This document shows, in pieces, positions 1-64,000 of a stretch of 64,000 nt of DNA. Source of the stretch: a virus (lineage: Duplodnaviria > Heunggongvirae > Uroviricota > Caudoviricetes); IMG/VR virus record IMGVR_UViG_3300047202_000060; one strand, written 5' to 3'. The notes under the pieces are model-generated. The model had not been told where the DNA came from. It did not search any database and saw only the letters and a program-made list of their open reading frames with translations. Position numbers and translations under genes: made by a program. Position 1 is the first letter of the stretch. The number at the start of each line of letters is the position of its first letter.

Positions 1-137
1 CTACTGTGGGGGGGGGTTGGACTAGGGTTCTCTGGGGTTCGCTCTGAGATATAACAATTAGTGTTAGTTCGTTAATTAATGATAATGGAACATAAGACTT
101 ATATAGTTGAACCGCGTATTATTCTAGTGGTGTTATC

Positions 138-473
138 ATGTCCTCAGAAAAACAAAAACTCTGGAAGAAAAAAGACTTTCAAGAATACAAAGAAGAATAT
201 AGAAATTACATGAAGAGATATATTCGAGAGTTAAAACATTGGGCTGTCGATAAACTTGGACGAAAATGCTCTGAATGTGGTTTGGTGTCAGAATTTGACT
301 GTGTTTATGATTTCCACCATTTAGAAGAGAATAATAGTTGGAGTAAAGGATTTCAGCGTTCCGCTTCGAATTTGCGGGTCAAAGAACTCTTAAAATGGAA
401 AAAGGCAGACAGTATTCCAGAGGACGTAAAACTTCTTTGTGCTAACTGCCATAGAATTAAACACTCTGATTAA
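138..473 (+). CDS. HNH endonuclease, free-standing, one of only two sizeable plus-strand genes
   Basis: HNH signature DFHHL..N..CANCHRIKH; GGTG 6 nt before ATG; TTATATA box about 33 nt upstream. Confidence 0.6.
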   Translation: MSSEKQKLWKKKDFQEYKEEYRNYMKRYIRELKHWAVDKLGRKCSECGLVSEFDCVYDFHHLEENNSWSKGFQRSASNLRVKELLKWKKADSIPEDVKLLCANCHRIKHSD

Positions 474-487
474 TTAGTCCAGCGCGC

Positions 488-522
488 TATATAAGGGTTT
501 GCCTAGAACGAACGTCCTCAGT
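488..522 (-). promoter_or_regulatory. class I conserved inter-operon element (TATA-like box plus conserved arm), degenerate copy
   Basis: ctatataagggtttgcctagaacgaacgtcctcag; matches consensus cgtccTTATAAAcgtttgcctagaacaccCATGCTCA. Confidence 0.35.
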
Positions 523-538
523 TAATCAACTGATTAAA
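523..538. repeat. 16-bp palindrome TTAATCAACTGATTAA
   Basis: perfect inverted repeat TTAATCA/TGATTAA with 2-nt spacer; one of 17 copies. Confidence 0.6.
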
Positions 539-586
539 ATTCCGCTAAAAACGGGGGTCGCGCCACAACTTTACTGTTCGGAAAAC

Positions 587-823
587 TTAAGTGAAATCTA
601 CTTTAACTTTGTTCGGGTTCCAGAAGGGACAAATACAACCACAAAAGAATAAACGCCCCCCGTTTCCTTTAATTGGGTTCACTATGTCAGATATATGCCC
701 TATGCCTTTAAGATGTTCTGGGTCATCTAGGTTAGGAGATGACTTTGGTTCTGTGCATTTAAAGTGTAACTTTCCAATGTTCTGTCTGTTGCCACAGTTG
801 AAACAACCTTTCTCTTGCGTCAT
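587..823 (-). CDS. small Cys-rich protein with KVKVDFT junction tail
   Basis: ends in junction cassette; CxxC pairs; antisense ORF 591..827 judged spurious. Confidence 0.45.
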   Translation of the reverse strand: MTQEKGCFNCGNRQNIGKLHFKCTEPKSSPNLDDPEHLKGIGHISDIVNPIKGNGGRLFFCGCICPFWNPNKVKVDFT

Positions 824-1281
824 GTGAAGAGCACCTTTTCCTTCCTATTTAAATGTCGTTCTGTCCATTCGTCACATTCACGGTCTATTTGCCGAACGTA
901 GAATATTTCTCCCTTCTCTTTCCAATTCAAGTGAATTTCACCTTTTCTTTTGCGTTAGGGAATCTCTGAGCCTTACAGTCATTATGAAGTCCGTTCGGTA
1001 TGTGAAGAGAAATTAAGCAAAGTTTTCGTGTTCCTATGTCGAAGCTGTGAGGACATTCAGCTTTATCAATACAGCTAGGCAATTTTTGAACTTGTGCTTT
1101 CGTGATTATTGTTATGCTTTCAACCCCTCTCTAAATTGTCCGTGTGCGAACGGTTGACCGTGATGCTCTAGGTTAGGCAGACTTGAATAAACACGCCTAA
1201 GTTTGCGGACGTTCAACGGCAAACCCCCGTAACTTTCCGCTTTGCGAGTTTACGCCGAACCTGTGAGAGTTTTCGCATCTT

Positions 1282-1297
1282 TTAATCATCTGATTAA
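1282..1297. repeat. 16-bp palindrome TTAATCATCTGATTAA
   Basis: inverted repeat copy. Confidence 0.55.
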
Positions 1298-1310
1298 TTG
1301 ATACGTCCCC

Positions 1311-1347
1311 GTCCCTTATAAATCTTTGCCACGAAAGACCGTTCTCG
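1311..1347 (-). promoter_or_regulatory. class I element copy overlapping 3' end of ORF 1316..1564
   Basis: gtcccttataaatctttgccacgaaagaccgttctcg; encodes the C-terminal VFRGKDL-stop of that ORF. Confidence 0.35.
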
Positions 1348-1564
1348 AAATACCGTTTTGTATCGTACAACTCACAAGTTTAAGCCCATATTCAGCTTCT
1401 AATTGCCTAGCCCTCTTCATTACGCCGTCCTTATAGGTTTTCACGCCTAGAATGAGCAGACAGTCTTTCATCCATCCCTCATAAACTATTAAGTTTTCCC
1501 CCTCGATTTTAGTCCCGAATCCTATACGCTCAAGTTTGCGCGCCAGCTTTGCCAAATCCGTCAT
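1316..1564 (-). CDS. hypothetical protein
   Basis: 82-aa ORF, start overlaps stop of upstream gene (ATGA). Confidence 0.5.
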   Translation of the reverse strand: MTDLAKLARKLERIGFGTKIEGENLIVYEGWMKDCLLILGVKTYKDGVMKRARQLEAEYGLKLVSCTIQNGISRTVFRGKDL

Positions 1565-1791
1565 GTAAACGCCACCTTTTCTTCTAATATCCGATTAGCC
1601 CAAGAGTTAAACTCTCTATGCCACATTTCGTCTGAAATTAACTGTGGATTTTCTTTCCAATGTGGAAAAACTTTATGATGTTGTTTTTGCCACTTTTCAG
1701 CGTGTTTTCCGCATAAAAAGATGAGAGGATTAGCAGAAAATCTTTCACCTTCATTATTACAGAAAAAACATTTTGTAAAAGTGTTAATCAT
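1561..1791 (-). CDS. small Zn-binding protein, EKVAFT tail
   Basis: CFFCNN...LCGKH cysteine pairs; junction cassette at 3' end. Confidence 0.55.
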   Translation of the reverse strand: MINTFTKCFFCNNEGERFSANPLIFLCGKHAEKWQKQHHKVFPHWKENPQLISDEMWHREFNSWANRILEEKVAFT

Positions 1792-2006
1792 GTAAAATCA
1801 ACCTTCTCAGGCGTTGTGTATTTCACCTTTCGAATTATGTCCGCATGGGTAAAATATTTCATACATTCTTTTTTTGCCACACACACGGTAAAAACGTCTG
1901 GGACTGTTGAAACTGATTCAATTTTTAGTATTGTGCCTACGGGAACGTAAGGGTTATCTGATTTAAGTAACCTAACGTAATCGCCAGCTTTTAGCGTTTG
2001 ATTCAA
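1788..2006 (-). CDS. hypothetical protein, TTG start, EKVDFT tail
   Basis: TTGA overlap with upstream stop; junction cassette at both ends. Confidence 0.55.
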   Translation of the reverse strand: MNQTLKAGDYVRLLKSDNPYVPVGTILKIESVSTVPDVFTVCVAKKECMKYFTHADIIRKVKYTTPEKVDFT

Positions 2007-2314
2007 GTGAAATCAACCTTTTCGGGTTTTACTTTTGTTTTCCAATTCGGGTGAGCCTTTAAGAAGTCAAAAACAGAAGCGCACCATCTAGGCAAATTTT
2101 CTGCAAATACACACGGAATTAACTTATCTCTGTTCTCTCTGGGGCTAATCGGGAGTTTCCTATAATCTTCCCATTTTGGAACACATTTTTTGACTCGTTT
2201 GCAATGCAAACAACAGAGGGTATTTGAATGAGAACACATCTTCGTGTCCGTAGGTTCATTATCGAAGAATCCGCTATTGCATGGTTTGATAAATTTCGGC
2301 TCTTTTTCAGTCAT
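2003..2314 (-). CDS. Cys-rich hypothetical protein, EKVDFT tail
   Basis: multiple C/H pairs; junction cassettes at 2003 and 2311. Confidence 0.55.
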   Translation of the reverse strand: MTEKEPKFIKPCNSGFFDNEPTDTKMCSHSNTLCCLHCKRVKKCVPKWEDYRKLPISPRENRDKLIPCVFAENLPRWCASVFDFLKAHPNWKTKVKPEKVDFT

Positions 2315-2471
2315 GTGAACGTCACTTTTTCCTTCGTCCGTTTGACCTCTTCGACTGTCAGAATGCCCCCTTCGTCCATTGCGTTCGAAAGGAGAACGTC
2401 CCGAACGTCATTCTCGCTAGGGGGGTCATCCCCTTCGTATGTGACTAGGAACCTTTTCTTTGCCATATTTA

Positions 2472-2834
2472 TCACCTATTCCAATAAACCTCTCTCATAG
2501 TGTTTCCGATTCGTTTTATATCATCATAAGTTTTCACGTTGAACGAAAAACTTCCATCTTTGTTTTGTTTGACTAGAATCAAAATGCCCCCTTCTTGCAA
2601 ACGATTAACTTGATGAATCCTAAGTTGGGAAAATCCCCCAAATTCTTTTTTAGCTTCAACCGTGAATAATTCGCCCTCTTCTTGAATCCAAAAGTCACAG
2701 CCTAGATTCTTTTTATTTCTAAGTTTTCCATTGATGTCCGCGTATGTTTTGCCGTCATTATATTCGTCAATAACAGTAAAGCCTAGCTCTTTACACCAAT
2801 TTTTCGCAGGGTCGGTTGACTTGTCATTTTGCAT
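2472..2834 (-). CDS. hypothetical protein
   Basis: 120-aa ORF with normal composition; degenerate class I-like element TTTAGGACGCG 10 nt upstream. Confidence 0.5.
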   Translation of the reverse strand: MQNDKSTDPAKNWCKELGFTVIDEYNDGKTYADINGKLRNKKNLGCDFWIQEEGELFTVEAKKEFGGFSQLRIHQVNRLQEGGILILVKQNKDGSFSFNVKTYDDIKRIGNTMREVYWNR

Positions 2835-2867
2835 TTTTATCGCGTCCTAAATCGACTAAGTTTTCCC

Positions 2868-3356
2868 TCATAGGTTTTCGATTAATTCTTTTGCTTTCTC
2901 TTTGTCTTTCATTCGTGCAAAAAAGTGAATTGTTCTATGGCATTTCCAGCAAAGAGGAACGAAATCCTTTATATGTTTGAAGGTGTAATATGGGTGTTCA
3001 ACGTGTGGTTTGCCGTGTATTTCGTGATATTCAATAGTGTGGGTTCTTCCAAATAAATTGCCCTCTTCGTTACACAAAACGCAAGTTTTTCCCAAAATTT
3101 CTACAACCATAATTCGATATTTTTCCCTTCTACCTTTGAGATATTGAAGGTTTGCTTTTCGGTATTCTGGGTTATTTGCCATTTTTTCAAGTCGGGTTTG
3201 AGTCAATTTCTTATAACGGTCTTTGTGTTTTTGGTAATAGTCTTTTCGGTAGTCTAACATTCTTTGTTTATTCTTTTGGTAATAGTCTGCCGAATATTTC
3301 CTCATATATTTGGGGTCTTTGCGTATTCCTGTTTTCGTCATTTTGATGAACCTCAT
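2868..3356 (-). CDS. HNH endonuclease family A with YYQKHK basic repeats
   Basis: VLCNEEG...YHEIHGKPH...DFVPLCWKCHRTIH; repeat N-terminus RKDYYQKHKDRYKK. Confidence 0.65.
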   Translation of the reverse strand: MRFIKMTKTGIRKDPKYMRKYSADYYQKNKQRMLDYRKDYYQKHKDRYKKLTQTRLEKMANNPEYRKANLQYLKGRREKYRIMVVEILGKTCVLCNEEGNLFGRTHTIEYHEIHGKPHVEHPYYTFKHIKDFVPLCWKCHRTIHFFARMKDKEKAKELIENL

Positions 3357-3393
3357 ATTATATAGTGTTAGTTCATCTATTTAAGTCTTTCGG

Positions 3394-4086
3394 TTATTCG
3401 TCTTTGTCCTTTGCTTTTGCCTTTGCCTTTTGGGCTTTTTGTTCAGTTAAGAATGCTTCCACGCTTCCATTGAGTTCATCGAGCATATTTACGGTGTCTA
3501 GCATTTCGTTATAGCGTTCGTGTCCCTTCATGCTCTCAATATGACTGTTGCAAATTTCTACTGCCTTTCTACATCTCCACAACGTACTCTGAGCCATGCG
3601 TTTGTCTTTCACTCCGTCCTCTGCCATCTTTACGTGTTCCATTATGAAGTTTAGAATGAACTCTGCTTTCTTGTCCTTATAGTTTTCGAAGCCCTCTGGG
3701 GTCGTGAAAATCGGTATGATACGAATACGAGAATCAATATCATCAAACCCTTTTGTTTTCGCTTGAGCCTTTATCCCCTCAATTTCGGCAACTGCAATAT
3801 CCAACTTATCTCCATTCAAAAACCAAGATGACTCAAGATGTTTTACCGCATCAAGTTTGAACTTTAAGGTAAAGGCAATTTTGTTTCTGATAACCCTAGC
3901 CAACTTATTGAACCGTTCGTTTGCATCTCTTTGTTCTTTTGTCAACTTTTTCTTTTGTGCGTCTGTGAGATAGTGCTCACTATAAAGGTCATATTCCAGA
4001 CTCCAAATCGTGGAGCCATAAAGACCTAATTGTTCGAGTGCTTTCTCATCGATTATTAGCTTGTTCGACTTTTTCTGTTCAGACAT
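3394..4086 (-). CDS. hypothetical coiled-coil protein with KAKAKAKDKDE tail
   Basis: 230-aa ORF with normal composition. Confidence 0.5.
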   Translation of the reverse strand: MSEQKKSNKLIIDEKALEQLGLYGSTIWSLEYDLYSEHYLTDAQKKKLTKEQRDANERFNKLARVIRNKIAFTLKFKLDAVKHLESSWFLNGDKLDIAVAEIEGIKAQAKTKGFDDIDSRIRIIPIFTTPEGFENYKDKKAEFILNFIMEHVKMAEDGVKDKRMAQSTLWRCRKAVEICNSHIESMKGHERYNEMLDTVNMLDELNGSVEAFLTEQKAQKAKAKAKDKDE

Positions 4087-4099
4087 ATTTGTTCACTAA

Positions 4100-4115
4100 T
4101 TAATCATATGATTAA
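4100..4115. repeat. 16-bp palindrome TTAATCATATGATTAA
   Basis: inverted repeat copy flanking class I element. Confidence 0.55.
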
Positions 4116-4119
4116 CCGA

Positions 4120-4152
4120 CTTATAAAGTTTTCCTAAGAAACTCTATGCTCA
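4120..4152 (-). promoter_or_regulatory. class I element copy overlapping 3' end of HNH gene
   Basis: cttataaagttttcctaagaaactctatgctca; encodes NEHRVS-stop of HNH 4134..4814. Confidence 0.4.
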
Positions 4153-4814
4153 TTTAGTTCATTAATCATTTGATTAACTAATTTGAATATTTCTTCCTTC
4201 TTCTTATTGCCCAAGTTCAAAAGATAATGAGTAACATTATGACATCTACAGCATAGAGGTATAAAATCTTCTAAATGCCTCATAATGTAAGCGTAAGTGT
4301 AAGTATGAAGTTTTCCATGAATCTCATGGTAATGAATTATTCTTTTTGAATTACCACAAATCGAACAAATTTTTCCCAATTTTATTTGAACAATATTTTT
4401 CTGTTCTGAATGGTGTTCTCTTTGATATTTTTCTATTCTTTCTTTGTTTTTTCGATTATATTCTTTCTCGTATTCTTTATGTTCCAGATGCCACATTCTA
4501 CTTCTTTCCTTAGCCTTTTCTCTATGTACTTCTCGATATTGTTTAGCCCATTTATTTATTTGGTTTTTGTGTTGTTCATAATATTCTTTTTTTTGTTGTT
4601 TTACTTCTGGGAGTTGTCGGCGTTCTTTCTCACGGTTAAGAATTTTCTCACGATTTTTCTCATAATATCCTTTGCTTCTATTTCTTTCTTGTTCCAGATG
4701 TTCAAGACGATATTGTTTGGCGTATTCTTTATGTTGTTCCTTATGGGTTTGATTATATTGTTTACCATATTGTTTCATATATTGTTTTTCTTGCGTTGAA
4801 TCCTTATACGGCAT
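4134..4814 (-). CDS. HNH endonuclease family A with long K/Y/H-rich repeat N-terminus
   Basis: ICSICG...YHEIHGKLH...DFIPLCCRCHNVTH; start moved from 4844 to the Met 34 nt downstream of TTATAAA box at about 4849. Confidence 0.6.
   Translation of the reverse strand: MPYKDSTQEKQYMKQYGKQYNQTHKEQHKEYAKQYRLEHLEQERNRSKGYYEKNREKILNREKERRQLPEVKQQKKEYYEQHKNQINKWAKQYREVHREKAKERSRMWHLEHKEYEKEYNRKNKERIEKYQREHHSEQKNIVQIKLGKICSICGNSKRIIHYHEIHGKLHTYTYAYIMRHLEDFIPLCCRCHNVTHYLLNLGNKKKEEIFKLVNQMINELNEHRVS
4162..4177. repeat. 16-bp palindrome TTAATCATTTGATTAA (inside HNH 3' coding region, encodes NQMIN)
   Basis: inverted repeat copy. Confidence 0.5.
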
Positions 4815-4846
4815 TCGACTCACCACTAATATAGAACAACACACTC

Positions 4847-4870
4847 ACTTATAAACCTTTCGGTTTGGCT
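4847..4870 (-). promoter_or_regulatory. TATA/BRE-like promoter (cacTTATAAAcctttcggtttgg variant)
   Basis: same variant recurs at 11264 and 15588 upstream of HNH-B genes. Confidence 0.4.
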
Positions 4871-4902
4871 TAACAAAAAAAGAGAAAATAACTGTGGTTG
4901 GT

Positions 4903-5061
4903 TTATGGAATTTCAACTAAAGGGGCATAAACACTTTGATTATATGTATATTTTTTGCCACATTTATTGCATTTCCACTCAACCCAAGTAAAGTGCATTT
5001 TCCGTTCTAATTCATTTCCACAGTTTGGGCATTGCTTATGTTTAATAGCAAAAACTGCCAT
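4903..5061 (-). CDS. small Zn-ribbon protein (52 aa), missed by the 60-aa ORF cutoff
   Basis: MAVFAIKHKQCPNCG...CNKCGKKY; downstream of class I element at 5109. Confidence 0.35.
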   Translation of the reverse strand: MAVFAIKHKQCPNCGNELERKMHFTWVEWKCNKCGKKYTYNQSVYAPLVEIP

Positions 5062-5108
5062 TGGGTTATCCTTCTTGTTTAATTACTATAATTACTATAT
5101 CGCCGACC

Positions 5109-5141
5109 TATATAAAGTTTTGCCCAGAACTACCATGTTCA
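5109..5141 (-). promoter_or_regulatory. class I element copy
   Basis: tatataaagttttgcccagaactaccatgttca, directly after stop of 5143..5436. Confidence 0.4.
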
Positions 5142-5142
5142 T

Positions 5143-5436
5143 TTAATCGGAACCGCAAAGAACACAAGATTTTCCTAGTAACTCGATAACTTTTTGTCTA
5201 AGTTTCAGTCTTGCGTCCTTCCTTCTTTTTACTAATTCTGGGTTCTTCCTTCGCTCTCGTTCTTGTTCTCTTTTGTATTTTTGCATTTTAGGCAAATCTT
5301 TGTAATAAAGTCTATGATGATTTTTGTTTGTTAATTCTTTTCGACATTTTTCAGAACAAACCCTTTGTGTGTTCGATATTTTAGGAAAAATCCTATTACA
5401 TCTCGGACAATAACCATATCCATAATGGTTTCTCAA
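5143..5436 (-). pseudogene. truncated HNH-family paralog: Zn ribbon plus basic repeat retained, nuclease core missing
   Basis: same N-terminal architecture as 31404..31958 and 41223..41687, stops right after LLGKSCVLCGSD where the HNH core would begin. Confidence 0.4.
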
Positions 5437-6701
5437 AGTGGTTCACCACACGGTTTGATATTTTTCTCTCTAAGTTTTTGTTTTTTTTCGGCGATAATTT
5501 TTAGAATCTTATCTTTCTTTTCATTCTTCAATCTATTCTTTAGCGAAGAGAAAACTTTGTGATGAACTTCATAATCCAAATCAAGTTCTTTCAAAGCCTC
5601 AGTTGTTTTTTTGCTCGGATTTAAAAGAATATATTCCTTCATTTTCAAATAAGGGGTTTCACCTTTGCCCCCGATGTCTATTCCTTCCTCTTTAATTATT
5701 TTTTCTAAACCATAATTTTGCATTATGGCATTAAAGAATCTCGGATAATAGTTTTGTAACCATTCAAGATAACCGCTTTGTCTAGCTTGAGGACACGACC
5801 AACAGCCCGTTCGAATCTGATAAAATGTTCCACTATTCAGCTTATAGAATCCCGTTTTTTCACAATTCGTGTTAGCATAAAGTTTGTTATAGTGAAACTT
5901 CATTAACCATTGAAATTTCCAAACATCTTCAATTGTCCAATATGCAATAGGATAAGCACGAAACATTTTATGAGTTTTTGAATAGAAATAACTTCCTCTA
6001 CTGTAAATGAGAGATGACCTATACATATTTTCTTCGAGTCTTAATCCCAGAATTGCAACGTCATAATGCTTAGTAATTTGTTTCATAGGTTTCTTTTTAA
6101 GCAGATAACAACATTTCAAAGTTGCGGTAGATTTTTCTTTTGAGGCAGACGCACGACTGTAAAGAGGCAAACCATATTTTTGAACTACTGTCCTAAATGA
6201 AATACCCCTCTCAGGTGTCGCTCTGATAATTTTGACCCCTAACTCACTTTCTAATTCTTGAATCCTCTTTCGCGTTTCTGGAAATTCCACTAGAGTATCG
6301 CCCCAGATAACTTGAACCCGTTCGTCTATTATTGCGTCTTTGAAAAGTTGCACACAACATTCGCTGTCTATGCCCCCAGAATAAGCGATATAGATTTTCT
6401 TTCCTTTGTTTTCGTCAAGAATCTTTTGAACAAGAGTTTTAGAAAAACAGTATTTCTCTTCGAATGTAGAAGCAAACAGCTTTTTCCGCGCGTCAATTTT
6501 TTCGTGATATTTTTTATTGCCACAAACACAAGTCTGATAAGAATGTTGACAGTCTTTGCACACGGGGACATCTGAATATTCAAGTCCCTCTCTTTTTAAG
6601 AATCCTCTTCTTTCGGAATTATTCATTTTATGATAATTTGACTGAATCCAAAAATCCTTTTTGCCTTTCCAATTTATCCGTTCGTCTTTCCAGCTAGACA
6701 T
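5433..6701 (-). CDS. PP-loop ATP pyrophosphatase, PAPS-reductase/DndC-like family, with N-terminal Cys cluster
   Basis: SGGIDS PP-loop motif in IAYSGGIDSECCVQ; CKDCQHSYQTCVCG N-terminal; 422 aa. Confidence 0.6.
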   Translation of the reverse strand: MSSWKDERINWKGKKDFWIQSNYHKMNNSERRGFLKREGLEYSDVPVCKDCQHSYQTCVCGNKKYHEKIDARKKLFASTFEEKYCFSKTLVQKILDENKGKKIYIAYSGGIDSECCVQLFKDAIIDERVQVIWGDTLVEFPETRKRIQELESELGVKIIRATPERGISFRTVVQKYGLPLYSRASASKEKSTATLKCCYLLKKKPMKQITKHYDVAILGLRLEENMYRSSLIYSRGSYFYSKTHKMFRAYPIAYWTIEDVWKFQWLMKFHYNKLYANTNCEKTGFYKLNSGTFYQIRTGCWSCPQARQSGYLEWLQNYYPRFFNAIMQNYGLEKIIKEEGIDIGGKGETPYLKMKEYILLNPSKKTTEALKELDLDYEVHHKVFSSLKNRLKNEKKDKILKIIAEKKQKLREKNIKPCGEPL

Positions 6702-6737
6702 TTTCTAATCACCCGTTGATAAATAAGAATACAAACG

Positions 6738-6763
6738 AGTATTTAAAGGTTATGGTTTGAACC
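6738..6763 (-). promoter_or_regulatory. class II promoter element (aaccataaccTTTAAATA in gene orientation)
   Basis: gagtatttaaaggttatggtttgaacc; GGGTGAT SD 6 nt before ATG at 6701. Confidence 0.4.
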
Positions 6764-6923
6764 CCAAATATTCTAATTCTTCGGGGGAATATTGTTTTAG
6801 CCATTTTTTAAAATGACGTTTAGCGTGACAATTTTTGTCAAGTAAAATAATTTCACCATTCAAATATCTTGTTTGAATGTTTTCAAAGTTCTCAACTCCA
6901 ATAAAAAGGGGTAGTTTTGGGTT

Positions 6924-7820
6924 TTAGCTCTCTTCCTTCTGCTTTTTCAGCTTCTCGACATCTATCTCGTCCGAATCTTCGAAGAAGCTACGGAACAGGT
7001 TCCTTTCCTCTTTTGCGGTGTAAAGTGAGCTTGCAATGTCTATGATGTCCTCTTCCGACATCTTTGCTTTATAGAGTTTGCCGTAGTTTATTAGGTTTCC
7101 TGTCGTGAGGGGCGTTCGAAGTTTTCCGTTCTCGTATTCGGTTCGGGTCTTTTTGCCAATTTCAACGAACTTCGATGCAAATTCGTATGCTTTGCCATCA
7201 TTGCCAGCGAATTTCTTTATCAAATCACGCTCTTTCTGGGGGCTAAGGTAGTCAATTATCAAACCTTCGAAGCGTCTAATCGTTGCAATGTTTTCGATGA
7301 ACGTCCCAGAGTAGCCCGATTTTTCGCTAGGGTTATACGAGATGACTAGGTAGTGCTGTGCTGTGCGCTGAAATTCCTTCTTGTATTCTGGAATCCAGAC
7401 CGAACCCCTAAAGTCCGCTAGGCTTTCCAGAAGTGAAATTATCGATGGTTCCGCATAGTTGAACCCGTCTATGTAAAGTAAACCCTTCGGCGAATTGAGC
7501 CATTGAATTATTATTCCTTCTCTTGTTTCCGTGTTGCCTTTGCTCAATGTGTCACACGCCAGCAAATCCCATTTTGTCACATCTCTCGTGAGCACAATTT
7601 CGAAAAGTGGAACCTCTAACAACTCTGCCAATTTATGAACCAAAGTTGTTTTGCCCGTCCCCGTTTCGCCGACTAATCGCAAGTTTCCGACAACCTCAAG
7701 AATCGCCCGTGACTTTTCAATGTAGTTATGTTCGTCCACGAACTCTATGCCTTTGACGTAGATGCCAGCACCTTCAAGTGCTGATTCAACCTTCGCATGG
7801 ATTTTTTCAAATTCAGACAT
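6924..7820 (-). CDS. MoxR/CobS-like AAA+ ATPase
   Basis: Walker A GETGTGKTT; AAA_5-like layout; paired with the vWA gene upstream. Confidence 0.7.
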   Translation of the reverse strand: MSEFEKIHAKVESALEGAGIYVKGIEFVDEHNYIEKSRAILEVVGNLRLVGETGTGKTTLVHKLAELLEVPLFEIVLTRDVTKWDLLACDTLSKGNTETREGIIIQWLNSPKGLLYIDGFNYAEPSIISLLESLADFRGSVWIPEYKKEFQRTAQHYLVISYNPSEKSGYSGTFIENIATIRRFEGLIIDYLSPQKERDLIKKFAGNDGKAYEFASKFVEIGKKTRTEYENGKLRTPLTTGNLINYGKLYKAKMSEEDIIDIASSLYTAKEERNLFRSFFEDSDEIDVEKLKKQKEES

Positions 7821-7852
7821 TTTTATTACCTATCTGAGTATAACGTCCGCGT

Positions 7853-7890
7853 CCTTAATAAACCTTTGCACAGAAAGTACGTGTTCATTC
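7853..7890 (-). promoter_or_regulatory. class I element copy (TTAATAAA variant)
   Basis: ccttaataaacctttgcacagaaagtacgtgttcattc; box about 34 nt upstream of ATG 7820. Confidence 0.4.
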
Positions 7891-7893
7891 AAG

Positions 7894-7909
7894 TTAATCA
7901 TCTGATTAA
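7894..7909. repeat. 16-bp palindrome TTAATCATCTGATTAA
   Basis: inverted repeat copy. Confidence 0.55.
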
Positions 7910-7958
7910 AATTCCAGAAAAATCGAGTTCCGCCGAACCGCAAGTTGCCCTAAAAAAC

Positions 7959-8393
7959 TTAGATAGTCTTTTGTTTTACAAATTCTTGAATTTCGTTTAA
8001 TTCCATTTTACAAATCTGATGAAGAAAGTGAAAACCTTTATGGCAAATATGGCAGAGAGGAATAAAATCCTCTTTGTGGTTTGCATAATACGATAAGCTA
8101 ATCGGGTGTTTTTTCCAATGAATTTCGTGAAGCATTAACCCCTGTTTCGAATCACATGATAAACACTTATCTGGAAATAATGCTTTTACCTTTTCACGAA
8201 ATAGCTTTTTCCTTTTGGATTCTTTTTCACGATTTTTTGAATAGTATGTTTGGTTTCTAAGTTTTCCAGCTTCGTGATTTTCTACGTAGTTGTTTCTGTG
8301 TCTTGCGTTTATTTTTTCTTTGTTTCGTGCGTGATAATCTCTTTGGGCTTTCCTTTGTTTTTCTTTGTCTTTATATGGCAATTCCATCACCAC
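7959..8393 (-). CDS. HNH endonuclease family A
   Basis: CLSCDS...LHEIHWKKH...DFIPLCHICHKGFH; basic N-terminus. Confidence 0.65.
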   Translation of the reverse strand: MVMELPYKDKEKQRKAQRDYHARNKEKINARHRNNYVENHEAGKLRNQTYYSKNREKESKRKKLFREKVKALFPDKCLSCDSKQGLMLHEIHWKKHPISLSYYANHKEDFIPLCHICHKGFHFLHQICKMELNEIQEFVKQKTI

Positions 8394-8417
8394 AACCTTT
8401 ATATAATACTATTCTAC

Positions 8418-8439
8418 TATTTAAAGGTTATGGTTTGGC
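8418..8439 (-). promoter_or_regulatory. class II promoter element
   Basis: ctatttaaaggttatggtttggc, 25 nt upstream of ATG 8393. Confidence 0.4.
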
Positions 8440-10205
8440 TATTTCTGGGTTTCCACGTTAAGGTAAACTTGAAGGAAGGCTTTTGGTAACTCAGAAATTT
8501 CCTTAATACGGGTTCGTGAAACCTTTAAGTTACGAACTTTGTTTGCAAAAGTTTCCACATTATCAGCATCACAGAATCCAATAAAGCATACTTCAATTCC
8601 ACTACGGGTGTACTGTTCGATTAAGTTCTCTGCTTTTTGCTCGTCATCACCGTTAAAACAGAAATCGCTTGCTATTACAAGAATCTTTCTGCGTTCGCCC
8701 TTTATGGAATTGAACATTTTTAAATGTGCCTCAAGCAAAACGGAAACTTCAGTTCCCCCAGCATTTACGGAAATCGCCCCGATTCTTGCTCGTGTGTTTT
8801 CGAATGTTTCGAAATGTGACTTTACTCGTTGACTATCAGCACCGAACGCGGAAATTGAGAAACCATAATCATCAACGTAATGACCGAAAACTTCGTTAAG
8901 AATTGTCGTTATTTTCTGTGCTTGGTTTCTATCAACTGAACCCGAATAATCGAATAGAAAAGCTATAGCTACTTGTTCTTTTTCGAACTTCGTGGTCGTT
9001 CGCAAATACACATTACGAACGGTTCCGCGAAAAGAGTTAGTGTAGATTCGTGGAACTATCGGTGACATCATTTTGCCCCTTTTCTGGAATATCTCCCGTG
9101 ACACTCGTGGTTTCATTCTAGTTTTCAAAAGGTTAAGTAATTCTGTAATTTCTGGTTTACACTCATCGAGTAACTTTGAGTATGCTTCAAAGTCAGGCTC
9201 AGGACTAGGTATTTCGATTCCCGTGCCTTCGCCAGCACCCGAACCTTTCTGTAAATCTTCAAGATGTTTCTTTTTGTCCTCTTCTTGTTGTTCTTCCTTC
9301 TCTGCTTGTTCCAGAAGTTGTTTCAATTTATCCGAAATTTTGCCCTTTATGTTTCCCCCTCTACGAGAAACAACGTATTCTTTTGTGGTATAGTCAGCTT
9401 TAAGGTGTTTAGCTACTAAATCATAAATTGCTTGGCATGAACGAATGATGTCCAACTTAACGCGCTGATATTTGGTTCCCTCTAGGATTTTCAGGGCTTC
9501 CTCTGTGTCCTTTCGAGTATCGGGGCTAAGTTTGTCCCACAATTCTGTGCATTTAGCTTCATATAGACCTTCATTGCACAAAATTGCAACCATGTAAACC
9601 CCTTCTTGTTGTCCAGCTTGAATTGGCATGGTTATATTTGTGTTTTCTCCCAAGCTTTCACCTTTCGGGAGAATTGAAGATGTCCGTATCTGAGGCTTTT
9701 CTATCGTGTTGTCAATCATATCCTTCAATATCAAGTTCGCCAAAAGAAGCCTTTTTCCGACATCGAACCTATATCTGAGGATAATAAAGTGATTAATGCG
9801 TTTATCTTCGACCAAATTGCAAACTTCATGAGCCAGCTTATAGTAACCACGCTGGCGTTTGATTTTCGTTGTCCAATTGTTGAAAAACTCCCAATTTGGC
9901 TTTGTAAGGATTAAATGACCGCATTCGTGAGCCATATCTCCGTCCAGAATCTTTCTGAACAATCTCGGAGAAGTTTTCACGAAATCGGGATAACTTTGCA
10001 AACTTAGAGAAATTTCAAAATTTTCCATGTTAAAAGCAGAAGTTGGTTGTTCTGGAATATACTTGACACGAATCCGTTTGTCCTTTGTTATGGCAATGGC
10101 TAAGTTTCGCATCTCATCGAGAATTTTTGAGAATGCCCCATTATCTTTCTGTGGTTTCTTCTTTTGGTAACTCATTCTCTCACGCCACAATAAGAAGCTA
10201 ACCAC
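8439..10205 (-). CDS. vWA-domain protein (CobT/NorD-like) with N-terminal HExxH motif
   Basis: MIDAS motif DYSGSVD in AIAFLFDYSGSVD; MAHECGHLIL HExxH; 588 aa; follows the AAA+ gene. Confidence 0.65.
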   Translation of the reverse strand: MVSFLLWRERMSYQKKKPQKDNGAFSKILDEMRNLAIAITKDKRIRVKYIPEQPTSAFNMENFEISLSLQSYPDFVKTSPRLFRKILDGDMAHECGHLILTKPNWEFFNNWTTKIKRQRGYYKLAHEVCNLVEDKRINHFIILRYRFDVGKRLLLANLILKDMIDNTIEKPQIRTSSILPKGESLGENTNITMPIQAGQQEGVYMVAILCNEGLYEAKCTELWDKLSPDTRKDTEEALKILEGTKYQRVKLDIIRSCQAIYDLVAKHLKADYTTKEYVVSRRGGNIKGKISDKLKQLLEQAEKEEQQEEDKKKHLEDLQKGSGAGEGTGIEIPSPEPDFEAYSKLLDECKPEITELLNLLKTRMKPRVSREIFQKRGKMMSPIVPRIYTNSFRGTVRNVYLRTTTKFEKEQVAIAFLFDYSGSVDRNQAQKITTILNEVFGHYVDDYGFSISAFGADSQRVKSHFETFENTRARIGAISVNAGGTEVSVLLEAHLKMFNSIKGERRKILVIASDFCFNGDDEQKAENLIEQYTRSGIEVCFIGFCDADNVETFANKVRNLKVSRTRIKEISELPKAFLQVYLNVETQK

Positions 10206-10206
10206 A

Positions 10207-10240
10207 CTTATAAACCTTTCTTAAGAAACAACATACTCAT
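10207..10240 (-). promoter_or_regulatory. class I element copy
   Basis: cttataaacctttcttaagaaacaacatactcat upstream of vWA gene start 10205. Confidence 0.4.
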
Positions 10241-10245
10241 TCTGC

Positions 10246-10261
10246 TTAATCAACTGATTAA
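10246..10261. repeat. 16-bp palindrome TTAATCAACTGATTAA
   Basis: inverted repeat copy. Confidence 0.6.
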
Positions 10262-10312
10262 AAAAACGCCAAAAACGATGGATGTTAACGGGCGTGAAGG
10301 AGCGTGAAGTCA

Positions 10313-10328
10313 TTAATCAACTGATTAA
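10313..10328. repeat. 16-bp palindrome TTAATCAACTGATTAA
   Basis: inverted repeat copy. Confidence 0.6.
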
Positions 10329-10693
10329 ATGAATTAGCCTCATATCTGGTTCCGTTTGGCAAAAGCATCCATTGTGAAAGACGTGCTGGAAAAGTCAGTA
10401 CGTTAATTCTAGGGAAAAACTTATAAGCAACCACGCCTATATATTCACAAAGCTTCACAAGAGGTTTGAAAATGTTTCCGTTTGACACAATAAGTTTCAT
10501 TTTGGCTCTCATCGTACTTGCAAAGGTCGCTAGAACTTTCCGTCACCCTATAGGTTTACCACCAAAGTCAATTAATTATGAGCCAGAAGATTAAACTAAA
10601 AATACCCCATACATACGCCCATTTTTTTTCTAAATTTTGATTTTGGACAGCATGATGTTCTCTTTCCTTTCCCCTAGCCTTTTCCCTGATTAT

Positions 10694-10709
10694 TTAATCA
10701 CTTGATTAA
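10694..10709. repeat. 16-bp palindrome TTAATCACTTGATTAA
   Basis: inverted repeat copy. Confidence 0.55.
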
Positions 10710-10803
10710 AAAAGCTTCGACTTCAGACTTCAGTCCCCATCGCATTCGCCCTAGCATCAAGAACGTTTTTTTCCCTAGCCTATTTACCTGTTAAATGGAA
10801 GTG

Positions 10804-11235
10804 TCAAAGTAGGGGTATATAACCTAGCCACTCATAAACTTTGTTGTTTATTTCTGTCATACCTTCACCTGTCCAGACATTATGCCATATAGATGTATGA
10901 AGTTCTTCTGGAATGTAGATAACAAAATTCTTATCTATATGATGGGCTTCTAAATCAGCAAACGGTTCGTTTAACGAAATAAAACCTAAACCACGTCTTT
11001 TGTGCTGATGTTTTATCCATATTTCTCTAGTTTGTTCTGGATGATTTTTTATCCAAGTTTTTGCTTGCTTTTTCACTTTCTCTTTATTAAGTTGATAATA
11101 TTTTTTATAACGTTTTTTCGCTTGTTCTTTATGTGTTTGAGCATATTTTACATTTTCAATTTTTTTTCTTAATATTACATCTGGACGTTTGCGATATTCT
11201 TGCATATATTCTTTTCTTTGTTTTTTCGTCCACAT
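10804..11235 (-). CDS. HNH endonuclease family B (HHID..IPxELHxxIWHN type) with basic repeat N-terminus
   Basis: GLGFISLNEPF..EAHHIDKNF..IPEELHTSIWHN..EINNKVYEWLG. Confidence 0.65.
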   Translation of the reverse strand: MWTKKQRKEYMQEYRKRPDVILRKKIENVKYAQTHKEQAKKRYKKYYQLNKEKVKKQAKTWIKNHPEQTREIWIKHQHKRRGLGFISLNEPFADLEAHHIDKNFVIYIPEELHTSIWHNVWTGEGMTEINNKVYEWLGYIPLL

Positions 11236-11263
11236 TTTGAATCAATATATGTAGAGAAAACTA

Positions 11264-11287
11264 ACTTATAAATCTTTCGGTTTGTAG
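11264..11287 (-). promoter_or_regulatory. TATA/BRE-like promoter
   Basis: aacttataaatctttcggtttgtagg, box 30 nt upstream of ATG 11235. Confidence 0.4.
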
Positions 11288-11298
11288 GAGTAGAGGGG

Positions 11299-11490
11299 TC
11301 AAGTAAAGAGAACAACTTCTGGAATCATACGCTCATATTCTGCAATTACAGTATCGACTTTTTTCTTCTTTGCCAAACAAGCCTTAGCCATAGGAAAGTT
11401 TTTTTGTTGTTTTTGCAGTTCGGCAGACCTAGTTAATCTGTTGCTTAATGCTCGAAGTCTATGAAGAGTCTTTCTTGAGAACTTATTCAC
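11299..11490 (-). CDS. hypothetical protein, GTG start, VVLFT tail
   Basis: junction cassette at 11487 gives GTG start; track ORF 11299..11538 trimmed. Confidence 0.45.
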   Translation of the reverse strand: MNKFSRKTLHRLRALSNRLTRSAELQKQQKNFPMAKACLAKKKKVDTVIAEYERMIPEVVLFT

Positions 11491-11789
11491 GTAAACTGCA
11501 CCTTCACTTTTATTCTGTCTATTTGACTGATTCTCCAATGAGCTTTATCCCCTTCTTTAACCCAACCCCAAAGTGTGCCCGAAATTTCAAGCCAAGCCCA
11601 TTCCTCTCCGATTTTGCGTATAGAAGCGCATTTTGGGCATATAATATAAATATATTCATTGCCATTTTTTATCCAAAGTGAATCAAGTTTCTTCTTTGCA
11701 TATTTCGACAAACCTACAAGTTGCAAATAGGAAGAATGTTTTTGTTCCGTCTTTGTTCCACAAATGGGACAAATATTAAGTTCTTTCAT
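11487..11789 (-). CDS. Zn-ribbon protein, KVKVQFT tail
   Basis: CPICG...CPKC; cassette at both ends. Confidence 0.55.
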   Translation of the reverse strand: MKELNICPICGTKTEQKHSSYLQLVGLSKYAKKKLDSLWIKNGNEYIYIICPKCASIRKIGEEWAWLEISGTLWGWVKEGDKAHWRISQIDRIKVKVQFT

Positions 11790-12043
11790 GTAAATTGGAC
11801 AACCTCTTTTAAATCGATCTCTTCACAACCTTCTGCCCGACTTTCCCCATGATGACATTTTTCGCAAGCACAACTACTATGTTCAAACGGACATTTTCCT
11901 GTTACTTTAAATTCTCCCGATTCCGTCCATCCTTCACCTTTACAAGTAAAAATTCTGCCACAGCTACCGCATTTCTTAGTTATAGCGTGTGGATATTGCT
12001 TCAAGTGAAACTCACCTTCTCCTTCTGAAAGCCTTTTTGACAA
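11786..12043 (-). CDS. Cys-rich small protein, EVVQFT tail (real start may be TTG at about 12005)
   Basis: CGSCG...CPFEHSSCACEKCHHG; cassette at 11787 and 12001. Confidence 0.5.
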   Translation of the reverse strand: MSKRLSEGEGEFHLKQYPHAITKKCGSCGRIFTCKGEGWTESGEFKVTGKCPFEHSSCACEKCHHGESRAEGCEEIDLKEVVQFT

Positions 12044-12198
12044 TCATATATATCATAATTATGACTAAGAGAATTACGTATTTCCTTTTTTCCACAATTA
12101 CGACAAATACAATATCCTTTTTGTTCCAAATATGAAGGTATCTTGCATTTTCCCTCGCAATGAAATGGTTTACGGCAAGTGCAACATATTCTTCTCAT
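12001..12198 (-). CDS. Cys-rich small protein, EKVSFT tail
   Basis: CCTCRKPFHCEGKC...CICRNCG. Confidence 0.5.
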   Translation of the reverse strand: MRRICCTCRKPFHCEGKCKIPSYLEQKGYCICRNCGKKEIRNSLSHNYDIYDCQKGFQKEKVSFT

Positions 12199-12566
12199 GT
12201 GAATTCTACTTTCTCCTTAGAGCACAAAGTTTGAAGTTGTTTATATCCTTCACAGATTTCTAGCGTCATGTCAATAATTTCGAATCCTGTCGGGTTTCCT
12301 AACGGGTCTTCCACTTGAATACCTCGCCCATAACAAGTACCCGAAGCTATTATGTGTTCGTCTTTCCAGATTTCATAATCGTATTGATAACTGTCGTTTT
12401 CTTTGTCAATATCTCCGAATCCCCCAATTGGAAGAATAATATCTAACTTTTTATCCCAGAGTTTTTCCCGTTTAAGAATGAACATGATGTTTCCCCTTAT
12501 AGTCTTGTCTGAAATTTCTTCGAATATATCTTCAAGTTCAGCTTCAAACTCAGGTTCTTTAGTCAC
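12195..12566 (-). CDS. hypothetical protein, paralog of 13462..13818, GTG start, EKVEFT tail
   Basis: EFEAELEDIFE...FILKREKLWD...YDYEIWK shared with 13462..13818. Confidence 0.55.
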   Translation of the reverse strand: MTKEPEFEAELEDIFEEISDKTIRGNIMFILKREKLWDKKLDIILPIGGFGDIDKENDSYQYDYEIWKDEHIIASGTCYGRGIQVEDPLGNPTGFEIIDMTLEICEGYKQLQTLCSKEKVEFT

Positions 12567-12802
12567 GTAAACTCAACCTTTTCTTTAGAGGTTTTTGTGT
12601 CTCTTTGTCTTAGCCATTTTTCAAAATAGAAATTCCAACTATGCCGACTTGTAGAGGCACTAGAGAGAGAAGTAAAGTCTCTCATAAAGTCTTTTCTTTC
12701 CTCAGACTTTTCCCATTCTTCTTCGTGAATAGAACAAAGAAAGACATTATCTGGAATTATATATGTTTGATCTTTCTCATATTTACAAACGGGACATGTC
12801 AT
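12563..12802 (-). CDS. small Zn-finger protein, EKVEFT tail
   Basis: MTCPVCKYE...CSIHEEEW. Confidence 0.5.
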   Translation of the reverse strand: MTCPVCKYEKDQTYIIPDNVFLCSIHEEEWEKSEERKDFMRDFTSLSSASTSRHSWNFYFEKWLRQRDTKTSKEKVEFT

Positions 12803-13056
12803 GTGAATTGAACCTCTTCTTTAGCTACTCTTTTATCCCAGAGATTAGGTAGTTCCCTGATAAAAACAGCCCATGTTGCATGATGTCCATTTTTGCCATT
12901 CGGATATTTCTTTACAATCTCTTTTCCATACTTGTGATTGAAACTTAACCACTTTACGTGACATTTTGCACATAAAGCTCTTTTTATAACGTCATCTTCC
13001 TCATTGTATTCTGGAATTGTAACACCACACTTTAGGCAATCCGTTCTCAATTTCAT
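12799..13056 (-). CDS. Zn-ribbon protein, EEVQFT tail; track ORF trimmed to cassette ATG
   Basis: MKLRTDCLKCG...CAKCH; ATG inside cassette at 13054-13056 overlapping upstream stop. Confidence 0.5.
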   Translation of the reverse strand: MKLRTDCLKCGVTIPEYNEEDDVIKRALCAKCHVKWLSFNHKYGKEIVKKYPNGKNGHHATWAVFIRELPNLWDKRVAKEEVQFT

Positions 13057-13307
13057 GTAAATTGTACCTTCTCTTGTTCTGTATTTTTGAGAAGTTTCAT
13101 TATCAAGCCTAAAGCTATCTTTGCTGTTTTCGCATTTTTTACTACTTCGTTTTTTCTGAAAACTCTCAGAAACATTTTGTCCCAAACAATATAACAATAC
13201 GTGCAAAGAAAACAAACTTCTTCTGTCGGGGGTTCTTTCAAATGTCCGTAGCAAAGTTTGTGAGGGGGTAGTTCTGTTATTTCTTGTCCGCATCTGTCAC
13301 AATTCAT
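13053..13307 (-). CDS. Zn-ribbon protein, EKVQFT tail
   Basis: MNCDRCGQE...CFLCTYC. Confidence 0.5.
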   Translation of the reverse strand: MNCDRCGQEITELPPHKLCYGHLKEPPTEEVCFLCTYCYIVWDKMFLRVFRKNEVVKNAKTAKIALGLIMKLLKNTEQEKVQFT

Positions 13308-13465
13308 GTGAACAACACCTTCTCTTTTCGTTCGGGTTCTTTTCTACACAGAATCTTATAGAGAAAATCGGGGTTGTTAGCACCACATCCGCGTTCGTGA
13401 CAAGTTTTATAGCAGAAGTTTGCACACCCAGAGCAATGGCATTTTTCACAGTCAGGATTATTCAA
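13304..13465 (-). CDS. unannotated 53-aa Cys-rich protein with TTG start and EKVLFT tail
   Basis: LNNPDCEKCHCSGCANFCYKTCHERGCG...KEKVLFT; TTGA overlap at 13462, ATGA overlap at 13304. Confidence 0.45.
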   Translation of the reverse strand: MNNPDCEKCHCSGCANFCYKTCHERGCGANNPDFLYKILCRKEPERKEKVLFT

Positions 13466-13818
13466 GTAAATTCTACCTTCTCCTTACAGCAAAGTTCTAT
13501 AAGTTCTTTATATCCCGTCATCACTTCCAGAGTCATATCTTGAATTTCTGAAATGTTAAAATCTGTTATCACAGTCCCGTAACAAGTTCCAGCGCAAACA
13601 CATTTATTGCCTTTCCAAATTTCATAGTCAGACTGATAAGCGTCATTCGTGACATCTATATCTTTGAATGCCCCAATAGGAAAGATTATTTCAAATCGAC
13701 TGTCCCAGAGATGTTCACGTTTCAAAATAAATATGATATTTTTTTCTACTGAAACGTCTGAATATCTCTCGAAAATATCCGAAAGTTCTGCCTCAAACTC
13801 TGCCTCTTCAGGTATCAT
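13462..13818 (-). CDS. hypothetical protein, paralog of 12195..12566, EKVEFT tail
   Basis: EFEAELSDIFE...FILKREHLWD...SDYEIWK. Confidence 0.55.
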   Translation of the reverse strand: MIPEEAEFEAELSDIFERYSDVSVEKNIIFILKREHLWDSRFEIIFPIGAFKDIDVTNDAYQSDYEIWKGNKCVCAGTCYGTVITDFNISEIQDMTLEVMTGYKELIELCCKEKVEFT

Positions 13819-14096
13819 GTAAAATCAACCTTCTCTTTTATTGTGAATTTCGTACTCATAAAACTCTTCCATCTTTTAGACCACGTTCTAGTAAAGTCCG
13901 ACATCTTCACTTCTCCTTTACTGTGGTAGAAATGATTCCACAACAACAAACAATCGGGGCAAAGAATTACTTGTTCTAAGTTTCTTCCAATTTCGTCAAC
14001 GGGAGCAACTATTCTTTTGTCATCAGTAAATTTTCCACACTTTCCACATTTGACAATTTTTTGAGGAACCCATTTAGGATAAGGGGGGCTAGTCAT
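13815..14096 (-). CDS. Zn-ribbon protein, EKVDFT tail
   Basis: CGKCGKF...CPDC. Confidence 0.5.
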   Translation of the reverse strand: MTSPPYPKWVPQKIVKCGKCGKFTDDKRIVAPVDEIGRNLEQVILCPDCLLLWNHFYHSKGEVKMSDFTRTWSKRWKSFMSTKFTIKEKVDFT

Positions 14097-14374
14097 GTGA
14101 ATTGAACGACCTCTCTATCAGATTCTACCCATGCGGATTTATTACCAATATAAAGAAATATTCTTCCGCAAACAACTGTGAAAACAAAATCTATATCTGA
14201 ACGGTTTGTGAGAGATGTTTCATCTGTTGACTTCTGGAAACAATCTTCACACACGAAATAAGACCACTTGCCCCTAGTGAAATGTTCGGGCAGACCTTTG
14301 TGTATAGTTTTGCTATTTTCAGGCTCATCTTTTCTTGAAATTTTGTCAGAACCGCAGAAAGGGCATCTTGTCAT
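14093..14374 (-). CDS. Zn-ribbon protein, paralog of 17790..18065, EVVQFT tail
   Basis: MTRCPFCGSDK...YFVCEDCFQK vs MNRCPICGSTN...YYICQDCFES. Confidence 0.55.
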   Translation of the reverse strand: MTRCPFCGSDKISRKDEPENSKTIHKGLPEHFTRGKWSYFVCEDCFQKSTDETSLTNRSDIDFVFTVVCGRIFLYIGNKSAWVESDREVVQFT

Positions 14375-14646
14375 GTGAAGTTCACCTGTTCAGACTTTAC
14401 TATTACCCATATTTCGCTAATATCGTATGCAAGAAGGTCTTTTCCTAAACGAATGAGATATTGAACGTATGTAGAATTTACGTCCTTAATGTCTGTCAAT
14501 GAGCCTATGCTTTCGACAAATCCTATTTTGCCTTTGTTTTCGCCCTTCATTATTCGCACGTTATCGCCCTCTCTCAGTTTAACCCGTTGCTTAACGAGTT
14601 GGTCAATCTTAGCACGATAACGCTTGTCACCTTCCATTGCAGACAC
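14371..14646 (-). CDS. KOW-like small protein, EQVNFT tail
   Basis: GDNVRIMKGENKGKIGFV resembles KOW motif. Confidence 0.4.
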   Translation of the reverse strand: MSAMEGDKRYRAKIDQLVKQRVKLREGDNVRIMKGENKGKIGFVESIGSLTDIKDVNSTYVQYLIRLGKDLLAYDISEIWVIVKSEQVNFT

Positions 14647-14670
14647 CTAGTTACACTAGCTACATCGTGC

Positions 14671-14704
14671 TATTAAAACCTTTGCCTAGAACAACCATGC
14701 TTAG
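14671..14704 (-). promoter_or_regulatory. class I element copy
   Basis: tattaaaacctttgcctagaacaaccatgcttag; contains stop of 14701..14970. Confidence 0.4.
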
Positions 14705-14970
14705 TAAGATTCCATATCGTAAAGTTGCCTAATGGGGTTGTCGTTCGGTATTGTGATTTTCGTAGTCATAGTGACGTGTAAGTGAGGGTTACACTTGTAG
14801 CTATCGACTTTCTCTTGCCAATGTTCGTTCGGGTCTGCCTTTGACTTTTTGCTCCAACTGTTCAAAATCCCCATTGCCTCATAGTAATAGCTAGATTTCA
14901 TTTGACAGTTTGAACATCTGCCGTCTGAACCAAAATGGTGTTCTCGACAAACTTTGGTTATTTCGCTCAT
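14701..14970 (-). CDS. Cys-rich hypothetical protein
   Basis: CREHHFGSDGRCSNCQ. Confidence 0.5.
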   Translation of the reverse strand: MSEITKVCREHHFGSDGRCSNCQMKSSYYYEAMGILNSWSKKSKADPNEHWQEKVDSYKCNPHLHVTMTTKITIPNDNPIRQLYDMESY

Positions 14971-15008
14971 TAGTAAATCACTTTGTTGTTAATAGAATAA
15001 CGCCGACT

Positions 15009-15043
15009 CTTATAAATCTTTAGGTAAAATCACCATGCTCGAT
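15009..15043 (-). promoter_or_regulatory. class I element copy encoding C-terminus of HNH-B gene
   Basis: cttataaatctttaggtaaaatcaccatgctcgat encodes IEHGDFT-stop. Confidence 0.4.
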
Positions 15044-15556
15044 TAACCATTCGAACGCTTTATCGTTTATCTCAGTCATTCTCTGTCCTGTATGAATATT
15101 ATGCCATATTGAACGATGTAATTCTTTAGGAATATAGACAACTAACTCGAAGTCTATATGATGCGCTTCTGAACCGACAAATAAATCATTAAGAGGATTA
15201 AATCCTAAATTTCGTTCTCTCTTTGAGTGTTGCTTTCGCCAATATCCCTTAAATTGCTCTGAGTGTTCAAGACGATATTCTCTCTTATAATTTGGGTGTT
15301 TAATACACCATTTTTTCTTACGTTCTCTCTCATATTCTGGGTGAGTTTGAGAATATTGTTTGTTGTATTCATTTATTTGTTTCTTGCGATTTAATTTGGA
15401 TTTTTTGTTAATTTCTCTTGCACGTTCTGGATTTTCTATTTGCCATCTTATCGCAGTTGCACTTAATTGAGTTTTGTGGACTTGACGATATTGTTTGTCA
15501 TGTTCTTTATTTCGCTTATGCCATTCCATCATATAGTTAGGGTCTTTACGTAGCAT
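15020..15556 (-). CDS. HNH endonuclease family B with basic repeats; start moved from 15574
   Basis: NLGFNPLNDLF..EAHHIDFELVVYIPKELHRSIWHN..AFEWLIEHGDFT; TTATAAA box at about 15590. Confidence 0.6.
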   Translation of the reverse strand: MLRKDPNYMMEWHKRNKEHDKQYRQVHKTQLSATAIRWQIENPERAREINKKSKLNRKKQINEYNKQYSQTHPEYERERKKKWCIKHPNYKREYRLEHSEQFKGYWRKQHSKRERNLGFNPLNDLFVGSEAHHIDFELVVYIPKELHRSIWHNIHTGQRMTEINDKAFEWLIEHGDFT

Positions 15557-15587
15557 TCTATTCACAAATAACAATAATGTGTTTCAG

Positions 15588-15609
15588 GCTTATAAATGTT
15601 TCGGTTAGC
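15588..15609 (-). promoter_or_regulatory. TATA/BRE-like promoter
   Basis: ggcttataaatgtttcggttagc. Confidence 0.4.
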
Positions 15610-15868
15610 AAACGTAACCTTTTAACTTCTCTTTCCTCTCAACGGGGTTTTCTACCATTTCTTCCGAAAATTCCAATTCATCCAAAGCCTGTTTTTCTGC
15701 ATTATATCGCGTACAAAAAATCGGGGTCGGGTTGTTGGCAATGAATAGAATCGCTGTTCCCTTCATTCTGTCAAGTTCTTCTTTCGGGTTCTTCTTTCTC
15801 TTCGAAGGTTCTATGTAAATTGACGACTCAATTGTTGGCATTTTACTTTCTCCAATGAATAACTCCAC
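15605..15868 (-). CDS. hypothetical protein
   Basis: 87-aa ORF. Confidence 0.4.
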   Translation of the reverse strand: MELFIGESKMPTIESSIYIEPSKRKKNPKEELDRMKGTAILFIANNPTPIFCTRYNAEKQALDELEFSEEMVENPVERKEKLKGYVC

Positions 15869-16242
15869 GTATGCAGATTAATTTTTCATCGTCAGGTATT
15901 TGTTTCATGTCTAGGATTTCCTTTATCCTTTCTATCTGTGCTTTATATGTTGGCATTTCATTCACCGCTAAGTTTTGCTTCCTGATTCCACGCTAGGTTG
16001 AACATTATTCTTTCGTCTTTGTCCAGCTTTTTCTCTGCTTGAACGTAAGCTGTCTGCTTGTCCTTTGCGTTCTCGAACCAATTGCGTTTTGTCGTCACGA
16101 TTTTATATTTAGGTTGTGGCATTATGTTTTCTCCCGTACTTCTTTAAGATTCGCTTTTTTATCTTTTCTGCATAATAAACAGCGACAACCATCGTACACA
16201 TAAATGCTACTGTGAGAAGTCCAGCTAAGATTTCTGTTTGCA

Positions 16243-16515
16243 TTATTTGTCCCTCTTTGCTTTTCCGCTTAAGTATTCTTCTTTCGTGGAAGTGAGATAA
16301 GACTCAAGTGTGTGGATAACCGTAACCGTTTTAACGACTCTCTGGTTACTTTCGAGATATTTTATCTTTTCAAGAACAGCTTTTCGCAACTCTTTTGGAT
16401 TTTTCCCGTAAGCATAAGTAGAAAATTCGTAGTCACTTCCCCCGTCTGCTTTTGGAATTAAGAAACGTATTTTTGCTTGCCACTTCTCATAAGTTTCTGT
16501 AATCATTTCAACCAT
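16243..16515 (-). CDS. hypothetical protein, first gene after class I element
   Basis: ATG 33 nt downstream of TTTATAA box. Confidence 0.5.
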   Translation of the reverse strand: MVEMITETYEKWQAKIRFLIPKADGGSDYEFSTYAYGKNPKELRKAVLEKIKYLESNQRVVKTVTVIHTLESYLTSTKEEYLSGKAKRDK

Positions 16516-16534
16516 CTGAGAAAGTATAGTATCG

Positions 16535-16573
16535 CCGTCCCTTATAAACGTTTGCCTAGAACACCCATGCTCG
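16535..16573 (-). promoter_or_regulatory. class I element, near-consensus copy
   Basis: ccgtcccttataaacgtttgcctagaacacccatgctcg. Confidence 0.45.
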
Positions 16574-16584
16574 TTTCGGGGTAG

Positions 16585-16600
16585 TTAAACAGTTGATTAA
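16585..16600. repeat. imperfect 16-bp palindrome TTAAACAGTTGATTAA
   Basis: one mismatch in left arm. Confidence 0.4.
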
Positions 16601-16825
16601 AATTTCTCAGGACAAGCCCCCCGCCCAACCTCGGCTTGGTATAGACGGTCTAGGTAAACTCTACCTTCTCTCGCTCACAACATATTTTTTTAAGTAAAAT
16701 CCATTCCCTATGATTGAGGGGTTCGTTTATCGTTCTTTCAATCATATTGTCAAAATATTCTACGTCATTTTTGTGTTTCTCAATGAAAAAACGAATTGTC
16801 CCTTCTGTAAGTCCATAAGTATTTT

Positions 16826-17122
16826 TCAAGTAAAGTTTACCTTCTCTGGGGTAACTTTGTGCTTTTCGTTAGGCAAATATTCCAGCGAAGTTATCAGTAT
16901 TTCTTTATCACAGTAATTCGCCAAATCTTGAAAGTGTTCTAGTTTGCTCTCGTCTATTTCGTCAAACGAACATGCCTCACGATTGCCGTCATCGTCTATA
17001 TAATCTGTTTCGAGAAGCATACAACAAAGTGGACAATCGGAAGAGCCAGCTACGATTCCTCTAAACTGAATCGCTAATGGGTCTTTAGATTCTTTAAGCC
17101 ATCTCAGACTTACTTTCTGCAT
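16826..17122 (-). CDS. hypothetical Cys-rich protein, EKVNFT tail
   Basis: CPLCCMLLETDY; cassette at 16840. Confidence 0.5.
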   Translation of the reverse strand: MQKVSLRWLKESKDPLAIQFRGIVAGSSDCPLCCMLLETDYIDDDGNREACSFDEIDESKLEHFQDLANYCDKEILITSLEYLPNEKHKVTPEKVNFT

Positions 17123-17194
17123 ATTGTTTTTCCCTCTCTATAATTATCTGGTATTCTTTCGCAGTTTTGAAATAGTAGTTGCTTATCTCTTCGC

Positions 17195-17428
17195 TCAAGT
17201 AAATTGCACCTTCTCAGGTACTATATCGTTTTTTAGTTCTCCTTTCCAAACAAGCCAAGTCGGATTATGTTCATTCGGATATTTTTCTTCTAATCTTTTT
17301 TGATTTTTTGCAAAAAACTTGTGCCAATAATTAACACATCTTTTGCAAAGAAAGGAATCAACGTGTCTGTCTTCTTTTTCGTTTGTCAAAAATTTTGCAC
17401 TACAATGCTCACAAGTTTTTTTTCTCAT
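17195..17428 (-). CDS. Zn-finger protein, EKVQFT tail
   Basis: CEHCSAKF...CKRCVNYWH. Confidence 0.5.
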   Translation of the reverse strand: MRKKTCEHCSAKFLTNEKEDRHVDSFLCKRCVNYWHKFFAKNQKRLEEKYPNEHNPTWLVWKGELKNDIVPEKVQFT

Positions 17429-17789
17429 TCCAACTTTTCTCCATTTCGATAATTGTCTGCCACTCTTTTGCCGTCTTGAAATAATAGCTACTTACTTCTT
17501 CGCTCAAGTAAATTGCACGACCTCTTTTCTAGGCACTTTACCCTTAATATCGCACACCGAATAGCTATCACATTTTTGACATTTACGTTCTGAATATTCT
17601 GTGCATACAATCACTTTCACAACGGTTATACCCGTTTTCAAGTTAGCTTGCATCTGCATTCTTCTCAACTGAACGACACCTTTTCTTTGTTCTCTAAGAT
17701 GTAGATTAAGGCTTGAGCAATTATTTCCTGATTAGTTTGAACATTTCCTGTCGGAATAGATTTTAGATTTCTGATTATTTGTTCTCGGT

Positions 17790-18065
17790 TCAAGTGAATT
17801 GCACAATCTCCTTTAGCGGTTTTCCAATCGGAATCCAGATTTGGTTTCCCCTAAGAAATAAATAAGATTGTCCATTAACAAACGCACAAACAAATTCGCC
17901 TTTATAATTGTTTCTCTTCCAACTTTCAAAACAGTCTTGGCAAATGTAATACATCCATCCATCTTTAACATAATGACGGGGCAATCCCGTATAAAGTGTG
18001 TTCTCTTTTTTCTCTACAATTTTCTCTTCCAAGTTTGTAGAACCACAAATAGGGCATCTGTTCAT
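17790..18065 (-). CDS. Zn-ribbon protein, paralog of 14093..14374, EIVQFT tail
   Basis: see 14093..14374. Confidence 0.55.
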   Translation of the reverse strand: MNRCPICGSTNLEEKIVEKKENTLYTGLPRHYVKDGWMYYICQDCFESWKRNNYKGEFVCAFVNGQSYLFLRGNQIWIPIGKPLKEIVQFT

Positions 18066-18222
18066 CCTATTATTCTCCTTTTTAATCCAAAATTAATGAA
18101 AGGCATATTTAGAAGGTAAAAAACGAATAGAAGAAACTCGGATTGAGTATAATAAGCAATACTATCGCTCACAATTAGAATCCATTCTTGATATACTTTC
18201 CAGAAATTCATTTTTCTCGCCT

Positions 18223-19083
18223 TTAGAGAAAGACCCGTTCAGCGTGAATATGTCCGTTTCCTTTACTGTCAAACTCGTAAGGTTTGCCCGACTGAACGAA
18301 TGCTGGAAAGTAGATTTTCATAGATTGTTCCGTGTTTTCTTTGTCAATCCACAGAAACTCACCTTTACGCAAACCCATAAGAGCGTTAACCACTCGTTCA
18401 CCCTTTTCTGTCCCGAACATACGCTTTAGCTTCTGCCTGTCGTTATCACCTGAGATTGAGCCAATAAGCATATATTTTGTACGCTCCACTATTCGAGTAG
18501 AAATATCGCTTAAACGTTGTCCTATTCCTATGAAGAATTGTCCGTAATTTCGACTTTCAGACCAAATCTTAAGCCAAAACTCAGATCGCTTATAGGAACC
18601 GAACAAGTTCTGAATCTCTTCAAGAACGTAAATTCGACTAAGTTTTGGTTGTCCGTTATTTTCGTTCATTGACTCTCGTTGAATATAGTAATCTTGCCCG
18701 ACCAAGTTTTCTATCAAGCTAACATTCATTGTTGTTGACACGAATCCCAAATCAAGCAGAACAATTTTTTCGTCCTCTGGAATACTAGGCTTCTTTGTTA
18801 CATCAACATAAGGTATTCGGTCAAATTTTTGCTTCCAAACGTTAGCAGAATCTCCTATACGAAGTATAACTTTTCCATCTTTGTATTTTTGTGAATTCAT
18901 TATGAATCTAACTATATGCATTGCAACAGTTGTCTTACCTGTGCCCCCCAAACCAATTATGAGCAGTTTTCCGTTCTCAGTCAAACTTTGCATTATGTTT
19001 TCAAGTAACTTTTCGCTCATTTTTTGAGCGTCAGATTGCTCAGATATTTCTATTGCAATTTTATTTTCGGTTTCTTCCGTCAT
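18223..19083 (-). CDS. P-loop NTPase (possible DNA-translocating or packaging-type ATPase)
   Basis: Walker A IIGLGGTGKTT; hydrophobic-D Walker B candidate VLLDLGF; 286 aa. Confidence 0.5.
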   Translation of the reverse strand: MTEETENKIAIEISEQSDAQKMSEKLLENIMQSLTENGKLLIIGLGGTGKTTVAMHIVRFIMNSQKYKDGKVILRIGDSANVWKQKFDRIPYVDVTKKPSIPEDEKIVLLDLGFVSTTMNVSLIENLVGQDYYIQRESMNENNGQPKLSRIYVLEEIQNLFGSYKRSEFWLKIWSESRNYGQFFIGIGQRLSDISTRIVERTKYMLIGSISGDNDRQKLKRMFGTEKGERVVNALMGLRKGEFLWIDKENTEQSMKIYFPAFVQSGKPYEFDSKGNGHIHAERVFL

Positions 19084-19089
19084 CTTTTA

Positions 19090-19278
19090 TCAAACCCATC
19101 TAATTTCGATTTCGACTTTGCAATTAGGACACCATTCGTGAGTTACATATATGTTTTTGTTAAGTGAATGTGGAAACCCGTTTTTCATTTCGAAAGCTGG
19201 AAGATCGTAATAGCATTTAGGGCAAATTAATTTTTTTGGTTCGTCTTTATATTGATATATTACTTCCATTTTAATCAC
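19090..19278 (-). CDS. Zn-ribbon protein
   Basis: CPKCYYD...CPNCK. Confidence 0.45.
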   Translation of the reverse strand: MIKMEVIYQYKDEPKKLICPKCYYDLPAFEMKNGFPHSLNKNIYVTHEWCPNCKVEIEIRWV

Positions 19279-19545
19279 CTAAAGTGGAATTGCTGTCGGA
19301 TAACCAGCAGAAGTTAATATTACGTTCATAATGTGTATTAGTACAAAAGCTAACATCGTTCCCCCAACAAGCCAAAAAACTGCAAGCTTCTTTGTGCGAA
19401 ACATGGAAAATCGCTCGTTATAGGCATCTCTAATAAGCATCTGTTTACGTAGTTTTTCTTCACGCTTCTGCACTTCATACTGAATATTAAAAGAAGTATC
19501 TGGACTAACACTCAAATCACGCATCTTTATTTTCTTCTTTGCCAT
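19279..19545 (-). CDS. small membrane protein
   Basis: C-terminal hydrophobic helix LAVFWLVGGTMLAFVLIHIMNVIL. Confidence 0.5.
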   Translation of the reverse strand: MAKKKIKMRDLSVSPDTSFNIQYEVQKREEKLRKQMLIRDAYNERFSMFRTKKLAVFWLVGGTMLAFVLIHIMNVILTSAGYPTAIPL

Positions 19546-19582
19546 ATTGTCAATCTACCCTAAGTTAATAATGGCATTTGTT

Positions 19583-19616
19583 CTATATAAACGTTTGCCC
19601 AAAATACCCATGCTCA
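19583..19616 (-). promoter_or_regulatory. class I element copy abutting junction cassette
   Basis: ctatataaacgtttgcccaaaatacccatgctca. Confidence 0.4.
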
Positions 19617-19829
19617 AGTAAACTGAACCTTCTCTTTGTCTTTCATTAGAAATTTTGAAAACTCTTTTTGCCATTCACTATCAGGTTTTCCACGAAGACT
19701 TGGTATTTTCTTATGCCATATTTTTTCGCATTCTGGACAAATATGAGTTGACGATACTATTCCACTATGATAAGAGAAATGTTCATTTACTCTTTCTCCT
19801 CTTCCGCATCTTCCGCAATATTCAGTCAC
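19614..19829 (-). CDS. Zn-ribbon protein, GTG start, EKVQFT tail
   Basis: CGRCGRGE...CPEC. Confidence 0.5.
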   Translation of the reverse strand: MTEYCGRCGRGERVNEHFSYHSGIVSSTHICPECEKIWHKKIPSLRGKPDSEWQKEFSKFLMKDKEKVQFT

Positions 19830-20002
19830 GTAAACTCGACCTTCACTTTCTCAAATGGCATTCGCGCAAAAGGACATTCAATTTCGCTGTCTGGAATATT
19901 TTCATATTGCATACACTTTTTCCCCTCTTTATGAGGACAATTAGGGGCAGTATTCTTGAAGTCACCACAATCAGGTATTAGCTCATGAAGAATACCCTTC
20001 AA
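19826..20002 (-). CDS. unannotated 58-aa Cys-rich protein, TTG start, EKVKVEFT tail
   Basis: LKGILHELIPDCGDF...CPHKEGKKC...ECPFARMPFEKVKVEFT. Confidence 0.4.
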   Translation of the reverse strand: MKGILHELIPDCGDFKNTAPNCPHKEGKKCMQYENIPDSEIECPFARMPFEKVKVEFT

Positions 20003-20274
20003 GTAAATGCTACCTTTTCAGTTTTCTTCTTTTCCTTTTCTTCCTCATGGCGTTCGTCATCCAATTCTCCCAAATAAGAATCAATAGTATCCCAATTAAT
20101 ACCTATAGTTGCATCATGCTTATTTTCCATTCTATCGAGAATTTCTTCTGCTTCCTTCTTAGAGATTTTTATTCCACGTTCTTTTGCTTGTTCCAGAACA
20201 TCTGGAACCGACCAAATAATCACGCAAACGTGTTCGTTCGGGTCAATACGTTTTATCTCGTCTTTGCCTAACAT
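19999..20274 (-). CDS. acidic hypothetical protein, EKVAFT tail
   Basis: 91-aa ORF. Confidence 0.5.
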   Translation of the reverse strand: MLGKDEIKRIDPNEHVCVIIWSVPDVLEQAKERGIKISKKEAEEILDRMENKHDATIGINWDTIDSYLGELDDERHEEEKEKKKTEKVAFT

Positions 20275-20403
20275 TTTCCCTCAATACCCCTTCTAGTTCT
20301 GCTTTTATGCCTTTCCAAACTTGTTGAAGTTCAGGTCTGCCGTTCCAAAATTCTATGCGTTCTTCGGCATACTTTATTCGTTTAGCAACGTATTCGATTA
20401 TTG

Positions 20404-20676
20404 TCACGTAAATTGCACGATCTCCTTTTCTCTTTCTTTGTTGTTCGTTAAGTCAGTTTCAATTTTCATACCAAAAAATTCTATCTCTTCTTGTGCCTTT
20501 CTCAGCAAAATATCCAAGTTATCTGCAACCTTTGATTCTATCATGCCTCTTTCGTCCCCAAAAGAATAGACAAATCTGTTTATGCCTTTCTCAATCTGAA
20601 TCCAATGTTCATGTGTTCGAGAACCATTCTTATTCCAAAGAGGTTCTTGTGCAAGATAAACTGTGTTATATATCAT
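20404..20676 (-). CDS. hypothetical protein, EIVQFT tail
   Basis: 90-aa ORF. Confidence 0.5.
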   Translation of the reverse strand: MIYNTVYLAQEPLWNKNGSRTHEHWIQIEKGINRFVYSFGDERGMIESKVADNLDILLRKAQEEIEFFGMKIETDLTNNKEREKEIVQFT

Positions 20677-20897
20677 GTGAAAGACACCTTCTCTTTAACT
20701 GTTATTCCCCGAAATTCAAGATACATTTCTTCCCATTTTGAGTCCCATGAATCAGGAAAAGAATCAATTATTGACATAAAGTGATTAATCCAATATGCGT
20801 GACACTTCGGACAAACTCTTATAAGGTTTTCACTTGTACTTCCCATAGAAATTAACTTGACAGATTTTTTATGACATCTACCACACTTCTCGCTCAT
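20673..20897 (-). CDS. Zn-ribbon protein, EKVSFT tail
   Basis: CGRCHKK...CPKCH. Confidence 0.5.
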   Translation of the reverse strand: MSEKCGRCHKKSVKLISMGSTSENLIRVCPKCHAYWINHFMSIIDSFPDSWDSKWEEMYLEFRGITVKEKVSFT

Positions 20898-21145
20898 GTG
20901 AATTGTACCCTCATATTTTGTTTTGACCTTTCAAGAATCTTTTTACACATCTCCATAAAACAATCGAGATGAACCCATACGCTTTCATAATTGACTTCGA
21001 CCCTTACTGAATCCTCATCTTTTTTAATCCATTTTCTGCAATGAGCGCAACAATTTCCAGCAAATTCATAGTCAGCTTGCCCTTTCGTCAAATCGATTTC
21101 TATCTCGTTCATTTCTACCACTTTTTCTTGTTCTCTTCTAGGCAT
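20894..21145 (-). CDS. hypothetical protein with CxxC/HxxC, MRVQFT tail
   Basis: CCAHCRKW...HLDC. Confidence 0.5.
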   Translation of the reverse strand: MPRREQEKVVEMNEIEIDLTKGQADYEFAGNCCAHCRKWIKKDEDSVRVEVNYESVWVHLDCFMEMCKKILERSKQNMRVQFT

Positions 21146-21306
21146 TTCTTCTTAACGGGACAATCTCGATATATCTCTGGAAGACAGCACAAGAGAGAGA
21201 AACATCTTTCGTATTTCTTTGGTATTTCCATAAAGATGTAGATGTCACCGACACTTATAAAGGTTTGTTAAGAATAAACATACACAAAAAAAAGAAAATG
21301 GGAAAA

Positions 21307-22203
21307 TTATGGAGATGTCGAATTGCTTGGAAGTTGGAAGAACGGAATTACACCGCTTCCGTAATAGGTCGGTAGTTTGCCGTCCCATTGTTGCAAATAG
21401 AGGTATTGAAGATACTCTGGGCTAACATTTAGTTGCTGTGCGATTAATTGTAATGCTTGAGCGTCTGCATTTGCCTTTGTCAAAGTTGCATATGCGTATG
21501 CGTCTGCCGAAATTCTTGTCATGTTTGCTTGTGCTTCTTGTTTGAGAATTTCTTGTTCTTGCTGATAGCGAATTATTTCAAGATTGTTCTTCTCTTCGTT
21601 TGCTTTTTGCTCGGCTGTCACTTTGTTCTCAATTGCTTCGTTGAACTTTGCTGAAAATTCAAAGTTTTCTAGCTGAACATCGATAACGGTTATGTGATAT
21701 TGCGAAATTCGTGAACGAAGTGTATCTAAGAAGAGAATCTTTACTGCATCTCGTTTTTGAAGCAATTCCTCTGCTTTGAAACTAGAGACTGAGGCTTTTA
21801 GACTTTCTTGCATGTTGTTGATTATTACTCGTGTTTCCCAATCGGTGCGAAGTGTTCTGTAAATGTCTTCTACAAATCCCGATTCGATATGATAGTTTAT
21901 CGAAACTGTAGTCATAACCTCTTGCAAATCGTTTGTTCCACATGACATGTTTGCTAACTCTGCCTTATGAATCTGCAAGTCTATGTTCACTATGTCCTGT
22001 CCAAACCACGGATTAACCCAATGAATGCCTTCACCTGTCGTACCCGTGATTTGTCCAAATTGTGTAGAAACACCTATGTAACCACTCGGTACTGTTCTGA
22101 TTCCAAGAATAGCGGTTCCAATCAAAAGCATACAAAGAACTACAAAGATAAGAATTCGAACGATACTCCATTCGCCGTCTTTATTCTTTAATATATTTCT
22201 CAT
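21307..22203 (-). CDS. SPFH/band-7 (prohibitin/HflK-like) membrane protein
   Basis: N-terminal TM helix, then PSGYIGV...band-7 core, long coiled-coil tail. Confidence 0.7.
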   Translation of the reverse strand: MRNILKNKDGEWSIVRILIFVVLCMLLIGTAILGIRTVPSGYIGVSTQFGQITGTTGEGIHWVNPWFGQDIVNIDLQIHKAELANMSCGTNDLQEVMTTVSINYHIESGFVEDIYRTLRTDWETRVIINNMQESLKASVSSFKAEELLQKRDAVKILFLDTLRSRISQYHITVIDVQLENFEFSAKFNEAIENKVTAEQKANEEKNNLEIIRYQQEQEILKQEAQANMTRISADAYAYATLTKANADAQALQLIAQQLNVSPEYLQYLYLQQWDGKLPTYYGSGVIPFFQLPSNSTSP

Positions 22204-22237
22204 TTATTCTCGACCTTACTGAAAGTAAGGTATCAGC

Positions 22238-22274
22238 GTTCCTTATAAAGTTTTGCCTAGAAAGAACATACTCA
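22238..22274 (-). promoter_or_regulatory. class I element copy
   Basis: cgttccttataaagttttgcctagaaagaacatactca. Confidence 0.4.
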
Positions 22275-22328
22275 TAATACGTCACGTAGCAACCCCTTGT
22301 TGATGGACGGGGGCAAAGTGATACTTAT

Positions 22329-22344
22329 TTAATCAACTGATTAA
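22329..22344. repeat. 16-bp palindrome TTAATCAACTGATTAA
   Basis: inverted repeat copy. Confidence 0.6.
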
Positions 22345-22472
22345 AATTCCTCTTTTTTGACATGTCTAATGCGATAGGCATGGACAAACTTTACAGAAAT
22401 TTAAAGGAATATGCCCTATTGTGGATAACTCTATTAAAAAAGAGAAAAGTGAGCACGACTCAAAAGACGTGC

Positions 22473-23912
22473 TTATGGCGTAAAGGTCACGGTTATTGAG
22501 GGAACACCGTTAACCCTGATTCCTAGTTCATGTATCGTTGTGTAATAACGATTAGAACCATCGGAATATTGCACTTGTGTTGATACGTCTTGACGAAGCG
22601 TTCCTGTCACGGTGAAAGTATCTGTTCCGTAGATTTGCACGATTCTGTTATAGACATCACTTGGCAGTTGGAAGCTAACCGAAGAGGGTACATCTCCCGT
22701 ATAAATCATAGAGAACGTATTAGCATATCGCATATCGAGAGAGCAAATTACCATCGTGACACTTATAGTGTACTGTGGCGGTGGAATCGGTATCGGATTG
22801 AAGACAGCAATAACACTAATATCATGTATCATAGTTATGTCTGCTGGATTTATTGTTGCAATTCCATAGGAATCAATTACCCAATGGTCAAAATACCATC
22901 CTTCACTTGGATAAGCTGTTACGGTTATCTCTGTTCCTTCAACATAGCTATGAACACCTATTGGGTCGGCTGTCCCGAATCCAGATTGAGTACCGTCACA
23001 TGCTTCCACGGTAACTGTCAACGTGTAGTATTTCGGTGGTGGTGGTGGAATCGGAATCTCGCAGAAAACAGCTTCTAGCGTATGATTTGAGCATTGCTCT
23101 TGTGGATTGCACATCTCTATGCTTATTGGATTTGTTGTGTTGCTCACGTAGTTTCCATCGAGAACCCATCTCTTGAAATAGTTTCCAGAATCGGGAATAG
23201 CTGTTACAGTTGCTATATCGCCAGCGTCATAGAGATATACGCCTACTGTCGGATTAGTTATGCCGTTTCCCTGAGTGGTGATTGTCAAAGAATACTTTGG
23301 AATAATCTGTATTTCTTCAAACCACACTTCCAAGTTTTCTGGGTTAGTCATATTGATTGTTATTGGATTGTCCGTTGTTTTCTTGCCCTCAAATTCAAAA
23401 TGGTCAAATTCATATCCGTTGTTCGGGGTAGCCAAGATTGTCAGTACGGTGTTCTCCAAATAATAACCTTCTGTACAGTTAACCGTACCATCTCCCGTTT
23501 GATGAATATTGATCGTCAGCTTGTATGTTGGAATCTTCTCAAAGTTCGGTGTCAATTCTATATCAGTTGTTATGTGAAGTTGAATCGGATTGTTTGTGTT
23601 TTCAGATGTCCATCCCAAAGCTTTGACAAACCATCTATCAAAGTAATATTCGGTATCTGGTATTGCGGTGACGTTTACGATAGTACCATAACCATAATGG
23701 TATGTACCAGAATCGGGACTTGTTTCTCCATGACTAGCTGACTTAATCTGTAGTTTATACGTTGTTTGTGTAAGAAGTGTTACATCATAGCCAGAATGTG
23801 TTCTAGTAGAACCCCCTTCATTGATAATCATAGCAAATGCTGGTGCTATTGTCATTGCGATTGCTAGAAAGAACGCTATTAGAATTGCGAACATTATTCT
23901 TTTCTGTTTCAT
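22473..23912 (-). CDS. secreted or membrane-anchored repeat glycoprotein (four tandem ~90-aa beta-rich repeats)
   Basis: signal peptide MFAILIAFFLAIAMTIAPAFA; repeated GxYxYxxG..VTAxPxxGYxFxxW..NPI motif; five N-x-S/T sequons; PPPPP linkers. Confidence 0.5.
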   Translation of the reverse strand: MKQKRIMFAILIAFFLAIAMTIAPAFAMIINEGGSTRTHSGYDVTLLTQTTYKLQIKSASHGETSPDSGTYHYGYGTIVNVTAIPDTEYYFDRWFVKALGWTSENTNNPIQLHITTDIELTPNFEKIPTYKLTINIHQTGDGTVNCTEGYYLENTVLTILATPNNGYEFDHFEFEGKKTTDNPITINMTNPENLEVWFEEIQIIPKYSLTITTQGNGITNPTVGVYLYDAGDIATVTAIPDSGNYFKRWVLDGNYVSNTTNPISIEMCNPQEQCSNHTLEAVFCEIPIPPPPPKYYTLTVTVEACDGTQSGFGTADPIGVHSYVEGTEITVTAYPSEGWYFDHWVIDSYGIATINPADITMIHDISVIAVFNPIPIPPPQYTISVTMVICSLDMRYANTFSMIYTGDVPSSVSFQLPSDVYNRIVQIYGTDTFTVTGTLRQDVSTQVQYSDGSNRYYTTIHELGIRVNGVPSITVTFTP

Positions 23913-23945
23913 TTTCTCAACCTTACTAGAATACTAGAGCAATCA

Positions 23946-23980
23946 CCTTAATAAACCTTTGCTTAGAAACATCATGCTCA
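23946..23980 (-). promoter_or_regulatory. class I element copy
   Basis: ccttaataaacctttgcttagaaacatcatgctca, about 37 nt upstream of 23912. Confidence 0.4.
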
Positions 23981-23990
23981 TTTGGGGCAG

Positions 23991-24006
23991 TTAATCACCA
24001 GATTAA
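23991..24006. repeat. imperfect palindrome TTAATCACCAGATTAA
   Basis: degenerate inverted repeat. Confidence 0.3.
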
Positions 24007-24380
24007 TTAGGGAAATGAGGGGTTAATTGAGAGGATTTCCTCACCGACTTCGGCTCGTTCCCAAGCTATCTTTTCAGCGTCTATTCGCCTTTTAGCCTTA
24101 ACTTCAAACTTGCGTTTGCTAGTTACGACTGTCCATTTCATTTTGGGTCTTTCTCCATTTATGATTAGAGAGAATTATCCACGCTATAAAACAACCTTCA
24201 AAAACAAGCATTCCTAAAATTCCGAAAGTTAAAACCGCGCTTGCAGTTGGGTTTATCAAGTAAAGTTTACCTTCTCCTTATTCTCGATTATATAAATTAG
24301 CGCAACGGCAAGTATTCGTTGATTTTCTTGAACATTTCCAGAAGGAATTTCTTTAAGCAACTTTACTATTTCTGCTTTGG

Positions 24381-24605
24381 TCACTTCTTGAACCTCTTTC
24401 GCAAGTAGTTTATCCCTATGACAATCATACCTAGAACAATTAGAATGCCTATGACAATCGCAACCACGTTAGCAACTAATGAGCCTATTAAAACAGCTAG
24501 GAGAAGAGCATCAATTGAGATTTTGCTAGTCATATCCAGAATTACAAATGTGAGTAAAGAGCCGATGAACATGCCAAAGAGTCTATGTTTCAGTTTTGTT
24601 TCCAT
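24381..24605 (-). CDS. small membrane protein (two TM helices)
   Basis: hydrophobic stretches. Confidence 0.45.
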   Translation of the reverse strand: METKLKHRLFGMFIGSLLTFVILDMTSKISIDALLLAVLIGSLVANVVAIVIGILIVLGMIVIGINYLRKRFKK

Positions 24606-25029
24606 TTTTACAACTTCCTATCCACATTGAAAAAGCAATTTTAAATCTCAAAAATCTGTGAAGTGTTTTGTGACATTGATAACACAAAGGAATAAAGTCT
24701 TTTATGTGTTCCAAAATATATCTAGGCGAATTAATGTGGGGGTTCAAAGTTATGTCGTGAAAACATATTCGCTTTGGAGTTTCTCCACAAATAACACATT
24801 TTGTTCCCAGAACCTTTTTTATTTTTGTTCTGAGGTCATCTCTGTGTATTTTTGCGTGTTGACAAATTTGTATCTTGTTGTCTTTGTAATATTTCTGTTT
24901 TTCTTTATGAGTCTGATTTTTATGAGTGTCCCTATATTCTTTCATTTTCTTCAAAATAATGGTTCTGTTTTTGTAATAGGATTTTAGAGTTACAGTATTA
25001 TGTCTTAGTCTTTTCTCTTCTTGATTCAT
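24583..25029 (-). CDS. HNH endonuclease family A
   Basis: VLGTKCVICGE...NSPRYILEHIKDFIPLCYQCHKTLH; basic N-terminus. Confidence 0.6.
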   Translation of the reverse strand: MNQEEKRLRHNTVTLKSYYKNRTIILKKMKEYRDTHKNQTHKEKQKYYKDNKIQICQHAKIHRDDLRTKIKKVLGTKCVICGETPKRICFHDITLNPHINSPRYILEHIKDFIPLCYQCHKTLHRFLRFKIAFSMWIGSCKNGNKTET

Positions 25030-25216
25030 ATTTTCGCCTTTTTTTCTAACCAGAGAGAAAAAGATACAGCTAAGGCATAAGATTTGGCATTGCCTATTCC
25101 CTTTCGAAAATCTGAACTGACAAATTCTTGAAAGAGTTTATCAAAATCTGGAATTACTTTTCCCATTGCTTGAATTTCTTCGGCAACTATCTTCTTTGCT
25201 CGGCGTTCGTCAGTAT

Positions 25217-25651
25217 TTATAGTTTAATCCCCCTTTTATCTGCCTCAATCCATTCGTGACATTTTTGACATACAGTAACTATTATTAACGGATAATCGTA
25301 GTCTGGGTGATGGTGTTCGAGATTTATGGTTTGTCTGTCATCTTCGGGGCAAAGTTCACATTCCTTTTCTAAAGGAACATTTCTCTTTGCCTTTAATCGT
25401 GCATTCTGTTTAAGATGGTTTCGTTTTGCATAAGCGTTAGCTAATTCCCGAACTTTATATGGGTTTTCTTCTTTCCACTTTGCTCGTCCTTTTCGATAAA
25501 TTTCTGGATTAGCTAATCTATACTGTTTTTCCTCTTCCTTATGCTCGGCGTATCGCTTTTTTCTATATGCTCTTTCCTGTGGTTTATGGGTTAATCTGTA
25601 TAATCTATGTCTTTCTCGTTCTTTTGCCCTAAATTCTTCGTCCGCGTTCAA
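25217..25651 (-). CDS. HNH endonuclease-like (divergent) with basic repeat N-terminus
   Basis: CELCPEDDRQTINLEHHHPDYDYP...VCQKCHEWIE. Confidence 0.5.
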   Translation of the reverse strand: MNADEEFRAKERERHRLYRLTHKPQERAYRKKRYAEHKEEEKQYRLANPEIYRKGRAKWKEENPYKVRELANAYAKRNHLKQNARLKAKRNVPLEKECELCPEDDRQTINLEHHHPDYDYPLIIVTVCQKCHEWIEADKRGIKL

Positions 25652-25854
25652 TATTCAACAGCCTCATGTTCTGTTTCTTCAATTGTTGTATTTCCGTTTT
25701 CGTCTGCAACAATCGCGCAAAGTTTTCCGTTTTGGTTAGTATAAGCAATTATTCTTTTTGCCATTTTAATATCCCTTCTTAGTCATCCATGCAAATATGA
25801 AACCGATAACCACAATCGCAATGAGAGCAACGACAAACAAATAGGCTATGTTCA

Positions 25855-26121
25855 TTATGCTTCCCTTCCAAGTTTGAGTTTTATGTATTGAATTGCGTCC
25901 TCAAGTTTTGCTCTGAACGTCCAATAGGCAAGCCTTACGTTTAGCTTGAATTTCTTTATCCATTCGGGTTCGTAACCGTCCATCGTGTATTCTGCATCTA
26001 GGTCGGGTTCAAACATATCTTTTTCGTCAGCATCGCAAAACGGGCAACTAGCACCGCTAGGATAATCGAAGTTATGCTCTTCGCAATGAAGCCAATGATG
26101 TCCTTCATATATGTCTGGCAT
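25855..26121 (-). CDS. hypothetical Cys/His protein
   Basis: HWLHCEEH...CPFCD. Confidence 0.4.
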   Translation of the reverse strand: MPDIYEGHHWLHCEEHNFDYPSGASCPFCDADEKDMFEPDLDAEYTMDGYEPEWIKKFKLNVRLAYWTFRAKLEDAIQYIKLKLGREA

Positions 26122-26241
26122 TTTAAAATCTCCTAAACAATTTCAAGTAATCTGCTAAATCGCTGAGTTTTGCTCGAAGTACCCAATACTTATATGTGAA
26201 CCATTTTCTGAACGACTTGTAATAATATCTGAATTTATTGT

Positions 26242-26487
26242 TCATTGTCTATTCCTCTTTTTGTCAGTAACCCAACTAAATGTCCAGCCAACTACCCAGA
26301 GCATAATGAATATCGGGAAGAAAAGTAGAACCCATTTCCTCTTTTTTGCCTCTTCTATTCGTTGTCTTTCGCGTTCCTCAACCGCTTTGCGAACTTTAGC
26401 TTTTTGCCATCTGTAACGTTCTTCTGCTTTTCGCTGTTCGCGTTCAAGAAGCCTAGCACCAATCTCTTCTGGGTCAGACATTTTCAT
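26242..26487 (-). CDS. small protein with C-terminal TM helix
   Basis: WVLLFFPIFIMLWVVGWTF. Confidence 0.45.
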   Translation of the reverse strand: MKMSDPEEIGARLLEREQRKAEERYRWQKAKVRKAVEERERQRIEEAKKRKWVLLFFPIFIMLWVVGWTFSWVTDKKRNRQ

Positions 26488-26510
26488 TCACTTTACCCTA
26501 TACTATAACA

Positions 26511-26549
26511 CCGTCCTATTTAAACCTTGTGGTAGAACGTTCATACTCA
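26511..26549 (-). promoter_or_regulatory. class I element copy (TGGTAGAAC variant)
   Basis: ccgtcctatttaaaccttgtggtagaacgttcatactcaa, box 29 nt upstream of ATG 26487. Confidence 0.4.
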
Positions 26550-26610
26550 ATTATGGTCTGCCACATTTTCGGGGTCTTGAAGTAATACTCACTTATCTCT
26601 TCCGTCATTG

Positions 26611-26626
26611 TTAATCACTTGATTAA
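26611..26626. repeat. 16-bp palindrome TTAATCACTTGATTAA
   Basis: inverted repeat copy at 3' end of KaiC-like gene. Confidence 0.55.
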
Positions 26627-27558
26627 ATTACCTTTACCAGACCGTCTTTGGAGATGTCATACCGCTTATAGTGAGCGTCATATTTACACATACGACATTT
26701 GAGTATGCGGAAGAAATAGACTGTTTCGCCTTGTTTTGCACCTGTGTCTTGTTTGATTGCCCCGTCCCAAGAGGAAACCTTTTTGTAGTCCAATTCGGTC
26801 ACTATATCAACAATATGGCTTAAAGCTAGTCCACCAGCCAAATTCATGCCATCTGCGTCCTCTGTTGAACGCTGACTAATTATTACTGAAGTCACGCCCC
26901 GTCTTTGGTTGTATCTGCAAAGTTCGCTAAGTCTGTTCTTTATCTGTCCTCTAGTATCTTCCAGCATCGAGAGGCTATCAACCGCTAGGAAAGTAACTTT
27001 GTCAGTTTCAACTAATGAGCGATATGCAGTTATGAAAGTGTCCCAATCTCTGAGCATCGCATTCTTCACGTTGTCCAAGATGTAGAGGTTAGACTTTACT
27101 CTGTCCCAATCCAGACCTAGAAGTTTCGCCGTTTCCATGAACCGTGTCTGCAAATCGTACCGCGCGTTATCGCTTTGCCAGATTTCTTCAGCCGTTGCAA
27201 AGCAGACTTTGTTTCCGTCATTCGCCAGCTTCAGAATTAGCTCACGAATGAACAGAGATTTTCCAGAGTTAGGCAGACCGCTTAGAAGAACATTCGACCC
27301 GAAAGGAATTCCGTTTATCGGTTTGTCATCTTTGTCTAGGAACATGTTGTCTAGAAAAGTTCCCGTCCTAATTGCCGTCAAAGTTTTCGCGTTAGCATCG
27401 TTCGAAGTTGGTCTATCAACTAGAGCGTTTTTGGTAACTTCTAGAGGTTTGTTGAATGGTTCCTCTTCACCTTTTGCTTGGCTCATAATTTCGGTCATTC
27501 GCCTAATTGTGGCTTCTGCCCTTTCTCTAAGTTCTTTATTCTTTTCTTCTTCAGACAT
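26623..27558 (-). CDS. RecA-superfamily ATPase (KaiC/RadB/DnaB-C-like)
   Basis: Walker A LLSGLPNSGKS; Walker B FLAVDSLSMLED; 311 aa. Confidence 0.55.
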   Translation of the reverse strand: MSEEEKNKELRERAEATIRRMTEIMSQAKGEEEPFNKPLEVTKNALVDRPTSNDANAKTLTAIRTGTFLDNMFLDKDDKPINGIPFGSNVLLSGLPNSGKSLFIRELILKLANDGNKVCFATAEEIWQSDNARYDLQTRFMETAKLLGLDWDRVKSNLYILDNVKNAMLRDWDTFITAYRSLVETDKVTFLAVDSLSMLEDTRGQIKNRLSELCRYNQRRGVTSVIISQRSTEDADGMNLAGGLALSHIVDIVTELDYKKVSSWDGAIKQDTGAKQGETVYFFRILKCRMCKYDAHYKRYDISKDGLVKVI

Positions 27559-27871
27559 TTATATCACCAATTTCTGTTATCGTGATTTTTCCTCTATTAA
27601 ATCTGTCCTTTACTGTGTAAACTGTAACTAGAACCCAATACGCAATTGTCGGAAGAGAAAACCCGAACGAAACCCAATAGCTAGTTTGTCCACTTTGAAT
27701 GAATTCGATATAGGCTTGCTGAACGCAGAGCATCGCGCTTAAAGTCAGCAATGCCCCTAGCCAATCGTAACCCTTCAAGATGTTTTTGTTTTTCAATACG
27801 GCTCTAATCAGCAAACTTGTGCCAACTAGAAACAGTACGTTAGAAATGTTAAAGAGAAGAGGGGCTATCAT
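27551..27871 (-). CDS. membrane protein (three TM helices)
   Basis: hydrophobic profile. Confidence 0.45.
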   Translation of the reverse strand: MIAPLLFNISNVLFLVGTSLLIRAVLKNKNILKGYDWLGALLTLSAMLCVQQAYIEFIQSGQTSYWVSFGFSLPTIAYWVLVTVYTVKDRFNRGKITITEIGDINV

Positions 27872-28077
27872 TTCAATCCCCTAATATTGGTAAATTTGAA
27901 AAATCTCCAATTAATCTTTTTGTCCTCAAAGTCTATCTGCAAATAGATAAACTGTTCTACCTTCGGATTTGGAACTATATCTAATTGGAAGTAAAAAGCT
28001 AGATTAGAAAGTATTGCGTAAAACCTTTCGCCTAAACGAAAAGTTCCTGTAAATTTTGCTTCGAACATTTTAACCAC
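27868..28077 (-). CDS. hypothetical protein
   Basis: 69-aa ORF. Confidence 0.35.
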   Translation of the reverse strand: MVKMFEAKFTGTFRLGERFYAILSNLAFYFQLDIVPNPKVEQFIYLQIDFEDKKINWRFFKFTNIRGLK

Positions 28078-28318
28078 TTCTCCGCATGGGTCTTAATAGA
28101 TGTATAACTGCCACAACAAATAGAAAGAGAACAGTCCCCATGATTATAGCAAATTCTCTAGTCATATCAATCACAGTCTAAGAGTTTTTCGTATTACTTC
28201 TTGAACTTCGGGTTTAGTTATCCAAGTAATAAAAGCCATAAATGTCCCAAGACTAGACATGCCGATAATTATTGACCAATCCCTAATTTCTCTTTTCCAA
28301 TTTATTTTTCTCTTCATA

Positions 28319-28519
28319 TCAATCACTTTTTTCCTTTTTGTTCTTATCCTCTAATTCTTCAAGTATTCTATAAACGATATTGAAGTCTTCTTCCGTTATA
28401 ATTCTTGTTTCCTTTGCAAACTTAAAGTACACTCCTCTTGACCAACTTAAACGCTCTTTAAGTTGTTCCTTAATTTTTTCAATTTCCTCTCGTTTCATTT
28501 CAATCACTTCGGAAGCCAA
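28319..28519 (-). CDS. hypothetical charged helical protein
   Basis: 66-aa ORF. Confidence 0.35.
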   Translation of the reverse strand: MASEVIEMKREEIEKIKEQLKERLSWSRGVYFKFAKETRIITEEDFNIVYRILEELEDKNKKEKSD

Positions 28520-28875
28520 TCTCGAAGCATTTCTGGATAACTCATCCAGAAGTTATTCATCTTTTCTATTATTTTGACTAGAACCTTATACATTTCTGTT
28601 GCTTTCTCAACGGCATTTTCGTTTGCAAATCCATCTCTGAATATTTCCTTCTCTTCTGTATTTTGCTTTAGAGATGGAGTTTCAATCCATTGTGCAACAT
28701 TAACTACAACTACGTGTGCAACAGTATAATCTTTGGTAACTTCGGTTATCAAACGCACTTCAAAATGATTCGACATTCGTTCATGAATTATTGTTTGCTT
28801 AGATTTCACCATGCTAGTCATCTTCTCTGTGCTTTTTCTTGTTCTTTCGTCCTTTCCACTCAGGATTCGGAACAA
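28504..28875 (-). CDS. hypothetical protein
   Basis: 123-aa ORF. Confidence 0.4.
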   Translation of the reverse strand: MFRILSGKDERTRKSTEKMTSMVKSKQTIIHERMSNHFEVRLITEVTKDYTVAHVVVVNVAQWIETPSLKQNTEEKEIFRDGFANENAVEKATEMYKVLVKIIEKMNNFWMSYPEMLRDWLPK

Positions 28876-29115
28876 ACATTGTGGTTAATTCGTCTTTACC
28901 GTATCTTTGCATTGGTTGAGTAACCCAAATCTTCTCATCCCGAGTATTTATCTTTTTCTTATCTTTTTCTCTGTCCATTTCAATCACCATTCAAAATAGA
29001 TTGTAATTCCTCTTTTGAAACCTTAGCAATTTTTCTAATTGCCTCTTCCGAATAACCTATTTTTCGGAGTTTTGCAAATTCTTGTTTGTTCATCTCTATC
29101 ATTAGCTAGTTAGTA

Positions 29116-29745
29116 TTATTTGTTACTTATAAACTTTGCCCCAGAACTATCGTGCTCGATTAACCACTCGAACGCTTTATCGTTTATCTCGAACATACCA
29201 CGACCAGACCAGATATTATGACGAATTGAATTATGAAGTTTTTCGGGAATATAGACTACACACTCAAAGTCAATATGGTGTCCGTGGGAACCTTCGAATG
29301 GTTCATTAAGAAAATCGTGCCCTAGACCACGGCGTTTATACTTTTGTTTTCTAGTTTGTTTTCCTCTCCATTCTGGATGGTTTTTACGCCAATTTGTCGT
29401 CCTTTGGTCACACTCTTCTTTATGAGCGTTATAATATTGGGTTTTAGATTTTTTATCATGAAGTTTTAATTCTTCTGGGGTTAATCTTTTTAGTGGATGT
29501 GGACGATAACTCTTTTTATGATTTCTCTTATTAGATTCTCTAACCTTTTCGGGATTATTTTTTCGCCAATTTCTCAGCATAATCCTTTTTTGTTCTGGAT
29601 GATTCCTCTTCCATTTTATACTCCGTTGTTTGCATTCTTCTTTGTGAGTTTCATAATAGTGTTTTGTCCATTGCCTTTTATGTTGTTTTAGTTCTTCTTC
29701 TGTAAAGATTTTTCTAACAAATTGACCTTTAGAATTTCTACCCAT
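29116..29745 (-). CDS. HNH endonuclease family B with basic repeats
   Basis: GLGHDFLNEPF..HGHHIDFECVVYIPEKLHNSIRHN..AFEWLIEHDSSGAKFISNK; C-terminus encoded by class I element. Confidence 0.65.
   Translation of the reverse strand: MGRNSKGQFVRKIFTEEELKQHKRQWTKHYYETHKEECKQRSIKWKRNHPEQKRIMLRNWRKNNPEKVRESNKRNHKKSYRPHPLKRLTPEELKLHDKKSKTQYYNAHKEECDQRTTNWRKNHPEWRGKQTRKQKYKRRGLGHDFLNEPFEGSHGHHIDFECVVYIPEKLHNSIRHNIWSGRGMFEINDKAFEWLIEHDSSGAKFISNK
29126..29158 (-). promoter_or_regulatory. class I element copy inside HNH-B 3' end
   Basis: cttataaactttgccccagaactatcgtgctcg. Confidence 0.4.
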
Positions 29746-29775
29746 GATTTCACAACAAATAAAGAGGGAAAAGTT

Positions 29776-29795
29776 GCTTATAAAGGTTATGGTTC
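29776..29795 (-). promoter_or_regulatory. class II promoter element
   Basis: gcttataaaggttatggttcc, 32 nt upstream of 29745. Confidence 0.4.
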
Positions 29796-30120
29796 CTTCT
29801 TATCCCCAATTATTGGAATACCCCGTTTGCGAAGTTTTTGTTTCTCATTTTCTACAGCTTCAAAATCAACAATTCCAGCAAGCCATCCTTCCTCATAACC
29901 TTCCTCATACGCTGTCCATTCGCGTTCTTCTGCTGTTTCTTTGCTCATAGATGTCCATCCGAAGGTATATCTGGGTCTTTCTTTTCGACCCGTTCCACAG
30001 TTATCTTGGCTCTTAGAGCCGTTCCTTCTACCATAAGAAAGGTAGAGTGTCTTAGGTCGTCAGCATTAGCGTTCGATATTTCTATCGTTCCACTTGCCGT
30101 GACCCGATATTTTTTATACT

Positions 30121-30516
30121 TCAACCGAATATTGCTCCTAGTCCAGCACCTACGATAACGACTACTATGAAGCTAGTCACTAGACAAAGTATGATACCGA
30201 AGATTGCAGAGATCACTAACGGAACAATTGTCAAAGTCATCATGTTTGTATAGTTTGAACCCGTGAATACTATTCCCAAGAGCCAATCGTAGAACATCTT
30301 TGACCAAATCCAATAGAGATAAACGCCGACAAATGGAATAAATGAAGCAAATGCTATGAAGCCTGTGACTATTGTGAGAACAAGTCCAGCTAAGAATCCC
30401 GTGAGAGGAGCATTCGGACAGATGAGAGCACCGATTATTCCGACTACAATTGCCAGAATTATCGTTAAAACCCACGAACTTCCATAGGTTTTTGTTACGA
30501 TACTTTTTTTATCCAT
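30121..30516 (-). CDS. polytopic membrane protein
   Basis: four hydrophobic helices. Confidence 0.5.
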   Translation of the reverse strand: MDKKSIVTKTYGSSWVLTIILAIVVGIIGALICPNAPLTGFLAGLVLTIVTGFIAFASFIPFVGVYLYWIWSKMFYDWLLGIVFTGSNYTNMMTLTIVPLVISAIFGIILCLVTSFIVVVIVGAGLGAIFG

Positions 30517-30545
30517 ATTTTTTCACTATTCCTATACTATATCAG

Positions 30546-30583
30546 CGTCCTATATAAACGTTTACTAAGAAACACCATGCTCA
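30546..30583 (-). promoter_or_regulatory. class I element, near-consensus
   Basis: cgtcctatataaacgtttactaagaaacaccatgctca; provides TGA stop of 30581..30898 and box 34 nt upstream of 30516. Confidence 0.45.
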
Positions 30584-30898
30584 GGGATTCCAATACTTAT
30601 CATCAACACTATCTAATAAAGTAGAAACATAATCGTCTATTATTCTCTCGATAACATAATGAATCATTTCGTGATTAATGGTACTGACTACGTGTTTAGG
30701 TGTTGTTTTTCCGTAAATATACATACCGTTTTTAGTATCAGTAGTACCAAGAGAAGAACAATAAAAGTTATTCCATTCCCATCTTGAAACAGAAACCCTC
30801 TTTGTCCTAAATCGTTTTCTTGCAATCTCAAGCGTCACAAACCCATCGAAAATATCTACCCTTTTAGGATAATAGAAGTGAAATTCCCTTCGACCCAA
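30581..30898 (-). CDS. mini HExxH metalloprotease-like protein (paralog set of four)
   Basis: TINHEMIHYVIER. Confidence 0.45.
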   Translation of the reverse strand: MGRREFHFYYPKRVDIFDGFVTLEIARKRFRTKRVSVSRWEWNNFYCSSLGTTDTKNGMYIYGKTTPKHVVSTINHEMIHYVIERIIDDYVSTLLDSVDDKYWNP

Positions 30899-30901
30899 AG
30901 T

Positions 30902-31435
30902 TTAACTCTTCCTTATATATTTTTGCATCTCTTCTGTTGTTCCCTTTCGAATCTCACCGTTCTTTTCCATTATTGAGTACGCCCAGACATCAAGTTGCAT
31001 TAAATCAACTTTGTTTCCCAAGCACCATTCAAGAGCCGAGAAAACAATTGGTCTTTCCATACTGTCATATTCGTCAGATTCCAAAAGCCAGCGTTTGCCT
31101 TTAGGATATTCATAGGCATACTTCTCATCCCAGATATTGCGAATAACAACTTTCCATCTTTTAGGAAGAGGAATATCTTTCGGCAAGTAAGCAAACTTTG
31201 TTCCTTCCATCCCGATAAACATCGTTCGGTTAATCGGATTCCAATAGCATCGAGTAATATCTCCCTTTCTGTTACGTCCTTCATGAGTATATTTCTCCCA
31301 GAGTCTAGCTTCAAACAAGCGTACCTCAATCACATCTTCTTTTGTCACCGACTTAAAAGCTTTTATTGCATCCTCTTTAGAGAGACTTGAGGGAACGAGA
31401 ACGTTATGAATATTCAGAGTAACCATACTTATCAT
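30902..31435 (-). CDS. hypothetical protein
   Basis: 177 aa; ATG 28 nt downstream of TTTATAA box lying inside upstream HNH ORF; antisense ORF 31000..31329 judged spurious. Confidence 0.5.
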   Translation of the reverse strand: MISMVTLNIHNVLVPSSLSKEDAIKAFKSVTKEDVIEVRLFEARLWEKYTHEGRNRKGDITRCYWNPINRTMFIGMEGTKFAYLPKDIPLPKRWKVVIRNIWDEKYAYEYPKGKRWLLESDEYDSMERPIVFSALEWCLGNKVDLMQLDVWAYSIMEKNGEIRKGTTEEMQKYIRKS

Positions 31436-31958
31436 CTTTGTAAGAAGAATAGTTATCGTCCCTTATAAACGTTGTCCCAGAACCATCGTGTTCGTTTTCT
31501 GGGTGATGAAGTTCTCTATGACATCTGCAACAGAGAAGTTGTATTTTACCATCTAAAACCAATTTAAGAAAAACTTTTGTCATATATAAATTACAATCAT
31601 CATGTTTTTCCTTAGTTTTTGGGTCAAGATGGTGAAATTCGAATACTGCCAAACAACCAATATATCCACATTTTTGACATTTGCCACCGAGTAATTTTAT
31701 CAACTCTTTTTTTCGTTTGTGTTTTCTCCCGATAACATATTCTCTAACCCATTTTTTGTTTCTTTTCTGCCAACATCTTTGTGATTCACGAACTTTCTCC
31801 AAATTGTTTAAACGATATTTTCTTCTATTTTGTGCAACTTTTTCTTTATTATTTTCATTCCACTTCTTTGACCTACAATTTTTAGAACAATATTGTTGTA
31901 TTCTATGATAATATGGATTCTGAATAAATTCTGTGCCACACACTTTACATTTTGGCAT
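31404..31958 (-). CDS. HNH endonuclease family A with N-terminal Zn ribbon and basic repeats
   Basis: MPKCKVCG...CSKNC; LLGGKCQKCGY...FHHLDP...LLCCRCHRELH; NEHDGSGTTFIRDD encoded by class I element. Confidence 0.6.
   Translation of the reverse strand: MPKCKVCGTEFIQNPYYHRIQQYCSKNCRSKKWNENNKEKVAQNRRKYRLNNLEKVRESQRCWQKRNKKWVREYVIGRKHKRKKELIKLLGGKCQKCGYIGCLAVFEFHHLDPKTKEKHDDCNLYMTKVFLKLVLDGKIQLLCCRCHRELHHPENEHDGSGTTFIRDDNYSSYKDDKYGYSEYS
31457..31494 (-). promoter_or_regulatory. class I element copy embedded in-frame in HNH ORF
   Basis: cgtcccttataaacgttgtcccagaaccatcgtgttcg. Confidence 0.4.
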
Positions 31959-32008
31959 AATAGAATGTATGTCGAACTACTATATAAGTCTTATGTTTTG
32001 CTCAATAA

Positions 32009-32542
32009 TCAACTAACGTAATCCTTACTTGCATCCGAATATCCGCAATTTTTACATTGAAACCCATATCGAGTTATAATCATTGTTCCTTTACACTTAG
32101 GACACGCCCTCGTCCAAACATCAACATTGAAAATATTAGACTTATTAGATTTTCTTTGCCGTGATGGTATTTGTTGCTTATCGAAGTCGCCTAACGCAAA
32201 CTTCTTGTGTGCATCCGATTCTTCTTGTTTCTCTAATACATTAGTATGAGAACCATAAAAAATTTTACAATGTTCCTTCCACTCTTTATCTGTCATACTT
32301 TCTGGGTCTTGTTTATTAGTAGATGAATCGCTTACTTCAAATATATAAGTGAAAAATGCTATTACAAAACATCCAACACCTAACCATGTAAAAACATCAG
32401 AAATATGTATTTTGTTTTGGGCATCTCTAAATCCAGCTTCCGAATTTACTGCACTATTTACATCCCAAGATACCATAGCTATCATAGCTATAAGGAAGCA
32501 CAACATCCCCAGACCACATATTATTGGTGTTATTTTCATCAT
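32009..32542 (-). CDS. membrane protein with C-terminal Zn ribbon
   Basis: two N-terminal TM helices; CPKCKGT...CKNCGY. Confidence 0.5.
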   Translation of the reverse strand: MMKITPIICGLGMLCFLIAMIAMVSWDVNSAVNSEAGFRDAQNKIHISDVFTWLGVGCFVIAFFTYIFEVSDSSTNKQDPESMTDKEWKEHCKIFYGSHTNVLEKQEESDAHKKFALGDFDKQQIPSRQRKSNKSNIFNVDVWTRACPKCKGTMIITRYGFQCKNCGYSDASKDYVS

Positions 32543-32667
32543 CTATCTCTCCTATGTGCGCTTGCTTTCATTTCTCGTGCTATGTAGATGTCTAAGCATT
32601 CTTTGTAGTGACCGCATGAACCGTCACAGGTAGATTTCAAATCTCCTAAACATTTAGGATTATCCAT
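32539..32667 (-). CDS. unannotated 42-aa Cys-rich leader ORF
   Basis: MDNPKCLGDLKSTCDGSCGHYKEC; AGGAGA SD for next gene inside its 3' end. Confidence 0.3.
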   Translation of the reverse strand: MDNPKCLGDLKSTCDGSCGHYKECLDIYIAREMKASAHRRDR

Positions 32668-32696
32668 ATCATTCACTACCTAGAAGTATAGCTCCC

Positions 32697-32731
32697 CCCT
32701 ATATAAAGTTTGCCCCAGAAACACCACGCCC
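32697..32731 (-). promoter_or_regulatory. class I element copy preceded by poly-G
   Basis: cctatataaagtttgccccagaaacaccacgccc. Confidence 0.4.
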
Positions 32732-32797
32732 AAAACCCTATGGGTATCGCTGGTTTGCATGGACTTTCCCATCACCTCACCCATACTTTGCTCTTTT

Positions 32798-32813
32798 TTA
32801 ATCAGTTGATTAA
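32798..32813. repeat. 16-bp palindrome TTAATCAGTTGATTAA
   Basis: inverted repeat copy. Confidence 0.55.
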
Positions 32814-32916
32814 ATATACGATTCCCGTGTATGTCGCTTCCAAACTACTTCGAACTTTTTCGTTCACCGCAACCTTTATAAGTCGCCATCTCAACCAGCT
32901 TATTTAGTGATAGAGA

Positions 32917-33240
32917 ATGCTTCGATATTGGATAAATCGTTGGCGAAAAATCGGATTGAAAGTTAGCAAACGATTCGAAGGAAGAACAAAAGAGATGCAA
33001 ATTCTTGGTTCTATTATCGGAAAAAAATGTAAAATATGTGGAAGAATGAAAAATATAAGATACCACGAAATTCATGGAAAAAAACACGAACATTCTACAA
33101 GATATATTCTTAATCACGCTTTAGATTTTGTTCCTTTATGCCAAAGGTGTCATAGTACACTTCATTATGCTAAAAGAGTTGAGAAATTGCCCGAAATTCG
33201 CCGAAAGAGATTAGTTCGATTGCTTTCGATTTTAACTTGA
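32917..33240 (+). CDS. HNH endonuclease family A, plus-strand insertion
   Basis: CKICGRMKNIRYHEIHGKKHEHS..LDFVPLCQRCHSTLH. Confidence 0.6.
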   Translation: MLRYWINRWRKIGLKVSKRFEGRTKEMQILGSIIGKKCKICGRMKNIRYHEIHGKKHEHSTRYILNHALDFVPLCQRCHSTLHYAKRVEKLPEIRRKRLVRLLSILT

Positions 33241-33690
33241 TGGACTTTTAACGATGGCAGGAACGCCCGCCTTTCAATCTGCCCCGAAATTTACTCTGAT
33301 TGTCAAGTTCGATTCAGTTCGGTAGTCAGATGGCTCTCACCCAACCCCTCGACAGGGTAGCTTGGATTTTTAATCAGGTGATTAATAGTTGAACTTTCAG
33401 TTGTAAAAAAAGTGTAACTAAAAAGGTCACGCAAAAAAACCCCAGAAAAAAAACCTTGAGGCTCACTCGACTTTTACATAAAGCGCACATAGGCGAAAAA
33501 TGACATAAAATTTGTTTTTGGTAGCCAGTTTTTTTTCGGCGGCTTTTGGCACGGGTTCCGAGCCGTTTTCGTTTCTCCGTTTCAGCGGTCTCTCAAACCA
33601 AATTACTAAGATTCTCGGAAAAGAAAATAATGGAAAACGTCTTTTTTGCCAGCGGTTTTTAGCCTCTAGGGGAAGCTCTAGGTAGGGGAG
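33241..33690. other. 450-nt ORF-free region with GC-rich islands and poly-A/T runs; candidate origin or non-coding RNA locus
   Basis: no ORF of 60 aa or more on either strand; strand switch; GC islands gccagttttttttcggcggcttttggcacggg and ttgccagcggtttttagcc. Confidence 0.3.
33370..33385. repeat. 16-bp palindrome TTAATCAGGTGATTAA
   Basis: inverted repeat copy. Confidence 0.55.
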
Positions 33691-33975
33691 TCATTGCCAT
33701 ATTTCCCTTAATATCTCGTGGTAGTACAATCCGAGACTCTCTAAGTATCTGTCGTATTTTTTAGGTTTTGTCTTGCTCATGTTAGTAATTATCCAATGAA
33801 GAAACTCATGGTTGAGAACACAACACATATCTTCTACACTAAGCCATTTTTCTTGGTCGGTAATCTCCATTTTTGCAGAACCTTTCTTAACCCATATCTT
33901 GGCGCGCCTGTGATTTTTAGGCGTACTCTTTCTCACTTTAATAACGAGATTGTCTAGGTTTATCTCTTCGGTCAA
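33691..33975 (-). CDS. mini HExxH metalloprotease-like protein
   Basis: VLNHEFLHWIITN; junction cassette at 33965. Confidence 0.45.
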   Translation of the reverse strand: MTEEINLDNLVIKVRKSTPKNHRRAKIWVKKGSAKMEITDQEKWLSVEDMCCVLNHEFLHWIITNMSKTKPKKYDRYLESLGLYYHEILREIWQ

Positions 33976-34135
33976 GTAAATTGCACAGTCTCCTTAAATT
34001 TATCCCTCAAAAAAAGTGAGAGTGCTTTATCGGTATTTTCATTATAGATTTTTTCATATTTCTTTATCCACTCTTCACATTCTTTAGTTGTCATAGCTAC
34101 TCCTTTTTTGTATTTTTTAGTGTAATATTTCCAAC

Positions 34136-34516
34136 TCAAGTAAACTGCACCTTTTCCCGAACAAACTCTTCTTTTGAAGACATCTTTAGGACTTTGGAAA
34201 ATCCTCTAACAGAATGTGGTCTGTTTGAAATCCCATTAGGAACAATACTTTCTATCATTATTTCACCACAAACAGTTTCTACTAATGGCTTTCCGTTTTC
34301 CTTTGCTGTATATTCAATATAAAGCCTAAACTTTGAGTTCTTTTGCCAAGCCTTATATAGACTCGAAACATCGTCCATATCGAGAAAGATTTCCCATTCG
34401 TCACAACCAACAGGGACGGGAAAACTCATCGCTTTCTTAATTGACATCTCTACTGCTACAACACTATCAAATTTCTTCTTACCCTGAGCCAGATAAGCCT
34501 TTGTAAGTTTACTCAA
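34136..34516 (-). CDS. hypothetical protein, EKVQFT tail
   Basis: 126-aa ORF. Confidence 0.5.
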   Translation of the reverse strand: MSKLTKAYLAQGKKKFDSVVAVEMSIKKAMSFPVPVGCDEWEIFLDMDDVSSLYKAWQKNSKFRLYIEYTAKENGKPLVETVCGEIMIESIVPNGISNRPHSVRGFSKVLKMSSKEEFVREKVQFT

Positions 34517-34646
34517 GTGAACTGCACCTTTATACGCCGTCTAAATTTCTTTGCTTGTTTTATCCATTTCCTTCTTCTACAAAGTAACCGCATATATTCT
34601 TCTACATCATCAAAAACATCAATATATGAATCATTAGGGATTTCTC

Positions 34647-34895
34647 TCATGTGAATTGCACCTTCTCCTTCTCTGGTGGAAATGCCAATTCAAAACTTTT
34701 CAAATATTTTATCGTTGTATAATTAAGATGATGACATTTTGGACATTCATAAATAAAGATTGATTCCCAATTACGACCTACCTCTTCTCCAATGGCAACC
34801 ATCTTTTCACTATCATAAGGACAAATACAAAACTCATCCATATCTACATTCAAGTAAACTGCACCTTCACAGGTTTCTTCTGTTCTTCTTTCCAC
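34647..34895 (-). CDS. Zn-ribbon protein, EKVQFT tail
   Basis: CICPYD...CPKCHH. Confidence 0.5.
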   Translation of the reverse strand: MERRTEETCEGAVYLNVDMDEFCICPYDSEKMVAIGEEVGRNWESIFIYECPKCHHLNYTTIKYLKSFELAFPPEKEKVQFT

Positions 34896-35059
34896 TCTTT
34901 AGCTAAATATTTCCATTTCATAATACGTGAAGCTCGTTGTCTTTCTTTATACCATACTATTGCCTTTCTTTTTCGTTCTCTTTCATTCCTTTTAGCCACT
35001 ATTACCATTGCACAAGTCAAACCACAAACTATAGCTACCATAGAAAGCAAAACTATCAT
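34850..35059 (-). CDS. small TM protein, VKVQFT tail
   Basis: N-terminal hydrophobic helix then basic tail. Confidence 0.45.
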   Translation of the reverse strand: MIVLLSMVAIVCGLTCAMVIVAKRNERERKRKAIVWYKERQRASRIMKWKYLAKEWKEEQKKPVKVQFT

Positions 35060-35250
35060 GAGAATTTCACCTTTTCCTTTTCTTTTAGATTCTCATAACA
35101 TCGCCTTGCTTTTCTACGAGTTAACCCACCTTTATATCTTGCCTTGCAAACTTTACAGAAGCATTTTCTAAGAGGCGTATCAACAGAGCATAATTTGTCT
35201 CCATTGCATTCGAAAGTTCTTCCACAGTCCCAACAAATCATTTCAATCAT
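35056..35250 (-). CDS. Zn-ribbon protein, EKVKFS tail
   Basis: CWDCGRTFEC...CFCKVC. Confidence 0.5.
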   Translation of the reverse strand: MIEMICWDCGRTFECNGDKLCSVDTPLRKCFCKVCKARYKGGLTRRKARRCYENLKEKEKVKFS

Positions 35251-35501
35251 GTGAACTCAACCTTCTCTGAGTCTCCTAGCGTTAAGAAAACGTGATTATT
35301 TTTCGGCTCAAACATTGTGCCGTCCATTTTTCTATTCCAGACACACACCAATGATTCTTTACTTATAGAGTCACATCTTCGAACGAATTGAGCACCGCAT
35401 TCATTACAAAGCATATTCACTTCTTTCTTGCATATATCTCGTGAGTGACATATAGGACATCTAGTGAAGTTTAGTTTTAACTCTATTGGTATTTTACTCA
35501 A
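35247..35501 (-). CDS. Zn-ribbon protein, EKVEFT tail
   Basis: CPICHSRDIC...CNECG. Confidence 0.5.
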   Translation of the reverse strand: MSKIPIELKLNFTRCPICHSRDICKKEVNMLCNECGAQFVRRCDSISKESLVCVWNRKMDGTMFEPKNNHVFLTLGDSEKVEFT

Positions 35502-35746
35502 GTGAACGACACCTTCATGGGTCTATTTATTCTTTTCACAGTCACCTTTAGACCTAGATAATTCGATAAATACATTGAGTGTTCATACGCATCATCATCA
35601 CAAAATTGGGCGGTATTAAGTTTTCCTTGTATTTGATAGAAAAAAACGAACTCTGCCTCTTTAGGGCATTGGTCGTTATGACCGTGCATTGCTATACATC
35701 TAACTGGTCCATTTTTTCTTATGCTATCAATAATTGTTCCTATCAA
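35498..35746 (-). CDS. hypothetical protein, MKVSFT tail
   Basis: 82-aa ORF. Confidence 0.5.
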   Translation of the reverse strand: MIGTIIDSIRKNGPVRCIAMHGHNDQCPKEAEFVFFYQIQGKLNTAQFCDDDAYEHSMYLSNYLGLKVTVKRINRPMKVSFT

Positions 35747-36036
35747 GTGAATTGCACCTTTTCCTGTTTTTTATCTAAGGTTGTTATAACTGGAATAGTT
35801 TCTGTTGGTGCTCGAACATCTGGATATTCTTTACTCTCGACAACTACGTATAAAATTGCCCTCATATAGTTGTGCGTTATTTCGACAACTTTAGCATCTG
35901 CTGGGAACCTGTTCTCTATAATCATGAAATTGTCTTTGCCATTATGACTAACAAAACTTTGCATTGAACGTTTGGTAGGCTTTAATCCCATATCTTCACA
36001 AGAACAATCTAAGAAAGGCATAAAAACTCTTCTCAT
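35743..36036 (-). CDS. hypothetical protein, EKVQFT tail
   Basis: 97-aa ORF. Confidence 0.5.
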   Translation of the reverse strand: MRRVFMPFLDCSCEDMGLKPTKRSMQSFVSHNGKDNFMIIENRFPADAKVVEITHNYMRAILYVVVESKEYPDVRAPTETIPVITTLDKKQEKVQFT

Positions 36037-36236
36037 GTGAACTGCACCTTAACAATTTTACTATCAAGAACACACCATTTATACATCTCACATTTTTCAG
36101 TACATGGCATATACTTTGATGGGTAACATTTATATCGTCCTTCCTTTTGGGCTTTAACCCATATTTGAGCATCTTTCTCATTCATGTGAACTGGACCTTC
36201 TCCCTTTTGCCCATAAGTGCTATATAAACCGTGCAA
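36033..36236 (-). CDS. hypothetical protein, VKVQFT tail
   Basis: 67-aa ORF; further cassette copies at about 36345 and 36525 mark unlisted ORFs under 60 aa. Confidence 0.45.
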   Translation of the reverse strand: MHGLYSTYGQKGEGPVHMNEKDAQIWVKAQKEGRYKCYPSKYMPCTEKCEMYKWCVLDSKIVKVQFT

Positions 36237-36616
36237 TGTTCTTTTAATCTACAAGAGTTTATACAGTATTTTTCCTTATCACTCGAATCATGTACTGTGC
36301 ATCCAGAAATACGCCAATCATTTTTTACAACTTTATAATGTATCAAGTAAATTGTACCTTCTCATTTTCTTCTATTTTTATCAAATGCTTCTTTTCTTTT
36401 TCTCCATAATGGTTAATTTGAGCCTTTGTTCCATGAGCACAAAATAATCTGCCAAACTTATCAGACTTTATTACGCATCCTTTGACAGTAAATGTGCAAC
36501 AAGTACATCTATAAGTTGTCATGTAAATTGAACCTTCTCTCTTTGATAATGTTTAGCAAGCCGTCTAAACCAGCGAAGCCGCCTGAAAATAAGTGGGTAG
36601 TTTATATCCTTTCTCA

Positions 36617-36853
36617 TCATGAAAATTGCACCTTTACTCCTAATACAATTACCTCTTTTACTTCTCTAGCTGTTACAGTTATTCCTTTCCACTCTGGGTG
36701 CTCAATTACTCGAACAAAAAGAATTGTCTCATCCGTGCTCATAAATGGACTAATTATATAACGAGAACCTATGGAAGTTACTTTGCCATGAAGTGTTTCT
36801 TCGCCACGCTCAAACACTACTACATCGCCAGTTTTTATCTTATCTATTTTCAT
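36617..36853 (-). CDS. hypothetical protein, VKVQFS tail
   Basis: 78-aa ORF. Confidence 0.45.
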   Translation of the reverse strand: MKIDKIKTGDVVVFERGEETLHGKVTSIGSRYIISPFMSTDETILFVRVIEHPEWKGITVTAREVKEVIVLGVKVQFS

Positions 36854-37168
36854 GTGAATTGAACCTTCTCCCTTTCTTTTATGACATCATAAAATCTTAT
36901 TGCGGCTCACATTCTACAAAGTTCGAAGTCATCTCTTTTGCCATCACAGCCGTTTGAGTCGAAGCATTCGCTGACATATGGACAGATGCCATTCTTCTTG
37001 AAAAATTCTAGTTCTTCATACTTATTCATGTGAACTGCACCTTTATTAATTCAGTTTTCTCTCTTTGTTTTTTCTGCATCCAAACTGCAAGCGCAACGTA
37101 CCAAGATGCTTTTCTAACTATATATGCGTCATAGAATGCTGAACCTTTAACAAAACATCTAGGGTCGC

Positions 37169-37363
37169 TCATGTAAATTCAACCACTTCTTTTGTGCATT
37201 GTTCAAACGAATATTCTTTCTGGCATTTCATACACCAGATTTTTCTAGGAATAACAAGATTTAAACCAGAACCGTCATTTAATGGTCTAAGGAAATACCC
37301 ACCTACCCCTTGAAGTCCTTCCTCATCGCCACACTTGGGACATTTCCACTTGTTGCCGCTCAT
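37169..37363 (-). CDS. Zn-ribbon protein, EVVEFT tail
   Basis: CPKCGDEE...CMKCQ. Confidence 0.5.
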   Translation of the reverse strand: MSGNKWKCPKCGDEEGLQGVGGYFLRPLNDGSGLNLVIPRKIWCMKCQKEYSFEQCTKEVVEFT

Positions 37364-37629
37364 GTAAACTCTACCTTCTCTTTTCCAGATATTAAGTCAC
37401 AAACCTCAAACTCTTTATTAGCTTTTCTCAAAGTTTTTATAAGGGGTCTATAGTGTTCTTCACAGAGATAAACCCATATAGCATAAAGAACAATTTGACG
37501 GTCCGCATCATAAACGTAATCAAATACTACTCTATATCTAGCTTTCTTTCCACATTTAGCAGACCCACATTTAGATTTTTTCTCATCATTGTCTGGTTCT
37601 CTTTTCACATCATACATTTGCGTAATCAT
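37360..37629 (-). CDS. hypothetical protein, EKVEFT tail
   Basis: 89-aa ORF. Confidence 0.5.
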   Translation of the reverse strand: MITQMYDVKREPDNDEKKSKCGSAKCGKKARYRVVFDYVYDADRQIVLYAIWVYLCEEHYRPLIKTLRKANKEFEVCDLISGKEKVEFT

Positions 37630-37768
37630 TCTCTAACAAACCCCGCGCCCTTACATCTTCTACAGGGAACCCTAATCCACCTATCAGGTTGACTTGCAGT
37701 TAGAAAAGGATTTCTCATAATGAGATAACCTATTCCCTTACAACATGGACATTCCCTTAATGGTCTCA

Positions 37769-38017
37769 TCATGTAAACGTCACCTTCTCCTTAGCTTTCC
37801 AACGCGCCTTTTCCTGTTCTGCTCCTTCGGCTACCCCGTCATCATGCCCTGAGTCATAGCCGTTAGTATATCCTTCTTCCTTTCCCTTATCATATCCCTC
37901 TTGAAATGCTTCTTTCTTAGACTCTATAATCGCCAAATCTACTAGGTCTTGCAAATCTTGGTCTAAGTTGTCCATGATTTGTTTTAATGTCTTGGACTTT
38001 CGAAGATGGATACTCAT
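37769..38017 (-). CDS. acidic Gly/Tyr-rich hypothetical protein, EKVTFT tail; start trimmed from 38047
   Basis: ATG 31 nt downstream of TATATAAA box. Confidence 0.45.
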   Translation of the reverse strand: MSIHLRKSKTLKQIMDNLDQDLQDLVDLAIIESKKEAFQEGYDKGKEEGYTNGYDSGHDDGVAEGAEQEKARWKAKEKVTFT

Positions 38018-38046
38018 TTTACATCTGGGAATACTAAGGCGAACCA

Positions 38047-38081
38047 CCTATATAAACTTTGCGCTAGAACCACCTTACTCA
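38047..38081 (-). promoter_or_regulatory. class I element copy
   Basis: cctatataaactttgcgctagaaccaccttactca. Confidence 0.4.
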
Positions 38082-38181
38082 TTTTTCCGCAACCTTTATA
38101 AGGTAGAGTTGACTACTTGTGCGTTAGTGCGGGCATTAAGATTTTTTTTCAATGCATGGTCCCCGCCACACGAACGAATTT

Positions 38182-38197
38182 TTAATCATCTGATTAA
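38182..38197. repeat. 16-bp palindrome TTAATCATCTGATTAA
   Basis: inverted repeat copy. Confidence 0.55.
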
Positions 38198-38250
38198 AAG
38201 AATTCATGGTTAATGCCTATTTACACCTTTCGCAACCTTAATAAGCAACC

Positions 38251-38694
38251 TCATAAAATATTAACAATGTGATTCTTTTTCTCAAGAACAAACTTGACTA
38301 CAAAATGCCACTTCTTTGCAATTACATCATAGACATAGAATGACTTATGAATGTTATCAAGAGCCTTTTTAGTTTCACGCCCTTCAATGTTATTCAGCAC
38401 TTGATGAAGAACTTCATGCTCAAGAATCTCTTCTGCACATTCCGCATAATCCTCACATTCTGGACGAGCAAAAAGTTTTATTTGAAAAAATCCCGTATAG
38501 CCACCCGCAACACAATCCTTAAAATATATATTAATTTCGGATTTATTACAAATCCCTACATAGATTCCTACAGAGTTTTCTTTTGTTATAGCAGATTTGA
38601 TTTTTAGCCAATAATCTCGAAAAGCGGGTAAGGAAACACGTATAAAATCAAATAGAACCCGTTTCTTTCTCTTTAAATCTGTCATTTCTACCAA
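38251..38694 (-). CDS. mini HExxH metalloprotease-like protein
   Basis: EILEHEVLHQVLNN. Confidence 0.45.
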   Translation of the reverse strand: MVEMTDLKRKKRVLFDFIRVSLPAFRDYWLKIKSAITKENSVGIYVGICNKSEINIYFKDCVAGGYTGFFQIKLFARPECEDYAECAEEILEHEVLHQVLNNIEGRETKKALDNIHKSFYVYDVIAKKWHFVVKFVLEKKNHIVNIL

Positions 38695-38711
38695 AGAAAG
38701 AAAAGAAAAAC

Positions 38712-38732
38712 AAGTATTTAAAGGTTATGGTT
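38712..38732 (-). promoter_or_regulatory. class II promoter element
   Basis: agtatttaaaggttatggttg. Confidence 0.4.
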
Positions 38733-39027
38733 GATATTCATCTAATTTTGCGGCTCTAAATGTAATAGCTATTTTTGCAGTTTTACTATACGCTTTTTCT
38801 ACATTTACTTTTGCTGGAATAAACACAAAACTTCTACGTCTTTGCGGGTCTGCTGGTGAAGGATTATTCAATTCTTCAATTAAAATACCGCCCGTGAACG
38901 TCAATATTTCTAATTTATATCCACAATGAGGACAACAAACAGGTGGATTAGCATTTTGAAGTGTAGCTCTTCCGTGACTAATGGCTATTCTTCTTTCTTC
39001 TTTTACCGTGTATGTTTCTTTAGGCAT
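38725..39027 (-). CDS. Zn-ribbon protein
   Basis: CCPHCGYKLE. Confidence 0.45.
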   Translation of the reverse strand: MPKETYTVKEERRIAISHGRATLQNANPPVCCPHCGYKLEILTFTGGILIEELNNPSPADPQRRRSFVFIPAKVNVEKAYSKTAKIAITFRAAKLDEYQP

Positions 39028-39686
39028 TATGGTTCACGCCGTTTCTCTTTGCCTCTTGACTTATACTTGCCACCTTCACGGATTGACTTACGTTTTAACT
39101 TTCGTATTTTATCTTCCTCTTCCTCGAATTCTTTCCAATCTTCCATACTTGCTCGTTCCCAAGCATCCATTTCGTCTTGTAACTCTTTACTCATTGGTCC
39201 ATCTTTTGTCATTCGTTCCTTCATCTTTTTTGGACCTAAAGGACAATCTTCCATACCACACCATTTAAGATGGTCTGGATTACCCATTTGATGATTTTGA
39301 TAACAGCAAGGATTACATTCTTGACAAGCTAATTCACTACCGAACCACGCACAATGAGCATGAATTGGTTTAAAGAGTTCTCCTTCTTCTGTCTTTAACG
39401 CTTCTAATCCTTTTTTTAATTCCTTTTTCTCTCTAGGAGAAATTTCTTCTCGTGGCTGATTTAGATAATCGATCAATTCTTGGTTAAATTTAACTGGATA
39501 TATTTCTTGCTTAGTTGGAATTAACGGCTGTGGAAATTGAAGAGTTAACATTGGTGCTGATGTAGGACATTGATGAACAAGCCCATAATGGTAAACTGCC
39601 CCGCAATTTTGGCATTTTAACATATGCTTCGGGTCACGACATCCAGTTCCACAATTAGTGTCGCTCAAGTTGGATTCAACACCCAA
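39027..39686 (-). CDS. Cys-rich multi-Zn-finger protein with basic tail
   Basis: CGTGCRD...CQNCG...CQECNPCC...; KKELKKG. Confidence 0.5.
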   Translation of the reverse strand: MGVESNLSDTNCGTGCRDPKHMLKCQNCGAVYHYGLVHQCPTSAPMLTLQFPQPLIPTKQEIYPVKFNQELIDYLNQPREEISPREKKELKKGLEALKTEEGELFKPIHAHCAWFGSELACQECNPCCYQNHQMGNPDHLKWCGMEDCPLGPKKMKERMTKDGPMSKELQDEMDAWERASMEDWKEFEEEEDKIRKLKRKSIREGGKYKSRGKEKRREP

Positions 39687-39963
39687 TCATCAGTAAGATA
39701 TGCCATAAAGAATAATGTGTTGTCAATATCTTCGTCCGTAATTTCTTCATCAGACATTAAAACTCTTCCTCTCCGACCATAGCATTCATCAACATATGCC
39801 AAATACACTTTTGACATATAGCGTAATCATTTTTATACATACATTGTGGACATGTTTTTCGTGCTATTTTATTAGCTTTTTCCTGTTGCTCTTTTTTTGT
39901 TAAAGGAATATACGATTTCATGTCAAATCACACTTAAGTTATGACAAAACGCCTATTTAAAGG

Positions 39964-40596
39964 TTACGGAACTTTGTCTTCTGGATTCCAATGAGTTTGT
40001 TCATATTTTAAAAGCCAACTTTTATAACTTTCTTCTGTTCTACGCATTTTCTTTGTTTGTGATGTTGATTGATGGTTTATTACAATGTGAATTGCTGGTG
40101 CGTGTACTATATCTATTTCTCCATCTTTATCAAAAACTCTCCTATGATCTGTTGACCAATGCACGGTTTCTGTTTTTCTAATACACGCATATCTTAGATG
40201 TAATGCATAAGGTTTATACATTAGCCAATGCATACGATAGACTTTTTCATTAAAGTTTTCAAGTGTTTTACGAACGTCATCTCCCCATTCAACTATATAT
40301 TCATCTGAATCTATAATTAGACCCCAATCTCCATTATTGAGATATTTAAGAGATTCCGTCCGAGACTCGTGTTGATGCATAACGGACAATTGAATATAAG
40401 AAACTTTAGATTTGGAAATTTTGGCAAATTCTTCTATTACTTTATCTGTTCCATCATCTGAGTGGTCTGGACCTTCAATACCGTGCCATCTGCCGTCAAA
40501 ACACATTATCTCGTCCACTTTACCATCTATACTTTGAAGACACGGTAATATAACTTCTGAACATTGATATGTCATAATTATTGCTACAAGTTTCAT
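39964..40596 (-). CDS. glycosyltransferase family 2-like
   Basis: N-terminal KLVAIIMTYQCSE; acidic DSDEY motif; 210 aa. Confidence 0.5.
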   Translation of the reverse strand: MKLVAIIMTYQCSEVILPCLQSIDGKVDEIMCFDGRWHGIEGPDHSDDGTDKVIEEFAKISKSKVSYIQLSVMHQHESRTESLKYLNNGDWGLIIDSDEYIVEWGDDVRKTLENFNEKVYRMHWLMYKPYALHLRYACIRKTETVHWSTDHRRVFDKDGEIDIVHAPAIHIVINHQSTSQTKKMRRTEESYKSWLLKYEQTHWNPEDKVP

Positions 40597-40865
40597 TAGT
40601 CAATTACCCCTTTTATATGTAATTTTCGATGCATACAATCACCATACATGTGATTTGCTTCTCTTGGTTCTATTTCTACTCGTATATCTTTTCTTCCATT
40701 AAATTGATTTTCAAGTGCCTTTTTATGGTGGGTTGCTATCTGTTCTTTTAAATCAACAGAATAAAGTTGTGGAATCCAAATTACATCTTTTCCCTCATAT
40801 TCTCTAAACCAAACCCAAACAAGCCAAATAGGAATTTTAGTCGTAGTAAAGTCGCTTCCTATCAA
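40596..40865 (-). CDS. hypothetical protein
   Basis: 89-aa ORF. Confidence 0.4.
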   Translation of the reverse strand: MIGSDFTTTKIPIWLVWVWFREYEGKDVIWIPQLYSVDLKEQIATHHKKALENQFNGRKDIRVEIEPREANHMYGDCMHRKLHIKGVID

Positions 40866-41223
40866 CGCCTAACTCTAGTAAAGCTTTCTTTACAACATCT
40901 ACGAATTCCAAGTTTTGACGCGCTCTAGGACATTTCTCTTGTATCTCATTCCAATAATGGTCCCAGCCGTGTTCCAGACTAAAGAGTATTAATGCCGCGC
41001 AAGCTAAAGTGTTTGAACGAGACATTCCAGCCATACACCTAATAATCACTCTTTCTCCGCACCCCAATAAGTTTGCAATCAGAATAATCTTTCGTTTTAC
41101 AACCTCAATCGTGTTTTCTGCTGAATCATTTAAATCTCTCACATCTACGATAATTGTACCTTCTGGTGTGTAACTTTCGAGCATATTGCAAGTTCCTAGA
41201 TTGTTCCATATCCAATATACCAT
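40837..41223 (-). CDS. dual-specificity (CX5R) protein phosphatase-like
   Basis: P-loop IRCMAGMSRSNT matches HCxxGxxRS signature. Confidence 0.6.
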   Translation of the reverse strand: MVYWIWNNLGTCNMLESYTPEGTIIVDVRDLNDSAENTIEVVKRKIILIANLLGCGERVIIRCMAGMSRSNTLACAALILFSLEHGWDHYWNEIQEKCPRARQNLEFVDVVKKALLELGVDRKRLYYD

Positions 41224-41687
41224 TATTTCTCATTCCTCACTTTAGATTCTCTTAATCTCGTTATATCATTCCAAGAAAGACCCAAAAATCTCATACAAAA
41301 ATGGGTGAAACTATGACAAGACTTGCATAGTGGAGCAAAATCTTCTTGATGGTTTATTATGTATAATCTTGAAGAACTATGAGGATTTCCGTGTATTTCG
41401 TGAGCGTGTATTCTGTAATTATTTGGACTATACCCACAAATCAAGCATTTATTCCCCAAAAGCGAGACAATTTTTTTATTATACTTCTCGTTAGTTCTTC
41501 TTGCATTTATACGATGCCGCTCTAAATAACGAATTCTATGATTGGCATCGTAAGATTCTGTCCTCTTTCTTTTACAATCTTTACAAAGATATTCATAATT
41601 TCGTTTTCTGTATTCTGTCCAGTTTGTTCCTAAGATAAGGGCACACCCACAATCCTTGCATTTGTCTTCACGCCATTTATTTGCCAT
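41223..41687 (-). CDS. HNH endonuclease family A with N-terminal Zn ribbon
   Basis: CKDCGC...CKDCKRK; LLGNKCLICGY..HAHEIHGNPH..DFAPLCKSCHSFTH. Confidence 0.6.
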   Translation of the reverse strand: MANKWREDKCKDCGCALILGTNWTEYRKRNYEYLCKDCKRKRTESYDANHRIRYLERHRINARRTNEKYNKKIVSLLGNKCLICGYSPNNYRIHAHEIHGNPHSSSRLYIINHQEDFAPLCKSCHSFTHFCMRFLGLSWNDITRLRESKVRNEK

Positions 41688-41718
41688 CTAAACATCACCA
41701 TTATATAATACACAGATG

Positions 41719-41745
41719 GAGTATTTAAGTCTTACGGTTTAAGCC
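41719..41745 (-). promoter_or_regulatory. class II promoter element
   Basis: gagtatttaagtcttacggtttaagcc, box 34 nt upstream of 41687. Confidence 0.4.
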
Positions 41746-41969
41746 GCTTCCCGTGGAGAATTTAAATAGTCTTTTAACGCACTATTTTGGTTAATGTCCT
41801 TCTGAGTATAGCCATAGTAGGTGTCAAATACCAAACCTGTTCTACATGTGGGATTAATGCACATCCACTTACAATCGACTCTACGACCTTCTTTTTCCTC
41901 ATTAACTCTAATAAGGAATGAGTCACATTTTGGGCACTTAAGTAATATAGGGTCTTCTTCATCACTCAT
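41739..41969 (-). CDS. Zn-ribbon protein
   Basis: CPKCDSF...CINPTC; overlapping same-strand ORF 41774..41965 judged spurious. Confidence 0.5.
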   Translation of the reverse strand: MSDEEDPILLKCPKCDSFLIRVNEEKEGRRVDCKWMCINPTCRTGLVFDTYYGYTQKDINQNSALKDYLNSPREAA

Positions 41970-42098
41970 CTTTTAATTGCTCCTTCCAACACCTTTTACA
42001 TAACCATGAAAATGCATGATTCTCTGGAATCCAAGTGATATAAATCTCTTGTATAAGAATATCGTTTCCGCAACGATCACAAGATTTAATACAAACAC

Positions 42099-42338
42099 TC
42101 ATGGGTATCTCTTCTTAAATTCTTCTTCCCATTGTTTACGTTTTTCTATTTTCTTTGCGTGTTGCTTACAGTATTCACCATTAGGACCATAACCACGTTT
42201 ACGACTACATTGAAAATAATGCCAACCCGACCAATCGACTACTTCCTCTATACATCGAGTAGGGTCTTCTGGAATACCTTTAGGATTACCACCCCATTTG
42301 TCATAAACTCGTTTCTTTTGTTCAGACATATTTTTCAC
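42099..42338 (-). CDS. hypothetical basic protein
   Basis: 79-aa ORF, box 23 nt upstream. Confidence 0.45.
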   Translation of the reverse strand: MKNMSEQKKRVYDKWGGNPKGIPEDPTRCIEEVVDWSGWHYFQCSRKRGYGPNGEYCKQHAKKIEKRKQWEEEFKKRYP

Positions 42339-42359
42339 TACATATTAGATAGGTATAAA

Positions 42360-42394
42360 CCTTAATAAACTTTGTGGTAGAAAGCCCATATTCA
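42360..42394 (-). promoter_or_regulatory. class I element copy
   Basis: ccttaataaactttgtggtagaaagcccatattca; supplies TGA stop of 42392..42658. Confidence 0.4.
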
Positions 42395-42658
42395 TTTGCC
42401 CCTTCTATATTTTCTTTTCCAAAAAATCTGTACTAAACATAACACCATACTTGCAATGCAAAGGAATGATGAAATCAAAGCTCCTAGACCATAATTTCCA
42501 ATAGCAAAAAGGATATAACCTATAGTTAGTGCGAATAAGAAATTTATAGACAGACCACTAAGATTCTTTCTATTTTTGTATGCTGTAATGATTTGTGGTA
42601 TATTAGCCACAAAAAAGAGAACATTCCCTATATCTATGAGTGTTAGAAACGGAATCAA
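42392..42658 (-). CDS. small membrane protein (three TM helices)
   Basis: hydrophobic profile. Confidence 0.45.
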   Translation of the reverse strand: MIPFLTLIDIGNVLFFVANIPQIITAYKNRKNLSGLSINFLFALTIGYILFAIGNYGLGALISSFLCIASMVLCLVQIFWKRKYRRGK

Positions 42659-43077
42659 ATTTTCTCCTCTCTCGTTATATCTTTCAAAATTTCCTCAAGT
42701 TCTCTCTTAGTATGAATTATTTTATTACAAAGCGACTCTAGGAATATATTTTTAAGAGCGACAGGACACAGAAGTATCGTATATAAACCAAGTTGCCTAG
42801 CATATTCTAATTCCATCATCGTGCCACCGCAGAAGGTTTCTAAATCTGTAACAACCAAAAGGATGTCACATTCCCTGATCTTTCGAAAATCATATGCCGT
42901 AATTACGCCTTTATACTCTTCGGTATAATTTGGCGGTATTATCGGGCTATCCCCAAATCCAGCACCAAATACTTCAATCTTATATTTAGCAAACATTTTC
43001 TTGAATTTGGCAATTCGTTCAAAGGCTTCTGTAACACACACATCAATAGCACTTGCGTAGTATAAATGGAAGGTCAT
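42655..43077 (-). CDS. nucleoside 2-deoxyribosyltransferase-like (Rcl/DNPH1-like fold) protein
   Basis: VFGAGFGD...CDILLVVTDL...GGTMMELEYARQLG resembles NDT signature; weak. Confidence 0.4.
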   Translation of the reverse strand: MTFHLYYASAIDVCVTEAFERIAKFKKMFAKYKIEVFGAGFGDSPIIPPNYTEEYKGVITAYDFRKIRECDILLVVTDLETFCGGTMMELEYARQLGLYTILLCPVALKNIFLESLCNKIIHTKRELEEILKDITREEKI

Positions 43078-43304
43078 TTCTTATTCCTCAAAAGTTTTTC
43101 TATTTCCTTTTGGCATTCCAGACACTTTACTTTGAAATCTTCTGTAGTTAACCATTGATTTAACCAATTACATCTTCGTTTCCAAATTCCTTTTACTAAC
43201 TTGTCTTCAAAACAACATGGGGGAACAGAACCTTTTGCAGTTTTCCAGAGTTCTGTTGCTTCTTCTACCCTTCCTTTCTCAATTCTTTCACGTATTGTGG
43301 TCAT
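43074..43304 (-). CDS. hypothetical Cys-containing protein
   Basis: 76-aa ORF. Confidence 0.4.
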   Translation of the reverse strand: MTTIRERIEKGRVEEATELWKTAKGSVPPCCFEDKLVKGIWKRRCNWLNQWLTTEDFKVKCLECQKEIEKLLRNKK

Positions 43305-44278
43305 TTTCGATTCCTCAATCTTCTAAAGAATGCAACTATTCTATTCTCTTTGTATTCAGCTTCTACTATCTTTTTTACTATTGTATTAGTCTCTTTCTGT
43401 TCAATATGATGATCTTGACAATAATCGCAGTAAAGACGGTAAAAATCATATTCGGGGGCACTACACATATGTTTTTCCATTTCCTTTTTAATGTATGTCG
43501 CAACTACTGGCATAGCATCACGTTTTATTGAGAATTTTTCTCCCAAATCTGCATAGGCTTTATCAACCGCACCCATAGCTTCACTCAAAGGCAAAGGTGG
43601 ATATACTGGTCTGCCTTTCTCAAGTTTAGGTTGTCCCCTCGACTTAGCAGTATCCAATTTTTCTTTAGCATATAACGGGTTTCCTTCGGCAGTAAGTGTT
43701 TTCAAAACAACTCCTTCTCTGTGTTCTTTTTTACAAAGTTCCAGCATTTCATCTCTATAATTGTAAAGTGATTCCATACTGGTAAATCGTCCTTCTCCAA
43801 AGAGTTGAACACACTTCATACCATAATGGAAACAAATTTGATGAATCTGTTGATAATTAAGAAAATGATTTCCGTCAAAAATATCGAAGACTATATATTC
43901 TGTTTCTATATGATTTTCTATTCGTGTTGGAGACAATCCTTTTCTCAGAAGTTCTCCAAAAACTGTATGAGTTGGATTTTCTATAAGATATTCCAAAATT
44001 GCTTGTCGTTCCTTAGAATACTGAAAATCTCTTGTAATAGAATCTTCTGCTTTTTCCCTATTTCGACTAGAAACAACTAAATATCTTATTATTGGCTTAT
44101 GAAAGATTTTTCTCAATGATGTTTTCAGTCCAGTTATTGGCTTCATCCAGATAGCTAGACATGAACCATCACGCTTTTCGGTCCAGTAAATATAATGACC
44201 TAGAAGCACTCTACCTTCATTTGGAAGATGCTGAATTTTCTCTAATTCCATATAACGCCAAACTTTCATGAGTACCAC
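43301..44278 (-). CDS. ATP-dependent polynucleotide ligase, Rnl1-like RNA ligase candidate
   Basis: motif I KRDGS in TEKRDGSCL (compare T4 Rnl1 KEDGSL), motif IV REGVVLK, motif V LYAKEK. Confidence 0.6.
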   Translation of the reverse strand: MVLMKVWRYMELEKIQHLPNEGRVLLGHYIYWTEKRDGSCLAIWMKPITGLKTSLRKIFHKPIIRYLVVSSRNREKAEDSITRDFQYSKERQAILEYLIENPTHTVFGELLRKGLSPTRIENHIETEYIVFDIFDGNHFLNYQQIHQICFHYGMKCVQLFGEGRFTSMESLYNYRDEMLELCKKEHREGVVLKTLTAEGNPLYAKEKLDTAKSRGQPKLEKGRPVYPPLPLSEAMGAVDKAYADLGEKFSIKRDAMPVVATYIKKEMEKHMCSAPEYDFYRLYCDYCQDHHIEQKETNTIVKKIVEAEYKENRIVAFFRRLRNRK

Positions 44279-44568
44279 ATTTCTTTCTTCATTATCATCA
44301 TTTGTTTAAAGTGACAAGAAGTACATTCCCAAATTGTAAGATAGATTATTATACTGTGTTCGGGTGAATCAAATGTTTCGCTTATCTGGGCATCAATAAC
44401 CTTGCTATAAACATGACCATCACATCTGAAAATGGCATTACCTAGAGATTCCAATATATAGAGAAATCTATCTCTCAATGTGGCTGGACGTTCAATCTTA
44501 CAGAAAATAACTTCGCTAGGCTGAGAGAAGATAGCTTTATTTCTTCTCATAATCATTTCTTTGAACAT
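44266..44568 (-). CDS. hypothetical protein
   Basis: 100-aa ORF. Confidence 0.4.
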   Translation of the reverse strand: MFKEMIMRRNKAIFSQPSEVIFCKIERPATLRDRFLYILESLGNAIFRCDGHVYSKVIDAQISETFDSPEHSIIIYLTIWECTSCHFKQMMIMKKEMWYS

Positions 44569-44570
44569 AT

Positions 44571-45278
44571 TTACTTTTCCTTCTTTTTGGTTTCTTTCAT
44601 TTTCTTTTTAAGTTCGGCTATATGAGCGTCTTTCTTCTTTATATCTTCTATAAGTTTCGCGGTTTCAGGGTCAATCAACGGTATCATTTCTTCTTTTGTT
44701 GGCATTAAAGTTTGCGGTGTCTTTATTTGAGCCAAACTTGCTCGGCGTTCAGCTTCCATTACGGCACGTACCTTCTTCTGTTGCTCATATAATTCCGCTT
44801 TTCTAGTTTCCTGAAAGTCTGCTTTGGTCTTTTCCAAAATTTCATGTCTGTAAATATCTGCATTAGTTATAGTATCTGGAATTACTCTCATATTATCAGG
44901 CACACCCATTTCAAGTTTTCGTTCACGTTTTTGAGTTGCTTGGGTAGCCCTAGTTTGATAATTACGACACTTTTGACACATTGATTCTTGTGGAACCATA
45001 ACATTTTCAACTTCTGTATTCGACTCCATTTTTAATCTCCTTTCCTTTTCTTCGAAACTTCTAGTTGAACCTTCTATCTTTGTGCCCATATTATTCCATT
45101 CGGCTGGAATAGTTCTATGAAATATTTTATTACATTTAGGACAAGCAAAAACACCATCAGAAGGTTTCATCAACACAGTTCTATCATCAGAACAAGTATG
45201 TTTCTTGAAAACGTAAACCTTCAACATAGATACCCAATAATCTTGTCCACATGACATACATTTTTGTTTTTGTTTCAT
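44571..45278 (-). CDS. Zn-ribbon plus coiled-coil protein
   Basis: CMSCG...CPKCNK; C-terminal lysine-rich coiled coil. Confidence 0.5.
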   Translation of the reverse strand: MKQKQKCMSCGQDYWVSMLKVYVFKKHTCSDDRTVLMKPSDGVFACPKCNKIFHRTIPAEWNNMGTKIEGSTRSFEEKERRLKMESNTEVENVMVPQESMCQKCRNYQTRATQATQKRERKLEMGVPDNMRVIPDTITNADIYRHEILEKTKADFQETRKAELYEQQKKVRAVMEAERRASLAQIKTPQTLMPTKEEMIPLIDPETAKLIEDIKKKDAHIAELKKKMKETKKKEK

Positions 45279-45307
45279 ATTAAATCACTATTAAGATAAT
45301 AACTTAC

Positions 45308-45343
45308 CTCTATTTAAACTTTGCGTAAGAAAGACTATGCTCA
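45308..45343 (-). promoter_or_regulatory. class I element copy abutting junction cassette
   Basis: cctctatttaaactttgcgtaagaaagactatgctca, box 32 nt upstream of 45278. Confidence 0.4.
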
Positions 45344-45516
45344 AGTAAACTGCACCTTCACTTTAGCATTTTTAGGTCCGAAATAATATTTCTCAAACAT
45401 TATCTTTACACACCTGTCCATCTTCAATCTTTTACCCTCTCCAAATGAATGAATTACAGCTTCGACATATCTCGTATGCCATTTTATCTTTTTCATAAGC
45501 ATAGCAATCGATTCTG

Positions 45517-45837
45517 TCATGTAAATTGCACCTTCTCTCTATCATGCATAAACCTGTAATATTCATGAGCAAGCCATACAAACCATCTCATACAAGCTCT
45601 ACAATTGCTACCGCATTTTGTAGTAGGCGGTGCAACGCCATTATACGATTTTGTTTGCCCCATCGTCCCGCCATTCTCGGAGTCCATATCCTTTCTTGGG
45701 TTTAATGAAGACAAGTGGACCATGTGTAAAAGACATTTCTCTAGCTTCCCGCTGTACTCTTGGTATAAATTGAATTTTATCTTGTACACTCCATTCTGTT
45801 TTTTGGTTGGTTTGAATATCTTTCTTGAGAAGACCAT
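45517..45837 (-). CDS. hypothetical Cys-containing protein, EKVQFT tail; N-terminal extent uncertain
   Basis: overlaps 45641..46387 by about 197 nt in another frame; internal Met at about 45663. Confidence 0.4.
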   Translation of the reverse strand: MVFSRKIFKPTKKQNGVYKIKFNLYQEYSGKLEKCLLHMVHLSSLNPRKDMDSENGGTMGQTKSYNGVAPPTTKCGSNCRACMRWFVWLAHEYYRFMHDREKVQFT

Positions 45838-46387
45838 CAGCTATAATTTCGCCGCAACATATTTCACCATATTGAATAAGTTTATCGGTTACAGTCTGCA
45901 TCAATTCCTTGTATTCTTCTGGTGTAAATATCATTGAAAGATTAAGTGCTGTTCCAGTTATATGTACTGGAATATCCTTTTCATTAAAAAGAATCTTCGT
46001 TCTCTCTTGCCATTTTCTCCACCACCATTGAACCCATACATGAATAAATTCGGCTATTTCTTTAGTACCTTGTAAGTCTTCATGTAATCCATATAAACGA
46101 TTTGTAATTAATATAGAAAGAACATCTTCCAAATCACGAACTTCTGCAAAAGAGTGTTCTCCCTGATGGATTTTTAATTCTTGATTTTCGGATTCATCTA
46201 ATTTTTGGTGATTTCTCTCAAGATAACCTATATAATTTCGAAAATCTTGAATGCAAATTTCATAAACTTTGCGATCTTCGCCATTAAGACTTAATGATGG
46301 ACAAATCTTATCCAACTCGTTAAAAATCAAAGTATTAATCCAGAAGGTCATATCTGGGCTAAGAGTCATTAATACCGCCTCTTCCAA
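45641..46387 (-). CDS. hypothetical protein
   Basis: 248 aa with normal composition; antisense ORF 45605..45937 judged spurious. Confidence 0.5.
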   Translation of the reverse strand: MEEAVLMTLSPDMTFWINTLIFNELDKICPSLSLNGEDRKVYEICIQDFRNYIGYLERNHQKLDESENQELKIHQGEHSFAEVRDLEDVLSILITNRLYGLHEDLQGTKEIAEFIHVWVQWWWRKWQERTKILFNEKDIPVHITGTALNLSMIFTPEEYKELMQTVTDKLIQYGEICCGEIIADGLLKKDIQTNQKTEWSVQDKIQFIPRVQREAREMSFTHGPLVFIKPKKGYGLREWRDDGANKIV

Positions 46388-46662
46388 AAAGTTCTTTCTA
46401 ATCTATCTCTTTGGGTAGAATCGAATGTAGAATTATTTTTAGGTTGCAAAAGAATACTTGGGTCTGCATATCCAAAAATATTATCAAATTTATCAGAAAT
46501 CAGTTTTCCCTCAAGTTTATTTATAGCACTATGAATTGTCTCATGAGTAATACCCATTATAATCAAGTCTTCAATCCATTTATTAACATCACCAATATAG
46601 ATTGTCTCTCTACTATCTGTCAACATTATCCAACCATTATTCAAAAATTGAATATCATTCAT
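46369..46662 (-). CDS. mini HExxH metalloprotease-like protein
   Basis: IMGITHETIHSAINKLEG. Confidence 0.45.
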   Translation of the reverse strand: MNDIQFLNNGWIMLTDSRETIYIGDVNKWIEDLIIMGITHETIHSAINKLEGKLISDKFDNIFGYADPSILLQPKNNSTFDSTQRDRLERTFWKRRY

Positions 46663-46920
46663 TTAGACATCTCCTATTATTTTACCTAGTCTTTTACGAA
46701 CTTCCTTTGAGATATGAATTGTGCAACCATTAAGATTCTCTTCTACTTGCCCGTCTTTGTAATAGTATCGAATAACAGACCAATCAGTTACTTCAATACC
46801 ATTCCCATCTGGTTTAATTTCATAACGCTTTAATGAACCAACTTTTCCAATACCATGACTTTTTAGAAACTTGTTTGCCTCTTTAACTGTTTCGTTTGAT
46901 TCAATATTCATTTCATTCAT
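46663..46920 (-). CDS. hypothetical protein
   Basis: 85-aa ORF. Confidence 0.4.
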   Translation of the reverse strand: MNEMNIESNETVKEANKFLKSHGIGKVGSLKRYEIKPDGNGIEVTDWSVIRYYYKDGQVEENLNGCTIHISKEVRKRLGKIIGDV

Positions 46921-47173
46921 TTTTCCTCATCAACCATTTTCTTACTTTTTCAGATTCTTTATTTCTTATAGATTCAAGACGTTTATCAAACTGTTCATCA
47001 TTATCCCACCAATCGTCAGTAAACCTTCGACAAAATACACAGTAATGTTCAAAGTAATATGGATACATCAATTTATATATTCCTATTTTAGAATATACTT
47101 TACTGAGCGAGAAACTCCCTATTCTCCCATGATGGTCAACAGAAGATAGAAAAACCAATATTGGATTTCTCAT
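46913..47173 (-). CDS. hypothetical protein
   Basis: 86-aa ORF. Confidence 0.4.
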   Translation of the reverse strand: MRNPILVFLSSVDHHGRIGSFSLSKVYSKIGIYKLMYPYYFEHYCVFCRRFTDDWWDNDEQFDKRLESIRNKESEKVRKWLMRKNE

Positions 47174-47676
47174 TACTCAACATCTCCATTCTCTTGTATT
47201 TTTATATCCTCGTATTCAGCTACTCTCTTTCTCCAATATCTTTTCTCAGTTATAAAGAATATCTTGAGGTCTTTTCTACCCAAACTCCATCCGCGCCGCT
47301 CAAATTCTGCTTCCATAAGTGAAAGTAAACCATAAAGTCGTTCGTAACTGGAATAACTTCTCGGCATCTCAAACATCTTCGTCAATACTTCTCGAACAAA
47401 AGAAGATACTTCCTTATCAAGTGGATTCCATATCTTTGTTTTATGTTCATCTGGCGTATGATATGTTCGATGAGTATGTTTCAACATCCACGTACATATG
47501 AAGTTTATATCGCCGTCCCGTTTGAGAGGATTTTCTTTTCCTCTAATCTTTAGCCACGAAAAAAGCATATCCATAAGAACAGAATTTTCATCTGGACTTC
47601 TCCAAGCTGGGTATCCCCTTATTTCGCGTAAAAGCGCGTCATACAAAGGACGTTGATTTCTGTCAATATAGGGCAT
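47173..47676 (-). CDS. hypothetical protein
   Basis: 167 aa; GGTGG SD inside preceding 45-aa leader ORF. Confidence 0.5.
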   Translation of the reverse strand: MPYIDRNQRPLYDALLREIRGYPAWRSPDENSVLMDMLFSWLKIRGKENPLKRDGDINFICTWMLKHTHRTYHTPDEHKTKIWNPLDKEVSSFVREVLTKMFEMPRSYSSYERLYGLLSLMEAEFERRGWSLGRKDLKIFFITEKRYWRKRVAEYEDIKIQENGDVE

Positions 47677-47840
47677 TTAAACCACCCAAACTCCATCTCT
47701 ATATATTCGAATTTGCCTTGCGTAATTAATTCCTAGAAAACTCTTCCATAAAAGCATCACAGTTACATTACCAACGAAATGAGTTTCGGAATGTTTCTTT
47801 GTTAGAGTCATATTTTTAATCACTTATTACTATATTAGTT

Positions 47841-47877
47841 GTCCTATTTAAAGTTTGCGATAGAAAGAACGTGTTCA
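47841..47877 (-). promoter_or_regulatory. class I element copy
   Basis: gtcctatttaaagtttgcgatagaaagaacgtgttca. Confidence 0.4.
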
Positions 47878-47898
47878 ATTTTCAGGCGAAAAAAGTAA

Positions 47899-47914
47899 TT
47901 AATCAACTGATTAA
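47899..47914. repeat. 16-bp palindrome TTAATCAACTGATTAA
   Basis: inverted repeat copy. Confidence 0.6.
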
Positions 47915-47978
47915 AATTCTGATTTCTATGACCTTTCTCACGAGTTCACCATGCTTTCTCCATGCGTTATAATAATAG

Positions 47979-48272
47979 TCATAGAATAAATTCGGTTCGC
48001 TTTGCTCTCTCTTGCTTGTGATATTTTCTATGGCACTTTTTATGAGCCAACACTTTATACTCTGGAACATAAGTAACATGATGAATTTCTACTTTGTCTT
48101 TGCCATGTAAAGGAAAATCTTTGGCTCTAAAAGGTTCCCTACAAAAGTAACAATGAGTACCGTCAACATTAAGCATAAGTTGAATAATTTCTATCATTCG
48201 CTCTTTGAAAAGGAAAGTACGATATGCTTTGTTCAGTCTCTTCTTTCTCGATTTTGTTTTCCTCAACAGCAT
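47979..48272 (-). CDS. HNH endonuclease, short form
   Basis: CYFCREPF...IHHVTYVPEY..HKKCHRKYH. Confidence 0.5.
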   Translation of the reverse strand: MLLRKTKSRKKRLNKAYRTFLFKERMIEIIQLMLNVDGTHCYFCREPFRAKDFPLHGKDKVEIHHVTYVPEYKVLAHKKCHRKYHKQERAKRTEFIL

Positions 48273-48907
48273 TCTTCCAATATCTTAAATGCGTATCTAA
48301 TTGGAAGTGAAAGAGTTATATCTGCTGGCAAACTTCGATATTCGAATCCATGCACTTTAATCTCGAATTCTCCCAAGTTTCTTCCCGCTAAGAAAATTAT
48401 TCTCTCAAAACGCTTATCCATAGCCTTGACAATTTTTACTATTGAAAGCTGAACTCTTTTGCCATCTATAGTATAACGACTAAAGTGAATGTGTAATCCA
48501 GCAGTACCATAACCCGAATCCAATCCAGTAGCGTGACTTCCACTTGTTCCTTCATAGATATTCGCCGTCAAGTCTAAAAGAGTATTATAGTGATATTTTA
48601 TCGATAGTCGGTTTATGAATTTTTCGTCAACGATTCGTTTATGAAGATTCTCAAAATGCATATTCAATTTATATGCTTTCTCTTCCAACTCTATAAAGCG
48701 AGTTTGAAAATCTTTCAAAAGAGCTTCGGGAGTTGTTTGTGGTTCTGTCCTAATTTCCACAAGAAAGCCAAACTCGTCGTAGGGAAATCCGTAAAGGGCT
48801 GGCTCAACTACTTCATCGGTACGATTATCAATTAGCCAGTATTCTCGTTCTATTCCTATCTTATCAATATATTTATTCAATTTCTTCTTCTTTATTTGGT
48901 TCTTCAT
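48263..48907 (-). CDS. hypothetical protein (possible ligase or esterase fold, unassigned)
   Basis: GTAGLHIHFS; no confident family. Confidence 0.4.
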   Translation of the reverse strand: MKNQIKKKKLNKYIDKIGIEREYWLIDNRTDEVVEPALYGFPYDEFGFLVEIRTEPQTTPEALLKDFQTRFIELEEKAYKLNMHFENLHKRIVDEKFINRLSIKYHYNTLLDLTANIYEGTSGSHATGLDSGYGTAGLHIHFSRYTIDGKRVQLSIVKIVKAMDKRFERIIFLAGRNLGEFEIKVHGFEYRSLPADITLSLPIRYAFKILEECC

Positions 48908-49199
48908 CTTCTTTTACTCCTCTATATTTATATTCGGTTTCTACTGGATTATCTCCAAGTCGTACTTTGTCTGAAAGAATATCTTCCATAGTTAATTTCG
49001 GACTATCGCCAACTTCCCAATCCTTCTCTGCAATTTTGTCCCAGCATACTCTACAGATTCCAACTTTCTCTTTAGGAAGTTGAACAAATATAACGCAAAC
49101 TTCATCAGGAGTTTTACATCGTTTGTGAATCTTGAGTTTCTGAACGTCACACATATTTAGTTCCCCTGATTTTTCTTCTCTCTCCACGGCATAGGACAA
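48873..49199 (-). CDS. hypothetical acidic protein
   Basis: 108-aa ORF. Confidence 0.4.
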   Translation of the reverse strand: MSYAVEREEKSGELNMCDVQKLKIHKRCKTPDEVCVIFVQLPKEKVGICRVCWDKIAEKDWEVGDSPKLTMEDILSDKVRLGDNPVETEYKYRGVKEDEEPNKEEEIE

Positions 49200-49414
49200 T
49201 TAGGATTTCGACAATATAACCATTGTTTTAATTCTTCGTTTGGTGCATCGTTCCATTCTGATAATTCTTGACCACATTCAGGACATTTAGGATTTTTCTG
49301 CAACATCTTTTTTCTCCGTCCATTCTCTGCAACTTCCCCACCATCTATGAGTACACTTTTCATTCCCACAAGTTGCACAGCAATTATATGGTCTAAAGCG
49401 AATTGAACGATCAT
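49157..49414 (-). CDS. Zn-ribbon protein
   Basis: CPECGQE...CRNPNCP. Confidence 0.45.
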   Translation of the reverse strand: MIVQFALDHIIAVQLVGMKSVLIDGGEVAENGRRKKMLQKNPKCPECGQELSEWNDAPNEELKQWLYCRNPNCPMPWREKKNQGN

Positions 49415-49538
49415 TCATTCTGGTCCCTTTCCTATATATTCAACAGGATATATTGCCCATCCTGTCCATTCTTTAGCAACACGTTTCACCCATTCCTCAT
49501 AATCCTTATCACGCTGTTTAGCCAATTCATCAGATTGT

Positions 49539-49796
49539 CTATTCATTTTCTACTACCTTCTTTGGTCGCCCACGCTTTGTCTTTAGTTCAGCCCCCATCA
49601 TCTTTGGGTATTGTTTGATATAGCATTTCATATTAAACATTGCCAAACAGACACGGAAAGTACATCCACATTTAGGACATTCAAGCAAACCCTGTGGACC
49701 TTTATTGTCTTTCTTTAATACCAATTCCGTATTTATGCAATGAGGACACTTTATAGTTACTGGCATTAAATATCCTCTCCCATTGCGTCTTCCCAA
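49539..49796 (-). CDS. Zn-ribbon protein
   Basis: CPHCINT...CPKCGC. Confidence 0.45.
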   Translation of the reverse strand: MGRRNGRGYLMPVTIKCPHCINTELVLKKDNKGPQGLLECPKCGCTFRVCLAMFNMKCYIKQYPKMMGAELKTKRGRPKKVVENE

Positions 49797-49917
49797 GCAT
49801 TGTATCTCTCTTCTAAGAATTCCTGAATATATTCAGATACTTTCTTATATTCTTCATTAGATAGCTTTTTCCTCAATATGGTGTCTATCTCAGTATCTAT
49901 TTCTGTATCTGGTGACA

Positions 49918-50166
49918 TTACTCTTCAACCTCTATTTCTTTGGTACTAAGTTTAATGTATTTGCTAAATGCTTCATGTATATCTCTGATTGCGTCTTGCA
50001 TTATCCACAGATTGTAGGAATCGGCTAATCTCTTTGCCGCCCATCTTCTCAAACTCTCATAATCTCGTATTACCTTTGTCTTATTATAGCAACTAGAACA
50101 TCTACCATTTTGAAGTACCTCTTTGTAATGAAGTTCACATCCGCAATGTGGACATTTATCTGCCAT
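49918..50166 (-). CDS. Zn-ribbon protein
   Basis: CPHCGCE...CSSCYNK. Confidence 0.45.
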   Translation of the reverse strand: MADKCPHCGCELHYKEVLQNGRCSSCYNKTKVIRDYESLRRWAAKRLADSYNLWIMQDAIRDIHEAFSKYIKLSTKEIEVEE

Positions 50167-50186
50167 CTTTATAACCTCTGTAACTA

Positions 50187-50480
50187 TTATACAACCGTCC
50201 TATTAGCGGCAACATCGACTACTTTTCGACCCCATTGAAGTCTATTCCACAAACGTTCGTTTAAATAACCTAATCCAAAACAGAAACCTTCAATTAATAC
50301 GGCTATCCCCAATGAATTTAAAGTATTCTGGATTATTCCTACATTTGGAGCTATTTGGCTAAGGATAGAATCGAAAACTATCAAATCGAAAGATACTTCC
50401 AGTACCTTAGCCGTAACTCCCTTTAGTAAAGTTCGCTTGTGGGTTTCGCAGACCTTATGTTCGTGTTGGCATTCGGACAT
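50187..50480 (-). CDS. hypothetical protein
   Basis: 97-aa ORF. Confidence 0.4.
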   Translation of the reverse strand: MSECQHEHKVCETHKRTLLKGVTAKVLEVSFDLIVFDSILSQIAPNVGIIQNTLNSLGIAVLIEGFCFGLGYLNERLWNRLQWGRKVVDVAANRTVV

Positions 50481-50832
50481 TCTGTTGCCTCTTTTTCCAT
50501 GCTTTAAATGGTCGTTTACTAGCTACGTCTTTCATTATTTCTGAATCCGTTTTTGGTTTAACTTTGCATATTATAACTTCTCCAACTTTGAACCTTTGCC
50601 AATAATGCTCTGGGCATACGTAGAACTTGCCGTAACCTTGTCGGCGGTCAGGTCTATAATCTCGTCTGCAACGCATACATTTACGAAGACCTTTCTTTTT
50701 CTCGGTCAAGATGTAAACCTTTGAATCTCCACTCTTACAGAATGGACATGGTGTTAATCCCAAGTCAGTCAAGTGGCTTTTAAGTCGCAACATATGATGA
50801 CAATTAGGTTCTGGACATGGTGGACATCCCAT
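50455..50832 (-). CDS. multi-Zn-finger protein
   Basis: CPPCPEPNCHH...CPFCKSGD...CMRCRRDY. Confidence 0.45.
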   Translation of the reverse strand: MGCPPCPEPNCHHMLRLKSHLTDLGLTPCPFCKSGDSKVYILTEKKKGLRKCMRCRRDYRPDRRQGYGKFYVCPEHYWQRFKVGEVIICKVKPKTDSEIMKDVASKRPFKAWKKRQQNVRMPTRT

Positions 50833-51004
50833 ATCTATTCACTCCTCTTTGCTTTTTTTGCTGTTTCAGTATCGCACTTAAAGTAGCATTGAATAACAGT
50901 TTCGTCAACGAACTTCTTAATTTCATCTTCTATTGCCCATCTTTCAGGTTGATTTGCTTGTATTCTTTTAGCTATTCGTTCTGCTAGTTTGTCCCACATA
51001 GTTA

Positions 51005-51274
51005 TCACTTTGTTGCTCTATTAGCGGCTGTTAAAGTACCATGTTGTTTGCCATTCCCGTTTTTGACTGTGCAATAAAGACATTCCTCAATAACAAATAA
51101 CTTCCCGTCAATATGTTGTGTGTACTTCATACGTTTATGCCGTCCACAAGTAAGACATGGTTCTTCTGCATCGACTATAATGATTCGTCCACCCATATCC
51201 CTAATTTTCTGTTTTTCGTTTTCGGTTATGTTTTCAAGAGGAATTCGCATACAACTTCTGATTTGTTTAATCAT
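51005..51274 (-). CDS. Zn-ribbon protein
   Basis: CLTCGRH...CLYCTVKN. Confidence 0.45.
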   Translation of the reverse strand: MIKQIRSCMRIPLENITENEKQKIRDMGGRIIIVDAEEPCLTCGRHKRMKYTQHIDGKLFVIEECLYCTVKNGNGKQHGTLTAANRATK

Positions 51275-51370
51275 TTTTCTTCCTCTTTTCTGAATTTATA
51301 TATTTTATACGCAAGATACGTTGGAAATCCAAGTAACATTCCAAATGTCCAAATTACCATAATTATCATT

Positions 51371-51616
51371 TCAATCACCAAGTCTTAGAAGTTCTTCTTT
51401 TGGTTCCTCAGTTTTTTTCTTTGATTGTGCAACCTTCATTGAAATGAAATAGAGCACTTGTCTTCCAATTTCATGTCTTTCACGTTCAGGCAAATTATCC
51501 CAATCATGAAGAACATCTTTAGGAATCCAAATAGATACAAGAACATTTTCGCTTGGAGTTGGGTCTTCAAGTGGCTTTAAAAGCCCAAATCCAACATATT
51601 CTTTTTCATGTGTCAT
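51371..51616 (-). CDS. hypothetical protein
   Basis: ATG 34 nt downstream of TATATAAA box. Confidence 0.45.
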   Translation of the reverse strand: MTHEKEYVGFGLLKPLEDPTPSENVLVSIWIPKDVLHDWDNLPERERHEIGRQVLYFISMKVAQSKKKTEEPKEELLRLGD

Positions 51617-51646
51617 TTTTTCTACCTTGAATATAACTATTCATTC

Positions 51647-51683
51647 GTCCTATATAAACTTTGTGTAAGAAACTCCATACTCA
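51647..51683 (-). promoter_or_regulatory. class I element, near-consensus
   Basis: cgtcctatataaactttgtgtaagaaactccatactca. Confidence 0.45.
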
Positions 51684-51684
51684 A

Positions 51685-52110
51685 CTACCATCTAGGTTTA
51701 TTTCGCTTTGTTGATGGTTCGAGACAAGTATTATTATTTGCTCCCCACAAGGAAATAAAATGAGTCACGTAAGTTCTCTCATAATCTTTGAAATGCACAT
51801 CTTTAAGCCAATCAATATGCATCCTTCTAAAAACCCGAATAATAGAAACTTCTGTAAATTCATGAACATAAGTTCCCAAATCCTGAGCATGTTGCGGTGA
51901 AATTTCTATTTTTTCAATTGGATAATACACTCCCTCTTCCGATGGATAAACAGGTCTAAAATGTTCATTACATTTATGACTTGAACGACAATGAAGACAT
52001 CTTTCCCATTTATATTCGTGACATTCATGAATACAGGAAAATTGAAATCCCCATATATCATACTTATTTTGTTGGTTATTCAACCAATATTCCCTCGGAC
52101 CGTAATGCAT
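51685..52110 (-). CDS. Cys/His-rich hypothetical protein
   Basis: CIHECHEYKWERCLHC. Confidence 0.45.
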   Translation of the reverse strand: MHYGPREYWLNNQQNKYDIWGFQFSCIHECHEYKWERCLHCRSSHKCNEHFRPVYPSEEGVYYPIEKIEISPQHAQDLGTYVHEFTEVSIIRVFRRMHIDWLKDVHFKDYERTYVTHFISLWGANNNTCLEPSTKRNKPRW

Positions 52111-52174
52111 CTATAACATCTTTTCTACAATATGGAAGAAAAACACGATGATAATAAAACGCCCAATCAAACAT

Positions 52175-52954
52175 TTATGATACCGTCCTCTCTGTTTGTA
52201 AATAAATTAAACTCATTTGAATAGACTCATCTGGAAGTTGTTGGTTGTTTAACCATTCAAATGCTTTGTTATTCATTTTTTTCATACCTCTACCCGTTTT
52301 AAGACAATGATATTGGTTATGTAATTCTTTTGGAATAAAAACAACGTGAGATTTATCAATATGATGCCTTACTGCCCCAATAAATGAAATATTAAGAGGA
52401 ATATAGCCTAATCCACGTCTTCTATGTCTTTCTCTTGCTTGTATTTCCGCAAATCGTTCTGGATTGTTAATTATCCATTCCTTATGTTTCTCTCTTATCT
52501 GAGAACGATGTTTCTTTGCCCATTTACTATTTCTTTTTAAAATCATATTTCTTGATAGAGGATTTTTATGATAACGAGTTTTTTCTCGTTCTCTAAATTG
52601 CGGCATATGTTCCCTATTCCATTTTAACGCCTTCTCAATTTGTTCTTCTCTATGATTGTTATAATATTCTTTACGTTGTTTCTTATGAGTTTGATAATAC
52701 TCTCTTTGCCGTAAGTTTATTTGTTTTCTAATTTCTGGATTTCTTCGGCGTTCTCGATGTGCTTCTACATCTCGTTTTTTATTTTCTGAACGGCTACGAT
52801 ATTCTTTATAATATTGTCTATATTCAGGAGATTTCCGTTTTATTCTAGCAATTTCTTTATCTCGTGCTCTGATTTGTTCAAGATGGGTTTGACGATATTT
52901 TCTACAAGAATCTCGATTATGCTCTTTTCTTTCCTCCTCTGATAAAAACATCAT
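52175..52954 (-). CDS. HNH endonuclease family B with very long basic repeat N-terminus
   Basis: GLGYIPLNISF..RHHIDKSHVVFIPKELHNQYHC..AFEWL; repeats REYYQTHKKQRKEYYNNHREE. Confidence 0.6.
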   Translation of the reverse strand: MMFLSEEERKEHNRDSCRKYRQTHLEQIRARDKEIARIKRKSPEYRQYYKEYRSRSENKKRDVEAHRERRRNPEIRKQINLRQREYYQTHKKQRKEYYNNHREEQIEKALKWNREHMPQFREREKTRYHKNPLSRNMILKRNSKWAKKHRSQIREKHKEWIINNPERFAEIQARERHRRRGLGYIPLNISFIGAVRHHIDKSHVVFIPKELHNQYHCLKTGRGMKKMNNKAFEWLNNQQLPDESIQMSLIYLQTERTVS

Positions 52955-53481
52955 TTTATCTCCTTATGTGGGCAAACGCCATAAAACCCTTTAGCAAGAT
53001 TACAATTATGACACAAAACTTGGTATCCTTCGGGATAACCATTTCGCTTGAGCCAAAGATAAAAATCTGTTCCTTTAACCGTCTGTTTTCTATGCTTATT
53101 TCCACCACCATTAATGTGGTCAATTGACAAGAACTTTATCTCGGTTTCGCCACAGCAGATACACTTAGAAACGCCATTGCTATAATGAGTTAACACTTCT
53201 AATCTAATTTTTTGCCTGTTTTTTTGGCAAGTAATTCTTCGTTGTTCTTTATGAGTTTTAGCCCATTCATTATTTTTTCTGCATATTGCTCCCTTATGTT
53301 TCTGATAATATTCTCTTTTTTTCCTACAATATTCTTCACGGTGTTTTATCCACTTCTCTTTTTGTCGTTCCCTGATTTCTTCCCTATGGTTTTCATAATA
53401 CTCTTTTCCCTTTTGATTATAATACTCTTTATGAGACCGTTGATATTTATGTTGGGCTTGATATTTCTCAGGTTCTTCCAA
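52951..53481 (-). CDS. HNH endonuclease with basic repeat N-terminus, coupled (ATGA) to downstream HNH-B gene
   Basis: CICCGETE..IDHINGGGN..VLCHNCNLAKG; repeats KEYYNQKGKEYYENHREE. Confidence 0.6.
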   Translation of the reverse strand: MEEPEKYQAQHKYQRSHKEYYNQKGKEYYENHREEIRERQKEKWIKHREEYCRKKREYYQKHKGAICRKNNEWAKTHKEQRRITCQKNRQKIRLEVLTHYSNGVSKCICCGETEIKFLSIDHINGGGNKHRKQTVKGTDFYLWLKRNGYPEGYQVLCHNCNLAKGFYGVCPHKEIK

Positions 53482-53513
53482 CTCATTTCACCATATTATA
53501 TAATAGTAGTTCT

Positions 53514-53538
53514 AGTATATAAATGTTATGGTTTGGTC
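53514..53538 (-). promoter_or_regulatory. class II promoter element
   Basis: agtatataaatgttatggtttggtc, box 34 nt upstream of 53481. Confidence 0.4.
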
Positions 53539-53544
53539 ATTTTA

Positions 53545-53877
53545 TCACTCAACAAGTACACCGTTCTTTGCCAACTCTTTGATTACATCTTCTCGCGTTT
53601 GAGGTAACACGATTTGCTTGTAATACCATATCCAATCTATCAAAACGTGAAACTTTGCCACTTCAATCAATCGCTGTCGGCGCAATTCATCTGGATAATC
53701 TTTACTATTAAAATGCGCCATAATTGCTTGAACATAATGACGGTTGACCCAATGTGTTCGTCCGTTAGTTCCATTAAATGACCCATCTATCCACTTATGA
53801 ACTTCGTCAAAGTAATTATGTCCAAAAAGTTCTATATCTATTTCACCATGAATTTGGGGTGCTGGCATATCTTTCAC
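53545..53877 (-). CDS. hypothetical protein
   Basis: 110-aa ORF. Confidence 0.45.
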   Translation of the reverse strand: MKDMPAPQIHGEIDIELFGHNYFDEVHKWIDGSFNGTNGRTHWVNRHYVQAIMAHFNSKDYPDELRRQRLIEVAKFHVLIDWIWYYKQIVLPQTREDVIKELAKNGVLVE

Positions 53878-53939
53878 TAAGGGATAATATAGACTAAAAG
53901 CAGTATTTAAAGCTTGCGGAAAAAGATAGGGTGGTAGTT

Positions 53940-54824
53940 TTAACTTTGATGATAACTACCTTTTGGTGAAGGAAACGACATCTTACGTTCCTCTTCTTCC
54001 ATCTTCTGTTTACGTTGTTCCTCACATTTCTTGCTATCAGTTGTCTTGTCAAAAATGAACTGGAAAAAGTTCTCGTCCAAGAATTGGTAGATACTATCAA
54101 TCGGTATGAAAAATCCCATCCAAGTGATTATATCTACACCGAAACCAAGTTGCACACTTGCTACTCTAGCGGTATTTCCTATATACTCATAGGAGTCCGA
54201 CAGAAAAACTGGTCCACCAGAATTGCCGAATATGACGTTAGCAGAAGTCATCCAGTATTCTTTTGCATCTATTTGGTCGCCTTTAGACGATAAGTTTCCA
54301 AACGTGAAGAACGGATTGTGTGCCATCGAGCAACCACAACTTATCATTGAAGTTCCGATTTTTATGTCATCTCCCTTGTCCTTCGGATAGAGTTTCGCAA
54401 TATACTCTACTTTTTCAGAACATTTTACTTTAAGTAGAGCAACATCAAGTGGTTTGTCATAAGCAACTATTTCGGCATCCAAAGTTGTACCACCTACACA
54501 TCGGCTCAACTTCTCATACTTGAAAAGTTCTACACGCACAAGTTCGTTAGCTTCAACTGTGATGTCTTTCTTTGCAATGCTAGACCATTTCTTGACGAAT
54601 TTGATTGCGTCTTCAACAACGTGGTGGCAAGTCACAATGTAAGACTCATATTCTTTGTCTTCATCTGATTTGTCGAGAGTATCTGGGGTTACACTAGAGT
54701 AAATAACAACACCAGTTCCAGCGGCATGTTCCGTCAAAACTCTAACAATAGGATAAAGGATATGCTTATGGATTTCTTTCAGTTTTTCAGCAGATATATC
54801 CATCATAATCACCAATAGATACAT
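53940..54824 (-). CDS. trypsin-like (S1/HtrA-like) serine protease
   Basis: catalytic His context TCHHVV; Ser motif GNSGGPVF; 294 aa. Confidence 0.6.
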   Translation of the reverse strand: MYLLVIMMDISAEKLKEIHKHILYPIVRVLTEHAAGTGVVIYSSVTPDTLDKSDEDKEYESYIVTCHHVVEDAIKFVKKWSSIAKKDITVEANELVRVELFKYEKLSRCVGGTTLDAEIVAYDKPLDVALLKVKCSEKVEYIAKLYPKDKGDDIKIGTSMISCGCSMAHNPFFTFGNLSSKGDQIDAKEYWMTSANVIFGNSGGPVFLSDSYEYIGNTARVASVQLGFGVDIITWMGFFIPIDSIYQFLDENFFQFIFDKTTDSKKCEEQRKQKMEEEERKMSFPSPKGSYHQS

Positions 54825-54855
54825 TAGACAGTTCTGGTATATAAAGGTTATGGTT

Positions 54856-54877
54856 TTATTTATCCAAAGCTTTGCCC
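54856..54877 (-). promoter_or_regulatory. class II promoter element
   Basis: ggtatataaaggttatggtttt, box 33 nt upstream of 54824. Confidence 0.4.
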
Positions 54878-55192
54878 TTGATGGTCAACATTGCACTTAT
54901 TCTGGTCATCATCATCTTCTTCTTCCTTTTCTTCTTCATCATCTTCATCATTTTCTGGTGTCTCTTCACCAAAAGGATTATAATCAGGTGGCGGTGGTGG
55001 AACTGGTTCATCTATATCTTGTTCAAGTTGACCCATAAAATGAAGAGCACAAAGATAAATTTTTACCATTTCAAATCGTCCATGTAATTCTCGTTTAACA
55101 TAACATTCGAATATACTATCAGATGATTTTCCGCAATACTCACAAATTGGACCAGAAACAACTTGACTTTTAGGTTCTTCGTCTTCCGACAT
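54860..55192 (-). CDS. acidic Zn-ribbon protein with poly-D/E tail
   Basis: CEYCGKS..C..CALH; EDDEEEKEEEDDDD. Confidence 0.45.
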   Translation of the reverse strand: MSEDEEPKSQVVSGPICEYCGKSSDSIFECYVKRELHGRFEMVKIYLCALHFMGQLEQDIDEPVPPPPPDYNPFGEETPENDEDDEEEKEEEDDDDQNKCNVDHQGQSFG

Positions 55193-55221
55193 AATAACAC
55201 CAAGAAGGTTAAAGGTAAAAC

Positions 55222-55246
55222 GAGTATATAAACCTTATGGTTACGG
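55222..55246 (-). promoter_or_regulatory. class II promoter element
   Basis: cgagtatataaaccttatggttacgg, box 32 nt upstream of 55192. Confidence 0.4.
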
Positions 55247-56410
55247 ATGAGGATGAGCCTGTTGTGAGTCTGGCTTATAATTCGATTCTGGTATTGGAAC
55301 ATCATTTAAAGTAAGTTGAGTTTTCGATACTCCAATTTTATTGAATATATCAAGCAATGCATTACATAATTTCTCATCATCAAATAGTTCTAAAACTCTT
55401 TTACGCCCAGCTTCCACCATTTTATGATAGAATTCTTTATCTGTTTTTAATCGTTCGATAAGTTCGATTTGTTTAACATAGTCAATTGGTGTAGTATAAA
55501 GTTCTGGAAATATATCATGTACTGAATCAGATGAACCAACACAGGGTATGCAAGTTATTGCACATTCCATAGCAAATCTCGACCAACCGCCATAACCAAT
55601 ATTATTATCCAGACCTATCGAGTTAGTTCTCCAAAGCAAATCCGCATATGGTTCATATTCTAATCGTTCATACACTATACTATTAACTGGAAGTGGTGTA
55701 TTTCTACGGAAATTTTCTACAAAATGTCTATCAAGAGTACCATTGAAAACTGTTACAGGATAATTTTTAGGTCTTATAACATTTTCAAGAGAAGCAGAAA
55801 TTGATGAACTTTTAGGAGAATGAAGCATCATAGCTATATTATTTCCTTTATGATTTTCGGAATATTTTCGTAAATTGTATCTACAAAGTTGTGGAATAAA
55901 CAATTTAAATACTGGTTTAGTAGTATATTTTTGAAGTTGAAAATTATTAGTTACCACGAGATGTGCATCTGGAATTTCAAGTATGCCTGTATCTTTGAAA
56001 AATTCTTCTGGTCCCTGATTGGGTGGATTTGGCATTATTGATGTATCCCACCACATTCCTTTAGGGTCGAACAACCATAAAAATTCATCATCATATTGGG
56101 CAATCATTTTGGCTTCTGGCTTCATAAATGGTTTTACAAATTGTGGCAAAGTCCACCAACTAATGCCTGATGGTTCATGTCTTGTTGACCGTCTTACTAT
56201 ATAAGCAAAAACTACGTCAGCTTGTTTTAGAGGATTCCAATATGGGTCATTTTTGAAATCGGAGTGAATTTTCTTATACAACGGCGCGGCATTTATCGAT
56301 ATTACTTCTATTCCGAGTTTTGCTTTAAACTTTTCAAGAGCGATATTCCATTGAAAGTAATTATAACTGTCGAAATAAGCTACGATACATAATTTCGTTT
56401 CTTCCACCAC
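55241..56410 (-). CDS. hypothetical protein of glycan module, AHPHP tail
   Basis: 389 aa; no confident family. Confidence 0.45.
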   Translation of the reverse strand: MVEETKLCIVAYFDSYNYFQWNIALEKFKAKLGIEVISINAAPLYKKIHSDFKNDPYWNPLKQADVVFAYIVRRSTRHEPSGISWWTLPQFVKPFMKPEAKMIAQYDDEFLWLFDPKGMWWDTSIMPNPPNQGPEEFFKDTGILEIPDAHLVVTNNFQLQKYTTKPVFKLFIPQLCRYNLRKYSENHKGNNIAMMLHSPKSSSISASLENVIRPKNYPVTVFNGTLDRHFVENFRRNTPLPVNSIVYERLEYEPYADLLWRTNSIGLDNNIGYGGWSRFAMECAITCIPCVGSSDSVHDIFPELYTTPIDYVKQIELIERLKTDKEFYHKMVEAGRKRVLELFDDEKLCNALLDIFNKIGVSKTQLTLNDVPIPESNYKPDSQQAHPHP

Positions 56411-57531
56411 CTTTTAAGATATTTTATAATATTAGAAGTTGCATTTCCATTCCCAAAGATATTTTCAATAGAAAGTATAAAACTTCTAGGCTTGTTCAAT
56501 TCATTTGCTATATCTTTACATTCAATCAACTTGTTTGCACCACATTTAATAGTTTCGACCCATACAGTATTTCGTCTGAGCGTCAAACAGGGAACTTTAA
56601 GAAGAAATGCTTCTCTTTGAATACCGCCAGAATCAGTAAGAATGTACTGTGCCCCAAGCATAAGTTTTATCATATCACCATAGCCAAGCGGTTCACAGGT
56701 ATGAATAAGCGTATTTTTAATCAGTTGATTAATTAGACCATTCTCTTCTAAAGCCTTACGAGTCCGTGGATGTATAGGAAAAATAATAGATGTTTTTGAT
56801 TGCACTAGAATATCAATTATCTCTTTAAGACGAACTAAATTATCAATATTTTCGACTCTGTGAAGTGTGACTACATTATAATTTCTTGTTTTATGCAAAT
56901 ATTTTGGTAGATTTTGAAGAAGAACATCATATCCGATGTCTCCTGTAAATACGACTTTGCCGAGAATATGTTCTTTCTTTAAGTTATTTATCGAATCTGT
57001 TGTTGGAGCAAAAAGAATTTCGGAACAGTTGTCAATGATTATTCTATTTATTTCTTCTGGAAAATTGTTCATAGAAAGTTCTCTATGAAAGTTTACCTCA
57101 TCATAGGTTTGTTCTCTAAGTCCAGCCTCGATATGTGCAATTGGAATGTTTAGCTTTTTAGCCGCCAACGCCGCTCCTAATGTAGAGTTTGTATCTCCAA
57201 TAACCAGCACTAAATTTGGCTTATATGCAACTAGAGCCTTTTCAGACTCGACCATAATCTTCGTTAGCTGTTCCATAGGAGAACCAGAACCTACACCGAA
57301 GTTCAAATCTGGATGATTGTCTAGTTCTTCCTCGAAAACCCCAGACATCTCATAGTCGTAATGCTGTCCAGTATTCCACACTTGAAGTTCTAACCAATCC
57401 TCTTTTTTAAGTTGATGAATAACTACCGATGAACGAATTAGCTGAGGACGAGTCCCAATAATAAATGCGAGTTTCATTTTATGGATGTGAATATTATTTC
57501 CCATTTCATTGTTCATGTCATACGCCGCCAT
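56380..57531 (-). CDS. wecB: UDP-N-acetylglucosamine 2-epimerase (non-hydrolysing, WecB-like)
   Basis: GTRPQLIR, NTGQHYDYEMS and DSGGIQREAF match WecB hallmarks; 383 aa. Confidence 0.8.
   Translation of the reverse strand: MAAYDMNNEMGNNIHIHKMKLAFIIGTRPQLIRSSVVIHQLKKEDWLELQVWNTGQHYDYEMSGVFEEELDNHPDLNFGVGSGSPMEQLTKIMVESEKALVAYKPNLVLVIGDTNSTLGAALAAKKLNIPIAHIEAGLREQTYDEVNFHRELSMNNFPEEINRIIIDNCSEILFAPTTDSINNLKKEHILGKVVFTGDIGYDVLLQNLPKYLHKTRNYNVVTLHRVENIDNLVRLKEIIDILVQSKTSIIFPIHPRTRKALEENGLINQLIKNTLIHTCEPLGYGDMIKLMLGAQYILTDSGGIQREAFLLKVPCLTLRRNTVWVETIKCGANKLIECKDIANELNKPRSFILSIENIFGNGNATSNIIKYLKRWWKKRNYVS
56717..56732. repeat. palindrome TTAATCAGTTGATTAA inside epimerase CDS (encodes NQLI)
   Basis: only copy deep inside a long gene. 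Confidence 0.3.
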
Positions 57532-58046
57532 TTATCTCTCATTTCTATATATATTGTTGGTTTGATTTTCAAACCTTTTGGTATCCATACAAAATCTTGT
57601 TCATTAATTTTTTTAAGAGGGTTTTCCGAATATTCCTCATCTGTAAGTACATTTCCAAAAGGTGGATTTCTTCGAATTCCAAAATTAACCTTTTTCTGTA
57701 CTTCTGGGTCATTTAAATGTATTATCCCAAGGTCTGAAAGATGTTCATAAAATGCAATAGCACGAATATTTGTTGGAAGAAGATACATCGAAATATTACA
57801 TTGTCGAGCATAAAAACATAATACTGTAATCAAAAGTCTTCCCCAACCTTGTGAACGGTATCCTTGCTTTATATTTAAAGTTGTAGGTTGAATCTGTCCA
57901 TCCGTTAAATAAACATTAATAGTTCCAATTTCTTCTTTATCCAAAAAGATTTTAATAGTAGAAAATTTAGCAGAACCTACAGTTTGAACTATTGACAGAC
58001 CAACAGGTAAACCGCTAGGATATGAAATATTATAAAGACCTTTCAT
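57513..58046 (-). CDS. GNAT-family acetyltransferase-like
   Basis: QGYRSQGWGRLLI resembles GNAT motif A. Confidence 0.45.
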   Translation of the reverse strand: MKGLYNISYPSGLPVGLSIVQTVGSAKFSTIKIFLDKEEIGTINVYLTDGQIQPTTLNIKQGYRSQGWGRLLITVLCFYARQCNISMYLLPTNIRAIAFYEHLSDLGIIHLNDPEVQKKVNFGIRRNPPFGNVLTDEEYSENPLKKINEQDFVWIPKGLKIKPTIYIEMRDKWRRMT

Positions 58047-58759
58047 TTAGAATCACCTTTTATCTCTAAGCAGTATGAGGCAAATCCAACTTTATGTTTC
58101 CAAAATTGTAGTGTATCCGTTTTACCAGATTTCCAAAGATAATATGCTGTTCCAATTATACCCTTGAAATGTTCATCATTACTTTCCCTTATAAGTTTCT
58201 GAATGTAAAAGTGTAAAAAACCCATTATATTATCTTTGAGATAATCACTATGACCTAAAATAGTAGTATAAACACTAAATTGTCCAACTCTACGAAAAGC
58301 TATGTAACCAACTAACTTTTTCTCTTTAGTAAATATTCCAATCCAAATTTTATAATGAAGCGGACATTTATAGACATTGAGAGAATTGAAACTACATAAA
58401 TCTCTTGTCAATTCTTCAACAGAACTTTGATACCATTTTCCCATTGGTCTGCCTTGACGTTCTGTTTTACTGTGATTTATATCATGGATTTCCTGAATGT
58501 GTTCTGATGGAACAAAAATTTCACAATAATATCCCTTTCTTTCTGTATCTCTGTAGTATTCTCGTGTCCGTTTTGATATTTGTTTCCATAATTCATTCCA
58601 ACTTATTGATATGGGCAACCATGCGGCTGGATTTGTATTTGTTAATTTTATAAAAGGCAAAGCGTCATCAACAAATATTTTGCTACAATTTTGATACTCA
58701 TCCCTCATTAAATCAATAGTTATAGCAGGAATATTTTCTATATTTTCGTTTTCCATCAT
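58043..58759 (-). CDS. hypothetical protein, paralog of 58765..59523
   Basis: ELWKQISKRTREYYR..GYYCEIF..DINHSK..KWYQSSVEEL shared with 58765..59523. Confidence 0.5.
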   Translation of the reverse strand: MMENENIENIPAITIDLMRDEYQNCSKIFVDDALPFIKLTNTNPAAWLPISISWNELWKQISKRTREYYRDTERKGYYCEIFVPSEHIQEIHDINHSKTERQGRPMGKWYQSSVEELTRDLCSFNSLNVYKCPLHYKIWIGIFTKEKKLVGYIAFRRVGQFSVYTTILGHSDYLKDNIMGFLHFYIQKLIRESNDEHFKGIIGTAYYLWKSGKTDTLQFWKHKVGFASYCLEIKGDSK

Positions 58760-58764
58760 ATCAC

Positions 58765-59523
58765 CTATGGATGTGGACGGGCTTGTCTTTCATCTGGATT
58801 GTATTTTTCATTTGATATATAACTCCCCTTTGATATTATTTTATATGGACAAAATCCAGCAGTATGTTTCCAAGCATTTAATCCTTCTCGACCACTATCA
58901 TATATCCAATATGATGTTCCAGCAATACCCTTGAAACGTTCATCGTTAGTTTCTCTTATTAACTTTTGAATATAAAAATGTAAGAAAAACATTATCCCAT
59001 CGTGAAGATAGTCACCGTGACCAAGAATACTTTCATAAGTGCTGAACTGTCCAATTCTGGTTAATGCTATATAACCAACTAATTTCTTCTCTTTAGTAAA
59101 CACTCCAAACCAAACTTTATAGTGGTACAAACATTCTCCCTCATCATATGGAGATTTATAATTTCTAAACTCATTTTTTAATTCTTCAACTGAATGTTGA
59201 TACCAACTTTGCATTGATACACCTTGACGAATAGCTTTACTATGATTTATGTCATAGATGTCTTTACAATATTCTTTAGGATTAAAAAGTTCACAATAAT
59301 ACCCTTTTCTTATACAACGCTTATACTTTCTCATAACCTCTTTTTCTCTATGTTCTCCGCTAGTTCGTTTAGAAGTCAATGTCCACAATTCATCCCAACT
59401 CATTGAAGTTGGTATCCATGCCGCTAACTTTCTTTGATATATTTCAAAAAGAGATGTATGTCCTTCTAACATATGAAGACATTCTTCACCATTGTCTGGC
59501 ATTAAATCAACAACTTCAATCAT
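58765..59523 (-). CDS. hypothetical protein, paralog of 58043..58759, ARPHP tail
   Basis: tandem duplicate of 58043..58759. Confidence 0.5.
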   Translation of the reverse strand: MIEVVDLMPDNGEECLHMLEGHTSLFEIYQRKLAAWIPTSMSWDELWTLTSKRTSGEHREKEVMRKYKRCIRKGYYCELFNPKEYCKDIYDINHSKAIRQGVSMQSWYQHSVEELKNEFRNYKSPYDEGECLYHYKVWFGVFTKEKKLVGYIALTRIGQFSTYESILGHGDYLHDGIMFFLHFYIQKLIRETNDERFKGIAGTSYWIYDSGREGLNAWKHTAGFCPYKIISKGSYISNEKYNPDERQARPHP

Positions 59524-59531
59524 AATATCAC

Positions 59532-60446
59532 CTACGGATGTGGCTTTGGTTGATTTACGTCTGGATTATAATTTTCTGAAAACAAAGAAGGTGTCTCATT
59601 TAAACTATTGCGATATATTTTTCCATCTAAAGAAATATGCCGAAGATAAATATCAGTTGCACAATAGACTTTTAAACCCATTTCACGTATTTTGTCTGTA
59701 AATGGAACAACTATATCATAACCTTGTACACTCATTCTAGCCCCATCAAAAATCACTTTAGGTTTTATCATAAATACATGCCCTGTAATTAAACATTCTA
59801 TAATTGGGTCATTTTTTGCCATATCAGAAAGTTCTTTATCTGAAATATATTTTACCCCTGAACCGCCTCTATTTCCTTTTTCTGCTCCCAAAAAAAGTGG
59901 AGCGGCTAATTTTCCGTGACGGGGATAACGCTGATGATGAACACCGCCAACCCAACCAGCATCTTTCTTCAAGTCAAAAACTTCCAAATATCTAAGTATA
60001 ACATTAGAAGGTGGAAGAGCATCAGACATGAAAACCATAAAATAATCATGTTCCTTTGTCAAATGAGAAAAGAGAAAATGATAAACATCACATAATCGTT
60101 GTGCTCTCATAATAGCTTCTCCCATATTTTCAAGATTATTTTTGCCGCTAGTATATCTTTGATTTGCTTGTGCTTGAGTTAATTTTCCAAATCTTTCCAA
60201 ACCATAATGCTTTTGATACAACTCAAACGAGTGATAATTATATTTGACTTTAATTTCTTCATAATGTTTTTGAAGTTTTTCCCAAGTTGTATCATTGCTA
60301 TCATTTTCAATCCAAACCAAATCAATTAATTCCTTCGGATAATCAAGCGCGAGAAGAGATTCAACATACTGGTCTATTGAGTGATCTTCATTATTGAATG
60401 GAGAACAAATCAATATTAGTTTATCAGGTTTTTTAGTTTCAGACAT
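59532..60446 (-). CDS. GT2-like glycosyltransferase, paralog of 62235..63575, KPHP tail; start trimmed from 60587
   Basis: LILICSPFNNEDHS...WIENDSNDTTW; shared WVGGVHHQRYPRHGK; ATG 10 nt after stop of 60457..61245. Confidence 0.45.
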   Translation of the reverse strand: MSETKKPDKLILICSPFNNEDHSIDQYVESLLALDYPKELIDLVWIENDSNDTTWEKLQKHYEEIKVKYNYHSFELYQKHYGLERFGKLTQAQANQRYTSGKNNLENMGEAIMRAQRLCDVYHFLFSHLTKEHDYFMVFMSDALPPSNVILRYLEVFDLKKDAGWVGGVHHQRYPRHGKLAAPLFLGAEKGNRGGSGVKYISDKELSDMAKNDPIIECLITGHVFMIKPKVIFDGARMSVQGYDIVVPFTDKIREMGLKVYCATDIYLRHISLDGKIYRNSLNETPSLFSENYNPDVNQPKPHP

Positions 60447-60456
60447 ATTTTCACCA

Positions 60457-61245
60457 TTATGGATGTGGATATTGTTTTCCTTCTGATTTTTTAGATTTAG
60501 ACTCAGATTCAAACTTAGATTTAGGTGGAACAAAATTACATGTATGATTACACGGATGCAATAACAATTGACAAATAATTCTTCCATCTTTCGCTGTTAC
60601 ATTTTTTATTTGATCTATTAAAGAAGAAAGTGCACGTCCTTTACAATCACTCAAATAATTAAATTTGGCTGTTCTGAGAATCCAATATGCTTCATAAAGA
60701 CCTAAATCCGCAAGATTTAATGTGTATAAATCTATATTATGATATTTCATTGGAGCATTTGGCAAATAGAATTCTTTAAAAATTTGATAACCTACTACTT
60801 TAGGCGGTGGATAATCTCCACCATGAGAAGCTAATCCATGAATTTGAATACCATTTTCTCTAAGATATTTTATCTCTCTATCCAATATCATCTTATGAGT
60901 CATAGTAGGATTTTGAATACATTCACTTAGAGTATCAAAATGAAGTCCAACTTCATGACCCATATCTTGCAATTGTTTACACTTTAAAATAAAATCTGGT
61001 TCTCTATAATATGGTCTAGTATGTAAAACAAAGAAAGTGGAATGAATACCCATTTCTTGTTCTAATGCTCCAAGTTCTAAACCCCAATCTATACTCATAT
61101 CTAAATCATGACGTAAAATGCAAATTTTGAGGTCTTTTCTATCTTTATATTGTTCCCAATCTTGACATCTTATGATTGTAAAGTTATCATCTATCAATTT
61201 TTGTAAGATTTCTCGACATTCTTTAATATTTAAATACCGATTCAT
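60457..61245 (-). CDS. hypothetical protein (possible carbohydrate esterase), YPHP tail
   Basis: 262 aa; RHDLDMSIDW; weak. Confidence 0.4.
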   Translation of the reverse strand: MNRYLNIKECREILQKLIDDNFTIIRCQDWEQYKDRKDLKICILRHDLDMSIDWGLELGALEQEMGIHSTFFVLHTRPYYREPDFILKCKQLQDMGHEVGLHFDTLSECIQNPTMTHKMILDREIKYLRENGIQIHGLASHGGDYPPPKVVGYQIFKEFYLPNAPMKYHNIDLYTLNLADLGLYEAYWILRTAKFNYLSDCKGRALSSLIDQIKNVTAKDGRIICQLLLHPCNHTCNFVPPKSKFESESKSKKSEGKQYPHP

Positions 61246-61248
61246 TTT

Positions 61249-62226
61249 TTATCCTTCCCTCAATGGGTCATACTCTTCACAATAAGCTAACCCATGAATG
61301 TGAGTTTTCTCATCAGCTATGGTATTTCTACCACCAATAACGTAAAGTTTACCATTTAGAACTGCACATTCTGTTCCATCTCTAGGATAATTACAGGATA
61401 ATTTCTTTTCCCAAGAGTTCTCAATTGGGTCATAAACGTAATTGGATGTATAAAATCCATTGTTCGTATGACAAATTCCTACGGGATTAGGAACAGAAGT
61501 TGGTACTTTTTTAGAATCTGGGTCATAACCACATACGACATATATTTTTCCATTTATAACTGGATTTTCTCTAGTTGTTCCATATACTTTAATTGGTAAC
61601 GGAGTTTTTGTTGTCCAATCATCTGTCGTTAAATCATACATCTCATTTGTATTCAGAGCCACTACATTAACAACAGTTTTACCATCTCTATAATTTTTTT
61701 GTCGAATAACCCCGCCGATTACGTATATCTTAGTACCTATGATTGCACAGGTTCCCCATTTTCTAAGTGTTGGAATCTCTGACTTTTTTATATATGTATC
61801 TGTGGTAATATCGTATTCATAATGTATTTTATTACAAAACAAATGAATTTTGTTATTATATCTTACACCCATTAAACCATGTTCAAATCCAGATGGTAAA
61901 TCAGCTTTTTCTGTCCAACTATCAGATACAGGATTATAAACTTCAACTACAAGAGTCGGTTCATATGTTGTTGTATTTCCACCGAAAACATATATCAACC
62001 CATCCACTTCTATCGCTAATTCTCCCCAACGTGCAGTAGGCATATCTGCTCTTCGTCCCCACGAGTTTGTTTGTGGGTCATAAACAAATGTTTCCTTTCT
62101 TGAATCATTCGAAGAATCGAAATATCCACCGAAAACATATAACTTGCCATCACAAACCGCACAAGTACCATCAGCCTTAAATGGCATTGGCATTGGAGTT
62201 TTTATTGTCCAACATTCGTTTGTCAT
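61249..62226 (-). CDS. Kelch-repeat beta-propeller protein
   Basis: six GK(L/I)YV(F/I)GG blades. Confidence 0.65.
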   Translation of the reverse strand: MTNECWTIKTPMPMPFKADGTCAVCDGKLYVFGGYFDSSNDSRKETFVYDPQTNSWGRRADMPTARWGELAIEVDGLIYVFGGNTTTYEPTLVVEVYNPVSDSWTEKADLPSGFEHGLMGVRYNNKIHLFCNKIHYEYDITTDTYIKKSEIPTLRKWGTCAIIGTKIYVIGGVIRQKNYRDGKTVVNVVALNTNEMYDLTTDDWTTKTPLPIKVYGTTRENPVINGKIYVVCGYDPDSKKVPTSVPNPVGICHTNNGFYTSNYVYDPIENSWEKKLSCNYPRDGTECAVLNGKLYVIGGRNTIADEKTHIHGLAYCEEYDPLREG

Positions 62227-62234
62227 ACCATCAC

Positions 62235-63575
62235 CTACAAAGATATAGGCGGATGAGGAAATGCTCTTTTATCTTCCTCTTTAACCTTTTTCTTAGCCTC
62301 GTCTTCTTTTCGCAATTGTATGCATTCTGGCATTTCTTCAATTCTTCTTTGAGCTTCATTAATACAAACATCTAATCGTTCTTTATTTTCCATTATACTT
62401 CTATAACGATAATAAACAGTATCTTTCCATGTTTCTGTTGTTAAAATTCTACCAGAAAGAGGACATATTTTAGCTTTGAAAAGAGATGGCTTCTTTATCA
62501 TATTAAATGAATTTATTGCTGAGAAAATATTAGTTTTTTTAGCAACTTTTGTAAGAATTATAACAAACTGTTCGTTCTCTTCCAAATCAAACCGTTCAAG
62601 CATTACTTTCTTTTCATCACTTGCTTCAAACTCCAATTCCTCATCTGAAAGTTCTAAGCTCAAATCATGACGATAAATTTTTCCATTACAGGAAATATGT
62701 TCAAAATAAATATAACTATCACAATACATTTTATATCCCATACGTTCCATATCTTGGTCTGCCGCCAATGAGAAATCAGTAGGATATTTTCTGAATTTTA
62801 AACCTTTCTCCACTACGGTTTTTCTAATAAGCCAAATATGAGCAGTTGAGCAAACATCATTAAATATTCCATTACCCTGTCGTTGTCGTTCAAGAATTTC
62901 ATCTTCTAACAAAAACCCAACAACATATGGAAACTTCAGTTTTTCTCTATAATCCAAATAGCACAATGGATTTGCATTTGGTGGAATTTCGGAGAATTTT
63001 ATATATGGACTACATATCCCATAGTTATAAGCATTTGGCGGATGATTAGGATTATCACAAAGACATTTTCTATGACGTGGAAATCGTCTATGCATAACTC
63101 CACCAACCCAACCACAATCAGAATAATCTTCCATAACTTTAAGAAATCGTTTTAGAAAATCAGGCTTACCTAAAGCATCTGGAAACCAAAACATAGTAAA
63201 GTCATTATCTTTTGTTTGGTCAAGCATAAAATTTAGAACTTTCATAAAATGAAAGAGAATTTCACTCATTAATTTTTTATCTTGAACATTTCTTTTACCA
63301 GCCATATGACTTCCAAACTCTTCTTTTGGTATTGGTGGATAATTTCCATCAACTTTTAAAATACTAAATGAATGATAATTATAGCGTTTTTTTATCAGTC
63401 TATAATATGATTTGAGAAGATTCCAACTATTATCGCTACTATTGTTTTCAACCCACAATAGATCAATTAATTCTTTTGAATAATCAAGTTTCAATAAACT
63501 TTCTATATATAGAGGAATTGATTGTTCTTCATTACAAAACGGAGAAACGATCAAAATTCTATAAGGCTCAGACAT
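62235..63575 (-). CDS. GT2-like glycosyltransferase, paralog of 59532..60446, FPHPPISL tail
   Basis: ILIVSPFCNEEQS...WVENNSSDNSW; WVGGVMHRRFPRHRK. Confidence 0.45.
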   Translation of the reverse strand: MSEPYRILIVSPFCNEEQSIPLYIESLLKLDYSKELIDLLWVENNSSDNSWNLLKSYYRLIKKRYNYHSFSILKVDGNYPPIPKEEFGSHMAGKRNVQDKKLMSEILFHFMKVLNFMLDQTKDNDFTMFWFPDALGKPDFLKRFLKVMEDYSDCGWVGGVMHRRFPRHRKCLCDNPNHPPNAYNYGICSPYIKFSEIPPNANPLCYLDYREKLKFPYVVGFLLEDEILERQRQGNGIFNDVCSTAHIWLIRKTVVEKGLKFRKYPTDFSLAADQDMERMGYKMYCDSYIYFEHISCNGKIYRHDLSLELSDEELEFEASDEKKVMLERFDLEENEQFVIILTKVAKKTNIFSAINSFNMIKKPSLFKAKICPLSGRILTTETWKDTVYYRYRSIMENKERLDVCINEAQRRIEEMPECIQLRKEDEAKKKVKEEDKRAFPHPPISL

Positions 63576-64000
63576 TATGTTTTCTCCTTTATCTTTTTAG
63601 CTGGATTTCCGACCCAAACTTCGTTAGCTGGAACATCTTTAGTCACTACAGACCCACAACCTATTAGAGCATTTTCTCCAATTGTTATGCCACAACGAAT
63701 AGTGGAATTTGCACCAATAGATGCTCCTTTCTTTATTATGGTCTTAATTATTTTCCAATACTCAATTTTAGCTTTTGGAAAACGGTCATTAGTAAAAACA
63801 ACGTGGGGACCAACAAAAACTTCGTCTTCAATTGTTACACCTTCAGGTATAAAAACCCCGCATTCGATTTTACAATTATCGCCTATTATAACATTATTAC
63901 CTATCTCGACATAAGAACCAATAACACAATTTTTTCCTATTGTACAATTGAGAAGATTACAATAATGCCAGACTTTTGTACCTTCACCTATTTCCGACAT
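63575..64000 (-). CDS. hexapeptide-repeat (left-handed beta-helix) acetyltransferase
   Basis: tandem [LIV]G hexapeptides NCVIGSYVEIGNNVIIGDNCKIE; ATG exactly at window end. Confidence 0.65.
   Translation of the reverse strand: MSEIGEGTKVWHYCNLLNCTIGKNCVIGSYVEIGNNVIIGDNCKIECGVFIPEGVTIEDEVFVGPHVVFTNDRFPKAKIEYWKIIKTIIKKGASIGANSTIRCGITIGENALIGCGSVVTKDVPANEVWVGNPAKKIKEKT

What the first reader, a model, noticed from the sequence alone, without database searches (positions are those of the whole stretch)
55241..64000. Nucleotide-sugar and glycan modification module, plausibly decorating the repeat glycoprotein 22473..23912
The module holds a WecB-type UDP-GlcNAc 2-epimerase, a GNAT, two paralogous GT2-like enzymes and two further tandem paralogs. 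It also holds a Kelch propeller and a hexapeptide acetyltransferase at the window edge. The only obvious secreted substrate is the signal-peptide protein 22473..23912. That protein has four tandem beta-rich repeats and five N-x-S/T sequons. The module probably continues beyond position 64000.
Basis: partly seen in the sequence, partly recalled or inferred. Interest (0 to 1): 0.55.

Follow-up and report, generated by a model that had tools for sequence, protein, structure and literature searches.

The report
Tagged glycan-building operon, archaeal element
This is a real 11-gene sugar-chain-building operon on a large, uncultivated archaeal mobile element; nothing ties it to the repeat protein 32 kb away, but half of its enzymes carry a shared, apparently undescribed C-terminal "…Pro-His-Pro" tag that looks like an address label.

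Summary
The module continues past 64000 by one gene, a truncated UDP-ManNAc-dehydrogenase-like protein. LonB and MCM follow, so it is one operon of about 9.6 kb.

MCM, archaeal LonB and a BRE/TATA-like promoter motif point to an archaeal host. No capsid, portal or terminase gene was found, so "virion" is unproven.

The link to protein 22473-23912 is unsupported. Its five sequons match chance (5.3 expected), and it lies in a different transcription unit.

A new result emerged. Five of the ten in-window proteins end in a disordered tail with …PHP at or near the C-terminus. The tail recurs across at least seven enzyme types in eight related genomes. In the six genomes counted, 22 of 44 operon proteins carry it against 0 of 148 outside (p = 5e-17). 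It occurs on glycan-handling enzymes and never on single-domain nucleotide-sugar enzymes. Sister lineages carry a different shared C-terminal module or none. I read the tail as a recruitment tag whose receptor is unknown.

The parts
63575..64000 (-). Hexapeptide-repeat sugar N-acetyltransferase (141 aa), untagged. Closest to nucleotide 3-amino-sugar N-acetyltransferases (WxcM-like, WlbB, QdtC).
   Evidence: Pfam Hexapep E=7e-29. PDB 4mzu E=3e-41, 7s43 E=4e-40, WlbB 3mqg E=2.6e-30, QdtC E=5.5e-24. Below the NeuD/PglB/VioB subfamily cut-off, 87.5 against 160.8 bits.
62235..63575 (-). Long Anp1-like GT-A (GT2) glycosyltransferase (446 aa). It has a degenerate class-2-like C-terminal stretch and a near-terminal tag …AFPHPPISL*.
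   Evidence: Pfam GT2 26.5 bits (cut-off 23.3) and Anp1 27.0 bits (below the 28.8 cut-off). Paralogous to 59532-60446, E=8e-48. Tail seen.
61249..62226 (-). Six-blade Kelch beta-propeller (325 aa), untagged. Role unknown. It is an accessory member, present in only 2 of 8 tag-bearing genomes.
   Evidence: Kelch_1 E=2.8e-32. Best natural PDB hits are KLHL3/2/20 and Keap1. Far below the mutarotase (NanM/YjhT) cut-offs. Present in the window and L005; not seen in the fetched stretches of L003, L006, L021, L025, L031 and L032.
60457..61245 (-). 262-aa protein, possibly a CE4/NodB-like deacetylase (weak evidence), tagged …KQYPHP*. It is fused to the GT2 in relative L003.
   Evidence: No Pfam or NCBIfam hit. 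Only marginal PDB hits to PdaC (E=0.96) and a chitin deacetylase (E=0.79) over the same region. Fusion seen in L003 3589-5523.
59532..60446 (-). Anp1-like GT-A (GT2) glycosyltransferase (304 aa), tagged …ENYNPDVNQPKPHP*.
   Evidence: Pfam Anp1 E=2.5e-10, 40.7 bits (cut-off 28.8). 108 representatives at E<=1e-3 among 1.84 billion proteins, many multidomain fusions.
58765..59523 (-). Tandem paralog B (252 aa): GNAT-type fold with an extra half-domain, most like aa-tRNA-dependent aminoacyl transferases (Sbb17, MprF, FemX). Tagged …EKYNPDERQARPHP*.
58043..58759 (-). Tandem paralog A (238 aa) of the same family, untagged.
   Evidence: 51% identity to paralog B. Ends …LEIKGDSK*.
57513..58046 (-). 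Small GNAT acyltransferase (177 aa), untagged.
   Evidence: Pfam Acetyltransf_1 E=1.2e-6.
56380..57531 (-). Non-hydrolysing UDP-HexNAc 2-epimerase (383 aa), untagged. Equally close to an archaeal UDP-GlcNAc 2-epimerase and to UDP-GlcNAc3NAcA 2-epimerases.
   Evidence: Pfam E=7.8e-81. NCBIfam wecB equivalog 255.6 bits against a 210.15 cut-off. PDB 4neq E=5.5e-68 and 8sxv E=6.1e-68, against about 1e-34 or weaker for the other UDP-GlcNAc 2-epimerases listed.
55241..56410 (-). GT-B fold (GT4-like) glycosyltransferase (389 aa), last gene of the operon. Tagged …SNYKPDSQQAHPHP*.
   Evidence: AF2 pLDDT 90.3, pTM 0.89, tail 376-388 disordered. Foldseek GT4 BA1558, BshA and SenB, E about 4e-11. 52-member family with no Pfam domain.
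55241..55285 (-). C-terminal tag of the GT-B enzyme (14 codons plus stop).
   Evidence: 25 of 30 family members with at least 50% identity end in xHP-COOH, and the other 5 have PHP (or HPH) within about 20 residues of the end.
58765..58809 (-). C-terminal tag of paralog B.
   Evidence: 7 of 9 lineage homologues end in PHP despite unrelated linkers.
59532..59576 (-). C-terminal tag of the 304-aa GT2.
60457..60477 (-). Short C-terminal tag (KQYPHP) of the 262-aa protein.
   Evidence: The L005 orthologue ends NSHPHP.
62235..62264 (-). Near-terminal tag variant AFPHPPISL of the long GT2.
   Evidence: The same PHPP[FI] variant occurs in L003 (MGPHPPFHQ…), L021 (MGPHPPFNQL*) and P0030.
55225..55242 (-). 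BRE/TATA-like promoter motif (AACCATAAGGTTTATATA) of the next transcription unit. It overlaps the operon's last stop codon and marks the 3' boundary of the module.
   Evidence: Motif AACCWTAACMTTTAWATA: 13 matches against 1.3 expected, 11 of them on the coding strand. A related CCTTTAAATA element follows the LonB stop upstream of the operon.
22473..23912 (-). Assessed and not linked to the module.
   Evidence: Pfam Flg_new_2 E=1.6e-43. Sequons 5 against 5.3 expected. Homologues are archaeal surface proteins.
39964..40596 (-). Small GT-A glycosyltransferase outside the operon. It serves as a natural control: its in-operon homologue in a relative carries the tag, and this copy does not.
   Evidence: Pfam GT2. 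50% identity over residues 1-120 to the tagged L006 11858-12469. Ends …NPEDKVP*.

Best explanation
Window 55241-64000, plus one gene beyond the edge (to about 64809), is a single operon of a large archaeal MCM-encoding extrachromosomal element. That element may be a virus, but this is unproven.

The operon encodes a self-contained cytoplasmic glycan assembly line.

1. Nucleotide-sugar enzymes make N-acetylated amino-sugar or uronic-acid donors of the UDP-ManNAc(A) / 2,3-diacetamido-uronic type. These enzymes are a truncated UDP-ManNAc-dehydrogenase-like protein, a WlbB/QdtC-class N-acetyltransferase and a WecB/WbpI-type 2-epimerase.
2. Three glycosyltransferases (two Anp1-like GT-A, one GT4-like GT-B) build the chain.
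3. A possible deacetylase, two Fem/MprF-like GNAT paralogs and a small GNAT then tailor it. The inferred chemistry is de-N-acetylation followed by aminoacylation or acylation.

None of the enzymes has a signal peptide or a membrane segment. The operon has no initiating phosphoglycosyltransferase, flippase or oligosaccharyltransferase. The product is therefore most likely built on a host-supplied acceptor, with direct glycosylation of a protein in the cytoplasm as the alternative, and it probably ends up on the cell or particle surface.

The enzymes that handle the growing glycan carry a disordered C-terminal tag, consensus Y-[KN]-P-D-x-x-Q-A-[RH]-P-H-P-COOH. The enzymes that make soluble sugar nucleotides do not. 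I infer that the tag recruits these enzymes to one common site or partner, so they work as an assembly. The receptor is not identified.

Shown: gene content, operon boundaries, folds, and the tag with its distribution. Inferred: the sugar chemistry, the acceptor and the tag's function.
For: Gene content and folds.

Operon structure:
- Genes are co-directional and abutting or overlapping, with GGTGAT ribosome-binding sites.
- Promoter motifs occur only at the two ends.
- There is no excess of sigma-70-like sites.

Archaeal context:
- MCM and LonB lie directly upstream in the same strain (L028) and in relatives.
- Hjc, topoisomerase VI-A and inteins occur in relatives.
- There is a TATA-like promoter motif.
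- The best PDB hits are archaeal: M. jannaschii epimerase and P. horikoshii UDP-ManNAcA dehydrogenase.

The module is a stable but variable cassette at the same locus in ten related genomes.

The tag:
- 'PHP' occurs 6 times in the three minus-strand frames of the 64 kb, and 5 of those are at module C-termini.
- In six genomes, 22 of 44 operon proteins are tagged against 0 of 148 elsewhere, Fisher p=5e-17.
- It is conserved in homologues at 43-75% identity while the linkers diverge.
- It is present on at least 7 enzyme types: GT-B, Anp1-like GT-A, small GT-A, Fem-like, the 262-aa family, a weakly SGNH/GDSL-like 607-aa protein and a 749-aa hexapeptide-containing protein.
- It is never on the dehydrogenase-like, small hexapeptide, SDR, epimerase or Asn-synthase-like enzymes (same calls).
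- Tails are disordered in both AF2 models.
- Codons vary at synonymous sites.
- The out-of-operon small GT-A lacks the tag.
- Fusion proteins carry one tag each.
- Sister genomes replace it on both the GT-B and the GT2 by one shared ~50-aa module '…RP…WDxxYGKW…' (L026) or have no PHP tag at all (L024, where the large epimerase-GT2 fusion ends in a related YGIW stretch).
Against: - No receptor was found. Kelch, LonB, the trypsin-like protease and the acidic Zn-ribbon neighbour each fail co-occurrence with the tag.
- The tag sits near rather than at the C-terminus in some proteins (PHPPISL, PHPSKSK), so a free carboxylate is not strictly needed.
- The sugar chemistry is incomplete. No WbpB-like oxidase or WbpE-like aminotransferase is present, and the dehydrogenase-like protein lacks its C-terminal domain and falls far below family cut-offs.
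- The deacetylase assignment is marginal.
- The acceptor and the final location of the glycan are not addressed by any data.
Confidence: 0.55

Rival explanations
1. First reader's model. The module makes a glycan that specifically decorates the secreted four-repeat protein 22473-23912, a presumed virion glycoprotein, through its N-x-S/T sequons.
For: The protein has a signal-like N-terminus, four InlB B-repeats and five sequons. With an archaeal host, N-glycosylation of exported proteins by AglB is common (established knowledge). It is the largest exported-looking protein in the window.
Against: - Sequons are at chance level, 5 against 5.3 expected.
- It is 32 kb away in another transcription unit.
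- No oligosaccharyltransferase or flippase is present in the module.
- No virion genes were detected anywhere.
- Its homologues are generic archaeal surface proteins.
- No co-variation with the module was seen in related loci.
Confidence: 0.1
2. The PHP tail is a degron. It marks the glycan-handling enzymes for timed destruction by an element-encoded protease (LonB upstream, trypsin-like downstream) or by a host protease, limiting glycan synthesis to one phase of the element's cycle.
For: LonB sits directly upstream of the operon in most relatives, and a Trypsin_2 protease sits just downstream. C-terminal disordered degrons with a critical histidine are known for Lon (the SulA C-terminus; established knowledge). 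The tails are disordered.
Against: LonB and the trypsin-like protease persist in genomes without any PHP tag (L024, L026). Neither is adjacent to the tagged operons of L021, L025 and L031. A degron would not obviously be limited to glycan-handling enzymes, nor be replaced by a ~50-aa C-terminal module in sister lineages.
Confidence: 0.15
3. The Kelch propeller 61249-62226 is the hub that binds the C-terminal tags, as KLHDC2-type Kelch domains read C-terminal degrons, and so assembles the enzymes into one complex.
For: The Kelch protein is encoded inside the operon and is untagged. Its closest natural relatives in the PDB are peptide-binding KLHL and Keap1 propellers. The two Kelch-containing genomes (window, L005) are the only ones where the long Y-x-P-D form of the tag occurs on several enzymes.
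Against: Kelch is absent from the visible operons of six of eight tag-bearing genomes, including the fully visible L003 operon.
Confidence: 0.12
4. The tail has no targeting function. It is a by-product of the nucleotide context (stop codon plus ribosome-binding site used for translational coupling), or a proline cap against carboxypeptidases, spread by recombination between gene ends.
For: Several tags are followed by TAG-GTGAT and the next start codon. A C-terminal proline resists carboxypeptidases and slows termination (established knowledge).
Against: - The last gene of the operon, which has no coupled downstream gene, is also tagged in the window, L006 and L025.
- Codons differ at synonymous positions.
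- Stop codons and downstream sequences differ.
- The tag is kept over 43-75% protein identity.
- 0 of 148 other proteins in the same genomes carry it, although they share the same translation signals and proteases.
Confidence: 0.06

Closest known systems
Glycoconjugate gene regions of Borg and mini-Borg archaeal extrachromosomal elements (PMC12660748; 10.1101/2023.08.02.551345)
   Same: Both are large, low-GC archaeal elements with genes on one strand. Both have regions rich in UDP-sugar epimerases, glycosyltransferases and deacetylases, interpreted as surface decoration. Mini-Borgs are 52-145 kb with 31.6-35.9% GC, and their annotated genes are mainly glycosyl and methyl transfer. This element is 114-141 kb with about 35% GC.
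   Different: No pervasive tandem repeats are present here. Inverted terminal repeats cannot be tested. The backbone here is MCM-LonB-operon. The text passages retrieved from those papers mention no shared C-terminal tag.
Virus-encoded autonomous glycosylation clusters (chlorovirus PBCV-1, mimivirus fibril glycan clusters, glycosylated mycobacteriophages); from my own knowledge
   Same: A mobile element carries both nucleotide-sugar synthesis and several soluble glycosyltransferases in one cluster. This allows glycan synthesis in the cytoplasm, partly independent of host pathways.
   Different: The host domain here is Archaea. Virion genes and a glycosylated substrate are not demonstrated. Tagging of the enzymes is not a described feature of those systems, as far as I know.
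Wbp/Wlb pathway to UDP-ManNAc3NAcA and the related methanogen N-glycan sugar pathways; established knowledge plus PDB names
   Same: The module has an epimerase as close to UDP-GlcNAc3NAcA 2-epimerases as to UDP-GlcNAc 2-epimerase, a WlbB/QdtC-class hexapeptide N-acetyltransferase and a UDP-ManNAc-dehydrogenase-like protein. One relative adds an Asn-synthase-like amidotransferase.
   Different: The 3-oxidase (WbpB) and aminotransferase (WbpE) are missing. The dehydrogenase-like protein lacks the C-terminal nucleotide-sugar domain and fails the family cut-offs.
C-terminal address peptides shared by the cargo of one system: encapsulin cargo-loading peptides, the peroxisomal PTS1 tripeptide and Hsp70/90 EEVD tails; from my own knowledge
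   Same: Unrelated enzymes encoded together share a short conserved motif at the extreme C-terminus, after a variable disordered linker. Presence is all-or-none per system, and fusions need only one copy.
   Different: The motif sequence (…QA[RH]PHP) matches none of these. No shell, receptor or compartment gene has been identified. Some copies are not at the very end.
aa-tRNA-dependent aminoacyl transferases with a tandem-GNAT fold (Sbb17/Sba18, FemX, MprF, ATE1)
   Different: Sequence identity is only 10-15%. TM-scores are about 0.5. Single-domain GNATs score nearly as well. No tRNA-binding feature could be tested.
KLHDC2/3/10-type Kelch receptors of C-terminal degrons
   Same: A stand-alone six-blade Kelch propeller is encoded next to proteins that share a C-terminal motif. 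The Pfam KLHDC2/KLHL20 repeat family matches.
   Different: Kelch is absent from most tag-bearing relatives. No cullin or BTB partner is present. Binding was not tested.

Membership tests
Non-hydrolysing UDP-GlcNAc 2-epimerase (WecB, TIGR00236) | Whole-protein score above the curated equivalog cut-off, with full-length match to Epimerase_2 | tested here: met
   255.6 bits against a 210.15 cut-off. Pfam match 2-347 of 347, E=7.8e-81. Substrate could be UDP-GlcNAc or UDP-GlcNAc3NAcA, since both give E about 6e-68.
UDP-ManNAc / nucleotide-sugar 6-dehydrogenase (WecC, TIGR03026, NF040825) | Three domains (NAD-binding, central, C-terminal UDP-binding) and a score above cut-off | tested here: not met
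   The 273-aa protein (L001 1252-2073) scores 59.3 against 189.8 bits and 51.5 against 750 bits. It matches only positions of about 100-290 of the ~415-position models. The GGHC catalytic-cysteine-like motif is retained (read directly). It resembles the family but is not a canonical member.
Hexapeptide-repeat sugar N-acetyltransferase | Left-handed beta-helix hexapeptide repeats, and similarity to nucleotide amino-sugar N-acetyltransferases | tested here: met
   Pfam Hexapep 98.8 bits against a cut-off of 27. PDB WxcM-like E=3e-41, WlbB E=2.6e-30, QdtC E=5.5e-24. The narrower NeuD/PglB/VioB subfamily cut-off is not met, 87.5 against 160.8 bits.
GT-A fold, GT2 / Anp1-like glycosyltransferase | Pfam gathering score for GT2 or Anp1 | tested here: met
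   304-aa protein: Anp1 40.7 bits against 28.8. 446-aa protein: GT2 26.5 bits against 23.3. Only the N-terminal 60-80 residues match the models, so the assignment is to the superfamily.
GT-B fold (GT4-like) glycosyltransferase | Two Rossmann-like domains, with structural match to solved GT4 enzymes | tested here: met
   AF2 pLDDT 90.3. Foldseek BA1558, BshA and SenB E=4e-11 to 1e-10, TM 0.53-0.63. No sequence-level family hit.
Fem/MprF/Sbb17 aa-tRNA-dependent aminoacyl transferases | Tandem GNAT-like domains, with a clearly better structural match than to single GNATs | tested here: inconclusive
CE4/NodB polysaccharide deacetylase (262-aa protein) | Significant sequence or profile match to CE4 domains | tested here: inconclusive
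   Only E=0.96 (PdaC) and E=0.79 (chitin deacetylase) over residues about 59-117. No Pfam or NCBIfam hit.
Kelch-repeat beta-propeller | Multiple Kelch motifs above the gathering score | tested here: met
   Kelch_1 110.3 bits against 20.1, with 4 stretches.
NanM/YjhT sialic-acid mutarotase | Score above the NCBIfam subfamily cut-off | tested here: not met
   62.9 against 256.35 bits and 60.7 against 416 bits. No mutarotase among the top 60 PDB hits.
N-glycoprotein substrate (22473-23912) | Export signal plus sequon enrichment, or other evidence of glycosylation | tested here: not met
   A hydrophobic N-terminal segment is present, but sequons number 5 against 5.3 expected, p=0.66. Actual glycosylation cannot be tested here.
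Virus (any realm) | Capsid, portal, terminase or packaging-ATPase genes | tested here: not met
   None were found among the window's larger ORFs or in the related loci. A weak terminase PHROG hit at 18223-19083 is a STAND/ResIII NTPase by Pfam. The two families scanned have no relatives in IMG/VR. Only 64 kb of about 141 kb was visible, so absence from the genome is not shown.
Mini-Borg-type linear archaeal ECE | Low GC, single-strand replichores, terminal inverted repeats and pervasive tandem repeats | tested here: inconclusive
   GC about 35% with all genes on one strand and monotonic GC skew. Assemblies break near window position 1-90. There are no notable tandem repeats, and ITRs cannot be tested from one end.
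Encapsulin-like cargo-loading system | Shell protein gene next to cargo that carries a shared C-terminal peptide | tested here: inconclusive
   A shared C-terminal peptide is present. No shell or HK97-like hit appeared among the larger window ORFs scanned. Many small ORFs and the rest of the genome were not examined.

The most novel reading that the evidence does not exclude
The …QA[RH]PHP-COOH tail, and the alternative '…RP…WDxxYGKW…' module in sister lineages, is a true address label comparable to PTS1 or encapsulin cargo-loading peptides. On this reading it delivers a whole glycosylation pathway, at least seven enzyme types, to one proteinaceous structure of an archaeal element or its host. 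That structure could be a particle or capsid-like shell, a membrane glycosylation machine or a scaffold. This would be the first targeting-peptide system for a glycan assembly line in Archaea.
Probability: 0.2. Interest if true: 0.85.

Novelty: new variant of a known kind. Interest (0 to 1): 0.6.

Why it matters
Glycan gene clusters on archaeal mobile elements are already reported, so the module alone is an expected kind of find.

What is unexpected is how it appears to be organised. Soluble enzymes of at least seven different types carry the same short C-terminal peptide, and only inside this operon. Sister lineages swap the peptide for a different shared module or fuse the enzymes instead.

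That pattern marks a recruitment system. It gives a directly testable handle, a 14-residue peptide, for pulling out the partner. The partner should show where and on what these uncultivated elements build their surface glycan.

If confirmed, it would also provide a small portable tag for co-localising enzymes in archaeal hosts.

Tried and rejected
- **Stop-codon recoding** as the cause of ORF-poor stretches. Reassigning TAG or TGA adds little.
- **tRNA and Rfam elements.** None were found.
- **Borg-like tandem repeats.** Only short imperfect ones were found.
- **Relatives among deposited phage/virus genomes and IMG/VR.** None were found by megablast, tblastn or pattern scans. LonB gave only distant bacterial-phage Lon hits.
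- **Sigma-70 promoters.** There was no enrichment, 41 against 46 expected.
- **PHP tail as a by-product of translational coupling.** Rejected because terminal genes of the operons are tagged, downstream sequences and stop codons differ, and synonymous codons vary.
- **Kelch as the obligatory hub.** It is present in only 2 of 8 tag-bearing genomes.
- **LonB, the trypsin-like protease and the acidic Zn-ribbon protein as dedicated readers.** They are present in genomes without PHP tags (L024, L026) and not adjacent to some tagged operons (L021, L025, L031).
- **Kelch as a NanM mutarotase.** It scores far below the cut-offs.
- **CE4 assignment of the 262-aa protein.** Only marginal E-values were obtained.
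- **Sequon enrichment in 22473-23912.** None was found.
- **Host or taxon from cluster names.** No organism names were returned.
- **Literature search for a described C-terminal tag on glycosyltransferases of archaeal elements.** Nothing relevant was found in the held library.

Full report
**1. Observation**

All ORFs of the region lie on the minus strand. They abut or overlap, and most are preceded by GGTGAT-type ribosome-binding sites.
- Epimerase_2 at 56380-57531 (E=7.8e-81).
- A GNAT at 57513-58046.
- Anp1/GT2 N-terminal domains at 59532-60446 and 62235-63575.
- Kelch repeats at 61249-62226.
- Hexapeptide repeats at 63575-64000 (all).

The two GT2s are paralogs at 33% identity, E=8e-48. 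The two 'further tandem paralogs', 58043-58759 and 58765-59523, share 51% identity. The epimerase passes NCBI's curated wecB cut-off. Four proteins had no Pfam hit: 55241-56410, both paralogs and 60457-61245.

**2. Extension and boundaries**

A Logan contig identical to the window (L001) and a JGI contig of the same strain (L028) show what lies past 64000. The hexapeptide gene starts exactly at 64000. One more operon gene precedes it, a 273-aa UDPG_MGDP_dh-like protein. A full LonB protease and an MCM helicase come before that.

An 18-nt motif, AACCATAACCTTTAAATA, has 13 matches against 1.3 expected, 11 of them on the coding strand. Its TTTAWATA core looks like an archaeal TATA box. One copy overlaps the stop codon of the last module gene at 55225-55242. 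A related element follows the LonB stop. No copy of the full motif lies in an intergenic gap inside the module; the one 3-mismatch match, at 57872-57889, falls within the GNAT coding sequence. Sigma-70-like sites are not enriched. The module is therefore best read as one operon of 11 genes, from window 55241 to about 64809.

**3. What kind of genome this is**

The evidence points to an archaeal element:
- MCM, with an intein in some relatives.
- LonB with the archaeal lid domain.
- Hjc resolvase and topoisomerase VI-A in relatives.
- The TATA-like promoter motif.
- Best PDB matches from archaea.

The rest of the window holds accessory genes and many small unknown ORFs. The accessory genes include a PAPS-reductase-like protein, a MoxR-type AAA paired with a VWA protein, a KaiC-like ATPase, an RNA ligase, HNH nucleases, an SPFH protein and a STAND NTPase.

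No capsid, portal or terminase gene was seen. IMG/VR scans with the paralog and GT-B families returned no relatives. Among 50,697 deposited phage and virus genomes, the module DNA and the GT-B protein found nothing, and a relative's LonB found only distant bacterial-phage Lon hits. 'Virus' is therefore unproven.

Several properties resemble mini-Borg-type linear archaeal elements (10.1101/2023.08.02.551345): low GC (about 35%), single-strand coding, contigs of 114-141 kb, and assemblies that break near window position 1-90. Their typical tandem repeats are absent here. Borg papers already describe regions rich in epimerases, glycosyltransferases and deacetylases, read as surface decoration (PMC12660748).

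**4. The unknown proteins**

- *55241-56410.* The AF2 model has pLDDT 90.3. It is a GT-B fold glycosyltransferase nearest GT4 enzymes BA1558, BshA and SenB, E about 4e-11.
- *60457-61245.* It gives only marginal hits to CE4 deacetylases.
- *Hexapeptide enzyme.* It is closest to nucleotide 3-amino-sugar N-acetyltransferases: WxcM-like, WlbB and QdtC.
- *Epimerase.* It is as close to UDP-GlcNAc3NAcA 2-epimerases as to the M. jannaschii UDP-GlcNAc 2-epimerase, both about 6e-68. The other UDP-GlcNAc 2-epimerases listed reach about 1e-34 or weaker.
- *Dehydrogenase-like protein.* It matches UDP-ManNAc dehydrogenases (4r16, Cap5O). It lacks the C-terminal domain and fails the family cut-offs.

Together this suggests donors of the ManNAc(A) or 2,3-diacetamido-uronic type. 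The 3-oxidase and aminotransferase of the Wbp/Wlb route are missing.

No module protein has a signal peptide or membrane segment. The one hydrophobic segment reported lies in the non-coding 5' extension of ORF 59532-60587. The operon has no initiating transferase, flippase or oligosaccharyltransferase.

**5. The proposed substrate**

Protein 22473-23912 does have a signal-like N-terminus and four InlB B-repeats. Its five sequons equal the 5.3 expected from composition, p=0.66. Its nearest named homologues are surface proteins of Bathyarchaeia and Thermoplasmatota at about 35% identity. It sits in a different transcription unit 32 kb away. Nothing links it specifically to the module.

**6. The unexpected feature**

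Five module proteins end in …PHP or …PHPPISL. In the three minus-strand frames of the whole window, 'PHP' occurs six times, and five of those are at these C-termini. The three long tails read SNYKPDSQQAHPHP, EKYNPDERQARPHP and ENYNPDVNQPKPHP, on a GT-B, a Fem-like protein and a GT-A respectively.

Homologues from other contigs keep the ending while the linker changes:
- 7 of 9 lineage members of the paralog family end in PHP.
- 25 of 30 GT-B family members with at least 50% identity end in xHP-COOH. The other five have PHP (or HPH) within about 20 residues of the end. Members below 50% identity lack it.
- Thirteen of the 108 GT2-family representatives end in PHP.

Both AF2 models leave the tails disordered.

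I examined the operon in seven related tag-bearing genomes: L003, L005, L006, L021, L025, L031 and L032. In six genomes (the window and five of these), 22 of 44 operon proteins carry the tag against 0 of 148 proteins outside, Fisher p=5e-17. L031 and L032 show the same pattern.

Tagged proteins are GT-B, Anp1-like GT-A, small GT-A, Fem-like, the 262-aa family, a weakly SGNH/GDSL-like 607-aa protein and a 749-aa hexapeptide-containing protein. The nucleotide-sugar enzymes are never tagged. These are the dehydrogenase-like protein, the small hexapeptide transferase, SDR, the epimerase and the Asn-synthase-like enzyme.

A small GT-A in the window that lies outside the operon (39964-40596) lacks the tag. 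Its in-operon homologue in L006 has it.

**7. Alternative C-terminal states**

Genome L024 has the same MCM-LonB-operon backbone but no PHP tag on any operon protein.

In L026 and many family members, the GT-B and the Anp1-like GT2 both carry a different shared C-terminal module of about 50 residues, …IPxRP…(Q)WDxxYG(K/R)(W/F)…. It has no Pfam match.

The canonical module and a terminal HP never co-occur in about 160 sequences. The window's long GT2 and P0172 keep a degenerate version of the module upstream of their PHP.

Large fusions carry a single tag each. Examples are epimerase+GT2, and P0161, a 1,344-aa fusion holding a GT-B-family region, a GT-A-like region and the Anp1-like GT2.

This pattern has four elements: one tag per polypeptide, class switching shared by unrelated enzymes, all-or-none occurrence per genome, and fusion as an alternative. 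It is what one expects of a recruitment or docking device for enzymes that work together.

**8. What the tag is not, and candidate readers**

The tag is not a side effect of translational coupling. The last genes of operons are tagged, downstream sequences and stop codons differ, and synonymous codons vary.

Kelch is attractive as a reader because its nearest natural PDB relatives are peptide-binding KLHL and Keap1 propellers. It occurs in only two of the eight tag-bearing genomes.

LonB, the trypsin-like protease and the acidic Zn-ribbon neighbour persist in genomes without PHP tags. They are not adjacent to some tagged operons.

The receptor is therefore unknown. It may be encoded elsewhere on the element or by the host. 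A degron role remains a rival explanation.

**9. Verdict**

The module is real and is a single, conserved but cassette-like operon of an archaeal element. As a glycan cluster it is a new member of a known kind. The proposed link to the repeat protein and to virions is unsupported. The shared C-terminal PHP tag is the part that deserves follow-up. I found no description of it in the held literature.

Noticed in passing
window 6740-6757, 8418-8435, 38715-38732, 53516-53533, 54838-54855, 55225-55242 and others (minus strand): An 18-nt promoter-like motif, AACCATAACCTTTAAATA, with a TATA-box-like core. It has 13 matches against 1.3 expected, 11 of them on the coding strand, several just upstream of genes. 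It also occurs in related loci after stop codons.
   Followed up: partly
window 1-500; L029 and L030 ends: Independent assemblies of the same strain end within about 90 bases of window position 1. The only sizeable plus-strand ORF there is 138-473. This may be a genome terminus with a tiny second replichore, or a repeat.
   Followed up: partly
L001 1252-2073 (extended window coordinates about 63988-64809): The UDP-ManNAc-dehydrogenase-like protein is only 273 aa. It has the NAD-binding and central domains with a GGHC motif but no C-terminal UDP-binding domain. This length (273-285 aa) is conserved across the lineage (L002, L003, L005, L024, L026).
   Followed up: partly
P0045-P0063, P0150-P0168; L026 5523-6881 and 8511-9758: A second, undescribed C-terminal module of about 50 aa, …IPxRP…WDxxYG(K/R)(W/F)xxF…, is shared by the GT-B and Anp1-like GT2 families in sister lineages. 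It has no Pfam match and alternates with the PHP tag.
   Followed up: partly
window 54860-55192; L002 6983-7288; L003 9514-9855; L024 14312-14623: A small Cys-rich (Zn-ribbon-like) protein with a poly-Pro stretch and a long acidic tail. Its own extreme C-terminus, …VDHxGQS(F/W)G, is conserved. It always sits just after the glycan operon and before a Trypsin_2 protease (53940-54824).
   Followed up: no
L003 8088-8375; L025 13017-13328; L032 7449-7745 and 11148-11429: Small ParB_N-domain proteins (93-103 aa) recur inside the glycan operons of relatives, though not in this window. Several carry QAHPYP or GPHPTP-like motifs near their C-termini.
   Followed up: no
L006 15-2756; L021 6053-9106; L032 1852-5100: Inteins with LAGLIDADG domains interrupt the MCM helicase in some relatives and the LonB protease in one (L032). 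The window's own strain has an intein-free MCM of 673 aa (L028).
   Followed up: no
window 15574-18223 and 34516-38251: Stretches of 2.6 and 3.7 kb have no ORF of 100 aa or more on either strand. This is not explained by stop-codon recoding, tRNAs or Rfam families. They probably hold many very small genes.
   Followed up: partly
window 5433-6701, 6924-7820, 8439-10205, 18223-19083, 21307-22203, 26623-27558, 43301-44278: The accessory gene set comprises a PAPS-reductase-like protein, a MoxR-type AAA ATPase next to a VWA-domain protein, a STAND/ResIII-like NTPase, an SPFH/Band-7 protein, a KaiC-like ATPase and an RNA ligase. Several HNH nucleases are also present (31404-31958, 52951-53481).
   Followed up: partly
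window 39964-40596: A fourth glycosyltransferase (small GT-A) lies outside the operon and is untagged. In relatives its homologue sits inside the operon and carries the PHP tag.
   Followed up: yes
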